A stretch of DNA of 57,294 nt from a virus (taxonomy: Duplodnaviria; Caudoviricetes). The stretch is from the IMG/VR virus record IMGVR_UViG_3300047457_001216, positions 1 to 57,294 of that record. One strand, 5' to 3'. The notes beneath the pieces were generated by a model. It was not told where the DNA came from, searched no databases, and saw nothing but the letters and a program-made list of their open reading frames with translations. Made by a program: the position numbers and the translations under genes. Shown one piece after another: positions 1 to 57,294 of this stretch (positions within the stretch are counted from its first letter, which is position 1; every line of letters starts with the position of its first letter).

Positions 1-59
1 CGGGGATCCCGGCCCACGGCCCCACGGGGATCCCGGCCCACGGCCCCACGGGGATCCCG
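1..59. repeat. 24-bp tandem repeat (CGGGGATCCCGGCCCACGGCCCCA), ~2.5 copies, begins at window edge
   Basis: Exact copies at 1-24 and 25-48, partial at 49-59; each contains palindrome GGGATCCC. Confidence 0.95.
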
Positions 60-257
60 AAGGGTAGTAAAATTCCCACCATAGCGCCAAACGCCCCAGG
101 ATCGCTCAGGATTGCTTCCGTCATCCGTACGGGTAAAGTATCGGATTTTAGATCGGATCGAGTCCTGCGCAATTCAGCCTAAAATCAAATGTTCACTACT
201 GCACAGTTCGATATTTGGCATGATATTTGCTGGCCAGGAATTCTGGCGATAGGATGA

Positions 258-286
258 TTGACACCGCCACCAATGGCCGATACAGT
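258..286 (+). promoter_or_regulatory. sigma70-type early promoter
   Basis: TTGACA(258-263)-N17-TACAGT(281-286) upstream of first + strand gene. Confidence 0.75.
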
Positions 287-333
287 CTGTACTCCGGTTA
301 CTTTTCATTCACGCAAACGACGGAAGCGGAAAC

Positions 334-591
334 ATGCTGACACGATCCCAGATCGAAGACGTAGCAGGGAGCCTGGAAGCGAACGAACCAGACTACGACG
401 CGAAAACGGTAGATATCTCATTCTATTTGTACGTGCAAAGCATCCAGGACACCCCGGAACACGTTAACCAGGTCAGAGCATACTTGACGGGTGACGTTGA
501 CCCATTCCAGCAGATAGCAGCGCTCGAAACCGAGATTTCCCGACTGCAGGCGGAACTGTTCCGGCTGCGGATGAATCTCGCGAACAATTGA
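334..591 (+). CDS. hypothetical early protein with C-terminal coiled coil
   Basis: 85-aa ORF just after promoter; protein-like composition. Confidence 0.75.
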   Translation: MLTRSQIEDVAGSLEANEPDYDAKTVDISFYLYVQSIQDTPEHVNQVRAYLTGDVDPFQQIAALETEISRLQAELFRLRMNLANN

Positions 592-654
592 CACCACACC
601 ACCCCCCCCCGATTGTTTCGGGGGGGATTCTTCAACCCCGAACGGAGGAAACCA

Positions 655-903
655 GTGAACAGAAGACAGCTCGAAGAACAGGTAGCGTCAGTGTGGGCGA
701 GAAAAGTTCACCCGTCGGCGCAGCTTTTCCGGTGGTTGCCGATCGGCAGCCGGTTCCGTTTCGTCACAGCTGACGAGAGCAACCCCGGGAATTACGTATT
801 CACGATTCCCACGTACACGAAGACGGCCAGCGGATGGTACGAAACGCTCAGCGGACAGAAGCTCCGGACTTCCCCGCTCGCAGCGGTTCTGCCGATTCAA
901 TGA
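655..903 (+). CDS. hypothetical early protein
   Basis: GTG at 655 with GGAGG RBS after intergenic hairpin. Confidence 0.7.
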   Translation: MNRRQLEEQVASVWARKVHPSAQLFRWLPIGSRFRFVTADESNPGNYVFTIPTYTKTASGWYETLSGQKLRTSPLAAVLPIQ

Positions 904-1002
904 AAGCACCACAGCGCCCCCGATTGTTTCGGGGGCGCATTCCCCGGAATTCAGGGTAGAGTTATCCTGAATTCCACAAACCTAGTTGAGAGGATTCGAC
1001 GA

Positions 1003-1401
1003 ATGAGCACAGCACTTACAGCAGCCCAGCACCAGAAGCACGCCCGCGCTATTGTGAAACACACTATCGCGGTCAGGGAGCTTGCAACGCAGCTCGCAGA
1101 AGCGGAAGCAGCGCAGCAGGCTGCCGAAGAAACCGCACGCGCCGCCGGTTTCCATTCTGGTGTGGTGGAATACAAGGGTACATCGTATTCCATCGCCACC
1201 ACCAGCACCCAGAAGTTCAGCCTCAGCGCAGACGATGCCGACCTGGTGAAGTTTGCCCGCGCCCACGGACTGAAGACCACCGCGCCCAAACCGGAGAGCT
1301 GCAGTTCTGCAACAATCCGCGCCGCAGCGCTCAAAGGAATCGACGTCAGCCAGGTGGCAGACATCACGACTCAGGAAGTTTACGCCGTTTCCGTTCACTG
1401 A
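1003..1401 (+). CDS. hypothetical early protein
   Basis: 132-aa ORF, GAGAGG RBS, bounded by hairpins. Confidence 0.75.
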   Translation: MSTALTAAQHQKHARAIVKHTIAVRELATQLAEAEAAQQAAEETARAAGFHSGVVEYKGTSYSIATTSTQKFSLSADDADLVKFARAHGLKTTAPKPESCSSATIRAAALKGIDVSQVADITTQEVYAVSVH

Positions 1402-1473
1402 AGACCCGAAGGCCGGCCGGATTGTCCGGCCGGCCGTTTCATCATCAACCCCCCAACAGGGAGCCGAAGACCA

Positions 1474-2082
1474 ATGACGACCGAAACCACCACCACAACC
1501 CCGGAAACCGAGCCGGAGAAACTCGGCACCATGAATCGCAGGGCGCAGAAATTCGCGCGGCTCGAAGACTGGAAACCCACCACGATTGAGCGCCTGGTAG
1601 CGTCAGATATCGCCAGCAAACACACCCGCGCAGCCGACCAGCTGCGCGGGGGAGCTGATGCAGGCTGGCTGGTGGCCCCGCACTACGCAATCGCTGAGGG
1701 TAGCTGGGATCGGTACAGCCTGGGGAAACTCATGGCTGGTGACCGATTGGACGCGGGGAAGATGATTGACTGGCTGCGCGATTGTCTCACCGAAGGCCAG
1801 ACCGAAGGTCAGGATGTTTTGATCGGGCTTCCAACCATCGACTGGACAGCAGATGCAGACACCGTGCACAACGGAGCATTCTACACCACGTTCAGCGGTC
1901 AGTTTCTTGTCCCGATTCTGGACTTGGACGGGCAGCATATCCTGAATGTAAACGCCCGACGGTTCTTGACCCTGGACAAGCACATTCGGAACTGCACAGG
2001 ATACCGCGCAACGGCCGACAAGCTTTATTGGATGCAGGGCGAAAGCGCCGTCGCCGTCCTAATGTCAGTCGGTGAAGTCTGA
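1474..2082 (+). CDS. hypothetical early protein
   Basis: 202-aa ORF, AGGGAG RBS, bounded by hairpins. Confidence 0.75.
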   Translation: MTTETTTTTPETEPEKLGTMNRRAQKFARLEDWKPTTIERLVASDIASKHTRAADQLRGGADAGWLVAPHYAIAEGSWDRYSLGKLMAGDRLDAGKMIDWLRDCLTEGQTEGQDVLIGLPTIDWTADADTVHNGAFYTTFSGQFLVPILDLDGQHILNVNARRFLTLDKHIRNCTGYRATADKLYWMQGESAVAVLMSVGEV

Positions 2083-2161
2083 CAGACAGGAACCAACACC
2101 GAACCCAGGGGCGCCCAGTGTTGGGCGCCCCGTTTCATTCCACCCCGAACAGGGAGCCATC

Positions 2162-2995
2162 ATGCTACTACTCAGTCCCCCATCGTCGAACGTGAAACTA
2201 TCCAAGACACAAGCAAACACTCAGACCCTGGTTTACGGGCTTTCACTGGCAGCGCATAGCCTCGCAGCGCAGGAGGTTAAACGGCGCACCGGTGAATCCG
2301 GGTTTAGCACGTGCCCAGACTCCACGCCCGGTTGCCGCGCCGCTTGCTGCGTCAGCGCATCAGCACAAGGCCAGCTCAATTCAGTCCAGGAATCCCGGAA
2401 CCGCAAAACGGTATTCCTACAGACACACCGCCAGGAGTTTGTTCGCATCCTGAAGTCTGAAATTCAGCAGCAGATCGACAAGGCAGCATACCACGGCTAC
2501 CAGGTCCGTTTCCGTTTGAACGTTGACAGCTCGATTCCCTGGCATGCCGAGGAATACGGACAGATTCCCCAGTCATTCCCGGAGCAGCTTTTCTACGACT
2601 ACCACCCACTGCGGGCATTGAACAGCCGGAAGCACTGGAAACTTTCCGACATTCCCAGCAATCTGCGGATTTGTTGGAGCCGGAAAGAGTCTGACAGCTG
2701 GCATGCAGTCGAAAGCGCCATTGCGGACCTGCAGTCCGTCGCAGTCGTTTTCCACGATGATCAGCCCCACCGATCAGGGCGAGGAGCCTATGCGCAACAA
2801 CTGCCCCGCTTCGTGGAGTTGCCGAGCTTAGGGCGCTGGCCCGTAGTCGATGGCGACCATAGCGACGACCGGACCGAAGACCCGCGCGGATTGTTGATAG
2901 GACTTCGCCTCAAATCCCGCTCAGAGCAGATCAGATCGGCAGCAATCCGAACCGGTTTCAGCGTTCCGACGTCGGCGGCCCCCTGCATTCTCTGA
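2162..2995 (+). CDS. GP88-like (gene product 88 family) Cys-cluster protein
   Basis: Motifs N-x-KL-x-K, CPDSTPGCRAACC, RLNVDS, FYDY, VAVVF, VVDGDHSD-x-R-xx-DP, IGLRLK; AGGGAG RBS before ATG 2162. Confidence 0.75.
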   Translation: MLLLSPPSSNVKLSKTQANTQTLVYGLSLAAHSLAAQEVKRRTGESGFSTCPDSTPGCRAACCVSASAQGQLNSVQESRNRKTVFLQTHRQEFVRILKSEIQQQIDKAAYHGYQVRFRLNVDSSIPWHAEEYGQIPQSFPEQLFYDYHPLRALNSRKHWKLSDIPSNLRICWSRKESDSWHAVESAIADLQSVAVVFHDDQPHRSGRGAYAQQLPRFVELPSLGRWPVVDGDHSDDRTEDPRGLLIGLRLKSRSEQIRSAAIRTGFSVPTSAAPCIL

Positions 2996-3008
2996 CATCA
3001 CGAAGCAC

Positions 3009-3041
3009 GCCCCGCAGCTTTCACGGCTGCGGGGCTCTTTT
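3009..3041 (+). terminator. rho-independent terminator ending left early operon
   Basis: GCCCCGCAGC-tttcacg-GCTGCGGGGC then TCTTTT. Confidence 0.8.
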
Positions 3042-3080
3042 GTTGCTGGTGTTATGGTGTGATCGGACGAACACCCGATC

Positions 3081-3429
3081 GGCATCGGCCGTCATGAGCT
3101 CCGGATGCCATCGGCATCGGCCGTCATGAGCTCCGGATGCCATCGGCATCGGCCGTCATGAGCTCCGGATGCCATCAGCATCGGCCGTCATGAGCTCCGG
3201 ATGCCATCGGCATCGGCCGTCATGAGCTCCGGATGCCATCGGCATCGGCCGTCATGAGCTCCGGATGCCATCGGCATCGGCCGTCATGAGCTCCGGATGC
3301 CACGGCATCGGCCGTCAGGAGCTCCGGATGCCACGGCATCGGCCGTCAGGAGCTCCGGATGCCATCGGCATCGGCCGTCATGAGCTCCGGATGCCATCGG
3401 CATCGGCCGTCATGAGCTCCGGATGCCAC
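3081..3429. repeat. 32-bp tandem repeat x11 (GGCATCGGCCGTCATGAGCTCCGGATGCCATC)
   Basis: 11 contiguous copies without spacers; variants: A at start of copy 4, CAGG for CATG in copies 8-9, 1-nt deletion in copies 7, 8, 11. Confidence 0.97.
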
Positions 3430-3531
3430 GCGCAACCCCGCCGGAAATATCCCAGGCGACGCGGGATACTTTACCCCCTCCCCCGTAGGATCAAAAAAAC
3501 AAAAAACAATGTTCTACCTTTTTCCTAATCC

Positions 3532-3540
3532 TGTTATGAT
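3532..3540 (+). promoter_or_regulatory. extended -10 promoter element
   Basis: TGtTATGAT in AT-rich stretch upstream of the operon starting at 3590. Confidence 0.45.
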
Positions 3541-3589
3541 AGGATCAGTGTGTGTTTGATCATTTTTTTGTGTGAGGGAGGGTGAGACG

Positions 3590-3913
3590 ATGGCGGAGCG
3601 GGTGTGTGGGAATTGCAGGTGGTGGCAGAGCGATCAGCACGCGACTGGATCGTGCATGAGGAATCCACCGCAACGGATTGCTAATCAGCAGTACGACGAG
3701 TGGCCAAGGACGCACGCAACAGACCGCTGCGGCGAGTGGGCAGACGCCAGCATTACGGCGGAGCAGGAGGAGCGTCGGCAGTTTGTGCGGCAGATATTTC
3801 TGGCGATGACTGCATCAGAATGGGGCGCCAGCTACAGCGAGGATGACATGTGGAAACTCGCTGGAAAACTGGCAGCAGCAGAGCCACAGATTCAGAGTGA
3901 GGGCGGCAAATGA
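3590..3913 (+). CDS. hypothetical Cys-rich metal-binding phage protein
   Basis: CGNCRWW...C-x-RNPP...WP...CGEW pattern; GGAGG RBS. Confidence 0.8.
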   Translation: MAERVCGNCRWWQSDQHATGSCMRNPPQRIANQQYDEWPRTHATDRCGEWADASITAEQEERRQFVRQIFLAMTASEWGASYSEDDMWKLAGKLAAAEPQIQSEGGK

Positions 3914-4281
3914 CCCGCAACAGAGACGGACACAAGCCGATTACCCGGCGCGAGGACTGCAGTGAGCGACAGGCAATCTGCTGGGAGCTGATTGCGTGGT
4001 GGTGTGGTACGCACAACGTCAGGCGCATCTATCCATGTGGAACCGGCGGACTGCAGTTCTGTATCCACACAGAAATCAGCACATACGACTGCGACAAACT
4101 GACAAAACTGGTACTGCTGGCGCACGCGATGCGCGTGCGGGTGCAGGTGTCGGGCGCGTCAAATAACTATCTGCGCGTGGTGTTGCATGCGCGTGAGGCG
4201 ACAGGCGGCTTTGCGCAGCGGCATCCGGGGCTGGTGGATTTGGCGCAGATGGCGGAATCTGAGTACACACAGACACGATGA
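3910..4281 (+). CDS. hypothetical phage protein
   Basis: ATGA overlap; STYD...LTKLVLLAH...RV motif. Confidence 0.75.
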   Translation: MTRNRDGHKPITRREDCSERQAICWELIAWWCGTHNVRRIYPCGTGGLQFCIHTEISTYDCDKLTKLVLLAHAMRVRVQVSGASNNYLRVVLHAREATGGFAQRHPGLVDLAQMAESEYTQTR

Positions 4282-4294
4282 GGGAGAATGAGCA

Positions 4295-4459
4295 GTGAGC
4301 GACGAACGGCAGGCACTTCCGGGGAATTTGCTGAATGCAGTGTTATGGCTGATTGATGCGATCCAAGGCGTGCAAGACTGGAAAGGCACAAATGTCGGCG
4401 ATGCAATTGACGCAGTAGAGGCGCAGTTGTGGAGCACAAAGAAGGAGGTGCAGCAGTGA
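4295..4459 (+). CDS. hypothetical 54-aa protein (absent from ORF track)
   Basis: Hand-translated MSDERQALPGNLLNAVLWL...KKEVQQ; fills gap; GTGA overlap with next gene. Confidence 0.65.
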   Translation: MSDERQALPGNLLNAVLWLIDAIQGVQDWKGTNVGDAIDAVEAQLWSTKKEVQQ

Positions 4460-4791
4460 GCGACGAACAGACACAGACAATCATTGCCTACGTGGAAACG
4501 TCAGAGTCTTGCGGGCGGAAGTTCCTGCATGGATACGTTTTGCGAGCCATTGGAAAATGGGTCGAGTTAGAGCATGAGCAACAGGGCCGGCTGCTGGAGG
4601 ATTGGGCCATCACAGAGACACCGCCTCACTCCAACTGCATCATGGTTTGGCGAGGCGTTTGCGAAAACGAATGGAGCGCATGCCTTGGTGGTGATTGGGA
4701 GCCGCGATTGTATGGGCAATGGGCCAGCCCAACGGCGGAGGAATTGATGTCATTGTCAGAACCACAGATTCAGAGGGAGGAAGGCAAGTGA
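4456..4791 (+). CDS. hypothetical protein
   Basis: AAGGAGG RBS, GTG start, coupled to both neighbours. Confidence 0.75.
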   Translation: MSDEQTQTIIAYVETSESCGRKFLHGYVLRAIGKWVELEHEQQGRLLEDWAITETPPHSNCIMVWRGVCENEWSACLGGDWEPRLYGQWASPTAEELMSLSEPQIQREEGK

Positions 4792-6296
4792 ACAACGAAC
4801 AGCAGACACAGCAGGCAGACGACCCGAGCGGGCCGGGGTGGCGGGATGTGACGACCGGCGGCGTTACGCAGGACGGCGACATGGTTCGCTGCGACGACAA
4901 TTTTCCCCTCGGACCATGGGTATTGGCCGAGCCGGGTGAGACAGTGACCGACGACGACGTTGTGCGCCGACGCATCGAGCCACAGCCAGAGCCACAGCCG
5001 AGCCCAGACGACCCGAGCGGCGATGGCTGGCGTGATGTCCGGCCGGATGAAATTCTGCAGGCTGACGACATGGCGCAGTGGGATCACGGGTGGAGCAGAG
5101 CACGAGTGCCCGGTATAATAGCGGGTTCTTATCCGCGATACCGCCGACGCATCGAGCAACAGCCAGAGCCGCAGCCGAGCCCAGACGACCCGAGCGGCGA
5201 GGGGTCGTCTGTCGATACGCTTCCGGATCCACCATTCACCCCAGACGACACGAGCGGTCCGGCATTAACGTGGCTTGATGTTGAGGTCGGTGACAAGTTG
5301 CGGTACGGCGACATTTTCCGTGCCTTTGGCAAATGGAAATACACTAAAAACATTGGCGTCACGGTGTCTGAGGAATGGAAGGGGAAATACCGAAGGATCG
5401 GCCCACACCCGCCACAGCCACAGGCAAAACCAGACGACCCGAGCGGCGATGGGTGGCGTTGGGTGCGGCAAGGTGAGACACTGGAATTGCATGACATGAT
5501 GCAGGCTGAGGGTGAATGGTGGCCGACAAAAAACGCAGGACAGACATGCTCGAAGGAAGGAATGTACCGTCGACGCATCGATCCACAGCAGCCGAGCGAC
5601 AGCGAGCCGGAGACGATGGAGCAGTTGCGGAAACGGCTGGATGCGGCTGTGCGGCAAAATGTCGAGTTGGCGGATAGGCTGGCGAATGAGCGACGAAGCA
5701 AGACTGCGCACCAGAGGATTGCCAAGGCAAGCGTATCGCGAGCACAGGAGGCCGAGGCACTGGTGGCTGAGGCCGAGCGATCCGGCCAGCAAGTCAACGC
5801 CGAGCTACAGCAGTTGAAGGAGCAGGTGCGAGACCTTACGCGGCAGGCTCAGTTTGATGCGGTGGAGATGCAGAATTTGCGGGATCAGCTCCACGAGTCG
5901 CAGCGAACGGCGCAGCGGTATCGCAACCAGCTTGAGGGAGCGTGGGAGCATGCGCCGAAGGGTCCGCGTAATTTCCGTGAGCGGATGGTATTGGAGAAGT
6001 TTCGAGCGTTTGTGGAGGCGCAGGAGGACGATCCGTTGACGTTTGGGTATGTGCAGTTGCGTGCCACGGACCCTCAGGTTTTGGGATGTTCGGAGTTCGT
6101 TGTAGAGTCTTGGCATCAGGATGTCGGTGGTGGCCGTTTGTCTGAGTGTGTGCGTGTGTTTCTGAGGCACTATGCGTCGGAGGAGGACCAAGAGTCTAGG
6201 AAAGAGATCAGTGCTCGGACGTATTTTCATGTGAAGACGGTGGGCGACTACGAGCGTCTGCTGTCGTTGCTGGGGATTGGGGGACAGACGGAGTGA
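4788..6296 (+). CDS. protein with four diverged DDPSG-x-GW repeat domains plus coiled coil
   Basis: Repeats DDPSG.GWR.V...RRRI.PQP; GTGA overlaps at both ends. Confidence 0.85.
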   Translation: MNNEQQTQQADDPSGPGWRDVTTGGVTQDGDMVRCDDNFPLGPWVLAEPGETVTDDDVVRRRIEPQPEPQPSPDDPSGDGWRDVRPDEILQADDMAQWDHGWSRARVPGIIAGSYPRYRRRIEQQPEPQPSPDDPSGEGSSVDTLPDPPFTPDDTSGPALTWLDVEVGDKLRYGDIFRAFGKWKYTKNIGVTVSEEWKGKYRRIGPHPPQPQAKPDDPSGDGWRWVRQGETLELHDMMQAEGEWWPTKNAGQTCSKEGMYRRRIDPQQPSDSEPETMEQLRKRLDAAVRQNVELADRLANERRSKTAHQRIAKASVSRAQEAEALVAEAERSGQQVNAELQQLKEQVRDLTRQAQFDAVEMQNLRDQLHESQRTAQRYRNQLEGAWEHAPKGPRNFRERMVLEKFRAFVEAQEDDPLTFGYVQLRATDPQVLGCSEFVVESWHQDVGGGRLSECVRVFLRHYASEEDQESRKEISARTYFHVKTVGDYERLLSLLGIGGQTE

Positions 6297-7723
6297 CCTT
6301 ACAGATCAGCCAGAAGCAGTATGAGTTGCTGAGCAGTCCTGCGGACTGGGTGCTGTTCGGTGGCGCTGCGGGTGGGGGGAAATCGTATGCGTTGATGCTG
6401 GACATGCTCAGGCATTGTCAGGGGCCTCACGGGCAGTCGTTGTTCCGTGGGGCGATTTATCGCCAGACGTTCCCGCAGTTGAGTCAGAGTGGTGGTTTGA
6501 TTGACCAGACGAAGCTGATTTATGGTGGTCTGGGTGCGGTTTACAACCACACGGCGAACGAGCATCGGTTCCCGGTGGGCGCGAAGGTGAGTCTGAACAC
6601 TTTGGACCAGCCCAAGAAGCTGCAGGGGTATCTGGGCGCTCAGTTTGACTCATTGGCGATTGATGAGGCGAACCAGTTTGAGCAGAAAGCGGTGCTTTTT
6701 CTGTGGGCGAGGTGTCGAAGTCAGTGCGGGATACGGCCGACGCTGCGGATGACGTCGAATCCGGACCACGACAGTTGGTTGTTTCCGCTGGTATCGTGGT
6801 ATTTGGACGATGAGGGGTACCCGAGACGCGAGTTGAGCGGGAAAATCCGTCATTTTATGGTGAAAGAGGAGCGTTTTCAGTGGTTTGACGAGCCTCAGTA
6901 CGAGGTAAACCCGGAAACGGGGCTGGTGGAGCAGGTGACGAACACGTTTGCGTTCATCCCGGCAAAATTGAGTGACAATCAGGCGTTGCAGAGGAGCGAC
7001 CCGACGTATCGGAAGCGTCTGATGCAGTTGTCGGAGCAGGAGAGGGAGCGGTATTTGGAGGGATGCTGGCTGGCGAGCAGCCGGACGGGTCAGGAGTGGC
7101 CGAGGGAGTGCTTCCAGGACGTGACGGTGACGCGGGATCAGTGGCCTAAGGAGGAGCATGCGGGGGACAGTGTGCGGATGTTCGCGGTGGACCCGAGCAA
7201 GGGGAAGAATGAGAAGTCGGGAGACTATTCGGCGATTGTGTGTCTGACGCAGACGCGGGAGTTGAAGTACGTGGATGCGGATCTGGCGAGGCGGCCGCCG
7301 GGTCAGATTGTGGAGGATTTGTTCCGGTTTTGTGAGGATCCGTTGCATCGGGTGCGGAGTGGGGATCTGGTGGGGATCGAAGCGACGGCGTTTCAGGAGG
7401 TGATGCGGGATCTGGTGTACCAGTATGCTGCGGATCACGGTCAGATGGCGTTGAGTCAGTATTTGTTGAGCGGGAATCCGCTGATACCGGTGAAGGACAT
7501 GCTGAAGAAGGAGATGCGGATCCGGAGGCTCGACGGTCCGATCCGGCGGCGGGAGTTGCGGTTTTTGGACACGCCCGGGACGCTGTTGCTGTTGAGTCAG
7601 TTGCGAAATTTTGACGGGATACCGGCGAGGGGTAAGCACGACGACGGTCCGGATGCGTTGGATCAGTGTCAGCAGTTGCCGTTGGCGCTGCAGCGGTACT
7701 GGGAAGAGATGCGGAAACAGTGA
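6293..7723 (+). CDS. terL: terminase large subunit
   Basis: Walker A GGAAGGGKS, Walker B LAIDEA, TSNP coupling motif, nuclease motifs AVDPS, GDYSA, HDDGPDA. Confidence 0.96.
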   Translation: MTLQISQKQYELLSSPADWVLFGGAAGGGKSYALMLDMLRHCQGPHGQSLFRGAIYRQTFPQLSQSGGLIDQTKLIYGGLGAVYNHTANEHRFPVGAKVSLNTLDQPKKLQGYLGAQFDSLAIDEANQFEQKAVLFLWARCRSQCGIRPTLRMTSNPDHDSWLFPLVSWYLDDEGYPRRELSGKIRHFMVKEERFQWFDEPQYEVNPETGLVEQVTNTFAFIPAKLSDNQALQRSDPTYRKRLMQLSEQERERYLEGCWLASSRTGQEWPRECFQDVTVTRDQWPKEEHAGDSVRMFAVDPSKGKNEKSGDYSAIVCLTQTRELKYVDADLARRPPGQIVEDLFRFCEDPLHRVRSGDLVGIEATAFQEVMRDLVYQYAADHGQMALSQYLLSGNPLIPVKDMLKKEMRIRRLDGPIRRRELRFLDTPGTLLLLSQLRNFDGIPARGKHDDGPDALDQCQQLPLALQRYWEEMRKQ

Positions 7724-7746
7724 GACACAGGCAGAGGGAGTGAGTG

Positions 7747-8013
7747 ATGCCAAGGGGCGGTTGTGCGGGCTGTGGGATACCGAGCCCTGTCGAGGATGCG
7801 TTGACGGTGCTGACGTGGGTGTGTGCGGCGGGGTGGTCGCTGGTGCCTCAGGCGGGGCAGGTGAGTCCTGTGGCTCCGGGGAGCATGACAAGCCGGGCGC
7901 GTCGGGTTGTGCCATTTGCTGCGTCTCGTGATATGCTGCGTGGCTGGGAGACCGGACACGAGAGCATGGGGAGCCTGACAGATGGGTCGTCGCAGGGGTC
8001 GGAGAGAGCCTGA
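7747..8013 (+). CDS. possible small hypothetical protein between terL and portal (frame uncertain)
   Basis: GAGGGAG upstream, N-terminal CxxC; an alternative Cys/Gly-rich frame 7740-7931 also exists. Confidence 0.3.
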   Translation: MPRGGCAGCGIPSPVEDALTVLTWVCAAGWSLVPQAGQVSPVAPGSMTSRARRVVPFAASRDMLRGWETGHESMGSLTDGSSQGSERA

Positions 8014-9679
8014 GGAGCAGGGTGGCGGGTACGTGGACGCCAGCGAGGGGGCGCGTGGCGCTCGCAGGCAGCGTCCTGAGATTTCGCTGATGGGTGCGTT
8101 GGAGCTGCTGGAGCATCAGAAGGCGATGTTCGCGCGTCAGATTCTGGAGGAGTTGGGGACGGGGTGCGGGCTGTCGGGGGATACGGACGACCGGGACATC
8201 CCGGGGAGCGAGGACCCGTTCGAGAACGCGACGATCGACGACATCCGGGACCTGCTGGACCGTGGGGAGCAGGCGGCCGCGACTCCGTGGGGCAAGAATG
8301 CGTGGCGGAACCGGGCGTGTTATATCGCGGGGCCTCAGGGGCACCGGTATGTCGTGAAGCCTGCATCGGAGACGGGATCGTCGGCTGGTGAGTCTGTGGT
8401 GCGGGTGCAGGAGTATTTGAAGCAGTGGATGGCCAGTTCGGCTTCGGGGTACTGGTCGAGCCGGCAGCAGGAAGTTTGCCGGCGGTTGGACGAGCACGGT
8501 GAGTGTCTGGACCTGCTGTATTACGAGCCGGGGAAGCCGTTGCGGCTGAGTTTTGTGGAGCCGAGCGACCTGGACGAGGATCCGAGGAGTCGGTATCAGC
8601 CGGACACGGGTGACGAGCCGTTCGTGGATATTCTGGGGATCCGGCGGACGAACGACGTGCTGTACCGGCCGGTGGCGTACTACGTGTCGACGGTGAGCGA
8701 CTCGGTGAGTGGCCAGTGGCTGGGTGATCTGGAGTACCACAAGGCGGAGAAACTGGAGCCGGCGGATTTCACGGCGTTCAGTCCGGCGACTCGGTGTGTG
8801 GTGCAGTACCGTCGCAGGAACGTGGTGAGCGTTAAGCCGAGGGGTCTGTCGCTGTTCTGGGACGTGCGTGAGGAGCTGCGGTGGGCGAAGGTGCTGCTGG
8901 GCAACCTGATGCGGGTGAGTGCGTTTCAGGCGGCGTTTGGAGCGATCCGGACGATCAACACATCGGCAGGGGCCGATGCGGTGAAGGCGCATTTGCAGAG
9001 CCAGAACAGTGGGGCGGCGGGTCAGCCTGCGGAGCGGATGGAGTTTCCGAGCCCGAGCGTGGTGACGGTGCCATCGAGCGTGAAGTACGAGTTCCCGGAG
9101 ACGGGGGCTGGTGTAACGAACCACGCGGAGGTGGAGTTGCTGTTGCTGCGTGCGGTGGCTGCGGGGCTGCAGTTGCCGGAGTTCATGTTGACCGCGAACG
9201 TCAGCGAGGGGAATTTCGCGAGTACGCTGGTGAGCGAGGGCCCGTTTCACAAGGTGATTGTGGCGGATCAGGGTCAGATGGTGATCGAGGACCTTCGTCT
9301 GGTGTGGGAGGCGTTGGTTTGGGGTGCGTTGGAGGATCCGGAGAGCGGGATTACGGTGGCGGACCTGCAGGCGGTGACGATCGAGGCGAAGCCTCCGAGC
9401 GTGCAGACTCGGAACCGGAAGGAGGACTGGGATATCCACTTTGAGGCGTGGAAGGCCGGCCGGATCAGTGCGAAGACGCTGAATGCGAGTCAGGGGTGGG
9501 AGTACGACGAGGAGCAGGAGCAGCGTCGTGCGGAGGATGGTGAGTTGGAGCCTCCGATGACGGAGCATCCGCAGACACCGGGCGTGACGGGCCCTGATGC
9601 GCAGCGGCAATCAGATCCGTTGAAGGAGCGGGGTGTGATGGCTGGCGACCCGGGGCGACAGGTTCCGGGACAGTCTTGA
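7982..9679 (+). CDS. portal protein
   Basis: 565 aa directly after terL; HGE-x-L, RGLS, A-x-GL-x-LPEFML-x-A...NFAS portal-like motifs. Confidence 0.88.
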   Translation: MGRRRGRREPEEQGGGYVDASEGARGARRQRPEISLMGALELLEHQKAMFARQILEELGTGCGLSGDTDDRDIPGSEDPFENATIDDIRDLLDRGEQAAATPWGKNAWRNRACYIAGPQGHRYVVKPASETGSSAGESVVRVQEYLKQWMASSASGYWSSRQQEVCRRLDEHGECLDLLYYEPGKPLRLSFVEPSDLDEDPRSRYQPDTGDEPFVDILGIRRTNDVLYRPVAYYVSTVSDSVSGQWLGDLEYHKAEKLEPADFTAFSPATRCVVQYRRRNVVSVKPRGLSLFWDVREELRWAKVLLGNLMRVSAFQAAFGAIRTINTSAGADAVKAHLQSQNSGAAGQPAERMEFPSPSVVTVPSSVKYEFPETGAGVTNHAEVELLLLRAVAAGLQLPEFMLTANVSEGNFASTLVSEGPFHKVIVADQGQMVIEDLRLVWEALVWGALEDPESGITVADLQAVTIEAKPPSVQTRNRKEDWDIHFEAWKAGRISAKTLNASQGWEYDEEQEQRRAEDGELEPPMTEHPQTPGVTGPDAQRQSDPLKERGVMAGDPGRQVPGQS

Positions 9680-9749
9680 GAAGATTTTTTGTCGAAAATC
9701 AATGGGCTTTGGTTTTGGCAATCGTGATTGATTAGATTGTGAGGGACAG

Positions 9750-9923
9750 ATGTGCCTGTGTCATAGACGGAGATCAGCGGCTGCTCGTGCGGCTGAGGCT
9801 GCTCGTGCGGCGGCCCAGGCTCAGGAACAGCAGCAGGCTGCGGTGGTGCCTGAGTCTGTTGAGTCGGTGGTTGCGGTATCGGAATCTGAGGTTACTGATG
9901 TCGAAAAGTCAGAAACAGTCTGA
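9750..9923 (+). CDS. hypothetical 57-aa protein MCLCHRRRSAAARAA... (absent from ORF track)
   Basis: GAGGGA RBS; hand-translated; overlaps start of protease gene. Confidence 0.6.
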   Translation: MCLCHRRRSAAARAAEAARAAAQAQEQQQAAVVPESVESVVAVSESEVTDVEKSETV

Positions 9924-10845
9924 GTCGGTGCTGGAGAGCGATGCGTTCGAGCATGATGATTTCGAGCAGGTATCGACTGCGGAAGGCGTGACTGAGAGCA
10001 TTGTGGTCAAAGGCGTGAAGTTGTTGGGGTTGCGGAGCAAGAACCGGCGGAATTACGACACGGACGGTGTGCGGAGGTCGGCGAGCGATAAGTTGGTTGG
10101 TGCTCCGATCTTCATCAATCACCCAGCGGACCCGAGTCAGCCTCGCAGTTACAAGGATCAGTTTGGTGTTGTGGAATCTCATGAGTACCGGCCCGGGAAG
10201 GGGCATTTTGGTACGATCAAGGTGAATCCGCATCACTCTGAGGCGAAGCGATTTCTGTGGGATGTGAAAAACAACCCGCGAGCGATGGGGATGAGCATCA
10301 ACGCTGTGATTCGACCGGGTAAGGCGGATCGGAGCGGCGATGTGGTGGTTGAAGAGTTGCTGGATGTGCGGTCGGTCGACGTGGTGACACGTCCAGGCAC
10401 TGCGAGTGGTATTTTCGAACAAGAGGAGAAGACTGTGTCTGAACTGACTGCTCAGGAAGCTGCGGATCTGCGTAAGGCGTTGGATGAGGCTCAGGCTCAG
10501 GCGAAGGCGGCTGTTGCTGCTCTGGAGCAGGAGCGTGCGATTCGTGAGAAGGCCGAGAAGAAGGCTAAGCTCACGGCGTCTGTTGCCAAGGCTGTCGAGG
10601 GGACTCCGCTGTCTGATCTGCAGGAGCGGATTGTTGAGTGTGCCTGCCAGATGGCGGATCCTGCTGAGTTTGAGAAGCTGGTTGGTGATGTGGGTGCGTT
10701 GTTCGTCGATGACGGCAAGGACATCACGGCTGCCAAGGAGCAGGATGAGGGTGACGCCGGGAAGCGTGCTCCGCAGGTCGGCAATCGTGGGCAGAAGGGC
10801 AATTACGGCGGCCTGCGGTCGACGTTGGGATTGAAGGCTCGCTGA
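9898..10845 (+). CDS. prohead protease/scaffold fusion
   Basis: SKNRRNY, FINHP, GMSIN, SVDVVTRPG motifs; Ala/Glu/Lys-rich helical C-terminal scaffold. Confidence 0.85.
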   Translation: MSKSQKQSESVLESDAFEHDDFEQVSTAEGVTESIVVKGVKLLGLRSKNRRNYDTDGVRRSASDKLVGAPIFINHPADPSQPRSYKDQFGVVESHEYRPGKGHFGTIKVNPHHSEAKRFLWDVKNNPRAMGMSINAVIRPGKADRSGDVVVEELLDVRSVDVVTRPGTASGIFEQEEKTVSELTAQEAADLRKALDEAQAQAKAAVAALEQERAIREKAEKKAKLTASVAKAVEGTPLSDLQERIVECACQMADPAEFEKLVGDVGALFVDDGKDITAAKEQDEGDAGKRAPQVGNRGQKGNYGGLRSTLGLKAR

Positions 10846-10889
10846 GTTTTCGTGCTGGTCGTTTCTGTGTGATTTGATGGAGAGAAGAG

Positions 10890-11417
10890 ATGCCTCAGTG
10901 TTTGGATTGCATGTACCAGCAGGGGAACTTCGGCAACGGCGTGATCGACACGGAGTCGATGGCTGCCCCGTCGCCTGCTGTTGATATTTGCGAGGGTGAT
11001 TTTCTGGTGGCTGACACCAGCGCGACGGGCGTGACGGAAGCGAAGTTGCTGTCTGCATTCACGTGGACAACTGACCTTGCGACCACGCGAACGAATGCGA
11101 AGGCGGCGTTCCGTGGCGTGAGTGCTCAGGAGTACGGGACGGAAGAGTGCATCACGCAGGAAGATTGCCTGCCGTTCTGGCGGTACAACAAAGGCAACGG
11201 CTTCCGTCGGTCGTATCTGATTGCGGGTGCCACTGGTGCTTTGGAGCCGACGACGTTCCAGCAGGGCCAGTTGTTCACGTTCGCGAAGAACCCGAGCAGC
11301 AATGCTCTGGTGAACAGCAAGATCGTGAAGACCAGTGATACTTCTGTTGCGGTGTTCCGTGCGGTAAGTGACAGCGGTCCGGACAACGTGAGCCGGGCGA
11401 CCGTCGAGTTTTACTGA
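10890..11417 (+). CDS. head decoration/cement protein
   Basis: Between protease and MCP; I-x-EGDFL and FRGVS motifs; GGAGA RBS. Confidence 0.7.
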   Translation: MPQCLDCMYQQGNFGNGVIDTESMAAPSPAVDICEGDFLVADTSATGVTEAKLLSAFTWTTDLATTRTNAKAAFRGVSAQEYGTEECITQEDCLPFWRYNKGNGFRRSYLIAGATGALEPTTFQQGQLFTFAKNPSSNALVNSKIVKTSDTSVAVFRAVSDSGPDNVSRATVEFY

Positions 11418-11461
11418 GTTTCTGGTTTGGTCTCTGATTGGATTGTTTTGGGAGAGTGAAG

Positions 11462-12691
11462 ATGTCGAAAAAAGGGCCGAACCGCGCGGTGACTCAGCAG
11501 ATTCTGCGAGACCACAAGAAGCACGGTGATGCGGTGTTCGAGGAGCTGGATGACATTCTGGAGGCTGGCGAGATCCAGGCGACGGAACTGGACCTCGTGT
11601 CGTGCCTTGAGCACGACTTCGGTGTGGGTTACCGTCGCGACGTGATGACGATGGGTGACGACGCGATGGAAGCGATCATCACCAGTGGTACCTTCAACAA
11701 AATGGTGCCGAAGATCATCCGGACGGCGTTGGCGGAGCAGCCGAAGGAACAGTATTTCCTGCTGAACCGAGTGACGATCGAGACCCGTGGCGAGTGCGAG
11801 GACGGGTACGAGGATCACGGAGTGTTCTCGGATCCCCAGGCTGACGAGATCTGCGAGCTGCAGAAGCCTCCGATGTTCGGCGTTGCGACCGACTTCATGA
11901 CGCACCCGAAGGGCAAGCAGTACGGCTTGGGATTTGCGTTCACTCGTGAGGCGGTGTGCCGCGATCCGAACAACTTCATCCAGCAGCAGATCCCGAAGAT
12001 CGGTGATGCTCACAACGAGAAGTTCGAGAACCAGTTGCTCGACCTTTTTGTTGGCTACACCAACACGTACAACCGCAGCGGGACGGATTACGACACCTAC
12101 TATGCTGCCGATGGCACGTCGACTCCGTTCGGCGACGGCAGTGGCGGCCCGTGGGTGAATGCTCAGGCGAACGACCTGACCTGTCCTGCGGATTTTCAGT
12201 CAGCGCGTAACCTGTTCTACGACTTCCGCGACATGGTTCACGGTCGTCCGATCCCTGTTCCGATGACTGGCCTAAGCGTGGTGACGAGCCCGCAGAAAGC
12301 CGATGCTGTGCGTCCGAAGTTGCTGGCGACTGCGATTGAGGACGACGTGACGTGCAACGGTGGCGACACGGTGAAATATATCATGACGGCCCAGGTTGCG
12401 AACCAGATGATGTTCGATCTGCTGTCCTATCAGCGACTGGTCGACCGGATTGCACTGCGGTGGGGCGTGACGGCCGAGGAGGCCCGGAACTGGTGGTGGT
12501 TGGGGAACATCCCCGAGTTCATGTCGTGGGTGTACAACATCCGGCCGACAGTGACTCGGTGCCCGCAGGATGCGGAGTCGTGTCAGCGACGGATTGTGGC
12601 TCAGTACACCAGCCTGTCGAAGGGATACGGGTACATTCGCAACCCGTATCGCGGGATGTGGTTCACACCGGTGGAAGAGAGCGGTAGCTGA
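11462..12691 (+). CDS. major capsid protein
   Basis: 409 aa; position; K-x-YG...FTREAV-x-RD segment typical of HK97-fold MCPs; followed by terminator. Confidence 0.88.
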   Translation: MSKKGPNRAVTQQILRDHKKHGDAVFEELDDILEAGEIQATELDLVSCLEHDFGVGYRRDVMTMGDDAMEAIITSGTFNKMVPKIIRTALAEQPKEQYFLLNRVTIETRGECEDGYEDHGVFSDPQADEICELQKPPMFGVATDFMTHPKGKQYGLGFAFTREAVCRDPNNFIQQQIPKIGDAHNEKFENQLLDLFVGYTNTYNRSGTDYDTYYAADGTSTPFGDGSGGPWVNAQANDLTCPADFQSARNLFYDFRDMVHGRPIPVPMTGLSVVTSPQKADAVRPKLLATAIEDDVTCNGGDTVKYIMTAQVANQMMFDLLSYQRLVDRIALRWGVTAEEARNWWWLGNIPEFMSWVYNIRPTVTRCPQDAESCQRRIVAQYTSLSKGYGYIRNPYRGMWFTPVEESGS

Positions 12692-12724
12692 GATTTGCGA
12701 GAGATCGCAGATTGAGAGAGAATG

Positions 12725-12760
12725 AAACCGTCCGGATTGACCCGGACGGTTTTATTTTTT
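12725..12760 (+). terminator. rho-independent terminator after MCP
   Basis: AAACCGTCCGG...CCGGACGGTTT followed by T-rich tract. Confidence 0.85.
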
Positions 12761-12779
12761 GTGGCTGCTGGAGGATAAT

Positions 12780-13061
12780 ATGGCAGGCAAGAGTTCGATT
12801 TGGGCGATTCGGATGCCGGGTGGTCCAACAAAGATCGTGATGAGTGATGTGGCGATTACTGAGGCGAAGGCGAAGACCGAATACCGTGCGTCGTTGCCGA
12901 AGACGGTGGCATCGACGTCTGACCGGGACAAGAGTGTTGAGTGGCCGCTGGTCGAGGCGATCGACGAGCAGACACTGACGAACAAGTACAGCAATTTTCT
13001 GCATCCGCATTCTTCGACTGGTAGGTCGCAGTTTGTGGTGGATCTGCGTAAGCCGAAGTGA
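12780..13061 (+). CDS. hypothetical protein
   Basis: GGAGG RBS; position after MCP. Confidence 0.75.
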   Translation: MAGKSSIWAIRMPGGPTKIVMSDVAITEAKAKTEYRASLPKTVASTSDRDKSVEWPLVEAIDEQTLTNKYSNFLHPHSSTGRSQFVVDLRKPK

Positions 13062-13068
13062 GGTTGCC

Positions 13069-13383
13069 ATGTCCTGTCTGAGTTGTGCTGAGCTGGAATC
13101 GAAGATCTGTGAGCTGGCAGAGAGTCTCACGAGCGGCGAGGCCTGCGGTGGCATCACCAGTCAGGGCGGCGTGACCGTCGACACCCGTGAGCAGATTATC
13201 CAGAAGCAGCGAGTTCTGGAGACATACCGGCAGATGTGGACGGACAAGCGGTGTGGCGAGCAGAACGATGCGGGGCTGTATGAGTTCATTCATACGGCCT
13301 GTGTCACTCCAGCGACCTGCACAGGGCGGTCCTGTCGTGGTTCGAGGGCCAGTCAGCGGTCGACGCGGAGATACCGGCGATGA
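13069..13383 (+). CDS. putative head-tail adaptor (Cys-rich)
   Basis: Helix-beta hairpin-helix pattern (ITSQGGVTVD) like gpW-type joining proteins; synteny. Confidence 0.55.
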   Translation: MSCLSCAELESKICELAESLTSGEACGGITSQGGVTVDTREQIIQKQRVLETYRQMWTDKRCGEQNDAGLYEFIHTACVTPATCTGRSCRGSRASQRSTRRYRR

Positions 13384-14027
13384 GTGAGGGGTGCTGTCCG
13401 GAGGTGCCGTGCGGTTGCCAGCAGTGGCTGGAGTCGTTCTGCGACTTCGAGACTGTCACGCACACGTACTGCGGCACTGAGACGACGTTCGAGAAGTGCA
13501 AGAGTTACCCGATGCAGACGGAACTGGTGCGTCCGGATGCGGGGATACACCAGCAGGACCGGATGTTTTTCGTGAGCCGGCAGGAGCAGGACGTTGGGAG
13601 TGCTCCGGGGGCTGTGATCGAGACGGCGGACGGGGAGCACTGGCAGGTGTACGCTGCGGAGTACCTGCAGGCGTTCTGTGTGTGGAAGTTGTGGGGGCGG
13701 AACGTGGCGACGTGCTTCAGCCTGACGAACCGTCTGGACATCTGGGATGCGACTGGGTGTGAGTCTGACTGTCAGTCGGTAAAGATGCAGAGGGTTGGGA
13801 CTGTGCGAGGCAAGATCCTGCCTGTTGCTGGTCAGCGGTCTGGGACGCGGAATTCTGACGACATGCGGGTGCGGTGGCAGTGTTCGGTGGAGCGGTGGAC
13901 AGTTGGTCCGTATCCGCTGGCGCATCACAGGATATCGAGCAGTCAGGGGATATTCCGGGTGGTGAGCTTCCAGGACGGCGGCCCGTATGTGCCGTTCACG
14001 ATGGTTCTGGAGCTGATGGATGTTTAG
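13380..14027 (+). CDS. putative head closure/stopper protein (Cys-rich)
   Basis: Synteny; two beta-rich repeats; ATGA overlap. Confidence 0.55.
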   Translation: MSEGCCPEVPCGCQQWLESFCDFETVTHTYCGTETTFEKCKSYPMQTELVRPDAGIHQQDRMFFVSRQEQDVGSAPGAVIETADGEHWQVYAAEYLQAFCVWKLWGRNVATCFSLTNRLDIWDATGCESDCQSVKMQRVGTVRGKILPVAGQRSGTRNSDDMRVRWQCSVERWTVGPYPLAHHRISSSQGIFRVVSFQDGGPYVPFTMVLELMDV

Positions 14028-14637
14028 CCTGCGGCTGGCTGATGCTGATGCGGATTACGAGGCTCCGTTCAGGGAGGCGGCTGGGGATGTCTGCTCCAGC
14101 CTTGCGTTTTCGCTTGCGCAAAAGTATCGCGAGTATTTGCTGAAACCGGACGCTCCTCCGCATAGCACTCCGTTTACGATCCCGCATGCTTACAACGGCT
14201 GGAAACCCGGGGGATTTTATTGGGCAGGAGATGCTGACAGTTTGTCTGATGGCGGCGACCTGAGCGATGAGGCGTGGTTGTTTGGCGATGTGTCTGGCGT
14301 GGCTCCTCGACAGCCACCGCCGATGCTGGAAAGCCACAGGAACAATACTGTTGCCGGCGGCAACATCATGGGCGTGCCGTTTGCCGAGGATCAAACCGTC
14401 AGTTTGGCGAATTACATTGAGTCAGAGTATTCTGGTGACTGGGAGAAGGGCTATTATGTGGGGATGTCTCCGAGTCACGTCTCTGGGCGTGACAACAACT
14501 ATCTGGTTCTGTTGGATCAGGGGTTGATTCCTGGGATTGCTCCGCGACCGTGGATTGAAGTGATTTTTGATTTTGAGCGTCGCGAATTGCTGGCGGCTGC
14601 ATTGCAGCCACAGGATGCTTCGCCTTTTGGAGGCTGA
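14020..14637 (+). CDS. putative neck/tail completion protein (HK97 gp10-like)
   Basis: PHS-x-P...PH and Y...LDQG...IAPRPWI motifs; synteny. Confidence 0.6.
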   Translation: MFSLRLADADADYEAPFREAAGDVCSSLAFSLAQKYREYLLKPDAPPHSTPFTIPHAYNGWKPGGFYWAGDADSLSDGGDLSDEAWLFGDVSGVAPRQPPPMLESHRNNTVAGGNIMGVPFAEDQTVSLANYIESEYSGDWEKGYYVGMSPSHVSGRDNNYLVLLDQGLIPGIAPRPWIEVIFDFERRELLAAALQPQDASPFGG

Positions 14638-14642
14638 CAGGA

Positions 14643-14780
14643 ATGCACCGGTACAAAATCTATGGCGTTGGCAGTGTGATGGAGTTCGACGCGGTGAGCC
14701 CGGAGGTGGCTGAGGCGATGCTGATCGAAGAGATCCCGCAGTTGCGTGTCGAGCAGATGGTGACCCGGAGGGTCCGATGA
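14643..14780 (+). CDS. hypothetical 45-aa protein (absent from ORF track)
   Basis: Hand-translated MHRYKIYGVGSVMEFDAVSPEVAEAML...; fills gap; ATGA overlap. Confidence 0.6.
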   Translation: MHRYKIYGVGSVMEFDAVSPEVAEAMLIEEIPQLRVEQMVTRRVR

Positions 14781-15196
14781 CCTGTTGCGTCGAGGATGCG
14801 TGGGTTGATGCGTTGCGGGCTCTGGACTGCACTCCGGTGAAGTCTGAGGGCCATTTCGTGCTGCAGCGGTCGGGCTCCGAGATCGTGCCGTATGTGGTGG
14901 TCAGCAGTGCGATTTCGAGTGGCCTGCGGACGACGGACACGGTGCAGCGGATCCAGAGTGTGAGCCTGCGCGGGTATTTCAGCGTCGACCGGATTCAGGA
15001 TGCCAGGGAGTGGCAGGGGCTGGTTGAGGCGTTGCTGACGTGCAAGCGGTGCGTGCCTCTTGGAGACTGTGGCTGTTTTTGTGTACGATCCGTCGGTCCA
15101 TCGCAGATGACCCCGGTGGGGACGCTGCTGAGCGTGTTTGTGACTGTCACAGGGAGTTTTATGCCGACCGAGGAGACGTCCGGGTCTGGCACATGA
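14777..15196 (+). CDS. putative tail terminator
   Basis: 139 aa, PYVVV motif, immediately before tail tube gene. Confidence 0.65.
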   Translation: MTCCVEDAWVDALRALDCTPVKSEGHFVLQRSGSEIVPYVVVSSAISSGLRTTDTVQRIQSVSLRGYFSVDRIQDAREWQGLVEALLTCKRCVPLGDCGCFCVRSVGPSQMTPVGTLLSVFVTVTGSFMPTEETSGSGT

Positions 15197-15208
15197 GGAG
15201 ATATTGAG

Positions 15209-15736
15209 ATGCCGTTTTCTGCTGGTGAGTTGTGCTGCTCGAATACTGCGTGCGTGTTGCTGGACACTGCCAGCGGGACTGGTGCGGTATGGGATCGTAT
15301 CCCGCATGTGACACAGATTGCGTTTACTGAATCCGCAAACACCCCGAAGCTGACGACCAGTTCGACTGGCGGCCGTGAGACGAGTGCCTGTGGTGTTGTC
15401 AGTGCAAGTGGTAACCTTGCGATTGCCTGCCACGGGGGGACAGCTCCAGGGTATTTGGCCGTGAACGCGATCTATCATCTGCGATGGTCTGCTGACTGTG
15501 ACAATATCTGGACGTCTGGCAACTGCCCGACTTCTGGCTCTGTTGTCGCATCTCCAACTTCTGGCACGTACTTTGAGGCCTACGTTCGCATCACGTCTGT
15601 GCCTGTTGACTACAACATTTCTGGCAATGCTGCGATCACCGTCAACTATGCGTTCGACATCGTTGCGTGGGTCGAAGGTGTCAGCGACAATGCTCAGGTC
15701 TCTGAAGCGTCTGTTGCGACCGGCTTCTTCTGCTGA
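15209..15736 (+). CDS. major tail (tube) protein
   Basis: GAGGAG RBS; beta-rich; T-x-SS-x-GG...SGNL...ITSV-x-VDY pattern; precedes chaperone and tape measure. Confidence 0.75.
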   Translation: MPFSAGELCCSNTACVLLDTASGTGAVWDRIPHVTQIAFTESANTPKLTTSSTGGRETSACGVVSASGNLAIACHGGTAPGYLAVNAIYHLRWSADCDNIWTSGNCPTSGSVVASPTSGTYFEAYVRITSVPVDYNISGNAAITVNYAFDIVAWVEGVSDNAQVSEASVATGFFC

Positions 15737-15751
15737 TAGTGGAGGTGTGGC

Positions 15752-16258
15752 ATGCAGAGAGTTCGAGTGGGCGACCTCGAACTTTCCATCAGTCCTCGCA
15801 GGTTGATCAACTACATCGAAAAGGTGCAGTTTATCAAGAGTCGGCGACCGGCTCCGTGGGATCTGATGAAAGGGGTTCCGAAGACTCTTTCGGTGGCGGA
15901 CTACACGGCATACGTGGAGACGGCGATGAAAACCGTCTACACGCATGCCAGTGCCGTCGGCATTCAGGAAGAGATGGATTTCGACACATCTGCGGAGGGG
16001 TTTTACTGGTCCTTGTGGAAGTGCATGGTTCCGGACCGGCCTTCGGTTCGTGCCAGAGTGTCGATGGCTGACGCTGGTTCTTCGCAGGAGCCGTGGGAAG
16101 CTGGCGTCCTGAGAGCGAAGGCGTTGTGGGAGGCAGCGAATGACGACGAGAAGCGTCAGATTCGCATGGCGATGGATGCCTCTGACCAGATGCGGCAAGT
16201 AAAAAACTCCGATGGCCCGCCCGAGACGAGCAGTCCGGAGCCGGGCCTAAAGGAGTGA
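15752..16258 (+). CDS. tail assembly chaperone (gpG-like)
   Basis: Between tail tube and tape measure; slippery A AAA AAC at 16201-16207. Confidence 0.8.
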   Translation: MQRVRVGDLELSISPRRLINYIEKVQFIKSRRPAPWDLMKGVPKTLSVADYTAYVETAMKTVYTHASAVGIQEEMDFDTSAEGFYWSLWKCMVPDRPSVRARVSMADAGSSQEPWEAGVLRAKALWEAANDDEKRQIRMAMDASDQMRQVKNSDGPPETSSPEPGLKE

Positions 16259-16422
16259 AGATGGAGATCCTGCCTGCGGACCCGGGTTTTCTGGTTCCTC
16301 GGTGCAGGTATCAACATTTGGCGGAGGCTCTGTGTCGTGAGCTGCACATTTCGCTAGACTCTGCGCTGCAGTACACCCCCTTTGAGGCGTATCAGGCACT
16401 GGGAGCAGAGATCTATGTCTGA
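16201..16422 (+). CDS. -1 frameshift extension of tail chaperone (gpGT-like)
   Basis: -1 frame open from slippery site to TGA 16420-16422 (...LAEALCRELHISLDSALQYTPFEAYQALGAEIYV). Confidence 0.75.
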   Translation, partial: KKLRWPARDEQSGAGPKGVKMEILPADPGFLVPRCRYQHLAEALCRELHISLDSALQYTPFEAYQALGAEIYV

Positions 16423-19400
16423 AGGTCAGCGGTTACTCGACGTTTTCGTGAGCGTGCGCCCGGACCCAGAGATGCTGGAGGCTGTGAAGGCTGCGCATGA
16501 GGCCCTCCTGTCGGATCTGCAGAAAAGACTGGCCGAGTTCAATACCGCCATCGGCGCAGACACCAGCAATGCGATCAACAAGGTCGCTACGGCTGTTGGT
16601 AAGCTGGCGGCAAGCATGGAAAAAGTCGCCGAGACAAAAGCTGGCAATGCAATTGCTGATGCAAACGCACAAGCAGAGAAGTATTCGGAGACTGCTGACA
16701 GGTTGCGTGAGAATCTTGCGGACGCGGCGAAATCGCAGGCTGCGCTGAACACAGCAACGAGCAAGGCGAACGCTGCTGGCGGTGCCATTGGATCTGGGTT
16801 GTCATCTTCTGGCTCAGCAGCCCCACCTCCGCAGCCGCCTGCGCCGAAAACGCAAGCAGAACTTGAGGTTGAGCGGATCAGTGAGAGAAGGGCAGGGGTT
16901 CAGGAGAATATCAAACTGCTGCGTGAAGCCAACTCGCTGGAAATCGCAAGACTTCGTGCTCTTGGCCAAAAGGAATTCGCCTCTCCGTATGAACAACAGA
17001 ATCGCGAGTTAAGAGCCATTGTGTTGCTAATGAAAGCGATGGATGCAGAAGAAGTCGACCTGTTGAGCAACGATGTGAGACGGCAGGAGTATTTGAATTT
17101 CTACAGCGAAGTCGGCCGTCGTGTAGACAATGCGAGAGAATCTGTCGAACGATTTGCGAACAGAGCGAGACAGGTTCCCGGGAGTGCTGTTTCGCAGCCT
17201 GATGCGTTGATTCGTTCGAAAATTCAGGAGGATATCGCGAAGCTATTCAGGGCTCAGAATATCAGGGCTGGAATAGCACTTGGTGCCCCACAGGAACGGG
17301 TGACAGGACTTCCTTCATCTGGCGCACTGGCCGATGATTTGCGAGCGCAGGAACAGGTTGTCAGAGAGAATGCTGCGAACGTCAAGAAGCTGCGGTCTGA
17401 ATACGATGGCACAAAAAATTCTGTTGATCGCTTGAGAGACGCAATTGACGTCCTTGTCGATAGTCAGAAACGTCTGAATGTTCTGCAACTGGCCGCCAAA
17501 GATCAGGGGAATCTCTATCGTGGAGTCGCTGAGCGAGCGAGAGATGCCTCGATAGCGGCGGGACGTTTGTCCATCTCGTTGAAAGAAATTGGTGACATTG
17601 GGCTGCGTGATGACATCGTGCAGTTGCGGCGTGACTTCCAGGACTTCGAGCGAGAACTGACACGCCTGCAGAGCAAGGGTGAATTCAATTTCGTTGTGCA
17701 GTCGTCTGGGCTGACAGAACTGCTGAACAGGCTTGAAACTCTGACGGCACGGTCTGGAACAGCGACTACAAGCAAAGAGAAGATTGTATCTGAGAACGAA
17801 AACTTACGGGCGTCAATTCGTCAGGACGAAATTAAAGCGCAAGCACTGAACGAAAAGTACATCAGCAGAACAACGGCGATAGAACGAACTGGAATCGTGA
17901 ACCAGAGAGAGGAGCTTGCAAAGAATCAGGCAAAGATTCAAGAGGTGAATAAGCAGCGAGACAACTCGATTCAAAAAGAAGAAGAGTTGAACAGACTGTT
18001 GAGAGAACGACAGGCTTTACTTGGTGGATTGAACAAAAGCCTTCAGAGTTTAGCTGATCGAACAAACGCATCTTTTAACAGATTGCAGAACACGGCATTT
18101 CAGGCCGGACAGGCCTTCGAAGACTTTGCCGTTGGCTTCCAGTTGAACGGATTTGCCGGCGGGATTCGTGGCGCGGCGAACAACATTTCTTTCATCGCAC
18201 AGGACCTCGCCAGCGTATATGTCGATAGTGAAAAAATCAGTCAGAAATGGAAACTGATTGCTGGTTTGGGTACCGGTATTGGTGCGGCGCTGGCTGTAAC
18301 CATTTTGCCGCTCGTTATCGAATGGCTGGAAAACCTCAACGACATTGAGGTCGAACTGGCTGACATCAGCAAACGCATGAAGGATGTCGCACGCGAGTCC
18401 GAGTTGGTTGCGGAATTCAATCAAAACACAAGAGAGACGATTGATCAGATAGCAGAGTCTGATTCATTGGAGTCTGTGCTGGACACGATGAGAGATCTCA
18501 GGCTGGAGTCTGAGAAGCTATCAAACAGCGTGGTTGACACACTGAGGTCACTTTCAGACCAGCGGGCCCTTGAGGATTTCAGGAAAGGCTTCAGTGATGT
18601 ACTTGACGGAGTGAGGCAGCAGATTGCTCGCCTTATGAATCCTCAAGACATAGACATATTGCCTGATGCTCTTCCTCTCGGATTTCTGGATGATGCGTTT
18701 TTCGCTGCTCAAAGAGCTTTGCGTGAGAAACAGATCGCTGAGGAGTTAGCCAATTCAAATGAACTCATTGATAATTATCTGGAGCTGAATCGTCAGATAG
18801 ATGCAGCATTTGCTGGAGCCCGCCGTGGCGTGTTCGATTCTGCTCAGCTCAAAGATATTGAGGACAGATTCGGCGAACTTGCGGATCAGGTGGATGCGTT
18901 TGCAAAGAGCGCCGACGTGGCGAATCAGGAGTTTGCGAAAACTGCACGTGAAAATATCGCACCGCTGCAGAAACTCTTTGAAGGGCTCAGGGAGAGTGCC
19001 AGAGAGTACGAAAACCTCATCACTCAGCGTTTGATTGCTGCGACAGAGGCTGCGATACAAAAGTCTGAGCAGCTCGAAAGACGTCAGAAGCTGATCCGGA
19101 GGGAAATCAACGGAGAGATCGACGCTGGGGCCCAGCAGGCGATCGAGATCGACGAGATGTCACAGCAGTATCAGGACATGATCGACGCAACGCTGGAGTT
19201 TTACAAGCGAAGTGGTGCTGTGCGTGCGGATCAGATTGATCAGCTTCGGGCAGCACTTCAGCAGCAGGCGAATCTGGAACTCGGCAATGCGGCTTTGAAA
19301 GAAGAGAAGGATCTGGTTGACAAGATTCGTGCGGCCGAAGAAAAACTGGATGGTATCAGGAACAAACGCGGTAGCCGGCAGAGTCAGGTTGTGCGTCCTG

Positions 19401-19855
19401 AAGAGTTCCTGCAGCAGATTCAGACGGCCGTGCTGAGTATTGAGCCAGTTGACAAAAACACCGATGCGCTGGAAAAGGCAACGAAGGAGATTGCTGATCT
19501 GAATTTCCAGCTTCAGCGGATGAACAGGTTACAGGCTGTGGCTGCTGAGGAGGCGGTAATACGTGAACGTGCGGCAGGCGGCCCGTTGTTGCCGAGAGAT
19601 GCTCAGCGATTCCGTGAACTGCAGGACATTCGAAGGCAGGTGCCTTTGATTGCTCGTCCGGCGGAGGACATTCCGGGACCGTTCAACCCGTTGCGAGAAT
19701 TGCCAATTCGCGCTGCGTTGCGAGATGAAGTACGATTGGGAGTTCAGGACGCTATTCAGCAGGGACTGCGAGATCTCGCACCGAACCTGTTCAAGAGCAT
19801 TGATGGCGTTGGCGAAGCTGTCAGGAAGAAAGATTTGGGAGCGAGAGCACAATGA
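16415..19855 (+). CDS. tape measure protein
   Basis: 1146-aa helical Ala/Gln/Glu-rich protein with central hydrophobic segment; synteny. Confidence 0.9.
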   Translation: MSEGQRLLDVFVSVRPDPEMLEAVKAAHEALLSDLQKRLAEFNTAIGADTSNAINKVATAVGKLAASMEKVAETKAGNAIADANAQAEKYSETADRLRENLADAAKSQAALNTATSKANAAGGAIGSGLSSSGSAAPPPQPPAPKTQAELEVERISERRAGVQENIKLLREANSLEIARLRALGQKEFASPYEQQNRELRAIVLLMKAMDAEEVDLLSNDVRRQEYLNFYSEVGRRVDNARESVERFANRARQVPGSAVSQPDALIRSKIQEDIAKLFRAQNIRAGIALGAPQERVTGLPSSGALADDLRAQEQVVRENAANVKKLRSEYDGTKNSVDRLRDAIDVLVDSQKRLNVLQLAAKDQGNLYRGVAERARDASIAAGRLSISLKEIGDIGLRDDIVQLRRDFQDFERELTRLQSKGEFNFVVQSSGLTELLNRLETLTARSGTATTSKEKIVSENENLRASIRQDEIKAQALNEKYISRTTAIERTGIVNQREELAKNQAKIQEVNKQRDNSIQKEEELNRLLRERQALLGGLNKSLQSLADRTNASFNRLQNTAFQAGQAFEDFAVGFQLNGFAGGIRGAANNISFIAQDLASVYVDSEKISQKWKLIAGLGTGIGAALAVTILPLVIEWLENLNDIEVELADISKRMKDVARESELVAEFNQNTRETIDQIAESDSLESVLDTMRDLRLESEKLSNSVVDTLRSLSDQRALEDFRKGFSDVLDGVRQQIARLMNPQDIDILPDALPLGFLDDAFFAAQRALREKQIAEELANSNELIDNYLELNRQIDAAFAGARRGVFDSAQLKDIEDRFGELADQVDAFAKSADVANQEFAKTARENIAPLQKLFEGLRESAREYENLITQRLIAATEAAIQKSEQLERRQKLIRREINGEIDAGAQQAIEIDEMSQQYQDMIDATLEFYKRSGAVRADQIDQLRAALQQQANLELGNAALKEEKDLVDKIRAAEEKLDGIRNKRGSRQSQVVRPEEFLQQIQTAVLSIEPVDKNTDALEKATKEIADLNFQLQRMNRLQAVAAEEAVIRERAAGGPLLPRDAQRFRELQDIRRQVPLIARPAEDIPGPFNPLRELPIRAALRDEVRLGVQDAIQQGLRDLAPNLFKSIDGVGEAVRKKDLGARAQ

Positions 19856-21033
19856 CGAGGATGACCGAAAATCTCCCATTCTGTGTCACTGCAATCCATC
19901 CATCAGGATTGATTCAATGTCAGAACGGTCGAGTGACTGCTACTCGGCAGTTTCTGGTTCCTGCGGTTCGCGCTGAAGAATTTGGTTTGCGGATGCTGGG
20001 AAAGTGGCGTGGCCGAGGCGGTGTCGTGTCGTATCAAACACCGCAATTGCCAGCCTACTTCCCATACAGTTACGCCTCTGGAATCCCGAAAGCCTTTCAG
20101 GAAAAGAAGGCGTGGCCATTCCGAATGATCGCGACTGGATTCACACTGGATCCTATCGACAACTGTTGTTTCAACTCAGCATCGCAGGAAGACACCGGGC
20201 CGGTCACGGCATTCATTACGGATGCCCAGAGCATTGCGCAGGCTGAGAGATATTATCCAGTCGACGGCGACAATGACGCGATCATGGAGTCGCAATGCAA
20301 GATGCAAGTGACTGTTCAGTATCAGGAGTGTCCGTGGGACTGCACTGGTTTTGACGGAGATCCTGAAACCACAAACATCATAGAGATCATGGATTATACG
20401 GCAATTGCCGTTGAGAGAACGTCCTCATACATTCTTCAAACACTGCCAAACAGAAATCTTGTTTGGGCTGATTTGCCGGGTCCTGAGAATCAGTTAAAGG
20501 GCGATACGTATGCTACGGTTCTGATTCCCACAGCAGACATCACGATTGACTGGTTCAATGTCCCGCTGAGTCAACTTTGCCAGATTGAAACGCATCTGAA
20601 CAAATTCAGAAATCGAGTGAATTGCACTCCGTTTACTTTGTTGAGTGACTGCATGTGTCTCTCCTCAGTGGACGATGTTTGTGAAGAATCAGGATCAGAA
20701 GTGTCGGAGTGTCTCTACGAAGAGGAAACGGTACTTTTCATAGACTGGGAGGAACTGAAGGAGCAGCGAACTCGCGGTTTCAGGTTGATGGACACAACGA
20801 CATTGAGGCTGATGTTTAAGCAGAGAAGGATCAACACGGCAAAACCATATTTTCCAAAGAACATTGTTGGCTGGAATCATCTGTATTGTGATTCGACTGA
20901 TCCCGGCGATGACGGTGGCTGGCGCAGAGTTGCGAGAAGCGAACCTGACGGATTGCGTCCACTGTACGAAGGACTCAACCTGAACAATATGTTTGATCTG
21001 TTATCTATTGTTACTGAAGGATGTCCCAACTGA
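19852..21033 (+). CDS. putative distal tail/hub protein (Cys-rich)
   Basis: Directly after tape measure, ATGA overlap. Confidence 0.6.
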   Translation: MTRMTENLPFCVTAIHPSGLIQCQNGRVTATRQFLVPAVRAEEFGLRMLGKWRGRGGVVSYQTPQLPAYFPYSYASGIPKAFQEKKAWPFRMIATGFTLDPIDNCCFNSASQEDTGPVTAFITDAQSIAQAERYYPVDGDNDAIMESQCKMQVTVQYQECPWDCTGFDGDPETTNIIEIMDYTAIAVERTSSYILQTLPNRNLVWADLPGPENQLKGDTYATVLIPTADITIDWFNVPLSQLCQIETHLNKFRNRVNCTPFTLLSDCMCLSSVDDVCEESGSEVSECLYEEETVLFIDWEELKEQRTRGFRLMDTTTLRLMFKQRRINTAKPYFPKNIVGWNHLYCDSTDPGDDGGWRRVARSEPDGLRPLYEGLNLNNMFDLLSIVTEGCPN

Positions 21034-22205
21034 TGTCCAGGATACCTCCGCAGTGGAAAGTCGGAGAACGCATTACCGCTGAGCATTTGAATGCAATGCG
21101 TCGTGAGTCGTTGCGCAGTCGGGCTTCTGTTGCCAATGGTCCTGACATCTCAGTCGTTGGTGACAATTTTGGCTCCCAGTCTGCTGGCATGCTGAAGCCT
21201 GCAATGCAACTGGTGATTGCCAGAGAGGACTTTGAGAAGTTCCAGAGAACGGACAATTATCCGGTATTCGATGAAACGCCCTCTGGCAAGTGCAGCCTGA
21301 TCAGGCTGGATATTGCGTCTGGCAAATACGTCGACGAGAACGAGAATCTGTTCAGAACCTTCCGAGTCTGGGATCCGCTGGCAGAACTGACTGGCGCACC
21401 GACGAAGAAGCAGGGCGACATCTTCTACATCGTCTGGAACAAGGACACGCAACGGGCTGAAGTGTTGCAGGCCAGTGGCGTACAGATCCGGCATGGGCTT
21501 GTTGGCGACTGCCTTGGGATGGGATGGTATACGGTCGAGTTGATGGACTGCATGCAGTTCGAGCCGCCGGACTGCGAGGATTTTGATCCGTATTCAGGTT
21601 CTGATCTTGGCTCTGGGTCGGACTCAGGCTCTGGTGGTGGTGGTGATGGGTGTGAGCTGTGTGAACCTACGGCCGAGGACGCCTGTGGGGATCCCAGCGG
21701 CATTCCTGACTTGGCTTTTGGTTGTGCTCAGGCAGAGGTTGTCACGACGATCCGTCCGAGGCGGAACAGCCGATGTTATCCGCTGTACGGGAATAATCAG
21801 TTCGTCTATGCACTGGACAAGCGTGTCGTGCCGCTGAAGAAAGACGGCATGGTCACCATTGCGTATCTTGGAGATACGTGCAGTGGCGGATCCGGATGGG
21901 AGACGGGCTGCGGTCCTGCGGGATCTGAGAGTGGCAGCAATCCGGAGACAGGAAAAGGTCTGTGGGTTGTCCTGAACGGCGAGTATGAGACGGTCTCGAT
22001 TCCCTATGAGCGGTACGAGTGCTGCGAGGATGGGACGGTCAAAAGGATTCAGTGTACGATGTTCATCGTTGAGGGATCTGTGTGCGTTGGTCCGGTGGAT
22101 CCATGCCCAACCGACTCTGGTTCAGGGAGCGATTCCGGCTCAGGCTCAGGATCCGGATCTGGCGGCGGCGGTGGCCCCGGGCTGGAAGGCGGAGAAACAC
22201 CGTAG
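21033..22205 (+). CDS. putative tail tip protein with Cys-rich domains and SGSG linkers
   Basis: N-terminal W-x-VGE-x-ITA-x-HLN motif; TGATG coupling. Confidence 0.65.
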   Translation: MSRIPPQWKVGERITAEHLNAMRRESLRSRASVANGPDISVVGDNFGSQSAGMLKPAMQLVIAREDFEKFQRTDNYPVFDETPSGKCSLIRLDIASGKYVDENENLFRTFRVWDPLAELTGAPTKKQGDIFYIVWNKDTQRAEVLQASGVQIRHGLVGDCLGMGWYTVELMDCMQFEPPDCEDFDPYSGSDLGSGSDSGSGGGGDGCELCEPTAEDACGDPSGIPDLAFGCAQAEVVTTIRPRRNSRCYPLYGNNQFVYALDKRVVPLKKDGMVTIAYLGDTCSGGSGWETGCGPAGSESGSNPETGKGLWVVLNGEYETVSIPYERYECCEDGTVKRIQCTMFIVEGSVCVGPVDPCPTDSGSGSDSGSGSGSGSGGGGGPGLEGGETP

Positions 22206-22867
22206 TGGGATTCACGGCAACAAACCCTGCGATTCTGGAATGCTGCGGCTGCGGCTGTGTGGGCTGCTGTGTCCCGCTGCGCTATGACAGTCCGCAGTAC
22301 CCGGGCGGGTATATCCCGGCAATCCCGTTTGAAATCATCGCTCCCGGTTGTCCTGAAATCGACGGGGCGACGGGGTCCTTTCCGCCGGTGGATCCGACTG
22401 CTCCGATCAAAGGCAGGTGCGGTGCCTGTGCGACGTTCTGTTCGACGGTGCAGGCGGTTCTGGCTGGGACGTTCCGCGTTGAGTTGGGCGGCATGTGCAT
22501 GACGAGTCCGTGCGGCTTCAAGTTCTGCCTGGCACTGGAATGCACCGCCTCTCAGGAGCCTGCCACGGATCCGTTGCTGGAACCCTGCTGCAGTCGTTTC
22601 CGGCTGTGGATCGGCACAGACGTGACTCAGGTGGAGGACAACGGGCAGCGGCCGGCAAGTCTGCTCGACTGTCAGTTGGCCTGCGTAAGCTGGAAGGCCG
22701 TTGCCCCGACCAGTTGCGTCTGCCTGCCGGACGGTGGGGGTTTCAGCGGACGGTTTCCTCTGGCGATCAATTACTACTGCCCGAGCTTCCCGAGCGGACC
22801 GTGCGAGGGCCAGCCGAACTGCTGCCTGCTGAACTGTGATTTGAGCGACGCCGAACTCGTGGTATGA
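22205..22867 (+). CDS. very Cys-rich putative tail protein
   Basis: GTG at 22205 overlaps upstream TAG; ~25 Cys in 220 aa (hand count). Confidence 0.7.
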   Translation: MGFTATNPAILECCGCGCVGCCVPLRYDSPQYPGGYIPAIPFEIIAPGCPEIDGATGSFPPVDPTAPIKGRCGACATFCSTVQAVLAGTFRVELGGMCMTSPCGFKFCLALECTASQEPATDPLLEPCCSRFRLWIGTDVTQVEDNGQRPASLLDCQLACVSWKAVAPTSCVCLPDGGGFSGRFPLAINYYCPSFPSGPCEGQPNCCLLNCDLSDAELVV

Positions 22868-22888
22868 TCGTACCGGAGGGCGACTGTT

Positions 22889-23119
22889 ATGGGCGAACAG
22901 TGTCAGTGTCCGCTGGCTGGATATTGTGAACGGCGGAAAACTCGCATACCCACGGCACACTGGCAGATGTGTCAGCGTGGGCTGGTGGCGCAGGTCGACA
23001 AACTGTGGGCACAGGCTCCGGTGCGTCGTGAGTCTGGCATGACGATCTCGGAAACAGCATCGCTACCACCGGAGAAGAAGTGCGGCTGTGGGACGCGACT
23101 GAAGGGTTTCGTGAGGTGA
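22889..23119 (+). CDS. small Cys-rich protein
   Basis: GGAGG RBS; CQCPLAGYC...CQ...CGC. Confidence 0.7.
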   Translation: MGEQCQCPLAGYCERRKTRIPTAHWQMCQRGLVAQVDKLWAQAPVRRESGMTISETASLPPEKKCGCGTRLKGFVR

Positions 23120-23122
23120 CGT

Positions 23123-23272
23123 ATGCTGCGGGTCTTTTGTGTGTGGCTGCTGGCGATCGGGATTGTCGAGTCGTGGAACGGCATTGCCGGCTACTTCGTG
23201 GAGTCTGCTCGCATCCAGCGTGAGATCAGGCAGATGCAGGAGGAGATTGATCGGGGGCTGGGAAAGTTTTAG
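23123..23272 (+). CDS. 49-aa membrane/secreted peptide (absent from ORF track)
   Basis: GAGGTG RBS; MLRVFCVWLLAIGIV...EIDRGLGKF. Confidence 0.6.
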   Translation: MLRVFCVWLLAIGIVESWNGIAGYFVESARIQREIRQMQEEIDRGLGKF

Positions 23273-23286
23273 GAGATGATTTTATC

Positions 23287-24306
23287 ATGGCTTTGCGTCC
23301 AAGAATACATCGCAGATCAAATCAGGATGCCCGAATGAGGACTCCTCTGCCAATGCTGGAGTTACCAAAAGATCGGTGGCTTCCTCCGTTGAAGTACGTG
23401 CAGATTGCCACGCATTCGCGATGCAACGCCGACTGTGTGTTTTGCCCGTACATCGAGTCGGTGCATCACAAACACCCCGGCATGATGACGGATGAGACGT
23501 GGATTTTGATACTCGACAATCTTGTACCGTTCGGTGCCGGTCTGAAAAAGATCTGTCCGTATCTGATGCAGGAGCCTTTGCTGGACAGAAGCATCTATGC
23601 GAAGATCGCTCAGATTTACGAGCGGTTTCCGCATGTGACGGTCGAGATCAGTACCAATGGTGCTGCACTGACTGAGCAGGCCGTTGAGAAACTGTTTGCT
23701 GTGATGGAAGGCCGATCTCACGACATCTGGGTGTCGCATCATGGGATCGACAAGGAGACCTTCGAACACATCATGCAGATTGATTATCAGCGTTCGACTG
23801 AGAATCTGATACGCATGCTGAAGATGTCGAACGGCCGGTACAACATCAAAATACGCGGTGCCGGGAAATCGAAGGCTGTCAATCGGACCTTCTTCACGAG
23901 AGAGCAGTACGTCGAGTATTGGGAGCGGACATTCACTGATCATGAGATCAACAGGGCAAATGTTTCTGTCGATGCGTTCGAGTTTCACGATCGAGCGGGA
24001 TCTTTGAAGCGTGAGGACCGTGGTGCGAATGAGTTGAATCAGGGGATTGTCCGGCAGATTGGGCCCGGCCATCGGCCGTTCTCCTGCACTCGCATCAATG
24101 AATGGATTCACTTCATGCACGATGGCAGGATTCGCATCTGCTGCATGGATTACCATCACGAGGTGCAGTTGCCGAGCATCCATGATATGTCGCTGCTGGA
24201 TTACTATCACAGTCAAGCGTACATCGGTCTGGTGAATTGTGTGAGTGGTCGCACAGAATCTCCAGCCGATTTTATCTGCAAGAGATGTACCAGTCCCGGG
24301 GGCTAG
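23287..24306 (+). CDS. radical SAM enzyme with SPASM/twitch domain
   Basis: CNADCVFC (CxxxCxxC), EPLLD, STNG, C-terminal C...DG-x-I-x-ICC-x-D...ICKRC. Confidence 0.93.
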   Translation: MALRPRIHRRSNQDARMRTPLPMLELPKDRWLPPLKYVQIATHSRCNADCVFCPYIESVHHKHPGMMTDETWILILDNLVPFGAGLKKICPYLMQEPLLDRSIYAKIAQIYERFPHVTVEISTNGAALTEQAVEKLFAVMEGRSHDIWVSHHGIDKETFEHIMQIDYQRSTENLIRMLKMSNGRYNIKIRGAGKSKAVNRTFFTREQYVEYWERTFTDHEINRANVSVDAFEFHDRAGSLKREDRGANELNQGIVRQIGPGHRPFSCTRINEWIHFMHDGRIRICCMDYHHEVQLPSIHDMSLLDYYHSQAYIGLVNCVSGRTESPADFICKRCTSPGG

Positions 24307-24308
24307 GG

Positions 24309-25310
24309 ATGAACTACAGGAGTAAGCCGGGAGTTATTCTGGCGCACAGTCACAACCTCGGAGCACTGGACGGGCATCGTGGCGTCCGTCCGAGATGTTG
24401 TTACCGAGACCACTCGATCTCGGAGGGTCCGATTGATCTGGTGGCTGTCGTCAGCAGTTGGAACGATGGTGACATCATCGGAGCAACGGTGCGGAACTGT
24501 TTTGCGCAGGGCTGCAGTCGTGTGCTGCTGCTGGATAATGCGTCACAGGATGACACTGTTGAGCAGGCGACGGCGGCCGGTGCTGAGATCGGCGAGATTT
24601 ACCAGACGGATTTCTACGACGACGACCTGCGGATCCGGAAACAGAATCTGCTGGCGAAGGGGATGGTTGAGAAGTCGTCATTGCCAGTCTGCTGGGTACT
24701 GTCACTGGACGCGGACGAGTTTGTGCATGGTGACCGGTCTGAGACGGTAATTCAGACACTGAGCCGGACGAAGGTTGAGGCGAGGATGGTTGGTACGTAC
24801 TGTGTGGACCTGTGCCCTGATTGCCGGGATGGGTATGTGCCGAACACTCATCCAGCGAAGGTCATGACGAAGGGGATCATGAGGCGGACGGACAGTTGTC
24901 CGAGTTGGCACTGGAAGCATGTGGCGTTGAAGTATTCCGGTGGGAAGTTCGACATTTCGCAGACTCGTGGCAATCACTTTCCGGCGGCCGGCTGGAACAA
25001 CAAGAACCTGACTGAGGACTGTGGCGTACATCTGCCGATGCTGCATGCTCCGTTCAGGAATTACGAGCGATCGCTGTGGCGATTGCGGCTGCTGTGTGGT
25101 GGCGAGGATCGGCGGTCGAAGTTTGACGATGACGTGACCGGGAACGCGGGTGCGATCAGACGCCTGCAGATGATCGAGCTGATGTATGAGAAGCGTTATT
25201 CTGAGATGGAGATGACGCACAATTTCTTCTATGGTCGCTCGATTGTTGGTGCTGTTCCGTATCCGTGGCGGACGTATTGGCCTGACCTTGTGCTGCAGGA
25301 GTTGCGGTAA
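24309..25310 (+). CDS. glycosyltransferase, GT-A fold (GT2-like)
   Basis: WNDGDII, LLDNASQDDT, WVLSLDADEF, GNH motifs. Confidence 0.88.
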   Translation: MNYRSKPGVILAHSHNLGALDGHRGVRPRCCYRDHSISEGPIDLVAVVSSWNDGDIIGATVRNCFAQGCSRVLLLDNASQDDTVEQATAAGAEIGEIYQTDFYDDDLRIRKQNLLAKGMVEKSSLPVCWVLSLDADEFVHGDRSETVIQTLSRTKVEARMVGTYCVDLCPDCRDGYVPNTHPAKVMTKGIMRRTDSCPSWHWKHVALKYSGGKFDISQTRGNHFPAAGWNNKNLTEDCGVHLPMLHAPFRNYERSLWRLRLLCGGEDRRSKFDDDVTGNAGAIRRLQMIELMYEKRYSEMEMTHNFFYGRSIVGAVPYPWRTYWPDLVLQELR

Positions 25311-26074
25311 TGTTTTCTCCTGACGGTGTGGTGATGATCTGTGTGGACTTTGCCGACATCCTGGCGCAGACGTTGCCGAGGAACCGGCACCACTTCTCAC
25401 GTGCCGTGGTGGTCACACACCCGGACGACCATGCGACGATTGCGGTGTGTCAGCAGAACAGCGTCGAGTGCCTGCTGACTGAGGTGTTTTATGAGCGGGG
25501 CGCGGAGTTCAACAAGTATGCAGCTCTGGAGATGGGGCTGGACTATCTCGGGCGGCAGGGCTGGATGCTGATCATGGACTGCGACATCGTGTTGCCGGAT
25601 CGCATCCCGGAAGTCTTTGCACCAAAGGCGGGGTGTCTGTACACGCCGAGAAGGAGAGATCTCAGGGCGTGGCAGAACGGGATTTTGCCGGATCACCTGT
25701 GGAAGCGGTATCGGTATGTGAACGCGAGGGAGGAGTTCGCAGGGTATTTCCAGTTGTTCCATGCGGACGATCCGGTTCTGAAGCCGAGGCCATGGTTCGG
25801 GCGAGACTGGCGGTGGGCTGGGACGGCTGACACCTTCTTTCAGCGGCGGTGGCCGGCCAGCAGGCAGATCCGGCCGCCGTTTGAGGTGCTGCATCTGGGA
25901 ATACCGTATGCGAACTGGGCTGGGCGAGTTCAACCGTATGGGGACGGCCGGATCCCGGAGCAGGCGGAAGAACGGAAGCAGAAGTACGACACGTTTCTGA
26001 GGCAGCGGACGCAGATTGCCGGGCATGATGACCGGTATCAGGGAGAGAAGATATGGACTGGGCTTGCGGAATGA
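25310..26074 (+). CDS. glycosyltransferase, GT-A fold
   Basis: ICVDFADIL, FNKYAA, WMLIMDCDIVLP (DxD), GYFQLF. Confidence 0.85.
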   Translation: MFSPDGVVMICVDFADILAQTLPRNRHHFSRAVVVTHPDDHATIAVCQQNSVECLLTEVFYERGAEFNKYAALEMGLDYLGRQGWMLIMDCDIVLPDRIPEVFAPKAGCLYTPRRRDLRAWQNGILPDHLWKRYRYVNAREEFAGYFQLFHADDPVLKPRPWFGRDWRWAGTADTFFQRRWPASRQIRPPFEVLHLGIPYANWAGRVQPYGDGRIPEQAEERKQKYDTFLRQRTQIAGHDDRYQGEKIWTGLAE

Positions 26075-26844
26075 TCGCTGCTCCGAGGCAGAGCAGTGAG
26101 AGCATTCACAGGAGTTATGAGAGTTGCGTGGCGAACGGGCTGAATCCGCTGATATTTGCGGAACCCGGGACCAATGTCCCTGAGGCTGCAGATACAATCT
26201 GCAGGCCGTTTACGATTGCGCAACGTCTGCAGTATGTAGAGCCTTCTCAGTCTGGGAAGTTTGGGAACTGTCAGAATTATCTGCAGTGTGCGGCAGATTT
26301 GTTGGCGGAGTTCAAAACGCATGAGGTGATCCTGATTGTGGAGGATGACGCGGTTTTGTGCAGTGGTTCTGTCAGTTTTGTGGATGGACTGTGCTGGCCG
26401 GATGAGCAGTGTGGGGCGATTAGCTTGTATGCGGCGAATGCGTCATCTATCAGGGCTGGGATGCGTAGCGAGTTCAGGAGGATGCCACGGAAGTATTTCA
26501 TGGGTTCTCTGGCGATTGCGTGGCGGCGGGAGTGTTTGGAGGGCATTGTGCGAGCGGGCGGTTTCAGGGACTGGCATGGTGATGCTGGTCAGCGGGCGAA
26601 TCCGAAGATCCCGCGATCGGATATCAAAGGCGTGGATACCATGCTGGCTGTGGAGATGCACAAGTTGAACTATGACTTCTGGACGTTCACTCGGAGTCTG
26701 GTGAATCATCATGTGCCACGGGGTCTGAAGGACAACAGTGCTTTGAACAACGGACCGTCCATCGGCCGGCGGGCGACGTTCCGGTATGTCGGTGACAGTC
26801 CCGGGAACCTGCGAGCGGTGTTCGGGATTCGGCCGACGCAATGA
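26053..26844 (+). CDS. glycosyltransferase, GT-A fold (GT25-like)
   Basis: APR, IFAEPG, ILIVEDDAV, SLVNH motifs. Confidence 0.75.
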   Translation: MDWACGMIAAPRQSSESIHRSYESCVANGLNPLIFAEPGTNVPEAADTICRPFTIAQRLQYVEPSQSGKFGNCQNYLQCAADLLAEFKTHEVILIVEDDAVLCSGSVSFVDGLCWPDEQCGAISLYAANASSIRAGMRSEFRRMPRKYFMGSLAIAWRRECLEGIVRAGGFRDWHGDAGQRANPKIPRSDIKGVDTMLAVEMHKLNYDFWTFTRSLVNHHVPRGLKDNSALNNGPSIGRRATFRYVGDSPGNLRAVFGIRPTQ

Positions 26845-27539
26845 GACTGCTGATCGACGTGCAGAGTGTGTACTGGACTGAGGAGTGCAGTCGGTACCGT
26901 CTGGCAATGTCTGAGGCGACGCTGGTGGAGAGCCTCAAGCATCTGGACATGACCGGGATCGAGGCATGCTGCGGGCTGTGGCAGTGCCCGATGGATCCGT
27001 GGTGGAAGCGTCGGCGCGGGATGCTGCAGATTCCCGGGTGGCAGGTCAACCGGTACAACGGGTGCAGCAAACGGCCGATAGGGCACCAGTGTACGCTGTA
27101 CGTCACTGATGACGTGGTGCTGCATCCTGACAGTCTGCAGGTCTGTCGTGAGATCTGGGAGCGGCAGAGGCGGCGGGATGCGAACGGGTCAATTCTGTGG
27201 CATTTCCGCCATGGTCTGGAGATTGGAGCGGACGTGCAGAGGGTGTGTCTGAAGGATGCTCCCGTGCGGTTCGACTGCAACGTGGCGGCCGGACCGGTGG
27301 CGTCGCAGGTGGATTTGCGGTGCGATCCGTTGTGGGCTGTGGCGCGGCATGGAATGCGAGAGCATGAGGTTGAGTCGTTCGAGGGGCCCGGGGTTTTGTG
27401 GAAATCGTGTGCTGTGAATATGATCAGGAGATACTCGAAGACGCGGATGATTACGGGAACGTGGAGTGGTGCGAGGGCGTTCTGGCACAAATCCAAATCC
27501 TGCTTCCGTCGTGCGGGGTACAGGAACTGTCGGCGATGA
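26841..27539 (+). CDS. possible diverged glycosyltransferase-like protein
   Basis: SRYRL...LVESL and YVTDDVVL resemble putative rhamnosyltransferase-like proteins; coupled to the GT cluster. Confidence 0.4.
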   Translation: MRLLIDVQSVYWTEECSRYRLAMSEATLVESLKHLDMTGIEACCGLWQCPMDPWWKRRRGMLQIPGWQVNRYNGCSKRPIGHQCTLYVTDDVVLHPDSLQVCREIWERQRRRDANGSILWHFRHGLEIGADVQRVCLKDAPVRFDCNVAAGPVASQVDLRCDPLWAVARHGMREHEVESFEGPGVLWKSCAVNMIRRYSKTRMITGTWSGARAFWHKSKSCFRRAGYRNCRR

Positions 27540-27880
27540 CTGAGATGCTGTGGTACTGTCTGGTGGTGTCTGGTGTGAGTGTGACGATGGGTCAGATGCA
27601 CGGGCCGTTTGGTCTGTGCTATGATTTCCGCCGATGGGTTGAGAAAAAGATCCAGTTTGGCGGTCCCGACAATGCTTTCGAGAGAGCGAAACGCATCCAG
27701 CAGTATGAGTGGATTTTGGTGGGCGTGAAGTGTCCGATCTGTTGGTCGTTCTGGGTGTCGCTGGTGGCTGCTGTGATTTGGGCCCCGACTCTGGAATGGC
27801 GAGTGTTGTTACAATACTGGCTCGGTGGCATGGGGTTCGTAACAGTAGTGATGCTGTTGAGTCCCCCGTCGAACGAGTGA
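27536..27880 (+). CDS. membrane protein with CxxC (DUF1360-like)
   Basis: GPFG...FR, KCPICWSFW followed by hydrophobic helices. Confidence 0.75.
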   Translation: MTEMLWYCLVVSGVSVTMGQMHGPFGLCYDFRRWVEKKIQFGGPDNAFERAKRIQQYEWILVGVKCPICWSFWVSLVAAVIWAPTLEWRVLLQYWLGGMGFVTVVMLLSPPSNE

Positions 27881-27883
27881 CCT

Positions 27884-27940
27884 GGCCCGGGATGCCAGCC
27901 GGATGCCACAGCGGCTGGACGCCCCATCCCGGGCCTTTTT
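27884..27940 (+). terminator. long stem-loop with T-tract
   Basis: GGCCCGGGATG...CATCCCGGGCC outer stem, CCAGCCG/CGGCTGG inner stem, TTTTT. Confidence 0.6.
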
Positions 27941-27951
27941 AAGGCTTTGCC

Positions 27952-28296
27952 ATGAGTTATGCCTACGAACATGTAGAAGTGCTTCGGTTTCTGGACGGGG
28001 ACACTGTCGAGTTGCGTATCGACATGGGCAACTCCATCCACTGGACCGGAAAGTTTCGGCTTTATGGCGTGGATACGCCAGAGCTGCATGGAGACACTCA
28101 GGCTGCAGGGCAGATGGCTGCCGACTATCTGCGGGCATTGATTGCTGCCTTTGGCATACTGGAGGTCCAGACGTTCAAGCCGGACAAGTTCGGGCGGTGG
28201 TTGGCGAAGATTCAGCTCCGGGATGGGCGTGACGTCTCTGAGTGTTTGGTTAATGCCGGTCATGCTGTGTGGTACTGGGGAGGCAAGAAGGCATGA
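27952..28296 (+). CDS. staphylococcal nuclease-like (thermonuclease) protein
   Basis: DGDT, RLYGVDTPE, DKFGRWLA, L-x-x-GHA motifs. Confidence 0.93.
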   Translation: MSYAYEHVEVLRFLDGDTVELRIDMGNSIHWTGKFRLYGVDTPELHGDTQAAGQMAADYLRALIAAFGILEVQTFKPDKFGRWLAKIQLRDGRDVSECLVNAGHAVWYWGGKKA

Positions 28297-28679
28297 CTCC
28301 ACAGATCACAGATGGAAGCGATCTTCCGGTTTGCCTGCTGGGTGACCGGCTGGTTTTCTATTCCACTGTTGACTGTGTTGCCTATTGCCCGCTACGTGTT
28401 GTGTTGGAGTGTCCCGAGGGTGCAAGCTGGGATGGTGCGACGATACCGAAATACTGCTGGTCGCTGATTGGCCATCCGCTGCAGAAAGAGTTTCGCTTTG
28501 CGAGTCTGTTTCACGATAGGTCGTGTGAGCGGGCGGAGACTCTGGAGCAGCGAGCGATCGGTGATGCGATATTCCGAGACCTGTTGAGACAGGCCGGTGT
28601 GTGTTGGTGGAGGAGAACAGCCATGTGGTTGGCTGTTCGTGTTTATGGTGTGTACCTGATGAGAAAGAGGGCGTTATGA
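28293..28679 (+). CDS. DUF1353-like protein
   Basis: PEG-x-x-WDGATIP, ASLFHD, D-x-IF, MWLAVR motifs. Confidence 0.85.
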   Translation: MTPQITDGSDLPVCLLGDRLVFYSTVDCVAYCPLRVVLECPEGASWDGATIPKYCWSLIGHPLQKEFRFASLFHDRSCERAETLEQRAIGDAIFRDLLRQAGVCWWRRTAMWLAVRVYGVYLMRKRAL

Positions 28680-29140
28680 ATGCGTCAAAGTTTTGCGGTC
28701 TGGTTGCCACCAGTCTTGGTGGCGGGAATGTCAAGATGGTTGCCAGCAGTCCGGACGCGACTCCGCAGACTGTCGGCAATCCGGTGATTCTGCTGATCCT
28801 TCAGGGGCTGCTGCCGCTGATCCCGAGTTTCATCGAAGGCTGCAAGAAGCGACGTGGCGGCATCGACAACACTCAGCCTGTCCAGCCTCAGGTGGCTGCT
28901 CGGCACATGGACGAGAAGTCTCGCCGTGAGCAGATCATGGCATTGGCTGTACAGTTGAAGAAGCAGGCGCAGCAGAACATCCGGGAGGAAAAGCGTCGTG
29001 CGGGCCGCCACGGTGCTCCGGACATCGGGCGGTGGCAGTTGACGGACGAGTCGTTTGTCGCGATGGCCTCCCATACCGTCAGCACATACTGCAAACTGAA
29101 GCCGGTGGAAGCGGCTGCACTGGTACCGATGGCTCTGTGA
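28676..29140 (+). CDS. hypothetical membrane-associated protein
   Basis: Hydrophobic segment PVILLILQGLLPLIPSFIEGC; ATGA overlap. Confidence 0.7.
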   Translation: MNASKFCGLVATSLGGGNVKMVASSPDATPQTVGNPVILLILQGLLPLIPSFIEGCKKRRGGIDNTQPVQPQVAARHMDEKSRREQIMALAVQLKKQAQQNIREEKRRAGRHGAPDIGRWQLTDESFVAMASHTVSTYCKLKPVEAAALVPMAL

Positions 29141-29181
29141 GCGTGTGGTAATTCTGTCTCTGTGGCAAGGGAGTTTGGGCG

Positions 29182-29856
29182 ATGTTCATGTCATTACTGT
29201 TGTTGTTTGCGCTACTGCAGGACGGCGGTAGTGGCATCGAGTTTCCGATGGGGCAGGTGATGCAGGAGGCTGCGCCTGCCCCTCGGCCGATTGATACGCT
29301 GTTTCTGGATGAGTTCTATCTGATCCAGAGCGATGTGCCGTTGCTGATTCTGTCCAGCCCTGTCGGGGTTGTGGATGTGACGGCATCGAAGAAGGGAACG
29401 ATCGTCAACTCGAAGTTCGCCGGCGGATCCGGAAAGAACGAGGTTCGGACGGTTGAGCGGGAGTGGGGATATCTGGTCAATGGGATGGCCGGCGGTGCGG
29501 TCGAGCTGATCGTGATCCCGGCCGGGACGACTGACCTGAGTGCGATGCGGCGTGCTTTGCTGCAGGTGCAGGCTCGGAAGGGCCAAACGATCAACCCGGA
29601 TCCGCAGGATGAAGTCGATGTGGCGTTCCTGCAGTACGAGCGGGAATGGAGGCAGATTCAGGAGCGGCTGATCGAGAAGCTCGACAACGGCGAGATCAGC
29701 AGTCAGGAAGATGCGGCGAAATGGTTTGGTGCTGAGCATGTGCAGGCGAGGATGCGGGCGTTCGAGCCATTGCTGCAGAAGGAACAGCAGGCCTTCGGCC
29801 AGGCTTGGACGGCTGCAGGTCATGCGGAGTACATCCGGAGGTATGTCAGGCCATGA
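29182..29856 (+). CDS. hypothetical exported protein
   Basis: N-terminal signal-like MFMSLLLLFALLQ; AGGGAG RBS. Confidence 0.75.
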   Translation: MFMSLLLLFALLQDGGSGIEFPMGQVMQEAAPAPRPIDTLFLDEFYLIQSDVPLLILSSPVGVVDVTASKKGTIVNSKFAGGSGKNEVRTVEREWGYLVNGMAGGAVELIVIPAGTTDLSAMRRALLQVQARKGQTINPDPQDEVDVAFLQYEREWRQIQERLIEKLDNGEISSQEDAAKWFGAEHVQARMRAFEPLLQKEQQAFGQAWTAAGHAEYIRRYVRP

Positions 29857-30728
29857 CTGAGAATATCAATGGACTGGTCGTGCCTCAGGAGCACGAGATC
29901 AAATGGTTGACCGGGGTTCGCACTGTCAGGTCGTGGGCGAAGTCTGACTTCCCAAACTGGGATCAGGTCCTGATGGATCCGAAACTCAGTCCCGTCGGGG
30001 TGATGGAGATTGAGAATCAGGAGCAGTCTGACTGCAACGGGAACACCTGTGCGAACAATCTCGAATGGCAGGATTATGTCCTGTCTGGCCGAACCAAGAT
30101 GCAGAAGGCATCTGAGATCGCAGCGTACACGCTGTGTGAATTCCTGATGGACCCGTCAGGCCGTGGTGTGGGTCTGGACCGTGGTACGAGCATCCACAGC
30201 GCGACGCGGCTTCTGATTGGCGGTGTGCCCCAGTTCGGGCTGGAGCCGGGTGTTCCGTATGAGGCTCAGTGGCCGTATTCACGGTACTGCCGTTCGCTGC
30301 GCGAGCTGAGATCCTTCGCCCCGGGTAAGCCGGTCATGCCGTCGACGGTGGCTCAGGTGGACGACATGCCACCATGGGACGATCTGTTGCCGAGTCTGGC
30401 TGCAGGCTGTGTGTGCCAGATTGGCACGAAGTGGCCGCCGAGGTTCAAGACGCCGGGCGGTCAGTTTGGCAGGTTCCGTCTGATGGATGACGCTCCGACG
30501 GGTGCCGGCGGGCATGCGACTGCGATCCTATGGGGTGTCAAGATCGCCGGAAGCTGGTACCTGATCGTGTGGAACAGTCACGGGTACGGTGCCTACCTGA
30601 TGTCTCGACGGTGTTATGAGTCTCTGCAGCGGTCTCAGTTTGCTCCGTTCGGGGCGTATCTTCTGAGCCCGAAGGATCCGGTGTCTGTTTACAACCGAGT
30701 TTTGAGTGGTGGAGGGTACTATGACTGA
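29853..30728 (+). CDS. papain-like (C1A) cysteine peptidase
   Basis: NQ-x-x-SDC (Gln/Cys), D-x-GTSI, E-x-x-WPY, GGHA (His), WNSHG (Asn). Confidence 0.85.
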   Translation: MTENINGLVVPQEHEIKWLTGVRTVRSWAKSDFPNWDQVLMDPKLSPVGVMEIENQEQSDCNGNTCANNLEWQDYVLSGRTKMQKASEIAAYTLCEFLMDPSGRGVGLDRGTSIHSATRLLIGGVPQFGLEPGVPYEAQWPYSRYCRSLRELRSFAPGKPVMPSTVAQVDDMPPWDDLLPSLAAGCVCQIGTKWPPRFKTPGGQFGRFRLMDDAPTGAGGHATAILWGVKIAGSWYLIVWNSHGYGAYLMSRRCYESLQRSQFAPFGAYLLSPKDPVSVYNRVLSGGGYYD

Positions 30729-31218
30729 AGAACGTGCAAGAGGAATGATGATCGGTTGGTGTCTGGGCATTGTGCTGTGTGCGGTGGTGGCAGGAGTGTT
30801 GCATACCGGGCAGATGCAGAAACTGCAGGCAGACGAGCAGCAGAGGCCCATAGGCGTCGCTGGTGACATTGCCCTGCTGTCTGATCGGGTGGCGAGGCTG
30901 GAGGCCCGTGTCGAGGCTCTGGAGGGCGGCTCACGTGCCGAGGAGGCCTCGGCATCTGCGGCCGAGGAGGCCTTCGTCGAGGAACTGCCGGTGCTGGAAG
31001 TGCAGAGCGAGAGCTGGTGTGCTGCCTGCAAGGTGTTCGAGGCCGATGTGGCGGCGAACGGGCAGGAGGGGAAAAAGTGGCGACTGAAGCGGGTGAATCT
31101 GAAATCCTCTTCTATACCTGCCTTCAGATTCACCGGCAAAGGTGGAACACCGCAGACCACTGTAGGGTATACCCGTGGTCGATTGTCGCAATGGCTTGGT
31201 GAGATGGGAGTGCGGTAG
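30721..31218 (+). CDS. membrane-anchored thioredoxin-like protein
   Basis: N-terminal TM helix, coiled coil, WCAACK, SIPAF cis-Pro loop, VGY. Confidence 0.8.
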   Translation: MTEERARGMMIGWCLGIVLCAVVAGVLHTGQMQKLQADEQQRPIGVAGDIALLSDRVARLEARVEALEGGSRAEEASASAAEEAFVEELPVLEVQSESWCAACKVFEADVAANGQEGKKWRLKRVNLKSSSIPAFRFTGKGGTPQTTVGYTRGRLSQWLGEMGVR

Positions 31219-31272
31219 GTACCATCCTGCGTCATTACGCGAAAACGACGACACCTGTTGGTGGACAGTGGG

Positions 31273-31485
31273 ATGACACGGGATGATAACGACGATCGGG
31301 AACAGGAAGGGCTGTCTGTTGATACACCGACTGTCAGGGTTGGTGCGAGTCAGCAGACAGTCCGTCGTTTTCTGGATCTGGCTGCGAAGCATTCTGGGGC
31401 GGCTTGGCCGTGGCTGGTGTATGCGATCGCATTTGCCTTGGTACTGATATCTGCTGGAGCTGCGTGGAGGCTTGCGACACGATGA
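31273..31485 (+). CDS. small single-TM protein (holin-like candidate)
   Basis: C-terminal hydrophobic helix WLVYAIAFALVLISAGAAW. Confidence 0.55.
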   Translation: MTRDDNDDREQEGLSVDTPTVRVGASQQTVRRFLDLAAKHSGAAWPWLVYAIAFALVLISAGAAWRLATR

Positions 31486-31952
31486 GCGCGATGACAAACA
31501 ATGAGATCTGCGGATGGCTGCTCATGGCGTGGGCTCAGATCGTCATGGCGTGGTACGTGATGCGGTTGGCCTTGCAGCAGAAGGGCCACTGTCGGCATAT
31601 CGGCCGGTGGCTGGGGATTGTGTTGTTCCTGAATTCTCCGGTATTGCTGACCAGTTTGACGGGCCGGCTGTGGCTGGTGTGTTGTGAGCAGCAGCAGGAG
31701 TTGATGGAGTTGGAGATTTTGGCGAGTGGTCGTGCGATCCCAGTGAAGGAGCAGAGAGATGTCCTTGAAGTTGTTTACACCACCCGAGGACAATTCGGGG
31801 AGTACAGCATCGCCCGAACAGTCTCCGGACAGGTGCGCGGAGCTGCGGAACGCACTGGACTCGACGGTCTACGAGATGGATCGTCTGTTGCTGCAGATGG
31901 CCGATCGCTTGCAGAGATTGCACGACTGCGAGCAGCAGGTGCAGCGTACTGA
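31482..31952 (+). CDS. two-TM membrane protein (holin-like candidate)
   Basis: Two hydrophobic helices; ATGA overlap. Confidence 0.55.
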   Translation: MSAMTNNEICGWLLMAWAQIVMAWYVMRLALQQKGHCRHIGRWLGIVLFLNSPVLLTSLTGRLWLVCCEQQQELMELEILASGRAIPVKEQRDVLEVVYTTRGQFGEYSIARTVSGQVRGAAERTGLDGLRDGSSVAADGRSLAEIARLRAAGAAY

Positions 31953-32061
31953 TGGGTTTGGCAGTGTTGACATCGCTCCGATTGCCGAGTTGCTGACAGC
32001 GATGGCTCGGTTCAAAGAACGGATTGCACCCACACAACAGGCAGTCACAGATGGCAATTGA
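31759..32061 (+). CDS. hypothetical coiled-coil protein
   Basis: AAGGAG/GAGAG upstream; ends overlapping fibre gene start. Confidence 0.6.
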   Translation: MSLKLFTPPEDNSGSTASPEQSPDRCAELRNALDSTVYEMDRLLLQMADRLQRLHDCEQQVQRTDGFGSVDIAPIAELLTAMARFKERIAPTQQAVTDGN

Positions 32062-33187
32062 AGCCCTCTTATCAACACAGATCATCGACACCACAACGGT
32101 GGGGCGGTCGGTGATGACTGCCATAGATGCAACAGCGGCACGGACTGCCCTCGGGCTGGGCACACTCAGCACCCAGAACGGCACCATCACCGATTATCTG
32201 ACGACCGCTGCAGCAGCCACCACGTATCAACCACTGGACGGCGATTTGACGGCACTGGCGGCACTCAGCGGAACGAATAACATCTACTACCGATCCGCTG
32301 CAAACACATGGAGCAGCGTGACAATCGGAACCGGGCTGACGTTCACGGGCGGGACACTGGCGGCGAGCGGCGGTAGCGGGATCAGCAGCCTCAACGGGCT
32401 GACAGACGCAACCCAAACATTTGCGGCGGGCACGAGCGGGACCGACGTGGCGTGGGTCAGTTCGGCAGGCGTCCACACTCTAAACATCCCGTCAGCGAGT
32501 GCGACGGCGAGGGGGTTAGTCACTACAGGCACACAGACGATTGCTGGAGCAAAGACGTTTTCTTCCAAGATTACAGCACCAGCAACTGGACAAGCGAGTA
32601 CCGGCGGAATTGGAAACGCAGGTAATGGAATAGACTTTGCTGAAGGTGTTTTAGTTTACATTACTGGCCGTGGTTTAAGTCAAAGATATCCGGTCTACAT
32701 AACAGGGAACAGTTCTTCGGGCAGTGTCCCGACTGTCAAGTTAGCATCCGACTGTGTAATATCGTGGGAATCCGCAACAGATCCCGGAACCAGTCCAAGT
32801 CCCGGTTCTTTACAGCTAGCAAGATGGGCCAACGACCATCTGACTCAACGGCGTGGAACTAACGCACAGACGTTTTCTGTTACGAATACGTACAGCAGTG
32901 ATACGTCTTTTGAAAGAGTGACGATCGGCTGGTCCGCCAACGTCTGCACAATCACGACCGAGAAAGGATCGGCTGGTGGTACGCTGCGAGGGCTGCGGAT
33001 TGGCGATGCATCAACGGCACTGCTCGGATTCTATGGGGCCACAGCAATCGTACAACCGGGAACTGGCGTGGCATCAGCCACGCGAGTCGGCGGCGGTGGA
33101 ACGGCACTGACAGACACTGACACATTCGACGGCTACACGATTGGCCAAGTCGTTAAGGCACTGCGAAACTTAGGATTCCTCGCATGA
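32051..33187 (+). CDS. tail fibre/spike-like protein
   Basis: Thr/Gly/Ala-rich; ARTALGLG, YQPLD-x-DLTALA, GLVTTGTQTIAGAKTF, LGFYGAT, ALRNLG fibre motifs. Confidence 0.8.
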   Translation: MAIEALLSTQIIDTTTVGRSVMTAIDATAARTALGLGTLSTQNGTITDYLTTAAAATTYQPLDGDLTALAALSGTNNIYYRSAANTWSSVTIGTGLTFTGGTLAASGGSGISSLNGLTDATQTFAAGTSGTDVAWVSSAGVHTLNIPSASATARGLVTTGTQTIAGAKTFSSKITAPATGQASTGGIGNAGNGIDFAEGVLVYITGRGLSQRYPVYITGNSSSGSVPTVKLASDCVISWESATDPGTSPSPGSLQLARWANDHLTQRRGTNAQTFSVTNTYSSDTSFERVTIGWSANVCTITTEKGSAGGTLRGLRIGDASTALLGFYGATAIVQPGTGVASATRVGGGGTALTDTDTFDGYTIGQVVKALRNLGFLA

Positions 33188-33582
33188 GCACAGGCACACA
33201 GACAGGCTACCCGTTGCCACCAGTGGCATTCGACGCGAACGAATGGGCACGGAATAAAATACTGCGAGCGAATCAGTTGCAGGAGTTAATCTTGCAGCAG
33301 TTCATGGCAGCCTATCAGGATTTCTGGGGTGTCAGCGATCCGCCGAACGGCAGCGTGCATACTGTGCAGCAGATGCAAGACATCATCAATGCCATGCCAC
33401 AAGCGACGGCACTGGACATTATGCAGGACAGCCGAGGATTCTCGGCTTACATTGAATCGGCATATCCCGGCGTCCTACCTGCGAAATATCGGGATTCGGC
33501 TTTCGATGTCACGATCACGAATAACACAATCATTGTGGGCAGCCTGAAGCCCGCATGGGCAGCCCCTCCTGAGGTAACGTAA
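33184..33582 (+). CDS. hypothetical protein (possible fibre chaperone)
   Basis: Coupled to fibre gene. Confidence 0.65.
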   Translation: MSTGTQTGYPLPPVAFDANEWARNKILRANQLQELILQQFMAAYQDFWGVSDPPNGSVHTVQQMQDIINAMPQATALDIMQDSRGFSAYIESAYPGVLPAKYRDSAFDVTITNNTIIVGSLKPAWAAPPEVT

Positions 33583-34973
33583 TGGCAACGCAAACCGTCG
33601 AATTCCGAGCAGCCCCAGGCCTCACGCTGACAGCCAAACTGTTTACGGCTGGCAGCGATACCGTTGTTCAGACGGCATCAGCAGTCACCGAAGCCACAAA
33701 CCGCAAAGGCACCTACGCAGCCACGTTCACCGATCCCGGTGCGGCTGAGTTCGAGTTGATTGCGTTCAGTGGGACTACGCCGGTGTGTCGCTGGCTTTGT
33801 ACGCTGACACTTACGACGGCGACATTTCAGGCGTATGAGGTCAGGGTGTCCTCTGTTGTGAATTCCGTCGGCAGTATCAACGGCATCACCTTCCCGGCGA
33901 ATTTCGGCACACTCGGAATCAACAGCAGCGGACACCTGCTGCGTACTGTTCTGGTGGACACGACGACCACAAACAGCGATATGCGAGGCACCGATGGTGC
34001 TGCGCTGGCGTCGCACTACACGGCCGGCCGAGCACAGTATCTCGACAACCTGAACGTGGGCGGTGCAGTGGCGTCGCAGGCGGACATCGCTGCACTGAAT
34101 CAGTCTGCGAGTCGTCGCGTGACGCTGGCGACTGTGGTCCAGTACGAGCGACCGGAGACGGGCAGCACTGGATACACGGTCGAGGCTCGCACGTATGACG
34201 GCGACGGGAACGCGGTCAACGCTGACTCGACACCGACACTGACTGCGACGGGCTCTGTCACTGGCTCCCTCAGCGGCAATCTGGGCTCGGCAACGAACCC
34301 GGCGACTGGCGTGTATCGGTGGACGTACACTGTGGCCAACACGGCGACAGTGGAGCAGGTGCGGTACGATCTGTCGGCGACAATCTCGGCCGTCACGTTC
34401 ACCCAGAGTGCGTTCACTCAAGTCACGGATCTGGTGTCCGCAACGTGGACAAGCACGGATGCGTCCAGGCTGTTGGCGGTGTACAACAAACTGCCGAGCA
34501 GGTCGTATCTGACAGGTGCGACGGCAGCCACTGGAGAACTGGTGCCCGGGGATATTCTGAACCAGTTGCCGTCTGCAGGCTGGACGAACGGCAGTTTCGG
34601 GGACCGCTTGTTGGTCGGGGCGAACTCCAACAGGACCGTGCAGGTCACCGGGGCTGGGCATGCTGCTGCGGATGTGCATGAGTTCCAGCCCGGAGTCCTG
34701 ACCGCTGCTGACACAGACGCAACCTTCCGGGCGATGATCAACACGGAGGTGCTGGATGTGCTGGCAACGGATCTGTTTACCGAGCTGTCGACGATTCCGG
34801 CGGCCAGCAGCAGCCTAAAGGACAAGATCACCTTCCTGTTCATGCTGGCGCGGAACAAAATGACATCCAGTTCAACGACGGCGACTCTGTTCCGGGACGA
34901 CGGGACGACGACTGTCGGCACCAGTCCGCAGAGTGAGTTGGCTGGTGTGTTCACTCGGGGAGAGTTCTCGTGA
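33582..34973 (+). CDS. virion fibre/appendage protein with Ig-like segments
   Basis: Thr/Ala-rich; TEA...GTY and ATGVYRWTY beta-sandwich motifs. Confidence 0.7.
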   Translation: MATQTVEFRAAPGLTLTAKLFTAGSDTVVQTASAVTEATNRKGTYAATFTDPGAAEFELIAFSGTTPVCRWLCTLTLTTATFQAYEVRVSSVVNSVGSINGITFPANFGTLGINSSGHLLRTVLVDTTTTNSDMRGTDGAALASHYTAGRAQYLDNLNVGGAVASQADIAALNQSASRRVTLATVVQYERPETGSTGYTVEARTYDGDGNAVNADSTPTLTATGSVTGSLSGNLGSATNPATGVYRWTYTVANTATVEQVRYDLSATISAVTFTQSAFTQVTDLVSATWTSTDASRLLAVYNKLPSRSYLTGATAATGELVPGDILNQLPSAGWTNGSFGDRLLVGANSNRTVQVTGAGHAAADVHEFQPGVLTAADTDATFRAMINTEVLDVLATDLFTELSTIPAASSSLKDKITFLFMLARNKMTSSSTTATLFRDDGTTTVGTSPQSELAGVFTRGEFS

Positions 34974-35224
34974 ACCTGAGAGCGGCATTACAGCTCGGGA
35001 AACCGTTCCGAGTGACATTGCCTGCTGCCGATGGTACCATCGACAGTGCGGACCGCGCACACCTTGTGTTTGCGTACTATGTGGCGCCGCAGGAGATCGG
35101 GGAAGCCCGGTGTGGCTGGGTGGCAGGCGTCGAGGACAGGGTGTGGCTGCGGCGGTGGCAGGGGCGTGTGTGGTTTGTGGGTGCGTCTGAGAGTGTGTTT
35201 ACGGGGAGGCCGTGCTCATCATGA
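34970..35224 (+). CDS. hypothetical protein
   Basis: GTGA/ATGA coupling; LP-x-ADGTID-x-ADR. Confidence 0.65.
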   Translation: MNLRAALQLGKPFRVTLPAADGTIDSADRAHLVFAYYVAPQEIGEARCGWVAGVEDRVWLRRWQGRVWFVGASESVFTGRPCSS

Positions 35225-35586
35225 CATGCGGAGAATCTGACAACGTCATCTGCAAGCATGTGCTGGCGACGAAGACGTTCTACGTGGATCTCAACACTTT
35301 ACCGATCGGTGTCACGGTCGTCTCTGCGACTGCTCAGGCTGCTGAGGATGCGTCTCTGATCGTCGAGGCGATCGAGGTGGTGCAGGCTGACACGACGATC
35401 GAGACGGCAACGGCCGGCTGTCAGGACACGGTCCTGTACGCTGACAGGGCGGTGCTGGTGAAACTCAGTGGTGGCGCCCCGACAGGCGAGGAGACACCAC
35501 TGGTTGTCACGTGGACGCAATCAGACGGCGACGTCGACTCCCTGGACTGTCGCGTCCTGATCACCGGATCCGAGCTGGGCACTTAA
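35221..35586 (+). CDS. putative fibre-attachment/adaptor protein
   Basis: K...F-x-VD...V-x-LSGG-x-x-G beta-sandwich pattern; last gene of late operon. Confidence 0.55.
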   Translation: MTCGESDNVICKHVLATKTFYVDLNTLPIGVTVVSATAQAAEDASLIVEAIEVVQADTTIETATAGCQDTVLYADRAVLVKLSGGAPTGEETPLVVTWTQSDGDVDSLDCRVLITGSELGT

Positions 35587-36144
35587 CTCAGCCGCGATGG
35601 CAGCGTCGATGCGGTCCTGCAGGTTCTCCGGCTTCAGTGACCAGACGTTCTGCCGGCTACAGTTCAGCAGTTTTTGGATGTCGGACACCGTCAGAATCCG
35701 GCCGTGAGACCTCCAGATCCGGGTAATCCACAGACAATGTGGCCGTTTGGGGCCCAGAATGAAGTTGTCGGGGCCGAGGGGCCTCCTGTGGTCCGGCCGG
35801 TACAGTTGCATGCCGTCCGGAATTTCGGGGACATCCCGGGTGAAATTCTCCCAGACCTTCCACTCTTCGCCGCAGTGCGTGCTGGCGATCATCGCATGCC
35901 AGAATACGCGGAGCTTTTTGTCCCGGAATTTTGAGCGACCACAGCCGCAGTGCTGTGTGGTCTCGCACCGTGTGCTCCAGATCTCCTTCTGCCGGTTGCA
36001 CCGGGGGCACTCGATAAGCCATGCTCCGAAGGACGTGCGGACTCCGGAGGCGTCCTGACAGAAGCCTCGGAATTCGAGGAATTTCACACCATGCTCGTTG
36101 GTGGTGCCCGTGCGGTCGACCCATTTTTTCGACCGTACATCCAT
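35521..36144 (-). CDS. degenerate HNH homing-endonuclease-like protein with C-terminal HTH
   Basis: W-x-x-x-C-x-x-C, HCGC, W-x-x-M, C-x-EW...F-x-RD, LYRPD...LGPDNF resembling LDRID...Y-x-P-x-NC. Confidence 0.65.
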   Translation of the reverse strand: MDVRSKKWVDRTGTTNEHGVKFLEFRGFCQDASGVRTSFGAWLIECPRCNRQKEIWSTRCETTQHCGCGRSKFRDKKLRVFWHAMIASTHCGEEWKVWENFTRDVPEIPDGMQLYRPDHRRPLGPDNFILGPKRPHCLWITRIWRSHGRILTVSDIQKLLNCSRQNVWSLKPENLQDRIDAAIAAELSAQLGSGDQDATVQGVDVAV

Positions 36145-36182
36145 GTGGCGTTCGCGATTGATCGTTTGCACTACAGACCCCT

Positions 36183-36216
36183 AAAAAGAGAAAAGCCGGG
36201 CTGTTTCCAGCCCGGC
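36183..36216 (-). terminator. rho-independent terminator
   Basis: On - strand GCCGGGCTG-gaaa-CAGCCCGGC followed by TTTTCTCTTTTT. Confidence 0.85.
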
Positions 36217-36251
36217 CACCCATTGACCGAAACTGTACCGCCCGATACAGT

Positions 36252-37163
36252 TTACTCGTCAATCTCCGTCGCGTCAATAGAGCCTGAGTTCCACGATTCC
36301 TTCATTCGCGTATGAATCGTGTGCTCAACAGCATCGCCTTCGACTGGCGACAGTGTCGACTTCAGGTTCAGAGTGGGCACCGAGTATTTCACCTCGACGA
36401 TTTTCCCGGTACCGTCGTCTGCCTTCGTGGTTTCCTGCTTCAGGCCGATCCCGACAACGGTGTGCCAGTACGGGACCTGCAGTCGCAGCAGCCACTGACG
36501 GATCGGCTTGAGCGCTGAGGAGCCTGTCCGGATCACGTAGGGCAGCGGGTGCGACTTTGTCAGGACGAACAGGAGCGCAGATTCCTTGGCGAATTTCCCC
36601 TTCCCGCCACGGCCGGAGCCGAACTGTGTCCACGGCAGGGCCGGCCAGTTCCAGTGGGATCGGCCGTTCTCGGTGATTTCGTAATCTCCGATCTGCTTGG
36701 CCATCTCGGAATCCACTCCCTCGATCGCCACGATCTTGCCCTGCTCGTTGCGAGTCACCTCGTTGTCAGGTCGCACCATACGGGCGATGCTCATGTCGCG
36801 GGTTGCCATGATCGGCCGGTCACCGTTGCCGAGGCCCTGTGTCGCCCAGAGCGTTCCCTGCAACGCCCAGAACACGAGCACACCCTCGATCTCGGCCAGA
36901 GACTCAACGCCACTCGCCCCCTCGATCTCCCAGAACCGGCCGCCACCCGACGGGGTTTTCACCGTGGTCAGGTCCTGTGCGGTCAGTTCCATGCCGGCCG
37001 TGTTGGCAGCCAGTGCCCTCGCCTGCACGCTGTCTGGATCGTAGGTCGGGAACCGCCGCAGCGCAGCGAAGTTGACGGGATCCGAGTGGACCAGCGCCAA
37101 AGCCTTCTGCGGGTTGGACGGGACAATCAAACGACTCACAGCATTCGAAACATTCTCAGACAT
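36252..37163 (-). CDS. putative ssDNA-binding/recombination protein
   Basis: K-x-PSGGG-x-FWE, EIEGV, QFGSG...GK-x-x-K motifs; acidic C-terminus; replication module. Confidence 0.6.
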   Translation of the reverse strand: MSENVSNAVSRLIVPSNPQKALALVHSDPVNFAALRRFPTYDPDSVQARALAANTAGMELTAQDLTTVKTPSGGGRFWEIEGASGVESLAEIEGVLVFWALQGTLWATQGLGNGDRPIMATRDMSIARMVRPDNEVTRNEQGKIVAIEGVDSEMAKQIGDYEITENGRSHWNWPALPWTQFGSGRGGKGKFAKESALLFVLTKSHPLPYVIRTGSSALKPIRQWLLRLQVPYWHTVVGIGLKQETTKADDGTGKIVEVKYSVPTLNLKSTLSPVEGDAVEHTIHTRMKESWNSGSIDATEIDE

Positions 37164-37218
37164 CTCACACCATTCTTTCTTTGAAACAGACAATCAGACA
37201 ATCGAACGATCAGACAAA

Positions 37219-37461
37219 CTACTTCACCCGGGTGACACGCCAGCCATCAACATTCTCGATGCGAGTCTTTGTCACCTTAAACTCGCACTCGACACAGTGT
37301 CGCCTCTTGAATGCCAGACAGCAAGAATGCAGACTGTGATACGTGGTATCAGCAGTCTCGAAGAACTGGCCTACAGCCAGCTCGTCGATTGGAAACTGAC
37401 GAGGCCTGCCACGGACAGGCTCCGGAATCTCGCCCCTGCGGATTTGGTATCTACTTGCCAC
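37219..37461 (-). CDS. small putative DNA-binding protein
   Basis: IP...GRP...FP-x-x-x-L-x-VGQ-x-F...WRV. Confidence 0.7.
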   Translation of the reverse strand: MASRYQIRRGEIPEPVRGRPRQFPIDELAVGQFFETADTTYHSLHSCCLAFKRRHCVECEFKVTKTRIENVDGWRVTRVK

Positions 37462-37906
37462 TGCTCACCACACTCAGTTTCGTTGTTTCGGTTTTCTTGA
37501 ACTGCTGCACGATGTGCAACGCCAGAGCAGTCTGCTCCGGATCACTCTGCTCCAACTGCTCCTGATTCTCGACAATGTCAGTTACTCGCCTCCGGAGAGA
37601 CTGCGCGTTACACGCCGGCTGAACAATGTCGGAAAAAATCGGATGGTTGGCCATCTGATACAGCAACTCGGATTTCAACTCAGGAGGCAGGCTGTACCAC
37701 ACCTCCTGACGAGGAGCAAATGTGTAGCCGTGAGCCGAGAACCGCTGCTGGCCAGACATCGCCAACCCAGTCAGCACCTGCTCCTGCAGAGCATCCATCT
37801 CTTCCTGCAGTTTCTCAATCAACTTCTTCGCCTCATCCCTCCTGTCGCGCACTTCCAGATACTGCTGAGCCAAACCACTCAGTAAATTCAATCCCTCCAT
37901 CGCCAC
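37451..37906 (-). CDS. hypothetical coiled-coil protein of replication module
   Basis: 151-aa ORF between helicase and SSB-like gene. Confidence 0.7.
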   Translation of the reverse strand: MAMEGLNLLSGLAQQYLEVRDRRDEAKKLIEKLQEEMDALQEQVLTGLAMSGQQRFSAHGYTFAPRQEVWYSLPPELKSELLYQMANHPIFSDIVQPACNAQSLRRRVTDIVENQEQLEQSDPEQTALALHIVQQFKKTETTKLSVVSSGK

Positions 37907-37950
37907 AACTCCATTCTGTCATAAAAGTGTAGGACAACACGCCACAAATG

Positions 37951-39420
37951 TCAAAACTCAAAATCATCCAGCCTCAAAATACTGTCAATCACACCCTGCT
38001 TTTTGTCACGAGCGTCATAGACAGCAGCGTCCACAGTGCCTTCTGTCACAAGGTAGTAGTACGTCACGTTCTGGGTTTGCCCGGGTCGGTACTGCCTCGC
38101 CATCATCTGGTCGTAGCCGCCGGGAGTGACCAGCCCCGTGTTCAGTATGATCCCGATCCGAGAGCGAGTCAGGTCCACTCCGGATCCGCCGGACTTGATC
38201 TGCACCGCCAGCACATCCACATCCTCGGGATACTTCGAATACTGTGTCAGGTCGTTCCGCTGGCCTGACACTTCACCGTACCGGCGGCCGAGAATCTCAC
38301 AGCATCTCTTTACCGTGGCCATGTCATGCGTAAACCACCCGTAGACACAGACCGGCTCATCCGTCTGCTCCAGCAGGTCGAGCAGCACCCGCCGTTTCTC
38401 TGTGTCTGTGTCGACTTCCTCACCATCCTCCGTCTTCACGTACCCCTGTGCAAGCTGCAGCAGTCGCATCCAGTTCACAGCACCCGTCTGCCCGACGGCG
38501 AATATGCGTTCCTCGGTGACGCCTTCACCAGATTCGATCATCTTTTTGATCTCGATCATCCCATCACGCTGCATCTTAAAATAGGCATCTTTGCCTCTTG
38601 TGAGATCGCATGAGACTCTGATCATCTGCTTGTCTGGCAACACCAGGACGCCCTTCGGAATGTGGTGCCTGTAGGGCGCAATCTTTCGTTTGATCTCGTC
38701 GATGTTCTTCCACGACTTCACCGCATTCGGGATGTACGGATTCATGATCGCATACTGCGAGCGGTAGTGTGTCCAGAACCGGCCGAACACCTTCGGATCC
38801 AAAAACCGGAACTGAGCAAACAAGTCCCCGGGATCGTTGTCGATTGGTGTCCCGCTGAGACAGATCCGCACCGTGTTCAGGGTCTTCTCCGCCAGACTGG
38901 CGACGAATTTGCTGATCTGGGACCCGTGTCCTTTGATTCGTTGACTTTCGTCGCAGACGATCGCCCGCAGCGGAATGGACAAGAGCAGTGCCTTGAACGC
39001 CGGCAGAATCGCACTCTCGTAATTCAGCACCAGAATGGACGTTTGCTGGTGCATCCGTGCGTTCGCCAATTCCACCGCCATCGCCTTCGATCGCTTCTCT
39101 GCGTTGCCGGTCTTCGGCGGCACGATCACTCGCAGGCTGGCGAACGCCGGGTGTTTTCTCTGCTCGCCCAGCCACCCGCCGATTACGGCGCGTGGACACA
39201 GGATCAGTGCTGTTTGTGAGTTCGTGAGGATCCGGCACAACGCCGACATCGCCATGAACGTCTTTCCGGTGCCCATGTGCGCCTCCAGCAGACTCGCCTG
39301 GCGGCTCGCCAAGAAGTCGATTGCTGGTGGCTGATGCCCCCAGGTTTGGGCCGGAGTGACGTTCGGCGAGTCGGTCGAAGACGTCTCTAATTGTTCGTGC
39401 TGATCGGGGATGCTCGACAT
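37951..39420 (-). CDS. SNF2-family (SF2) helicase
   Basis: MGTGKT, LILCP, NYES, CDESQRIK, LSGTP, G-x-GVDLT, Q-x-x-AR-x-YRPGQ. Confidence 0.93.
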   Translation of the reverse strand: MSSIPDQHEQLETSSTDSPNVTPAQTWGHQPPAIDFLASRQASLLEAHMGTGKTFMAMSALCRILTNSQTALILCPRAVIGGWLGEQRKHPAFASLRVIVPPKTGNAEKRSKAMAVELANARMHQQTSILVLNYESAILPAFKALLLSIPLRAIVCDESQRIKGHGSQISKFVASLAEKTLNTVRICLSGTPIDNDPGDLFAQFRFLDPKVFGRFWTHYRSQYAIMNPYIPNAVKSWKNIDEIKRKIAPYRHHIPKGVLVLPDKQMIRVSCDLTRGKDAYFKMQRDGMIEIKKMIESGEGVTEERIFAVGQTGAVNWMRLLQLAQGYVKTEDGEEVDTDTEKRRVLLDLLEQTDEPVCVYGWFTHDMATVKRCCEILGRRYGEVSGQRNDLTQYSKYPEDVDVLAVQIKSGGSGVDLTRSRIGIILNTGLVTPGGYDQMMARQYRPGQTQNVTYYYLVTEGTVDAAVYDARDKKQGVIDSILRLDDFEF

Positions 39421-39727
39421 AAAAACCCTGTTTATTGTCTCGAAAGGTGGTCAGATCAGACATCACACGAGCGGCATACTCTGCATCGCTCAATGATTCC
39501 AAAGATTCGTCATGACGGAAATGCGTGACCGTATAGCTGCACGGAATCAGCCTGCCCTTTTTTGTCGATCGGACAAGCCACGCCGTCCATGCTACGCTAC
39601 CTGTCGGCTGCTCGTAGTCGTCACGCAGCCTGTAAGACTCAATGACCAGCAAATCCGTGTTGTCGATGACCGCCTGCAGCAGCAGGCGTATCCGCAACAG
39701 GTTTCGTTTGGCCATCGGGATGAACAC
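38576..39727 (-). CDS. hypothetical protein; only first ~100 aa look genuine, rest overlaps helicase
   Basis: Fills 39421-39727 with GAGG RBS; frame stays open 845 nt into helicase. Confidence 0.4.
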   Translation of the reverse strand: MFIPMAKRNLLRIRLLLQAVIDNTDLLVIESYRLRDDYEQPTGSVAWTAWLVRSTKKGRLIPCSYTVTHFRHDESLESLSDAEYAARVMSDLTTFRDNKQGFYVEHPRSARTIRDVFDRLAERHSGPNLGASATSNRLLGEPPGESAGGAHGHRKDVHGDVGVVPDPHELTNSTDPVSTRRNRRVAGRAEKTPGVRQPASDRAAEDRQRREAIEGDGGGIGERTDAPANVHSGAELRECDSAGVQGTALVHSAAGDRLRRKSTNQRTRVPDQQIRRQSGGEDPEHGADLSQRDTNRQRSRGLVCSVPVFGSEGVRPVLDTLPLAVCDHESVHPECGEVVEEHRRDQTKDCALQAPHSEGRPGVARQADDQSLMRSHKRQRCLF

Positions 39728-39926
39728 AAAATATCCTCACTGTGCGATTGCCACTCGTGATTTTTGAGGTTAATCAGGTCGACCGGTGAGGCCGGACACC
39801 CTCGCAGTGAACTGCTCCGCAGCCACGCCACCAACGTGACTGCGGACTGGAAACCAAGACGACTGCTACATACGTCATCGCACTAAACGATTCTCCAGCA
39901 CATCAGCAAAACTGGAGAACAGCCGG

Positions 39927-39965
39927 ATTGTGGCTGGACAAACACACGTGGTCAAGTGATATAGT
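39927..39965. promoter_or_regulatory. overlapping divergent promoters
   Basis: - strand TTGACC-N17-CACAAT (39955-39927); + strand TGaTATAGT (39957-39965). Confidence 0.5.
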
Positions 39966-40024
39966 ATAAAGTTAGGATTGTTTTTCTCAGAATCGTCTGC
40001 ACAATGCAGGCGAAAGGATTCCGT

Positions 40025-41848
40025 ATGCAGACACAGGTTTTGGCTGGGGCACTGGAACTGGCGCGTCACGGGTTGCATGTTGTCAGGCTGCATTTCCCGA
40101 TATTCACTGACTCTGGCGTGTCCTGCAGTTGCCGGAACCCGGAGTGCGCAGAACGAGAGGGGCAGGGCAAGCACCCCGTGGGTAACCAATGGGGGAAGGC
40201 TGCCACAAACGATGTCGAAGTGCTACAGGATCTGTGGGGAGAGACGCCATGGAACTGCGGTATTTTGCTTGGACCTGCCCACGGGATCCCGCATGAGCAG
40301 GCTGTCATCGACATCGAGGACGATACGCCGGAAGGCAGGGAACTGGCGGATACCCTGCTGGGGGAGTTCCCGACGGTGTCGTGGACGTCGGGAAAAAGTG
40401 TCCATCGACTGTACAAATTCCACACTGGCCTGCCGAACGTCGCGAAGATCACGATCCGTGGTCTGGAGATCCGGATCGGTGGGCAGGGGAAAGAAACTCA
40501 GTCCGTCGCACCGCCGAGCAAACACCGGAACGGGCTGGAATACCGCTGGGTTGAGGGGCGAGGACTGGGGCAGATCACGATCGCGGAGCTGCCTGAGGCA
40601 TTCGTCGAGTGGGTGTCACAAGAATACACGCAGCAGAGCAGCAAATCCGGAGGGGGGCTGCCGTCGAGCGGTGACTACAAGAAATTTGCGCAGGCCGGCC
40701 AGAAGATCCGGGAGCCCGGGCGGAACAATGCCCTGCTCCAATACTCGAACTCGATGTGGCGGACGGCCTGCAAGCTGCATGGATTCAACCTGCTGGAGAC
40801 ACAGGCTGTCAGGGACCAGGTCTGGCAGTGGGTGCAGGGCGGCAATCTGCTGACCTGTGAACCACCACTGAGTGAGGCGGAGGCGTTCACGGTTTTCCGC
40901 AACTCAGAGAAATTCATGCGGCAGCAGTTACAGCAGGAGATGCTGCAGGCGCTGGAGATTCAGCGGGTGCCTGAGCCGGCGGCTGAGGCGACGACGGAGA
41001 CTCAGGGCGAGACGCCTACCGTTGCCGAGCCAGAAGTGCAGCCGGAGCCGGAGCCGGTCGACACGAGGCGATTCGGAGCGTATCTGCAGGCTGCAGGCCT
41101 GTACCTGATCAGTGACCCGTCGGTGCATGACGGCGAGGAAAGTGAGCACAGGATCGACGAGTGGGCAGCGAAGGACTGGTCGCTGGAGTATCTGCAGCAG
41201 GCGGAGCGGGAGACGGTCCGGTTGACGGCCAGAGGGTGGTCCGTGGAGATGCTCATGCTGGATCTGGCCAAGCCGGCGACAGTCGCGATCCGGCTGTTTC
41301 AGGCGTCCGGTGGTCGGTTGGTTCTGGACCGGACCTTCAGTCACTTCGAGTGGAAGACGATCTGGCTGGGACACGCCCGCAAAAAAAACGGGATCGTCCG
41401 TGGGCTGGCGGAATGGCTTAAGACGCATGCGGTCCTGCAGGTGTCCGAGATTGACAGTCTGGAAGTGCTGGTGGCGGATCTGGTGGCGAGACTGGTGGGG
41501 AGCCCGCAGAGTGTGCTGGAGATGTACGACCAGACACGGCTAGGCGGTCAGATCATGAAGCCGTTTGTCGAGCTGCAGGACCGGCTGAAAATCAGTCCGC
41601 AGAACGAGCTGATGTCCGCCGTCGACGACCGTGACCCGATCAGTGGCTGCTATCTGTGGAAGAGTCAGGTGTACGAGATCGTCGCAATGGACGAGGTCAG
41701 CAGCGCGTATGCGAAAGCCTACGGCCGCCGTGAGATCGGCTCAGCAGATCTGTCTAAGGCGTTGCAGGGGCTCGGGTTCGAGCGACACCAGTTCAAAAAA
41801 GGCAGAGTGGAAGGACGCCGCTGGATTCGCAAGGTAGAAAAATCTTAG
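40025..41848 (+). CDS. bifunctional primase-polymerase (Prim-Pol) domain protein with PriCT-like domain
   Basis: CSC...C...GKHP, WG...NCGI, VIDIED, H-x-LY, VAPPS-x-H-x-NG-x-x-Y-x-W, GRNNAL, PPL-x-x-x-E. Confidence 0.9.
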   Translation: MQTQVLAGALELARHGLHVVRLHFPIFTDSGVSCSCRNPECAEREGQGKHPVGNQWGKAATNDVEVLQDLWGETPWNCGILLGPAHGIPHEQAVIDIEDDTPEGRELADTLLGEFPTVSWTSGKSVHRLYKFHTGLPNVAKITIRGLEIRIGGQGKETQSVAPPSKHRNGLEYRWVEGRGLGQITIAELPEAFVEWVSQEYTQQSSKSGGGLPSSGDYKKFAQAGQKIREPGRNNALLQYSNSMWRTACKLHGFNLLETQAVRDQVWQWVQGGNLLTCEPPLSEAEAFTVFRNSEKFMRQQLQQEMLQALEIQRVPEPAAEATTETQGETPTVAEPEVQPEPEPVDTRRFGAYLQAAGLYLISDPSVHDGEESEHRIDEWAAKDWSLEYLQQAERETVRLTARGWSVEMLMLDLAKPATVAIRLFQASGGRLVLDRTFSHFEWKTIWLGHARKKNGIVRGLAEWLKTHAVLQVSEIDSLEVLVADLVARLVGSPQSVLEMYDQTRLGGQIMKPFVELQDRLKISPQNELMSAVDDRDPISGCYLWKSQVYEIVAMDEVSSAYAKAYGRREIGSADLSKALQGLGFERHQFKKGRVEGRRWIRKVEKS

Positions 41849-41858
41849 GATTTATGTG

Positions 41859-41887
41859 TTGACGCTGGCCGTGACTGCCGATAGGAT
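41859..41887 (+). promoter_or_regulatory. sigma70-type promoter
   Basis: TTGACG-N17-TAGGAT in intergenic gap. Confidence 0.65.
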
Positions 41888-41940
41888 TCTCGGTGTGTGG
41901 TGTTTACTGATTGGTTTATCTTTGAGCGGGAGAGATTGTC

Positions 41941-42312
41941 ATGGGTGGTCGACCGGCGGGATTCACAGTGCATCGTCAGGCGGCGATGGCTGATATCGGT
42001 GCTCAGCGTGGTGACGGGTTGTGGGGCTGGGATGCCCTGCTGGTGGACGACGGCACGTTCGCTGACGTTGTCGTGGCGTTCGATTCTGAGCAGGTAAAGA
42101 TGGACGCTGACAGCAAGGCCACAAGCCTGCAGATCACGTTCGTCGAGGTCCAGAAAATCACGATGTGGGACGATCACGGCAACGATTTGCCGGACGATCA
42201 GATTCCTGATGCCGTCAGGCAGCAGGTGATTCAGGCGGCTCAGGATGCCTTCGAGATGCACAAAGATGCAATCACCGATGTGCTGAATCATCCGATCCCG
42301 CCGAAGGCGTAG
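41941..42312 (+). CDS. hypothetical acidic protein
   Basis: ORF between promoter and terminator. Confidence 0.7.
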   Translation: MGGRPAGFTVHRQAAMADIGAQRGDGLWGWDALLVDDGTFADVVVAFDSEQVKMDADSKATSLQITFVEVQKITMWDDHGNDLPDDQIPDAVRQQVIQAAQDAFEMHKDAITDVLNHPIPPKA

Positions 42313-42315
42313 TGT

Positions 42316-42346
42316 TCCTGCCAGTGCGTTACTGGCAGGGTTTTTA
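42316..42346 (+). terminator. rho-independent terminator
   Basis: CCTGCCAGT-gcgtt-ACTGGCAGG followed by GTTTTT. Confidence 0.65.
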
Positions 42347-42362
42347 CTGTGGCAGTGTGGCA

Positions 42363-43607
42363 ATGAACGGGAGTGTGACAATGGGCGATGGGATGCAGAG
42401 AGATACCGCTTACGCTGAGAGCGTTGGTGCTATGGAGAACACTGGACTGACCAAACTGCGAGCGCATGACGTTGCAATCGCAGCAGTTGTGGTCGGGTTG
42501 GACTATACCGTGACGACCGACAGCAAAACGATCGACAGGACTCGGAAAGAGGCCAAGGCGATCCGCTGTCAGATCGAGAACATCAGAAAGGACTTGAAGG
42601 CCGATGCCGTTCGATGGGGCCAGTTGGTCGACAAAACCGCCAAGGAAGTCACGGCGCGCGTCCAGCCGGTCGAGACCCATTGCGAGAAGCTGCTGGCAGA
42701 GCAGGAACGTATTAAGGCAGAGGAGGCGTTGCGGGCCGAGCAGAAACGGCAGAACGACCTGAAGGCCGAGCGGTTGCAGCAGATTGCCTCACTGAATTTC
42801 AGCCCCGAGGTCATGGTGGAGGCTGAGAAGTACGGCTATCTGTCCGACAGCACGCTGATGCGATCCACTCCTGACGAATGGCAGAACGTCATTGATGCGT
42901 TCTACGCGCTCGCACGCCAACTGAAACAGCAGGCTGAGGACCGTGCGAGGCTGGAAGCTGAGCGGGCAGAACTGGCGCGTCAGCAGGCCGAGCAGAACGC
43001 CAAACTGGAAGCCGAACGAGCAGAACTGGCACGCAAGAAGGCCGAAGAGGACGCTCGTCTCGCAGCCGAGCGAGCGGAGATGCAGAAAAAACTGGAAGCT
43101 CAGCAGGCAGAACTGGCACGCCAGCAGGCTGAGATGCGGGCAATGCAGGAACGGATGGCGGCAGAGCGTGCAGCGATCGAAGCCGAGGCCCGCCGGCAGC
43201 GAGAGGTTGCAGAAGCTGAGGAGCGGAAACTGCGAGAGGCTGCTGAGGCCGAGGCCCGCCGACAGCGGGAAATCGCTGAGGCTGAGGAGCGGAGACTGCG
43301 GGAGGCTGCTGAAGCAGAGGAGCGACGGCAGCGAGAAATCGCTGAGGCACAGGCCCGTCGGATCGCAGCAGAGGAAGCCTTGGAGGCCCGTCTGGCTGCT
43401 GAGGCGGCCGATGCTATGCTGCAGCAGAGGCGAAGGGCTCTGGCTGCGCATGCCAACAATGTCGTCGGGGCTCTCAAGCTCGAAGGGCTGCTTGACGTCA
43501 AACAATGCTGTGACATGAGCTACAAGATCGTCTGCGACGAATGGGTTGCGTTTCAGCAATCTGTCAAACGTCGCATCGAGGCTGAAGTCACAACGTGGGG
43601 CAACTGA
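42363..43607 (+). CDS. long coiled-coil protein with E/A/R-rich internal repeats (start uncertain)
   Basis: IE-x-x-RK-x-LK...G-x-x-VD-x-x-AK motif; repeats AERAELAR and EAEARRQRE. Confidence 0.8.
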   Translation: MNGSVTMGDGMQRDTAYAESVGAMENTGLTKLRAHDVAIAAVVVGLDYTVTTDSKTIDRTRKEAKAIRCQIENIRKDLKADAVRWGQLVDKTAKEVTARVQPVETHCEKLLAEQERIKAEEALRAEQKRQNDLKAERLQQIASLNFSPEVMVEAEKYGYLSDSTLMRSTPDEWQNVIDAFYALARQLKQQAEDRARLEAERAELARQQAEQNAKLEAERAELARKKAEEDARLAAERAEMQKKLEAQQAELARQQAEMRAMQERMAAERAAIEAEARRQREVAEAEERKLREAAEAEARRQREIAEAEERRLREAAEAEERRQREIAEAQARRIAAEEALEARLAAEAADAMLQQRRRALAAHANNVVGALKLEGLLDVKQCCDMSYKIVCDEWVAFQQSVKRRIEAEVTTWGN

Positions 43608-43665
43608 ACCTGACTGTCTGAGTGTTCTGTGGCGTTTTATCAGGGTGTTTTCATCGGAGACGACA

Positions 43666-44223
43666 ATGAGTGAGAGAGTGGTTGTGGCGAAAGCCGGGAT
43701 CTGGCAGAAAGTCAACGGCGAACTGACATGCGTCTGGGAAGTTCAGGGTAAGCCGCTCGTGTGCTCCGACGGATCGCTCGTGGTCCAGAGATGGACCAAC
43801 GGGCATGTCTTCTGGGGCAATACCGGCCGCTGGTCGATTGAAGCGAACACGACTCCCAATGACCTGTTCAAGTGGGTGTGTCCACTGCCCTCTGGCGAAA
43901 GCTACAGTGAGCAGATTCTTGGGCTGAACAAGCAGGTCCTGGAATGCAAGCGGGAGCGGGATAAGGCTAATGATGAGATCGACAGACTCAACGAAGAGTG
44001 CAGCCGTTTGGCCAACGCCAAGTCACAATCCGAGGCTCTGCGGATTGAGCAGGGGCAGACAATCCAGCGACTGCAGGCTGACCTGAAGAGTCAGGTGGAT
44101 GACCTCGATATTCGCCTGTCACAGTTGCGGCACGTCAACGAGATCCAGCAGCGGGAACGTGTTGCGGCTGAGAAGGCCCTGATGGATGTTGTCAGAGTTT
44201 TGGCGAAGGAGAACTGCAAGTGA
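43666..44223 (+). CDS. paralog 1: small beta domain plus coiled coil
   Basis: GIWQ-x-x-NG...W-x-x-x-GR...DL. Confidence 0.75.
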   Translation: MSERVVVAKAGIWQKVNGELTCVWEVQGKPLVCSDGSLVVQRWTNGHVFWGNTGRWSIEANTTPNDLFKWVCPLPSGESYSEQILGLNKQVLECKRERDKANDEIDRLNEECSRLANAKSQSEALRIEQGQTIQRLQADLKSQVDDLDIRLSQLRHVNEIQQRERVAAEKALMDVVRVLAKENCK

Positions 44224-44657
44224 GTGAAGGCGAACACCAACAGCCAACGACATGCTGGCAACTCTATCGGATGCGGGGCGGGTTTGTGGTTGCCGTGAAG
44301 CCAGTGCAGAGCGACGAAGAAGACGGGCCGGCTTACGAGTGGGGACCGATTCAGTGGTTTCGTGGCGGGAATCACATTCATCATGGTGAGCATCAGTGGG
44401 ACCTTGTCGAGTATCTCGGGACAGTTGCCTGCGAATCAGCCAACGCTGAGCATCTGTCCAAAGTTGCTACGCTCCGCGAACAAAGGAACGATGCTCGCAG
44501 GCACTTGGACAGGCTGCTGGAAGAAAATCGGGAACTGAAGTCTCAGGTCGAAAAACTGAGGGATCAGTTGCGTACTCAAGATCAACAAAGCGAAGGTGAG
44601 CGCCGTGCTTACCTGCAGATGTTGCATGTTTGTTTGGAGAAATTCAGCAATGAGTGA
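44220..44657 (+). CDS. paralog 2: small beta domain plus coiled coil
   Basis: LYRMRGG...WF-x-x-G...DLVEYLG. Confidence 0.75.
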   Translation: MSEGEHQQPTTCWQLYRMRGGFVVAVKPVQSDEEDGPAYEWGPIQWFRGGNHIHHGEHQWDLVEYLGTVACESANAEHLSKVATLREQRNDARRHLDRLLEENRELKSQVEKLRDQLRTQDQQSEGERRAYLQMLHVCLEKFSNE

Positions 44658-45243
44658 GGAAACGAAGGACTGGGAGTTGTGGCGGCAGCGAAACGGGCAC
44701 GTTGTCGTGGTGAAAAAACTCGATAATGACGCTCCTGATTTGCACCGATTTCGATCAGTCAACTGTGCTTCGAAGGGGTGGTTTCCTCGTGGAAGGCATT
44801 CGCTGGGCGAAACCAATCACCCTTTGGACCTTGTGAAATTTCTGGGCATTGTACGGAGTGATGATCAGAAGCCGAATCAGTCAAGGCCGTGCCAGTCAGC
44901 GGAGATCGAACGGCTGCGGACGGAGGTCGAGCGGCTTGAGCGGCAGTCGGCGCAATATGATGCTGGATGGAAAAACGCGCTATCGACATTGGCGGAGCGT
45001 TTGACCGAGAACGAGCGACTGCAGGCCGAACTGCAAACCGTCGAACGCCTTCGCAATTTGGCAAACACCGACTCCTCGGCAGAGTTTGCTGCAGCACAAC
45101 AGTTGCGATCCGAAAACGAGTCTCTGGCCGTCCGCCTGCAACGGGCTGAGGTAGCAGCGGCTGAGGCGTTGCAGAAGTGGGAGACGACTGAGCAGGTCTG
45201 TCTGAAAATTATCACAGAATTGGTGAAGGGGGTGCGGTCGTGA
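44650..45243 (+). CDS. paralog 3: small beta domain plus coiled coil
   Basis: LWRQRNG...WF-x-x-G...DLVKFLG. Confidence 0.75.
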   Translation: MSEETKDWELWRQRNGHVVVVKKLDNDAPDLHRFRSVNCASKGWFPRGRHSLGETNHPLDLVKFLGIVRSDDQKPNQSRPCQSAEIERLRTEVERLERQSAQYDAGWKNALSTLAERLTENERLQAELQTVERLRNLANTDSSAEFAAAQQLRSENESLAVRLQRAEVAAAEALQKWETTEQVCLKIITELVKGVRS

Positions 45244-45722
45244 GCGTAGAAATGCGTGAGGGAATCTGGCGGAATCGGTGCGGGCAGCGGATGCTGATCA
45301 CGCGATGCGATCCGGTCGACGGACAGCAGTGGACGGACGGCTTGCAATGCTACTCAGACGATGGGCGATTTAACCCATCGCAAGGTAAGACCAGCCAAGA
45401 TCTGGTGGAGTACATCGGGATGTACCCGCCGCCAAAACCGCCGTCAGACAAGACCTTCGAGATCGAGCGGCTGCAGAGGGAGCTGCAGCAGGCTGAGATG
45501 GAGCGCATCGCCGAAGCCAACACTTTGCGGGTTGAGCAGGCAGCCGAGATCGAGCGGCTGCAGGCTGAGTTGCGGGGATATGCCGCCGATTCACACCGGC
45601 AATTGCGAAATCTTCAGGAGTCACACAACAAGGTGACGGCGAACCTGCAGGCTGAACAGCGTGGCGAGCGTGAGGGATTTCGGATTGCAATCAGCATGAT
45701 TCTGGAGAAGCTCAATGCCTGA
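45240..45722 (+). CDS. paralog 4: small beta domain plus coiled coil
   Basis: GIWRNRCG...Y-x-x-x-GR...DLVEYIG. Confidence 0.75.
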   Translation: MSVEMREGIWRNRCGQRMLITRCDPVDGQQWTDGLQCYSDDGRFNPSQGKTSQDLVEYIGMYPPPKPPSDKTFEIERLQRELQQAEMERIAEANTLRVEQAAEIERLQAELRGYAADSHRQLRNLQESHNKVTANLQAEQRGEREGFRIAISMILEKLNA

Positions 45723-45960
45723 GGAGCACAGCGACGAACGGAGAGCAGGCTGGCGACTGTTCTCTTGCACAGACTGCGAACGAGTCTGGTGGGCTGCCAC
45801 CAGAGACCGACGTTCGCCAAGCGCCGACCTCTGCACCTGCGACAACCCAGTCGTCCCACTCGACCACAAGCCTGACACATGGCTCCCCATGGATGACATG
45901 GGGAACCTCATCGGCGAAATCCCAGACCAAATACTCAGATACAGGACACGGACACAATGA
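45715..45960 (+). CDS. small Zn-ribbon-like protein
   Basis: CTDC...CTC; coupled. Confidence 0.65.
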   Translation: MPEEHSDERRAGWRLFSCTDCERVWWAATRDRRSPSADLCTCDNPVVPLDHKPDTWLPMDDMGNLIGEIPDQILRYRTRTQ

Positions 45961-46487
45961 GCAGACCAACGTACCGCACCATCCCGGACTACCCAGCATA
46001 TTCAATCGACACGCATGGACACGTCTGGAAAGACACCGAGCACGGGCTGACAAAAATCAGTCTGGAGATCCGGTCCATCAACGTCGCAAAAGCTGTCCTC
46101 GACATCCCACACGTCGCGCTTGAGGCACAGGGGCAGCCGACAATCTGGCGGCCACTCCTCGACCTGATCTCTCAGGTGTACTTCGACAACGCCATCATCC
46201 TGCCGTACAGCGGCAATCTGATGACTGCCGATTTCTCTGATCTGAACCAGCATCTGTTCGGCATCGGGTCCAACAGAGGCACAATCCTCCCGAAGAAACA
46301 GATCAACGACGCGATCCAAGGCATGAGCCGGCAGTTACTCTACCTGATCTGGACAGAACTGCAGTATTTCCAAGGGTTGCGAAACTTCTCCGCAAGCAAA
46401 TTTGTCGAAGAATTCTCAGTGGCATATCCGCCCGGACGTATCGCCGATGTGGCTGTCGTCATGCTCACTTCCGCTGTGAGAGTGTGA
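45957..46487 (+). CDS. protein with NUMOD4-like N-terminus
   Basis: YRTIPDYPAYSIDTHGHV resembles WK-x-I-x-GY-x-x-Y-x-VS-x-x-G-x-V. Confidence 0.55.
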   Translation: MSRPTYRTIPDYPAYSIDTHGHVWKDTEHGLTKISLEIRSINVAKAVLDIPHVALEAQGQPTIWRPLLDLISQVYFDNAIILPYSGNLMTADFSDLNQHLFGIGSNRGTILPKKQINDAIQGMSRQLLYLIWTELQYFQGLRNFSASKFVEEFSVAYPPGRIADVAVVMLTSAVRV

Positions 46488-46687
46488 TGAGAATCACTGC
46501 TCATAAGGAAGGCGATGTGTGGGTGCTTCGGACACCGCTGGGGAATCCTGTCGGTCACCGCCTGCTGCGGGCAAGTCAGGATAAAGAACCGCCGACAGAA
46601 AGCCGATACAGTAACGAGAGAGACGCAAAGAACGCGGCTCTCTCATGGAACATTTACCTGCTCAATCTGACAAAGGCCAAACGATGA
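46484..46687 (+). CDS. hypothetical protein
   Basis: Coupled overlaps on both sides. Confidence 0.65.
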   Translation: MMRITAHKEGDVWVLRTPLGNPVGHRLLRASQDKEPPTESRYSNERDAKNAALSWNIYLLNLTKAKR

Positions 46688-46926
46688 TCAACGTGGGAAT
46701 GGGAAACAACGGACGACACACGGCAAGCTGGGCTGGCTCCGAGCACGAGCTGGAACTGATGATCGAGAACAGCAGGCTGGAGCGCGAAGTCCAGACGCTC
46801 CGCAACAGCCAGCGACGCTGGGAGGTTTTGCTGGACGGCATGGTGGCGTTTATGCTGATTGCTGCTCTCGGGGCCGGCGTGGCTCTCGGGTTCTGGATGG
46901 GATCCGCTCAGGCTGGAGGATTCTGA
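46684..46926 (+). CDS. small membrane protein
   Basis: Coiled coil plus C-terminal TM helix. Confidence 0.65.
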   Translation: MINVGMGNNGRHTASWAGSEHELELMIENSRLEREVQTLRNSQRRWEVLLDGMVAFMLIAALGAGVALGFWMGSAQAGGF

Positions 46927-46927
46927 G

Positions 46928-47116
46928 ATGTCTGACAGACACTGCAGCAACTGCGGGATTCCTCTGGAAGAATGGGAATGGCGATTGTGTGAGCCCTGCG
47001 CTACGCAGTCAGTCCTTAACGACCTGCGAATGAAGAGGAGTGTGACCAGTGGCGAAGAAACGAGCGACGTCCGGCCGCCGAGCAAAGTCCCCAGCGTGGA
47101 CCCGCAAGGCCGGTAA
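46928..47116 (+). CDS. small CxxC/CxxC protein
   Basis: CSNCG...CEPC; GGAGG RBS; overlaps next gene by 68 nt. Confidence 0.5.
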   Translation: MSDRHCSNCGIPLEEWEWRLCEPCATQSVLNDLRMKRSVTSGEETSDVRPPSKVPSVDPQGR

Positions 47117-47357
47117 GAACCAGCAAGGCGGACTGAATGAGAAGGGACGCCGCAGTTACGAGCGGGCGAACCCGGGATCTGACCTGCAGCCGCCGGTGTC
47201 ACGAGCACAGGCGAAGAAGTCGAAGAAAGCAGCCAAACGACGCAAGTCGTTTTGTGCTCGCATGCAGGGGATGAAGGAAAAACTGACCGGATCCAAGACC
47301 GCGAAGGATCCGAACAGCCGAATCAACAAAGCACTGAGGAAGTGGGACTGCGGCTGA
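47049..47357 (+). CDS. conserved basic phage protein (DUF6321-like)
   Basis: PAW-x-RK-x-GKN-x-x-GGLN-x-KGR...RRKSFCARM...DPNSRINKALRKW-x-C. Confidence 0.85.
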   Translation: MAKKRATSGRRAKSPAWTRKAGKNQQGGLNEKGRRSYERANPGSDLQPPVSRAQAKKSKKAAKRRKSFCARMQGMKEKLTGSKTAKDPNSRINKALRKWDCG

Positions 47358-47360
47358 TGC

Positions 47361-47398
47361 CGCTGACATTGCGCTGACATTGCGCTGACATTTTGCTG
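47361..47398. repeat. 11-bp tandem repeat CGCTGACATTG x3
   Basis: Intergenic direct repeats plus partial GCTGA copies. Confidence 0.85.
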
Positions 47399-47411
47399 AA
47401 GGGTAAGTGAA

Positions 47412-47720
47412 GTGAAGCCACAAAGGACCAAAATCCAGACCCGTGACAGGGCGTTCAAGATCCTGACACTGGTCCGGCACGACGCGACCGACACCGAGGA
47501 CTGCTGCAGCCTGCTGCTGGATCTGGTGGAGAACCAGACGATCTGGATCAAACTGCTCGTGTTCGATGCCCTGTCCTCATCGGACGCCAGCATGGAATTC
47601 GGAGCCCTCTGGGGCCGCGAATCGCAGGACGAGAAATCGAACGAGAAACTCAGTTTGTTCCATATGTCACAGGTCGCTGAGGCACTGGCAGTCTGGGAGG
47701 CTTTCTGCCGGAAGCCGTGA
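47412..47720 (+). CDS. hypothetical protein
   Basis: 102-aa ORF filling gap. Confidence 0.65.
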   Translation: MKPQRTKIQTRDRAFKILTLVRHDATDTEDCCSLLLDLVENQTIWIKLLVFDALSSSDASMEFGALWGRESQDEKSNEKLSLFHMSQVAEALAVWEAFCRKP

Positions 47721-47767
47721 CAGTCTTTTTTTGCCTTTTATGTTCACCGTTTACTGAAGGAGCCACA

Positions 47768-48100
47768 ATGTCGGACGTCGGAAGGGAGAGAGCCCCGTTG
47801 CATTTGCGGATTCTCGCACACCAGCATCAGGAAGATCTGCTGCAGAGAGCCGTGAGCAGCCACGGGCCCGTGCTTCTGCAGTGGCTGTGCGGATCCGGTC
47901 GCAAAGACATGCCCAAGGCCGGGCTGGTCTCACTCAGAGAGTGCAGCAGGCTCACGGGACTGAGCCCCACATATCTGAGTCACTGCCGCAGCGGGGCGGT
48001 GTCACTCAGCTTCGGAGCCTATGTCCGGCTGTCACAACTGTGGAACAAGCTGCAGCGAGAACAGCAGCAGCAGACAGAAAAAAAGGCTGCGACCGAATAA
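47768..48100 (+). CDS. XRE-like helix-turn-helix protein
   Basis: SLRECSRLTGLSPTYLSH-x-x-SG; AAGGAG RBS. Confidence 0.75.
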   Translation: MSDVGRERAPLHLRILAHQHQEDLLQRAVSSHGPVLLQWLCGSGRKDMPKAGLVSLRECSRLTGLSPTYLSHCRSGAVSLSFGAYVRLSQLWNKLQREQQQQTEKKAATE

Positions 48101-48183
48101 ATCCAGTCGCAGCCTCTCGAAGGGTGCGCCGGACTTGCAGCTCTCCGGCACCCATATCGTAACCAACTCAGGAGGATTTGCCA

Positions 48184-48345
48184 ATGCTTTCCGTTCTCAT
48201 CATGTTCCTTGCACTGCTGATCGTCATCACGGTCGCACTGTTCAAACTGGCCGCCCGGGCAATCGGATTCACATTCCAGGACACATGCTTCTTCGACTGC
48301 ACAAACGAGTCGGAGGGTGACAAAACACAATTGCCTTTGTCCTAG
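48184..48345 (+). CDS. 53-aa membrane peptide (absent from ORF track)
   Basis: AGGAGG RBS; MLSVLIMFLALLIVITVALFKL... Confidence 0.65.
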   Translation: MLSVLIMFLALLIVITVALFKLAARAIGFTFQDTCFFDCTNESEGDKTQLPLS

Positions 48346-48359
48346 GATTATGTTACACT
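48331..48359 (+). promoter_or_regulatory. sigma70-type promoter
   Basis: TTGCCT-N17-TACACT with extended TG. Confidence 0.5.
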
Positions 48360-48407
48360 GCGGTTGAGTGGTGTTTGTTGCACACTTTTCGAAGGGGAAA
48401 CTGGACC

Positions 48408-48812
48408 ATGGCGAGCAGGCCAACGAAGGCGGAGATGCAGGAACTGAAGGATGATTTGGGCAGGGCGAATGCCAAAATCTCCATCCTGAATGTCGATATC
48501 GCCGACCTGAATGACGATATCGCCGACCGCGAGGAGACTGAACAGCGGCTGACACACGAGCTGGCGGCCGCGAATGACGGCTGGCGTCTGGCGACTGAGC
48601 GGTGTGCAGATCTTCATCGCACGGTCAAAGTCTTAGAAAAACTCAACGAGCAACTCACACGCGAGCGAGACGAAGCCAACAGGAAGGACGTAGAGTTGAG
48701 GAAACGTGTTAGGGAAATGTGCGAAGAGCATCAGGCTGAGCGCAAAGATTGGAACAAGGAACGCGAGATCCTTCGGGGCATCATCCAGATGCTCGCAGGG
48801 AGGACCAAGTGA
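48408..48812 (+). CDS. coiled-coil protein
   Basis: Heptad pattern; C-terminus like paralogs 1-4. Confidence 0.75.
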   Translation: MASRPTKAEMQELKDDLGRANAKISILNVDIADLNDDIADREETEQRLTHELAAANDGWRLATERCADLHRTVKVLEKLNEQLTRERDEANRKDVELRKRVREMCEEHQAERKDWNKEREILRGIIQMLAGRTK

Positions 48813-48979
48813 TGTCGTTCTGGACAATACTCCTCCTCATCATGTTTGCATTCCCGGCGTTCATTGTCGGAATCCTGCTTTCCCTGTTTCTCCTCTGGGC
48901 CGTCTGCGTCGTTGTCCTAGTGCTTGCTGAACTCGCCTACACCACATTCACCTTCACCAAAAAAGGGGAACAGCAATGA
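48812..48979 (+). CDS. small hydrophobic membrane protein
   Basis: GGAGG RBS; almost entirely hydrophobic. Confidence 0.65.
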   Translation: MSFWTILLLIMFAFPAFIVGILLSLFLLWAVCVVVLVLAELAYTTFTFTKKGEQQ

Positions 48980-49365
48980 GTGAACCATCGCCCGCAGAAC
49001 TGCAGGCTCAACTGGAAGAAGCCAACAAGAGGCTCGCCTTCCTGTACTCCTGCATGACACATACCGACGGATTCTGGAGATTAAACGTCCCAAGAATCCC
49101 ATTCAGCGAAGCAGAAACACCAGCAGACGCTGTCGCTCTGATGCTCGATCAACAACAGAAACTCAACGACTGGACCGGGCAGATCTTCAAACAAATGATC
49201 GAGGACGCCCTGGGCTCCACACTCTTCACCGCCAACAATCTCACAGGGATCGCCGTCGAACTGGTCGACGGGGGCTTCCGGATCTATGACGACTGGGTCA
49301 GCGACACGTTCACCACATTCGACGAAGCGCTCGCACATGCTCGCAAATGTGCACAGGAAGGATAG
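48976..49365 (+). CDS. hypothetical protein
   Basis: ATGA overlap. Confidence 0.7.
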   Translation: MSEPSPAELQAQLEEANKRLAFLYSCMTHTDGFWRLNVPRIPFSEAETPADAVALMLDQQQKLNDWTGQIFKQMIEDALGSTLFTANNLTGIAVELVDGGFRIYDDWVSDTFTTFDEALAHARKCAQEG

Positions 49366-49369
49366 AAAC

Positions 49370-49774
49370 ATGCCACCTAACGGGCCACCACCCAAACAAC
49401 CCGATGGCGAACTGCCAACGTCACCGCCGCCGCCACGCCGCAATTCAGATTTGACAAAAAAACTCAGGGATCTGCGGGCTCAGTTCTCTGAATTGGCATT
49501 CCAACTGACAAACGCAAAGCTCGATCTCGAACAGGCCAGACAAGATCTCAAACACGAACGCAGCAGACAGGCTGAGGCTCAAACTGGACTGCAGGTTACT
49601 GTCACACTCAATGACCTCCTTCGACAGAACGAAGAACTGCAGGTCTACAAACGCGCCATGGAGTCCATGGCAAAACAGTTCATCCACCCACGTATGACCG
49701 CACTCGAACTCGCAGAACTGCAACTGAAGGGGCAGACACCACCATGCAAGTCTACATCGACAACGGCAAACTGA
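49370..49774 (+). CDS. Pro-rich N-terminus plus coiled-coil protein
   Basis: ORF in operon. Confidence 0.7.
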   Translation: MPPNGPPPKQPDGELPTSPPPPRRNSDLTKKLRDLRAQFSELAFQLTNAKLDLEQARQDLKHERSRQAEAQTGLQVTVTLNDLLRQNEELQVYKRAMESMAKQFIHPRMTALELAELQLKGQTPPCKSTSTTAN

Positions 49775-49989
49775 TTCAGCTCGAACTGGAACTCATCGTC
49801 CAAGGCCCCGAAGGCATTCAGACAACCACCATCAAAACAACCGCACTCGTTACAGAGGTCGGCTTCGTCAACCAGCACAACGAGAAACAAATACTCTCTT
49901 GCCGCATCGTTCCAACACTCAAACTCATCAATCACGGCGAAGTCGTCCTCACACAGGTACAAGAACGCAGGCAGGAGCAGAACCAGTGA
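49744..49989 (+). CDS. hypothetical protein
   Basis: ORF in operon; ends QEQNQ. Confidence 0.65.
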   Translation: MQVYIDNGKLIQLELELIVQGPEGIQTTTIKTTALVTEVGFVNQHNEKQILSCRIVPTLKLINHGEVVLTQVQERRQEQNQ

Positions 49990-50312
49990 AGTTGACAATC
50001 GAGAAACGCGGATATATGCCGGTCCAGTGCGACAAGCCGCTGCCGTGCCCTTTCTGCGGGAGTGAACCGACACTATCACAGCTCGCACACACCACGACCT
50101 CACGCAGAGTCGGTAAAAAATGGGAGACCGTGCGAATCTGCATAGCGTATTCCTCGCAGACCCTGCAGGCTGATACGTTCAAGTTCAGCTGTGACAACTG
50201 CAAAGCCACGACCGGCAGATACCACGACACCGCGCAGGGCGCTGTCGAAGCCTGGAACACACGCTACACACCACCAGCTACCGATCAACCCCAGCAGGAA
50301 CAGAACCAGTGA
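49986..50312 (+). CDS. Lar-family (restriction alleviation-like) Zn-ribbon protein
   Basis: LPCPFCG...CDNCKA...AVEAWNTR. Confidence 0.8.
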   Translation: MKLTIEKRGYMPVQCDKPLPCPFCGSEPTLSQLAHTTTSRRVGKKWETVRICIAYSSQTLQADTFKFSCDNCKATTGRYHDTAQGAVEAWNTRYTPPATDQPQQEQNQ

Positions 50313-50545
50313 AACGCCGAACCAAAAACCCAGACAGCAAACCACTCGGACGACCACGACGACACCGTCAGGACGCCGTCACATGCGTCGTTAAATTGCC
50401 ACCCGATCTCGTCCGCTGGATTGACCAGCGATACCCCACACGACAGGACGGCATCGCAGCCATCGTCGCCGCCCATGTGGCCAACAACGACAAACCCGTC
50501 ATCCTCCACATCCCTGAACTCACTCCCATGGCACAATACTCCTGA
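50309..50545 (+). CDS. putative ribbon-helix-helix DNA-binding protein
   Basis: GRPR followed by VKLPPDLVRWID. Confidence 0.6.
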   Translation: MKRRTKNPDSKPLGRPRRHRQDAVTCVVKLPPDLVRWIDQRYPTRQDGIAAIVAAHVANNDKPVILHIPELTPMAQYS

Positions 50546-50570
50546 AACTCACTGAGAAAGGCCCTCGCTC

Positions 50571-51269
50571 ATGCTCGCATTCATCGACACCGAAACTACC
50601 GGCTTCCTCAACGCCGACCACGTCATCGAAGTGGCCGCCGTCGTCGTCTCACCCGACTGCAGACGACTCTACGCCACCTACGACTCCGTCCTCCCACCAC
50701 ACGACGACGACAACGGACAGTGCCGCCAAGCACTCCTCAGACAGTGGGCCTCCGATAACGCCTGCCACGGGCTCCAGCCCGACACATTCTCCGAAATCGT
50801 CCGTGACGCCTCGCCCAAAGCCAGACAGAGAGTCCTCGAATCGCTCATCGCCACACTCTCACAATGCCACACCATCGTCGGTCATAACCTGGATTTCGAC
50901 CTCCGCATGCTCGCAAATACAGGAGGACCAGCAGGACAGTGGTTCAAAGATCTCAAAGACGGCCGCATGCCCCGATTCAAGCTCGTCGATACGCTCCAGC
51001 GACGATCCGCCATCAACGGCAAAGCCGAATCACTCCAGTCACTGTACCAAAGACTCGGATCCGGACGACTCGACGCATACCAGCACTCAGCCCTCGGTGA
51101 TTGCCTCCGGCTCTACGAAATCTTCACGTTCCTCCCAACAGCCTCACTCATCAGTCAGGAAATCAACGAAGACGCCACCTTCGGAATCAACACCGCCTTC
51201 TCACGCTTCGACGACCTCACAAAACACAACATGCTCAAAGATCTCGGGTTCATGCTCATCAGCCGCTGA
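50571..51269 (+). CDS. DEDDh 3'-5' exonuclease (DnaQ-like)
   Basis: IDTETTG, VIEVA, VGHNLDFD, DTL, HSALGD. Confidence 0.93.
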   Translation: MLAFIDTETTGFLNADHVIEVAAVVVSPDCRRLYATYDSVLPPHDDDNGQCRQALLRQWASDNACHGLQPDTFSEIVRDASPKARQRVLESLIATLSQCHTIVGHNLDFDLRMLANTGGPAGQWFKDLKDGRMPRFKLVDTLQRRSAINGKAESLQSLYQRLGSGRLDAYQHSALGDCLRLYEIFTFLPTASLISQEINEDATFGINTAFSRFDDLTKHNMLKDLGFMLISR

Positions 51270-51318
51270 GAGTCATTTCGGTGTATTCATGTCCAGTTTC
51301 CGTTTGAAGGAGTGCAAA

Positions 51319-51588
51319 ATGCAAAAGAAAAAAACCGTCAGTCTTGATCCGCAGGTTCGCGAGCAGATTCGTGGGCTCCGAGAGAAAATTCATGACTTAG
51401 AGCATGAACTTGACCAGCGAATCCGTCGAGAACACGCAACTCTCATGCAACACAAGCAGACAATCAGAGAACTCAACGAAGCCTCCGCTCATCGCGAAAG
51501 CGAACTGATCGAACAACGACAGGCACTCATCGAGATGCTCGTCGCTGTCAAGGATACCCTCATGCCAAAAACCACCTTCGCCGAATGA
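51319..51588 (+). CDS. coiled-coil protein
   Basis: AAGGAG RBS. Confidence 0.7.
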   Translation: MQKKKTVSLDPQVREQIRGLREKIHDLEHELDQRIRREHATLMQHKQTIRELNEASAHRESELIEQRQALIEMLVAVKDTLMPKTTFAE

Positions 51589-51616
51589 TCGGGCTCGACC
51601 GAGGACACGAGAGAAC

Positions 51617-51648
51617 AAACGCCGGATCTTCGTCCGGCGTTTTCTGTT
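51617..51648 (+). terminator. rho-independent terminator
   Basis: AAACGCCGGA-tcttcg-TCCGGCGTTT followed by TCTGTT. Confidence 0.7.
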
Positions 51649-51673
51649 TACCGCAAAGACTACAGGGACACAC

Positions 51674-53920
51674 ATGATCAACGACGAACGATGGAGCGTG
51701 GTTATCGGCTGTGCCGGTGCCGGGAAAACGTCCTACGCCATGGATCTGCTCGAACAGGCCCTCAGAAATGGCCTCCAATGGCACCAGATCGGATTCTCCA
51801 GCTTCTCCCGGGCCGCCTGCCAAGAGGCCGTCAGAAGGGCAGCAAAATTGTGCGGAGAGTCAGAAGAACGATTGACAAGTCATGGGTGGTTCAGGACAAT
51901 CCACGCAGCGGCCCTGAGAGCTGTCGGAGGCGCTGGGCGAATCATCGACCCAGACTCGAAGTCAGGCCGCGAATTCTACGCTGATATCAAACTCCCACGC
52001 GGAGGCGATCGCGGTACGCTCGGCGAATCTGTCGCCCAAGTGCTCGAACGCTGGGATCTCGCCAGGCAAATGCTCTGGCCTCTGGTCGACAGGCCCCGTT
52101 TCACAGGCCTCCCAGACGGATCACCCGGATCACCCGGATCACCCGGATCACCCGATTCCCACCCGATTCCCAGGGGGGGTGCTACCATTTCTACGTGTGA
52201 AAACACTGGGTTTTCAGAAAGATTCCCACCCCCCTTTATGTATATAGGAGATTTTTTCAGTGCTATTAGTCCGCGTCGTTCGCGAAATTGGGTGCACCCT
52301 GCTACCGATTGTGATAAGTCCCTATATAGTAACAGGTTACACGCTCCCACCCCCCCCTGTGCCGGGTGGGAGTGGTGGGAGCGGGTGGGAGCGGGAAACA
52401 TAGACGGACGTTCACTGCACTGGTGTTCAGGTGTGGCAAATACTAACTGGGCGGACGAGATTGCCCAGAAGTTCGAAGACGCCAAACGACTTCACAACAG
52501 ATTGGACTTCACTGACGTCCTCATGAGATTCTGCGGACTGTCGGTCGATACCAACAATCGACTCACACTCACGACACCAGAAGGCACCGACCCCGACGAA
52601 TGCTCACTCTGGTTCCTCGACGAAGCCCAAGACTGTAGCCCCCTCCTCTGGATGACCGCCGATCGACTCACGACCAACGCCGCCGAAGTCGTCGCACTCG
52701 GAGACCCCTACCAAGCCGTATACGGCTTTCTGGGGGCCGCCCCTGAGTTTCTCATCGGATTGGCCGACGGATCGCGTCAGAGGGCCGCTGAGACCGTTCT
52801 GAGACGGTCGTGGAGAAATCCTCAGTGCGTGATCGACTGGGCCGAAGCAATTTTATTGGAAGATCCGGAGTATGTCACTCGCCAACCGTTCAGCGAACAC
52901 GACGACGGATCCGTCGGGATCGTCGAATGGGGGAACTGGATCCGGAAAATCGACACGCTCCCCGAAGTCGACACCATGATCCTCGGACGGACATGGTTCT
53001 CCCTCGCAGATGTCATCAAATCGCTCGACTCCCACGGCATACCATGGGCCTCCTGCGGCGAGAAAATGGCCAGCAAATGGGATGCACCCGTCCAACTCGC
53101 CAACGTCCTCACACTCCGAGAACTGCAGGCAGGACTCCCCATCAGCGAGGTCGACTACCGGCGACTCACCGAACACTACCCACAGAAACATCCAGAGCAT
53201 GGCGAATTCTTCACCAGAGGAGCAAAGGCCAAATGGAAGAAGGCCGCCTGCTCCGCCGAACCACAGACCACACTCGACAATCTCGGCTCATGGGACGCTA
53301 CACCCGCCTTCATCCACTACATCCAAGCAGGACTCTGGAAGGCCGACAAGTTCGCCATCATCGACTACGCCATTACCCGGTGGGGAATTGACGCTGTCCG
53401 GCACCCTCGGATAAAACTCGGCACCTGTCATTCCGTCAAAGGACTGGAGGCCGATGTCGTTTACTGTGTCGCAACGTCGACAGGAAAAGCCGAAAACGCC
53501 GATCCCGCCGAGGAACGGAACCTGAAATATGTCGCCATCACCCGCGCTCGACACGACTACAGACTCGTTTACCGAAACTCCGATCTCGCACAAAGCCGGC
53601 CGCAGTTCTGGTGTGCCCCCGAAAAGAAAAGCCTCACCCCAGAGCACATCGACACCGACCAGCAGTTCCTCGAAGCTCGCAGGAAAAAAGCCGAAGTTAG
53701 AGAAACAGATCCAATCCCAGATCATAGCCTACCTGGAGAAGATGGGTATTTGGTGTGTGAAGGTCCATCAGACTGGATTGAGTCGGAACGGGATCCCGGA
53801 CCTGATCTGCTGCCACAACGGGAGACTGATCGCGATGGAGGTCAAAAGGCCGGGCGAGACTCAGACACCACTCCAGAAATTCGAACAGGAGAAGATCAGG
53901 AAGAGTGGTGGAGTCTGTGA
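51674..53920 (+). CDS. UvrD/Rep-like SF1 helicase with ~110-aa atypical insertion
   Basis: G-x-AGAGKT, SFSRAA, RTIHA, DFTD, LDEAQD, GDPYQAVYGF-x-GA, L-x-RSWR, TCHSVKGLEAD, YVAITRAR. Confidence 0.92.
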   Translation: MINDERWSVVIGCAGAGKTSYAMDLLEQALRNGLQWHQIGFSSFSRAACQEAVRRAAKLCGESEERLTSHGWFRTIHAAALRAVGGAGRIIDPDSKSGREFYADIKLPRGGDRGTLGESVAQVLERWDLARQMLWPLVDRPRFTGLPDGSPGSPGSPGSPDSHPIPRGGATISTCENTGFSERFPPPFMYIGDFFSAISPRRSRNWVHPATDCDKSLYSNRLHAPTPPCAGWEWWERVGAGNIDGRSLHWCSGVANTNWADEIAQKFEDAKRLHNRLDFTDVLMRFCGLSVDTNNRLTLTTPEGTDPDECSLWFLDEAQDCSPLLWMTADRLTTNAAEVVALGDPYQAVYGFLGAAPEFLIGLADGSRQRAAETVLRRSWRNPQCVIDWAEAILLEDPEYVTRQPFSEHDDGSVGIVEWGNWIRKIDTLPEVDTMILGRTWFSLADVIKSLDSHGIPWASCGEKMASKWDAPVQLANVLTLRELQAGLPISEVDYRRLTEHYPQKHPEHGEFFTRGAKAKWKKAACSAEPQTTLDNLGSWDATPAFIHYIQAGLWKADKFAIIDYAITRWGIDAVRHPRIKLGTCHSVKGLEADVVYCVATSTGKAENADPAEERNLKYVAITRARHDYRLVYRNSDLAQSRPQFWCAPEKKSLTPEHIDTDQQFLEARRKKAEVRETDPIPDHSLPGEDGYLVCEGPSDWIESERDPGPDLLPQRETDRDGGQKAGRDSDTTPEIRTGEDQEEWWSL

Positions 53921-53972
53921 AGTCGTCACATCACTCGAAGACGTGCTGCTGCTGCTGCGGGGGGGTGCCTAA
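53613..53972 (+). CDS. VRR-NUC domain (PD-(D/E)xK) nuclease; start uncertain (GTG 53613 or ATG 53529)
   Basis: EKQIQ, GIPDLI, MEVKRPG, TPLQ, GG...VVTSLED. Confidence 0.88.
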   Translation: MPPKRKASPQSTSTPTSSSSKLAGKKPKLEKQIQSQIIAYLEKMGIWCVKVHQTGLSRNGIPDLICCHNGRLIAMEVKRPGETQTPLQKFEQEKIRKSGGVCEVVTSLEDVLLLLRGGA

Positions 53973-54008
53973 CGTGCTGCTGCTGCTGCTGCCGGGGGGG
54001 GAGACCGA

Positions 54009-54368
54009 ATGACCAGTCGCGACGATGTCACACTCGCTCGACGCTCGCTCAAATGGCCGGTGCCGGACCGGCTCAGGCAGGCCGCCGTCGAGATGCTCTG
54101 GGAGGCCATCGAAAACCCAGACGTTCACGTCCGCACCCGCATCGAAGCCGCTCGCACCGCCCTGCAGATGGACGCCCTGAACCTGCAGATCAGCATGGCA
54201 GAGAACGAAACACGGCCGGCGGCAAATGCCCCGGCCGTGATCTACATCCTGCCGCCCAACGGGTCAGAAGCCCCGGAGCCACCCCACGACGCTCCCCCGC
54301 TGATCGAGGCCGAGGGTGTTGTACCGCCCACCGACGGGGGCCTTGGAGATACACCAGCGGATCTCTGA
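54009..54368 (+). CDS. probable terminase small subunit
   Basis: Helical R-x-R-x-EAAR-x-x-L segment and C-terminal VIYILPPNG; follows VRR-NUC; no terS candidate next to terL. Confidence 0.5.
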   Translation: MTSRDDVTLARRSLKWPVPDRLRQAAVEMLWEAIENPDVHVRTRIEAARTALQMDALNLQISMAENETRPAANAPAVIYILPPNGSEAPEPPHDAPPLIEAEGVVPPTDGGLGDTPADL

Positions 54369-54776
54369 GCGATACCCCAGTTCATGCACCGCCTGCCATG
54401 CGCGCAACGGCACCACAAAGCCGCCATCCCGCAACTGAGCCGTCCCCAGCCGCTCGCTCTGGTACCAGTTGATTTCCGGGTGCTCCAGATGCACCATCCG
54501 CTCAACATGATTGATCTGATGGTCCATCCGCACAGACGGCAGATTGGTCACATAGCCTGCAGGATCCAGCAGACCCTCCACAAACTCCTCCAGCCGGCTG
54601 AAGTCCTGCGCTGCAGGCAGAGACACAGGCCACGCATTCTGCTTCCGGACCGCCACAAACGTCCGACAGTCCGTCAGGATCTGCCGCCGGTTATACAGAC
54701 CCACCGCCTGCTTCGAGTTGTTCGCCCGCCGCAGGATGTCACACACGCGGTCATACTCAGAGACGACTTTTGCCAC
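54264..54776 (-). CDS. hypothetical early protein
   Basis: GTG start after repeated TTCTGGAG RBS module. Confidence 0.7.
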   Translation of the reverse strand: MAKVVSEYDRVCDILRRANNSKQAVGLYNRRQILTDCRTFVAVRKQNAWPVSLPAAQDFSRLEEFVEGLLDPAGYVTNLPSVRMDHQINHVERMVHLEHPEINWYQSERLGTAQLRDGGFVVPLRAWQAVHELGYRSEIRWCISKAPVGGRYNTLGLDQRGSVVGWLRGF

Positions 54777-54840
54777 AGTACACACTCCAGAACAAAGGGT
54801 TGAAAGAAATCCCCCGGCTGCTGCTGCTGCCGGAGGGGGG

Positions 54841-55221
54841 TCAGTATTCGCCGGGCAACATCACGACAGCATGTTGCTGCTGCCAGACCTGAAATAACTT
54901 CAGGGTCTTATCCTCAGACACCTGCAGGTGGGTGAACAGGTCAGACCACGGGACTTCCTGAGTGATCAGCACCGTTTCATTCCCGTCCGTCGCCTGCACA
55001 GTCACGCCGCTGCCCCTCGGTGTGATGTGCCACGACACAAACTCACGCCGCATCAGTTCGCCGGCATACGACGCAATCAGGTCACCGAGCCAGTAGCAGT
55101 GACACTCCCGCATCAGGTACATCAGGCCTTCAGTGCCCACGTACCGCCGGTTTACGCTGAACCGCTCGAAGGTCTCAGAACCGCTGAACTGCTGCAGGTC
55201 AAACATCGAAATCATCGCCAT
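54841..55221 (-). CDS. DUF6876-like protein
   Basis: L-x-QFSGSE, TEG-x-x-YL, YWL-x-DLIASY, DGN, Q-x-V-x-x-SD, MLP-x-EY. Confidence 0.75.
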   Translation of the reverse strand: MAMISMFDLQQFSGSETFERFSVNRRYVGTEGLMYLMRECHCYWLGDLIASYAGELMRREFVSWHITPRGSGVTVQATDGNETVLITQEVPWSDLFTHLQVSEDKTLKLFQVWQQQHAVVMLPGEY

Positions 55222-55295
55222 CGTCTCCAGAAAAGGGTTACCACAAGGGGCCCGGGGCACACGCCCCGGGCTGCTGCTGCTGCCGGACGGGGGGG

Positions 55296-55502
55296 TCAGG
55301 CCTTCTGTTTCTTCTTCTTCGAGATCAGAGCTTCCCGGCCGATGATCATGCGGGGACTCATCCCCAACGGACCGATGCCGCAGTCCTGCATGTGATCGGG
55401 CTGAGCCTTCGCCCATTTGACCAACTGCTTTCGATCATCTGCAGGCAGATCCGCAAAACGCTTGAACGCATCCGCGAAATGCTCATTCACAGTCTTTGCC
55501 AC
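55296..55502 (-). CDS. hypothetical early protein
   Basis: GTG start; same RBS module as the gene at 54776. Confidence 0.7.
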   Translation of the reverse strand: MAKTVNEHFADAFKRFADLPADDRKQLVKWAKAQPDHMQDCGIGPLGMSPRMIIGREALISKKKKQKA

Positions 55503-55582
55503 AGTACACTCTCCAGAACAAAGGGTTACCACAAGGGGCCCGGGGCACAACGCCCCGGGCTGCTGCTGCTGCCGGAGGGGGG

Positions 55583-56335
55583 TCAGATCCCCGCCGGAGT
55601 TTCCTGAGGATTCACCACCACCGCTTTGGCCGGCCGACTGAACAGGCCGAAGGTGGGGTCTTTCTCGCTGGGCTCCATCGTCGCAGTGAACCGCACCACG
55701 TCGCCACGCTGCAGGCCACGCTGTTCCTCGACGTCGGCCGCCGGGTAGTCTTCAGTGGCTTCGTAACGCTTCACGTATCGGACGCAATCAATCGACGACG
55801 GCTGCGAACCGAAGTACAGGTTGCCCGTAGCCTGACACTTCACTGTCATCTTCCACGTGCAACCGTAGGCGCTCTCATACGCCTTCAGCTTCAGCACAGT
55901 TGCAACAATCTCGCGACGACCCGGAATGACTGGCTGCAGTTCGGCCCGCTGCTTTTCCTGCAGTTCAGCGAACGTCAGACGGCCGTGCCCCCGCTCTTCG
56001 TTGTGCTTCCGCTGACCCTCCAGTTTCGCCGCCTGCGCTGCTGCTGCTGCTGCCACCCGGTCAGCTCGACGCTTCTCCGCCTGCTGCTGCCGGCTGTACT
56101 CCAGACGGGCCCACTCCAACACCGGCACCCGCTTGTAAGAGTTGCGGGTGTCAGCACCCCAGCAGGCATAACAGACGCCACCGTCCTGCCAGTGGCCAGT
56201 GTTGCCGCTGCCACCACAACGACCGCAGGAGGTGGAGATAAGGACTTTCCCGTCCTGAATAAGGGTGCCGGGACGCTTGCAGAAAATGAACGCATAAGCC
56301 GCCAGAACATCAGGGACGGGGCTGAGCTTCGACAT
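55583..56335 (-). CDS. early protein: CxxCxGxG Zn-finger, coiled coil, OB-fold-like C-terminus
   Basis: CGRCGGSG...GVCYAC; GD-x-VRFTAT...FSRP. Confidence 0.75.
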   Translation of the reverse strand: MSKLSPVPDVLAAYAFIFCKRPGTLIQDGKVLISTSCGRCGGSGNTGHWQDGGVCYACWGADTRNSYKRVPVLEWARLEYSRQQQAEKRRADRVAAAAAAQAAKLEGQRKHNEERGHGRLTFAELQEKQRAELQPVIPGRREIVATVLKLKAYESAYGCTWKMTVKCQATGNLYFGSQPSSIDCVRYVKRYEATEDYPAADVEEQRGLQRGDVVRFTATMEPSEKDPTFGLFSRPAKAVVVNPQETPAGI

Positions 56336-56397
56336 TTGAACACTCCAGAACAGGGGTTGAGGAAATGCCCGGGGCACACGCCCCGGGCTGCTGTTGA

Positions 56398-56637
56398 TCA
56401 GTTATTCAGTTCAAGCCAGCAATGCGACAGGGCCCGCATCAGGTCCGTCATGCCAGAACTGGCTGCTGCTGCTGTCGGAGCCGTCAGCACCAACTCATCC
56501 AGCATGAACAGGGCGAGGGTCAGAGCCTCCGGCTCCAGACGGTCGGACATCGTCCGCACAAACTTTGCACGGATCCGGGACTTCTGGCAATCGCTCAAAG
56601 ACGGCTGAACGTCACGAGTTTTCAGGCGGCGAGGCAT
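56398..56637 (-). CDS. hypothetical early protein
   Basis: GGAG RBS; stop abuts repeat module. Confidence 0.65.
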   Translation of the reverse strand: MPRRLKTRDVQPSLSDCQKSRIRAKFVRTMSDRLEPEALTLALFMLDELVLTAPTAAAASSGMTDLMRALSHCWLELNN

Positions 56638-56659
56638 CGTAGGGACTCCGGCAAGGGGT

Positions 56660-56929
56660 TCAGCGAGAACGGACATCAACACCATAAACGCCCAACAGGT
56701 GCCGCATTCGCATCTGCGGCGAAACCTGCTCTGCTGCCACCGCTGCGACAGCGAACGCCCCGTGCAACTGCTGCAGGGTGTCGGTAATTCTGTCGATGCT
56801 CGACTCTGCCCCGCCGTCACCACGCAACGATAGGCGGACATTGTGCAGCAGGCAAAACATGTGCAAACGGTTGGAACAATCCTTCTGCATACGCTGCAGA
56901 ACGGCGGGATCAGGCAGCACGACACTCAT
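56660..56929 (-). CDS. hypothetical early protein
   Basis: First gene after - strand promoter; GGAG RBS. Confidence 0.65.
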   Translation of the reverse strand: MSVVLPDPAVLQRMQKDCSNRLHMFCLLHNVRLSLRGDGGAESSIDRITDTLQQLHGAFAVAAVAAEQVSPQMRMRHLLGVYGVDVRSR

Positions 56930-56973
56930 CAGAGCAGCTCCGGTAAAGGGGTTGAAGACTTCCACTGCGGAAG

Positions 56974-57001
56974 ATCATACCAGAGTGTTCGGCGTAGTCA
57001 A
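56974..57001 (-). promoter_or_regulatory. sigma70-type early promoter
   Basis: TTGACT-N16-TATGAT with extended TG on - strand. Confidence 0.7.
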
Positions 57002-57042
57002 CTGCAAACTTTACAGTTTTCTGAAAGATCGTCAAGGGCACG

Positions 57043-57068
57043 AAAAAACCCCGGATTGTGGCCGGGGT
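57043..57068 (-). terminator. hairpin with T-tract on - strand
   Basis: ACCCCGG/CCGGGGT stem next to an A6 run on +. Confidence 0.5.
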
Positions 57069-57294
57069 CTTTCCAGTGTATTCTTAGGGTGTGTTCTTTG
57101 CTGCTGCTGCTGATCAGGCGACTTTAACGCCACAGCACGGACTGACAACCCGACTACCGCCACAAAACACCCACGCGCCCCTTCCGCCCGTGGGGGAGGG
57201 GGATCTAGCAACCATTGCTCCGCAGGAATTGAGAGTCTGCGTCCTCGGGCACGTGGTTTGATTCTATGGCGGTGGCTGGGTGTATTGCAAACGG

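Follow-up and report, generated by a model that had tools for sequence, protein, structure and literature searches.

Conserved cysteine enrichment in the virion proteins of an uncultured siphovirus-type phage suggests a disulfide-stapled particle

The window, a stretch of 57,294 nucleotides (IMG/VR record IMGVR_UViG_3300047457_001216), represents the genome of an uncultured siphovirus-type phage in complete or almost complete form. Its clade comprises at least 58 contigs of uncultured viruses and has no cultured relative. Comparison of sequences inside and outside the clade strongly supports the proposal of an earlier note on this DNA that the cysteines of the outer and connecting virion proteins are under selection, since these residues are invariant where other residues diverge and are missing from distant homologues. 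The cysteines of the capsid, neck, terminator, tube and tip were acquired in this lineage and became fixed, and it is fairly probable that they staple the particle by disulfides. The analysis establishes that the cysteines are enriched, conserved, derived, and gained and lost in pairs, and it establishes the folds of the MCP and tube protein; the bonding itself, the bond partners and the timing are what we infer from these comparisons. The genes considered are presented in Table 1.

Table 1. Virion genes of the window and an adjacent enzyme gene
Product	Coordinates	Strand	Cys content and basis
175-residue protein, candidate capsid decoration/cement	10890..11417	+	5 Cys; between scaffold and MCP genes
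Major capsid protein (MCP), HK97 fold predicted, 409 residues	11462..12691	+	8 Cys; fold match
"Adaptor", head-completion protein, 104 residues	13069..13383	+	8 Cys; label from gene order
"Closure", head-completion protein, 215 residues	13380..14027	+	12 Cys
205-residue Cys-poor protein among Cys-rich neck genes	14020..14637	+	1 Cys
Tail terminator or tail-completion protein, 139 residues	14777..15196	+	8 Cys
Tail tube protein (predicted), 175 residues	15209..15736	+	8 Cys; fold match
Presumed tail assembly chaperone, 168 residues	15752..16258	+	1 Cys; position before tape measure
Tape measure protein (TMP), 1146 residues	16415..19855	+	0 Cys; label from size and position
Tail-tip protein 1 (tip-1), 393 residues	19852..21033	+	15 Cys
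Tail-tip protein 2 (tip-2), 394 residues	21021..22205	+	16 Cys
Tail-tip protein 3 (tip-3), 221 residues	22202..22867	+	25 Cys (11.3%)
76-residue ORF	22889..23119	+	6 Cys
Radical SAM/SPASM-like enzyme, accessory neighbour	23287..24306	+	PF04055 match

Cysteine content of the virion proteins

The eight Cys-rich proteins encoded at 13069-23119 contain 98 Cys in 1709 residues (5.73%), while the remaining ORFs of the contig contain 205 in 11024 (1.86%; Fisher odds ratio 3.2, p 1e-17). The portal, scaffold, chaperone, TMP and small or unnamed proteins of 100, 205 and 55 amino acid residues make up a Cys-poor structural set, which has 11 Cys in 2556 residues (0.43%). The neck, tube and tip proteins range from 3.8 to 11.3% against a contig mean of 2.05%. 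The density reaches 11% in the 221-residue tip protein and 7.7% in the 104-residue adaptor, which is above the published systems compared. The MCP (2.0%) and the candidate decoration protein (2.9%) are close to the contig mean. In lambda, HK97 and SPP1 the counterparts of the Cys-rich proteins have 0-1.9% Cys. All Cys counts made by hand in the earlier note were reproduced from the translations, and every N-terminal motif given there (MPQCLDC, MSCLSC, MSEGCC, MTCC and ELCC) is present, as are the low counts of the TMP (0 of 1146) and the chaperone (1 of 168).

The TMP had been put forward as an internal control. It is indeed free of Cys, but no Cys is found in the TMP of lambda, of HK97 or of SPP1 either, and a Cys-free TMP is therefore normal. 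Proper controls are provided by the portal, the scaffold, the 205-residue protein, the Trp frequency and the distant homologues.

Conservation of the cysteines

Conservation was measured over 58 related viral loci, with relatives at 31-67% identity. The invariant Cys number 8 of 8 in the adaptor, 9 of 12 in the closure protein, 6 of 8 in the terminator and 6 of 8 in the tube protein, while the conservation of non-Cys residues in these four proteins is 0.40-0.53. Pooled over divergent orthologues, the Cys content is 7.85% for the adaptor, 5.36% for closure, 6.24% for the terminator, 4.53% for the tube and 10.2% for tip-3; the corresponding values are 0.02% for the TMP, 0.73% for the portal, 0.6% for the scaffold and 0.25% for the 205-residue protein. 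The contrast between Cys-rich and Cys-poor proteins was found in all five near-complete relatives examined.

In the neck, each of the eight adaptor Cys is conserved in 27-28 of 28 distinct sequences (other residues 0.47), and 27 of the 28 have eight Cys, the single exception being truncated. The invariant residues of the closure protein include an N-terminal cluster of C5, C6, C11, C13, C21 and C31; the total of 12 Cys is found in 23 of 33 sequences and is reached through differing variable positions. The terminator residues C3, C4, C92, C98, C100 and C102, which include the motif CGCFC, are each present in 30 of 30 sequences. The 205-residue protein has 10 Cys in 4076 residues over 26 orthologues and no Pfam match. 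Comparison of the adaptor with the HK97 and SPP1 adaptors by hhalign found nothing, and the closure protein showed no similarity to the HK97 or SPP1 closure proteins, nor to any PDB sequence. The nearest Atlas feature clusters of the terminator carry PF12691 or PF11367 at a score of 0.94, which is a lead only.

In the tail, the tube protein has an invariant core of C9, C10, C15, C61, C74 and C97, with C106 and C175 as a variable pair; its length in the clade is 153-175 residues with 6-8 Cys. Chaperone orthologues have 1-2 Cys. The pooled TMP orthologue ORFs contain 4 Cys in 19274 residues, with 0-1 Cys in each of the five near-complete relatives. No family match was found for either the TMP or tip-1. 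In tip-1, C164 and C267 are present in 21 of 21 sequences, C243 in 20 and C149 in 19, and the remaining Cys are variable. The tip-2 alignment has an invariant C211-x2-C214 and a C-terminal block of C334, C335, C345, C355 and C362, the Cys motifs being linked by Ser/Gly-rich linkers. Tip-3 has four vicinal CC pairs among its 25 Cys, and its orthologues from six loci have 18-25 Cys; only three database homologues were found, and the Atlas gave no lead. The N-terminal four-Cys motif of the 76-residue ORF is also found in relatives, where it forms the N-terminus of a longer ORF; in record G005 the open frame beginning with it has 415 codons (about 399 residues from the aligned start).

Structural models of the capsid and tube proteins

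The predicted MCP model (pLDDT 76.8) gave 337 Foldseek matches at E <= 0.001, the best being HK97 gp5 (1ohg_A, E 1.2e-9, prob 1.0), and on this basis the protein is assigned as an HK97-fold major capsid protein. Weak matches to PF25209 (25.2 bits, below the 27-bit cut-off) and phrog_1650 were also obtained; the MCP profile had no match among PDB sequences. The protein has eight Cys if translated from the ATG at 11462 and nine from an upstream TTG. C241 and C298 are present in 47 of 47 sequences, and C112 and C166 in 46. The MCP profile matched 362 representatives, and the best 150 of these were taken as distant homologues for comparison. In this set, each Cys column of the clade has Cys in only 2-4 of 160 aligned rows, with F, D or T/S/A found at the columns of C112, C166, C241 and C298; for the 132 full-length representatives, the median is one Cys and the pooled content 0.45%. 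The Cys contents of the MCP and of the candidate decoration protein are about four-fold above this value. As judged from these alignments, the MCP cysteines of the clade are a derived state. The candidate decoration protein, so named only by gene position, has no Pfam or PHROG match; its C4, C34 and C87 are each present in 39 of 39 distinct orthologues.

The tube model is of moderate confidence (pLDDT 70.2), with residues 1-11, 104-110 and 164-175 disordered; C9, C10, C106 and C175 fall in these segments of the monomer. Foldseek matched it with the tubes of monocin, SaPI1/80alpha, Sf11, GTA, SPP1 and lambda gpV, with E-values from 2e-4. All eight matches at E <= 0.001 (TM about 0.5) are phage or tailocin tail, neck, baseplate or whole-particle entries, and the SPP1 and lambda gpV tubes match at E 3e-3 to 1.5e-2. 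No Pfam family was matched. From its predicted fold, this product is assigned as a siphophage-type tail tube protein.

Proposed disulfide stapling

In the proposed mechanism, disulfides would form once the assembled particle is outside the reducing cytoplasm, upon lysis or later, thereby stapling the tube rings, neck and tip together. Flexible N-terminal arms with Cys clusters, namely CC-x4-C for the tube protein and CC for the terminator and closure proteins, could serve as branching nodes to neighbouring subunits, as could C-terminal tails containing Cys, similar to the Milano collar. For proteins that exit the particle or are never part of it, the ordinary Cys-poor state would be retained. 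A habitat that is always reducing would prevent the disulfides from forming. A Pfam scan of about 60 ORFs revealed no phage thiol oxidase.

The earlier note had left the chemistry of the staple between disulfide, thioether and metal. Disulfides are the best fit, given the paired appearance and loss of Cys and the published precedents; thioethers are unlikely. The six core Cys of the tube are accompanied by C106 and C175 (8 sequences), by C84 and C160 (8) or by neither (10), and never by a single extra Cys. MCP columns 316 and 328 co-occur in 10 of 10 cases and columns 258 and 434 in 6 of 7, C374 is found in 28 of the 33 sequences having C367, and the single MCP sequence without C112 is also without C166; all these co-occurrence counts are confounded by shared ancestry. 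A lone pair suffices for a disulfide and not for a metal site, so that paired gain and loss points to disulfides. The number of Cys is nine in 17 of 30 terminator sequences, three to five in the candidate decoration protein and 4-12 in the MCP. With odd counts in several proteins, some Cys must be without a partner in their own protomer.

Alternative explanations

It is hardly conceivable that the Cys richness results from the base composition of a coding strand rich in G and T, or from misassigned reading frames. The + strand does have a GC skew of +0.13 to +0.33 across 6001-32000, the region included, and a random sequence of the same composition would have approximately 3-4% Cys as a flat expectation. 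However, genes nearby on the same strand have only 0-0.9% Cys, Trp (TGG) amounts to 1.9% in the Cys-rich set and 2.3% in the rest, and the Cys positions are invariant in the diverged relatives. As Trp is not raised, strand skew is not the cause, and the suggestion that it might be the sole source of Cys does not hold. The + frame of 22202-22867, the most extreme gene, is the coding frame: among near-identical relatives the amino acid identity is 99% in this frame and 91% in the antisense ORF, and the differences from two orthologues at the three codon positions are 0.41-0.44, 0.33-0.36 and 0.69-0.70. Conservation, the pooled orthologues, the Trp control and this frame check together refute such an origin. 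Enzymes of the radical SAM superfamily make Cys-derived thioethers in peptides, and a gene for such an enzyme, with CxxxCxxC and a SPASM-like C-terminus, lies directly 3' of the tail-tip genes. Its product matches PF04055 (8.7e-8, passing the cut-off) and comes just under the cut-off of 21.5 bits for PF13186 with 21.2 bits. Non-reducible sactionine- or ranthionine-type cross-links made by it from virion Cys are nevertheless very unlikely, because a homologue is found in only one of five near-complete relatives, while the Cys are kept in all five, and because it is placed in a sugar-modification cassette; in that relative its neighbours are a GT2 glycosyltransferase, a methyltransferase-like ORF and a glycosyltransferase-looking ORF. 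All 23 NCBIfam matches, including every peptide-maturase model, are far below their cut-offs. The enzyme is probably an accessory neighbour outside cross-linking.

Binding of metal (structural Zn or Fe-S) by the Cys clusters, within or between subunits, deserves more weight. It is possible for some clusters, alongside disulfides at other sites of the particle, and as an explanation for some or all of them we regard it as rather doubtful. In the tail tip of lambda, gpL binds an iron-sulfur cluster through Cys173, Cys182, Cys205 and Cys212 (PMC10721106), and lambda L and K themselves have 3.0-3.5% Cys. The invariant C335-x9-C345-x9-C355-x6-C362 block and C211-x2-C214 of tip-2, the exactly eight invariant Cys (2 x 4) of the adaptor, including CxxC, and the C-x5-C-x-C-x-C of the terminator, whose CxCxC would suit a metal site, are all in line with this chemistry. 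Against it, the tip-2 profile compared with lambda gpL gave an hhalign probability of 0.1, the nine vicinal CC pairs in the translations would be poor ligands for a single metal, the variable Cys come as isolated pairs, and in the alignments inspected no His or Asp is found in place of Cys. The CC arms and the CxCxC and CC-x9-C-x9-C-x6-C blocks might also form a redox- or metal-gated lock and not simple stabilising disulfides, which seems improbable. Such a lock would consist of inter-subunit thiolate-metal nodes, or of neck and tip disulfides whose reduction or exchange at the host envelope has to precede tail opening, and genome delivery would then be coupled to a thiol chemistry step.

Comparison with known systems

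The idea of disulfide-stapled virions is not new. Covalent stapling of whole particles has been described in only a few cultured phages since 2023. In Jabs, a siphophage of Mycobacterium abscessus, MCPs are joined to one another through Cys, and further Cys links connect the terminator with the first tube ring, consecutive rings with each other, and Dit with the tube; no oxidase is known, and the authors suggest that the bonds may form during or after lysis (bioRxiv 10.64898/2026.07.24.740622). [quoted passage not shown] However, the Jabs tube has four named Cys in a 264-residue central domain, while the shorter tube proteins of the present clade have six to eight. No sequence relationship to Jabs was found, and the fold search with the MCP listed generic HK97-fold capsids (PDB to 8 April 2026, predating the Jabs preprint).

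[quoted passage not shown] As in gp39, the tube cysteines here appear to have been acquired in one family branch, pointing to tube stapling, but gp39 has two Cys per monomer and belongs to PF08813. Similar to lambda gpL, a Cys-rich protein with at least four conserved Cys near its C-terminus is encoded just after the tape measure; it differs in size and gene order and has no detectable similarity (only tip-2 was compared).

In the Agrobacterium myophage Milano, N-terminal Cys form links, and the vicinal residues Cys22 and Cys23 are bonded to different neighbours; DTT weakens the particle, the stabilising effect having been shown with DTT and sonication (PMC10491603). A relative of Milano is 7-7-1 (PMC12796354). 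The N-terminal and vicinal Cys nodes predicted here from sequence resemble those of Milano gp13 (Cys19, 22 and 23), and in both cases the Cys are conserved among relatives. The Milano tail, however, is contractile and has a special collar.

Small, dense tube, terminator and neck proteins of the present type could be expressed to test network formation without a known oxidase, and stapled proteins of this kind might find use as robust protein nanotubes. Disulfide networks spanning the whole virion have been published before, for Milano and Jabs, and the present phage is a new, unusually dense example. The structural proteins of Milano have 2.4% Cys (proteome 1.4%), far below the neck, tube and tip proteins considered here. 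Together with the fixation of the signature in the clade, this suggests an independent origin of the strategy and a wider natural occurrence than is apparent from the cultured phages.

Genome organization and relatives

The window is a single virus record of 57,294 bp, in which no tRNA genes were found. Behind the portal gene the plus strand carries, in order, a scaffold-like gene, a gene for a 175-aa protein, the MCP gene, several small head-completion and tail genes, the gene for the tape measure (TMP) and three tail-tip genes (tip-1 to tip-3).

Features of the window, with the Cys content of orthologues
Feature	Position	Strand	Pooled divergent orthologues	Cys in five relatives	Remark
Large terminase	6293-7723	+			PF03237
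Portal, lambda family	7982-9679	+	Cys-poor, 0.73%		PF05136
Scaffold-like protein, 324 aa		+	Cys-poor, 0.60%		
175-aa protein	10890-11417	+			
MCP	11462-12691	+			
Adaptor, 104 aa	13069-13383	+	Cys-rich, 7.85%	8, 8, 8, 8, 8	
Closure, 215 aa	13380-14027	+	Cys-rich, 5.36%	12, 12, 12, 12, 11	
205-aa protein	14020-14637		Cys-poor, 10/4076 = 0.25%		
Terminator, 139 aa	14777-15196	+	Cys-rich, 6.24%	9, 9, 9, 9, 10	
Tube, 175 aa	15209-15736	+	Cys-rich, 4.53%	8, 6, 6, 6, 8	
55-aa ORF	16255-16422				overlaps chaperone gene end and TMP start; may supply the second portion of a frameshift product of the G/GT type
TMP, 1146 aa	16415-19855	+	Cys-poor, 4/19274 = 0.02%	0-1	
Tip-1	19852-21033	+			
Tip-2	21021-22205	+			
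Tip-3	22202-22867	+	Cys-rich, 10.2%		
76-aa ORF	22889-23119				
Radical SAM / SPASM-like enzyme	23287-24306				directly after tip genes
GT2 glycosyltransferase	within 23287-27539				after radical SAM gene
Three unnamed genes (254, 263, 232 aa)	within 23287-27539				
SNF2 helicase, primase-polymerase, UvrD helicase	further on				replication
108-aa protein, 6 Cys	49986-50312				matches restriction alleviation protein Lar (PF14354, 4.3e-9)

The best structural match of the MCP model (pLDDT 76.8) is HK97 gp5. Residues 1-95 of the MCP (11462-11750) are all helical in the model (H8-90) and resemble the HK97 delta or scaffolding domain; the separate scaffold-like gene upstream gave no family hit and has a conserved C257-x-C259 (39/42). 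The predicted fold of the tube protein is that of a tail tube (pLDDT 70.2) and matches the tubes of monocin, 80alpha/SaPI1, Sf11, GTA, SPP1 and lambda. The 139-aa protein is resembled by Atlas clusters of tail terminator or completion type, which is a lead only; the Atlas search with tip-3 yielded none. The adaptor, closure, terminator, tube and tip proteins have no match in PHROGs, Pfam or NCBIfam. Comparison of the adaptor and closure profiles by hhalign with their HK97 and SPP1 counterparts gave nothing and PDB profile searches were equally empty, so that these two labels are taken from gene order alone. Between its conserved Cys blocks tip-2 has low-complexity Ser/Gly/Asp linkers, SGSDSGSG... 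in the window and SASASA... in relatives, placed both centrally and at the C-terminal end.

Neither MCP nor portal found a match by tblastn among 50,697 phage records, and the top terminase match in the phage collection, to Methanoculleus viruses, has an identity of only 36%. It follows that the collection holds no cultured relative, and no host is named. The only match of the MCP profile among 185,579 species genomes (55% identity) is a 7.8-kb contig, L060, from a MAG that bears the label Candidatus Saccharibacteria. The contig probably comes from a phage and was binned with that MAG; as a clue it is too weak to name a host.

Cysteine enrichment and conservation

The Cys counts of the earlier note were all reproduced by translation. 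The eight proteins of the Cys-rich set, encoded between 13069 and 23119, contain 98 Cys in 1709 residues (5.73%), compared with 205 in 11024 (1.86%) for the remaining ORF calls of the window (Fisher p 1e-17). For the Cys-poor set (portal, scaffold, chaperone, TMP and three small or unnamed proteins of 100, 205 and 55 aa) the value is 11/2556, or 0.43%. The enrichment is confirmed. In the most extreme gene, that of tip-3 (25 Cys in 221 aa), this frame is the coding one.

A G/T strand skew is present in the window, and the earlier note had named it as a possible sole source of the Cys residues. However, other genes close by on this strand contain little Cys, and Trp (TGG) is no commoner in the Cys-rich set (1.9%) than in the rest (2.3%), so the skew is not the cause, and a composition artefact is refuted as an explanation. 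A position-specific base-composition expectation was dropped as a control: it is circular, as the T1 and G2 frequencies on which it draws already include the Cys codons.

The TMPs of lambda (853 aa), HK97 (1089 aa) and SPP1 (1032 aa) have no Cys, so a Cys-free TMP is ordinary and a weaker internal control than the earlier note had made it. Cys frequency, whose comparison the same note proposed, is low both in the counterparts from these three phages (adaptor, closure, terminator and tube; 0-4 Cys, 0-1.9%) and in distant MCPs (0.45% pooled, median 1 Cys). What is unusual is therefore the 4.6-7.7% of the matching neck and tube proteins in the window. In lambda, L and K reach 3.0-3.5% Cys, which makes tip-1 and tip-2 (about 4%) less remarkable than tip-3 (11.3%).

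The distant MCPs came from a search of a 1.84-billion-protein library with the MCP profile, which returned 362 representatives. The best 150 of the 362 were examined, and the Cys count covers the 132 that remained after removal of 18 shorter than 330 aa. Among the best 150, each Cys column of the clade holds Cys in just 2-4 of 160 aligned rows; the distant residues are F (C166), D (C241), T/S/A (C298), A (C367) and F (C374). Judging from this alignment, the MCP Cys residues of the clade are a derived state.

Within the clade, an MCP profile of 47 sequences led to 58 related viral loci with MCP identities of 46-99%. Window proteins were matched to the ORFs of these loci by blastp; matches with query coverage below 60% were dropped and identical sequences collapsed. 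All eight Cys of the 104-aa protein are invariant in 28 distinct sequences, while its other residues are 0.47 conserved. Invariant also are 9/12 Cys of the 215-aa protein (33 sequences), 6/8 of the terminator (30 sequences) and 6/8 of the tube (26 sequences). In the 175-aa protein between scaffold and MCP, C4, C34 and C87 occur in 39/39, and in the MCP C241 and C298 occur in 47/47 and C112 and C166 in 46/47. The earlier note had allowed that the Cys might prove unconserved; the opposite was seen across divergent orthologues, and this conservation indicates that the Cys residues are under selection.

The contrast between rich and poor proteins persists in the pooled divergent orthologues (near-identical loci L001-L003 left out, duplicates collapsed). 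The five near-complete relatives of the table measure 51-63 kb, and four are estimated to be at least 90% complete. The 205-aa protein is kept in relatives and nearly Cys-free, though the genes on either side of it, for the 215-aa and 139-aa proteins, are Cys-rich; perhaps it is not exposed on the virion.

Possible chemistry of the cysteines

The paired gain and loss of variable Cys residues is the most telling pattern with regard to chemistry. In addition to the invariant six, the tube has C106 and C175 (8 sequences), C84 and C160 (8) or neither pair (10), never one residue alone. In the MCP, columns 316 and 328 co-occur in 10/10, C367 and C374 in 28 of the 33 sequences having C367, and columns 258 and 434 in 6/7, and the lone sequence without C112 also lacks C166, although shared ancestry inflates all such co-occurrence. 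Two Cys by themselves suffice for a disulfide, but not for a metal site. Very-low-confidence segments of the tube model (1-11, 104-110 and 164-175) contain C9, C10, C106 and C175; in solved siphophage tubes, such terminal arms are ordered on neighbouring subunits. The Cys-rich set contains nine vicinal CC pairs. In the collar of phage Milano, vicinal Cys22 and Cys23 are reported to be bonded each to a different neighbour (PMC10491603).

These observations make disulfide stapling, with predicted bonds formed after release, the somewhat favoured reading. Odd Cys counts in many proteins count against a purely disulfide picture, and metal binding at some Cys clusters, through Zn or Fe-S sites, would suit the CxxC and CxCxC motifs and the C-terminal block of tip-2; lambda gpL is described as holding an Fe-S cluster by four Cys (PMC10721106). 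However, the tip-2 profile has no similarity to gpL and the variable Cys arrive as lone pairs, too few for a metal site, so metal binding seems unlikely. As to oxidation, the scan of about 60 ORFs found no member of the thioredoxin, DsbA or Erv families, and no phage thiol oxidase was found. Thioether cross-links made by the radical SAM enzyme might be suggested by the place of its gene directly 3' of the tip genes, but a homologue was found in just one of the five near-complete relatives, which makes them highly improbable; the enzyme is probably not the reason for the conserved Cys. The stapled shell of the earlier note is thus partly supported: selection on Cys stands, disulfides are favoured by paired gain and loss, and the thioether route through the neighbouring enzyme is highly improbable.

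GT2 too is found in only one of the five relatives, while the 254-aa gene is kept in all five. Beside its radical SAM gene, the relative that has one carries GT2, a methyltransferase-like ORF and another glycosyltransferase-looking ORF. From this gene content, radical SAM and GT2 belong to an accessory cassette, probably for sugar modification, and the genes of 23287-27539 may serve to glycosylate either the phage particle or the surface of the host. In relative G005 the C-x-C-x5-C-x14-C motif seen at the N-terminus of the 76-aa ORF stands at the head of a 415-codon open frame; the rest of that frame is enzyme-like in appearance and unmatched in the window. The 76-aa ORF is perhaps a remnant, or else a small Cys module that is portable.

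Comparison with known disulfide-stapled phages

Particle-wide disulfide networks have already been published. The myophage Milano is reported to have one, with Cys making up 1.4% of the proteome and 2.4% of structural proteins, and exposure to DTT leaves its particle weaker (PMC10491603). For the siphophage Jabs about 1,700 bonds are described, including terminator-tube, tube ring-ring and Dit-tube bonds; its authors place their possible formation at the time of lysis or later (bioRxiv 10.64898/2026.07.24.740622). The tube protein gp39, which has been expressed in E. coli, is also among the published disulfide cases (PMC13576161), and a 2026 preprint surveys gut-phage capsid proteins enriched in Cys. 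A literature search on the present clade found nothing, which does not prove its absence from print. The present case is another of the same kind, with bonds that we infer, and its Cys pattern is fixed in an uncultured clade without a cultured relative. Compared with the published disulfide cases, the window stands out by its Cys density and by recurrent N-terminal CC arms.
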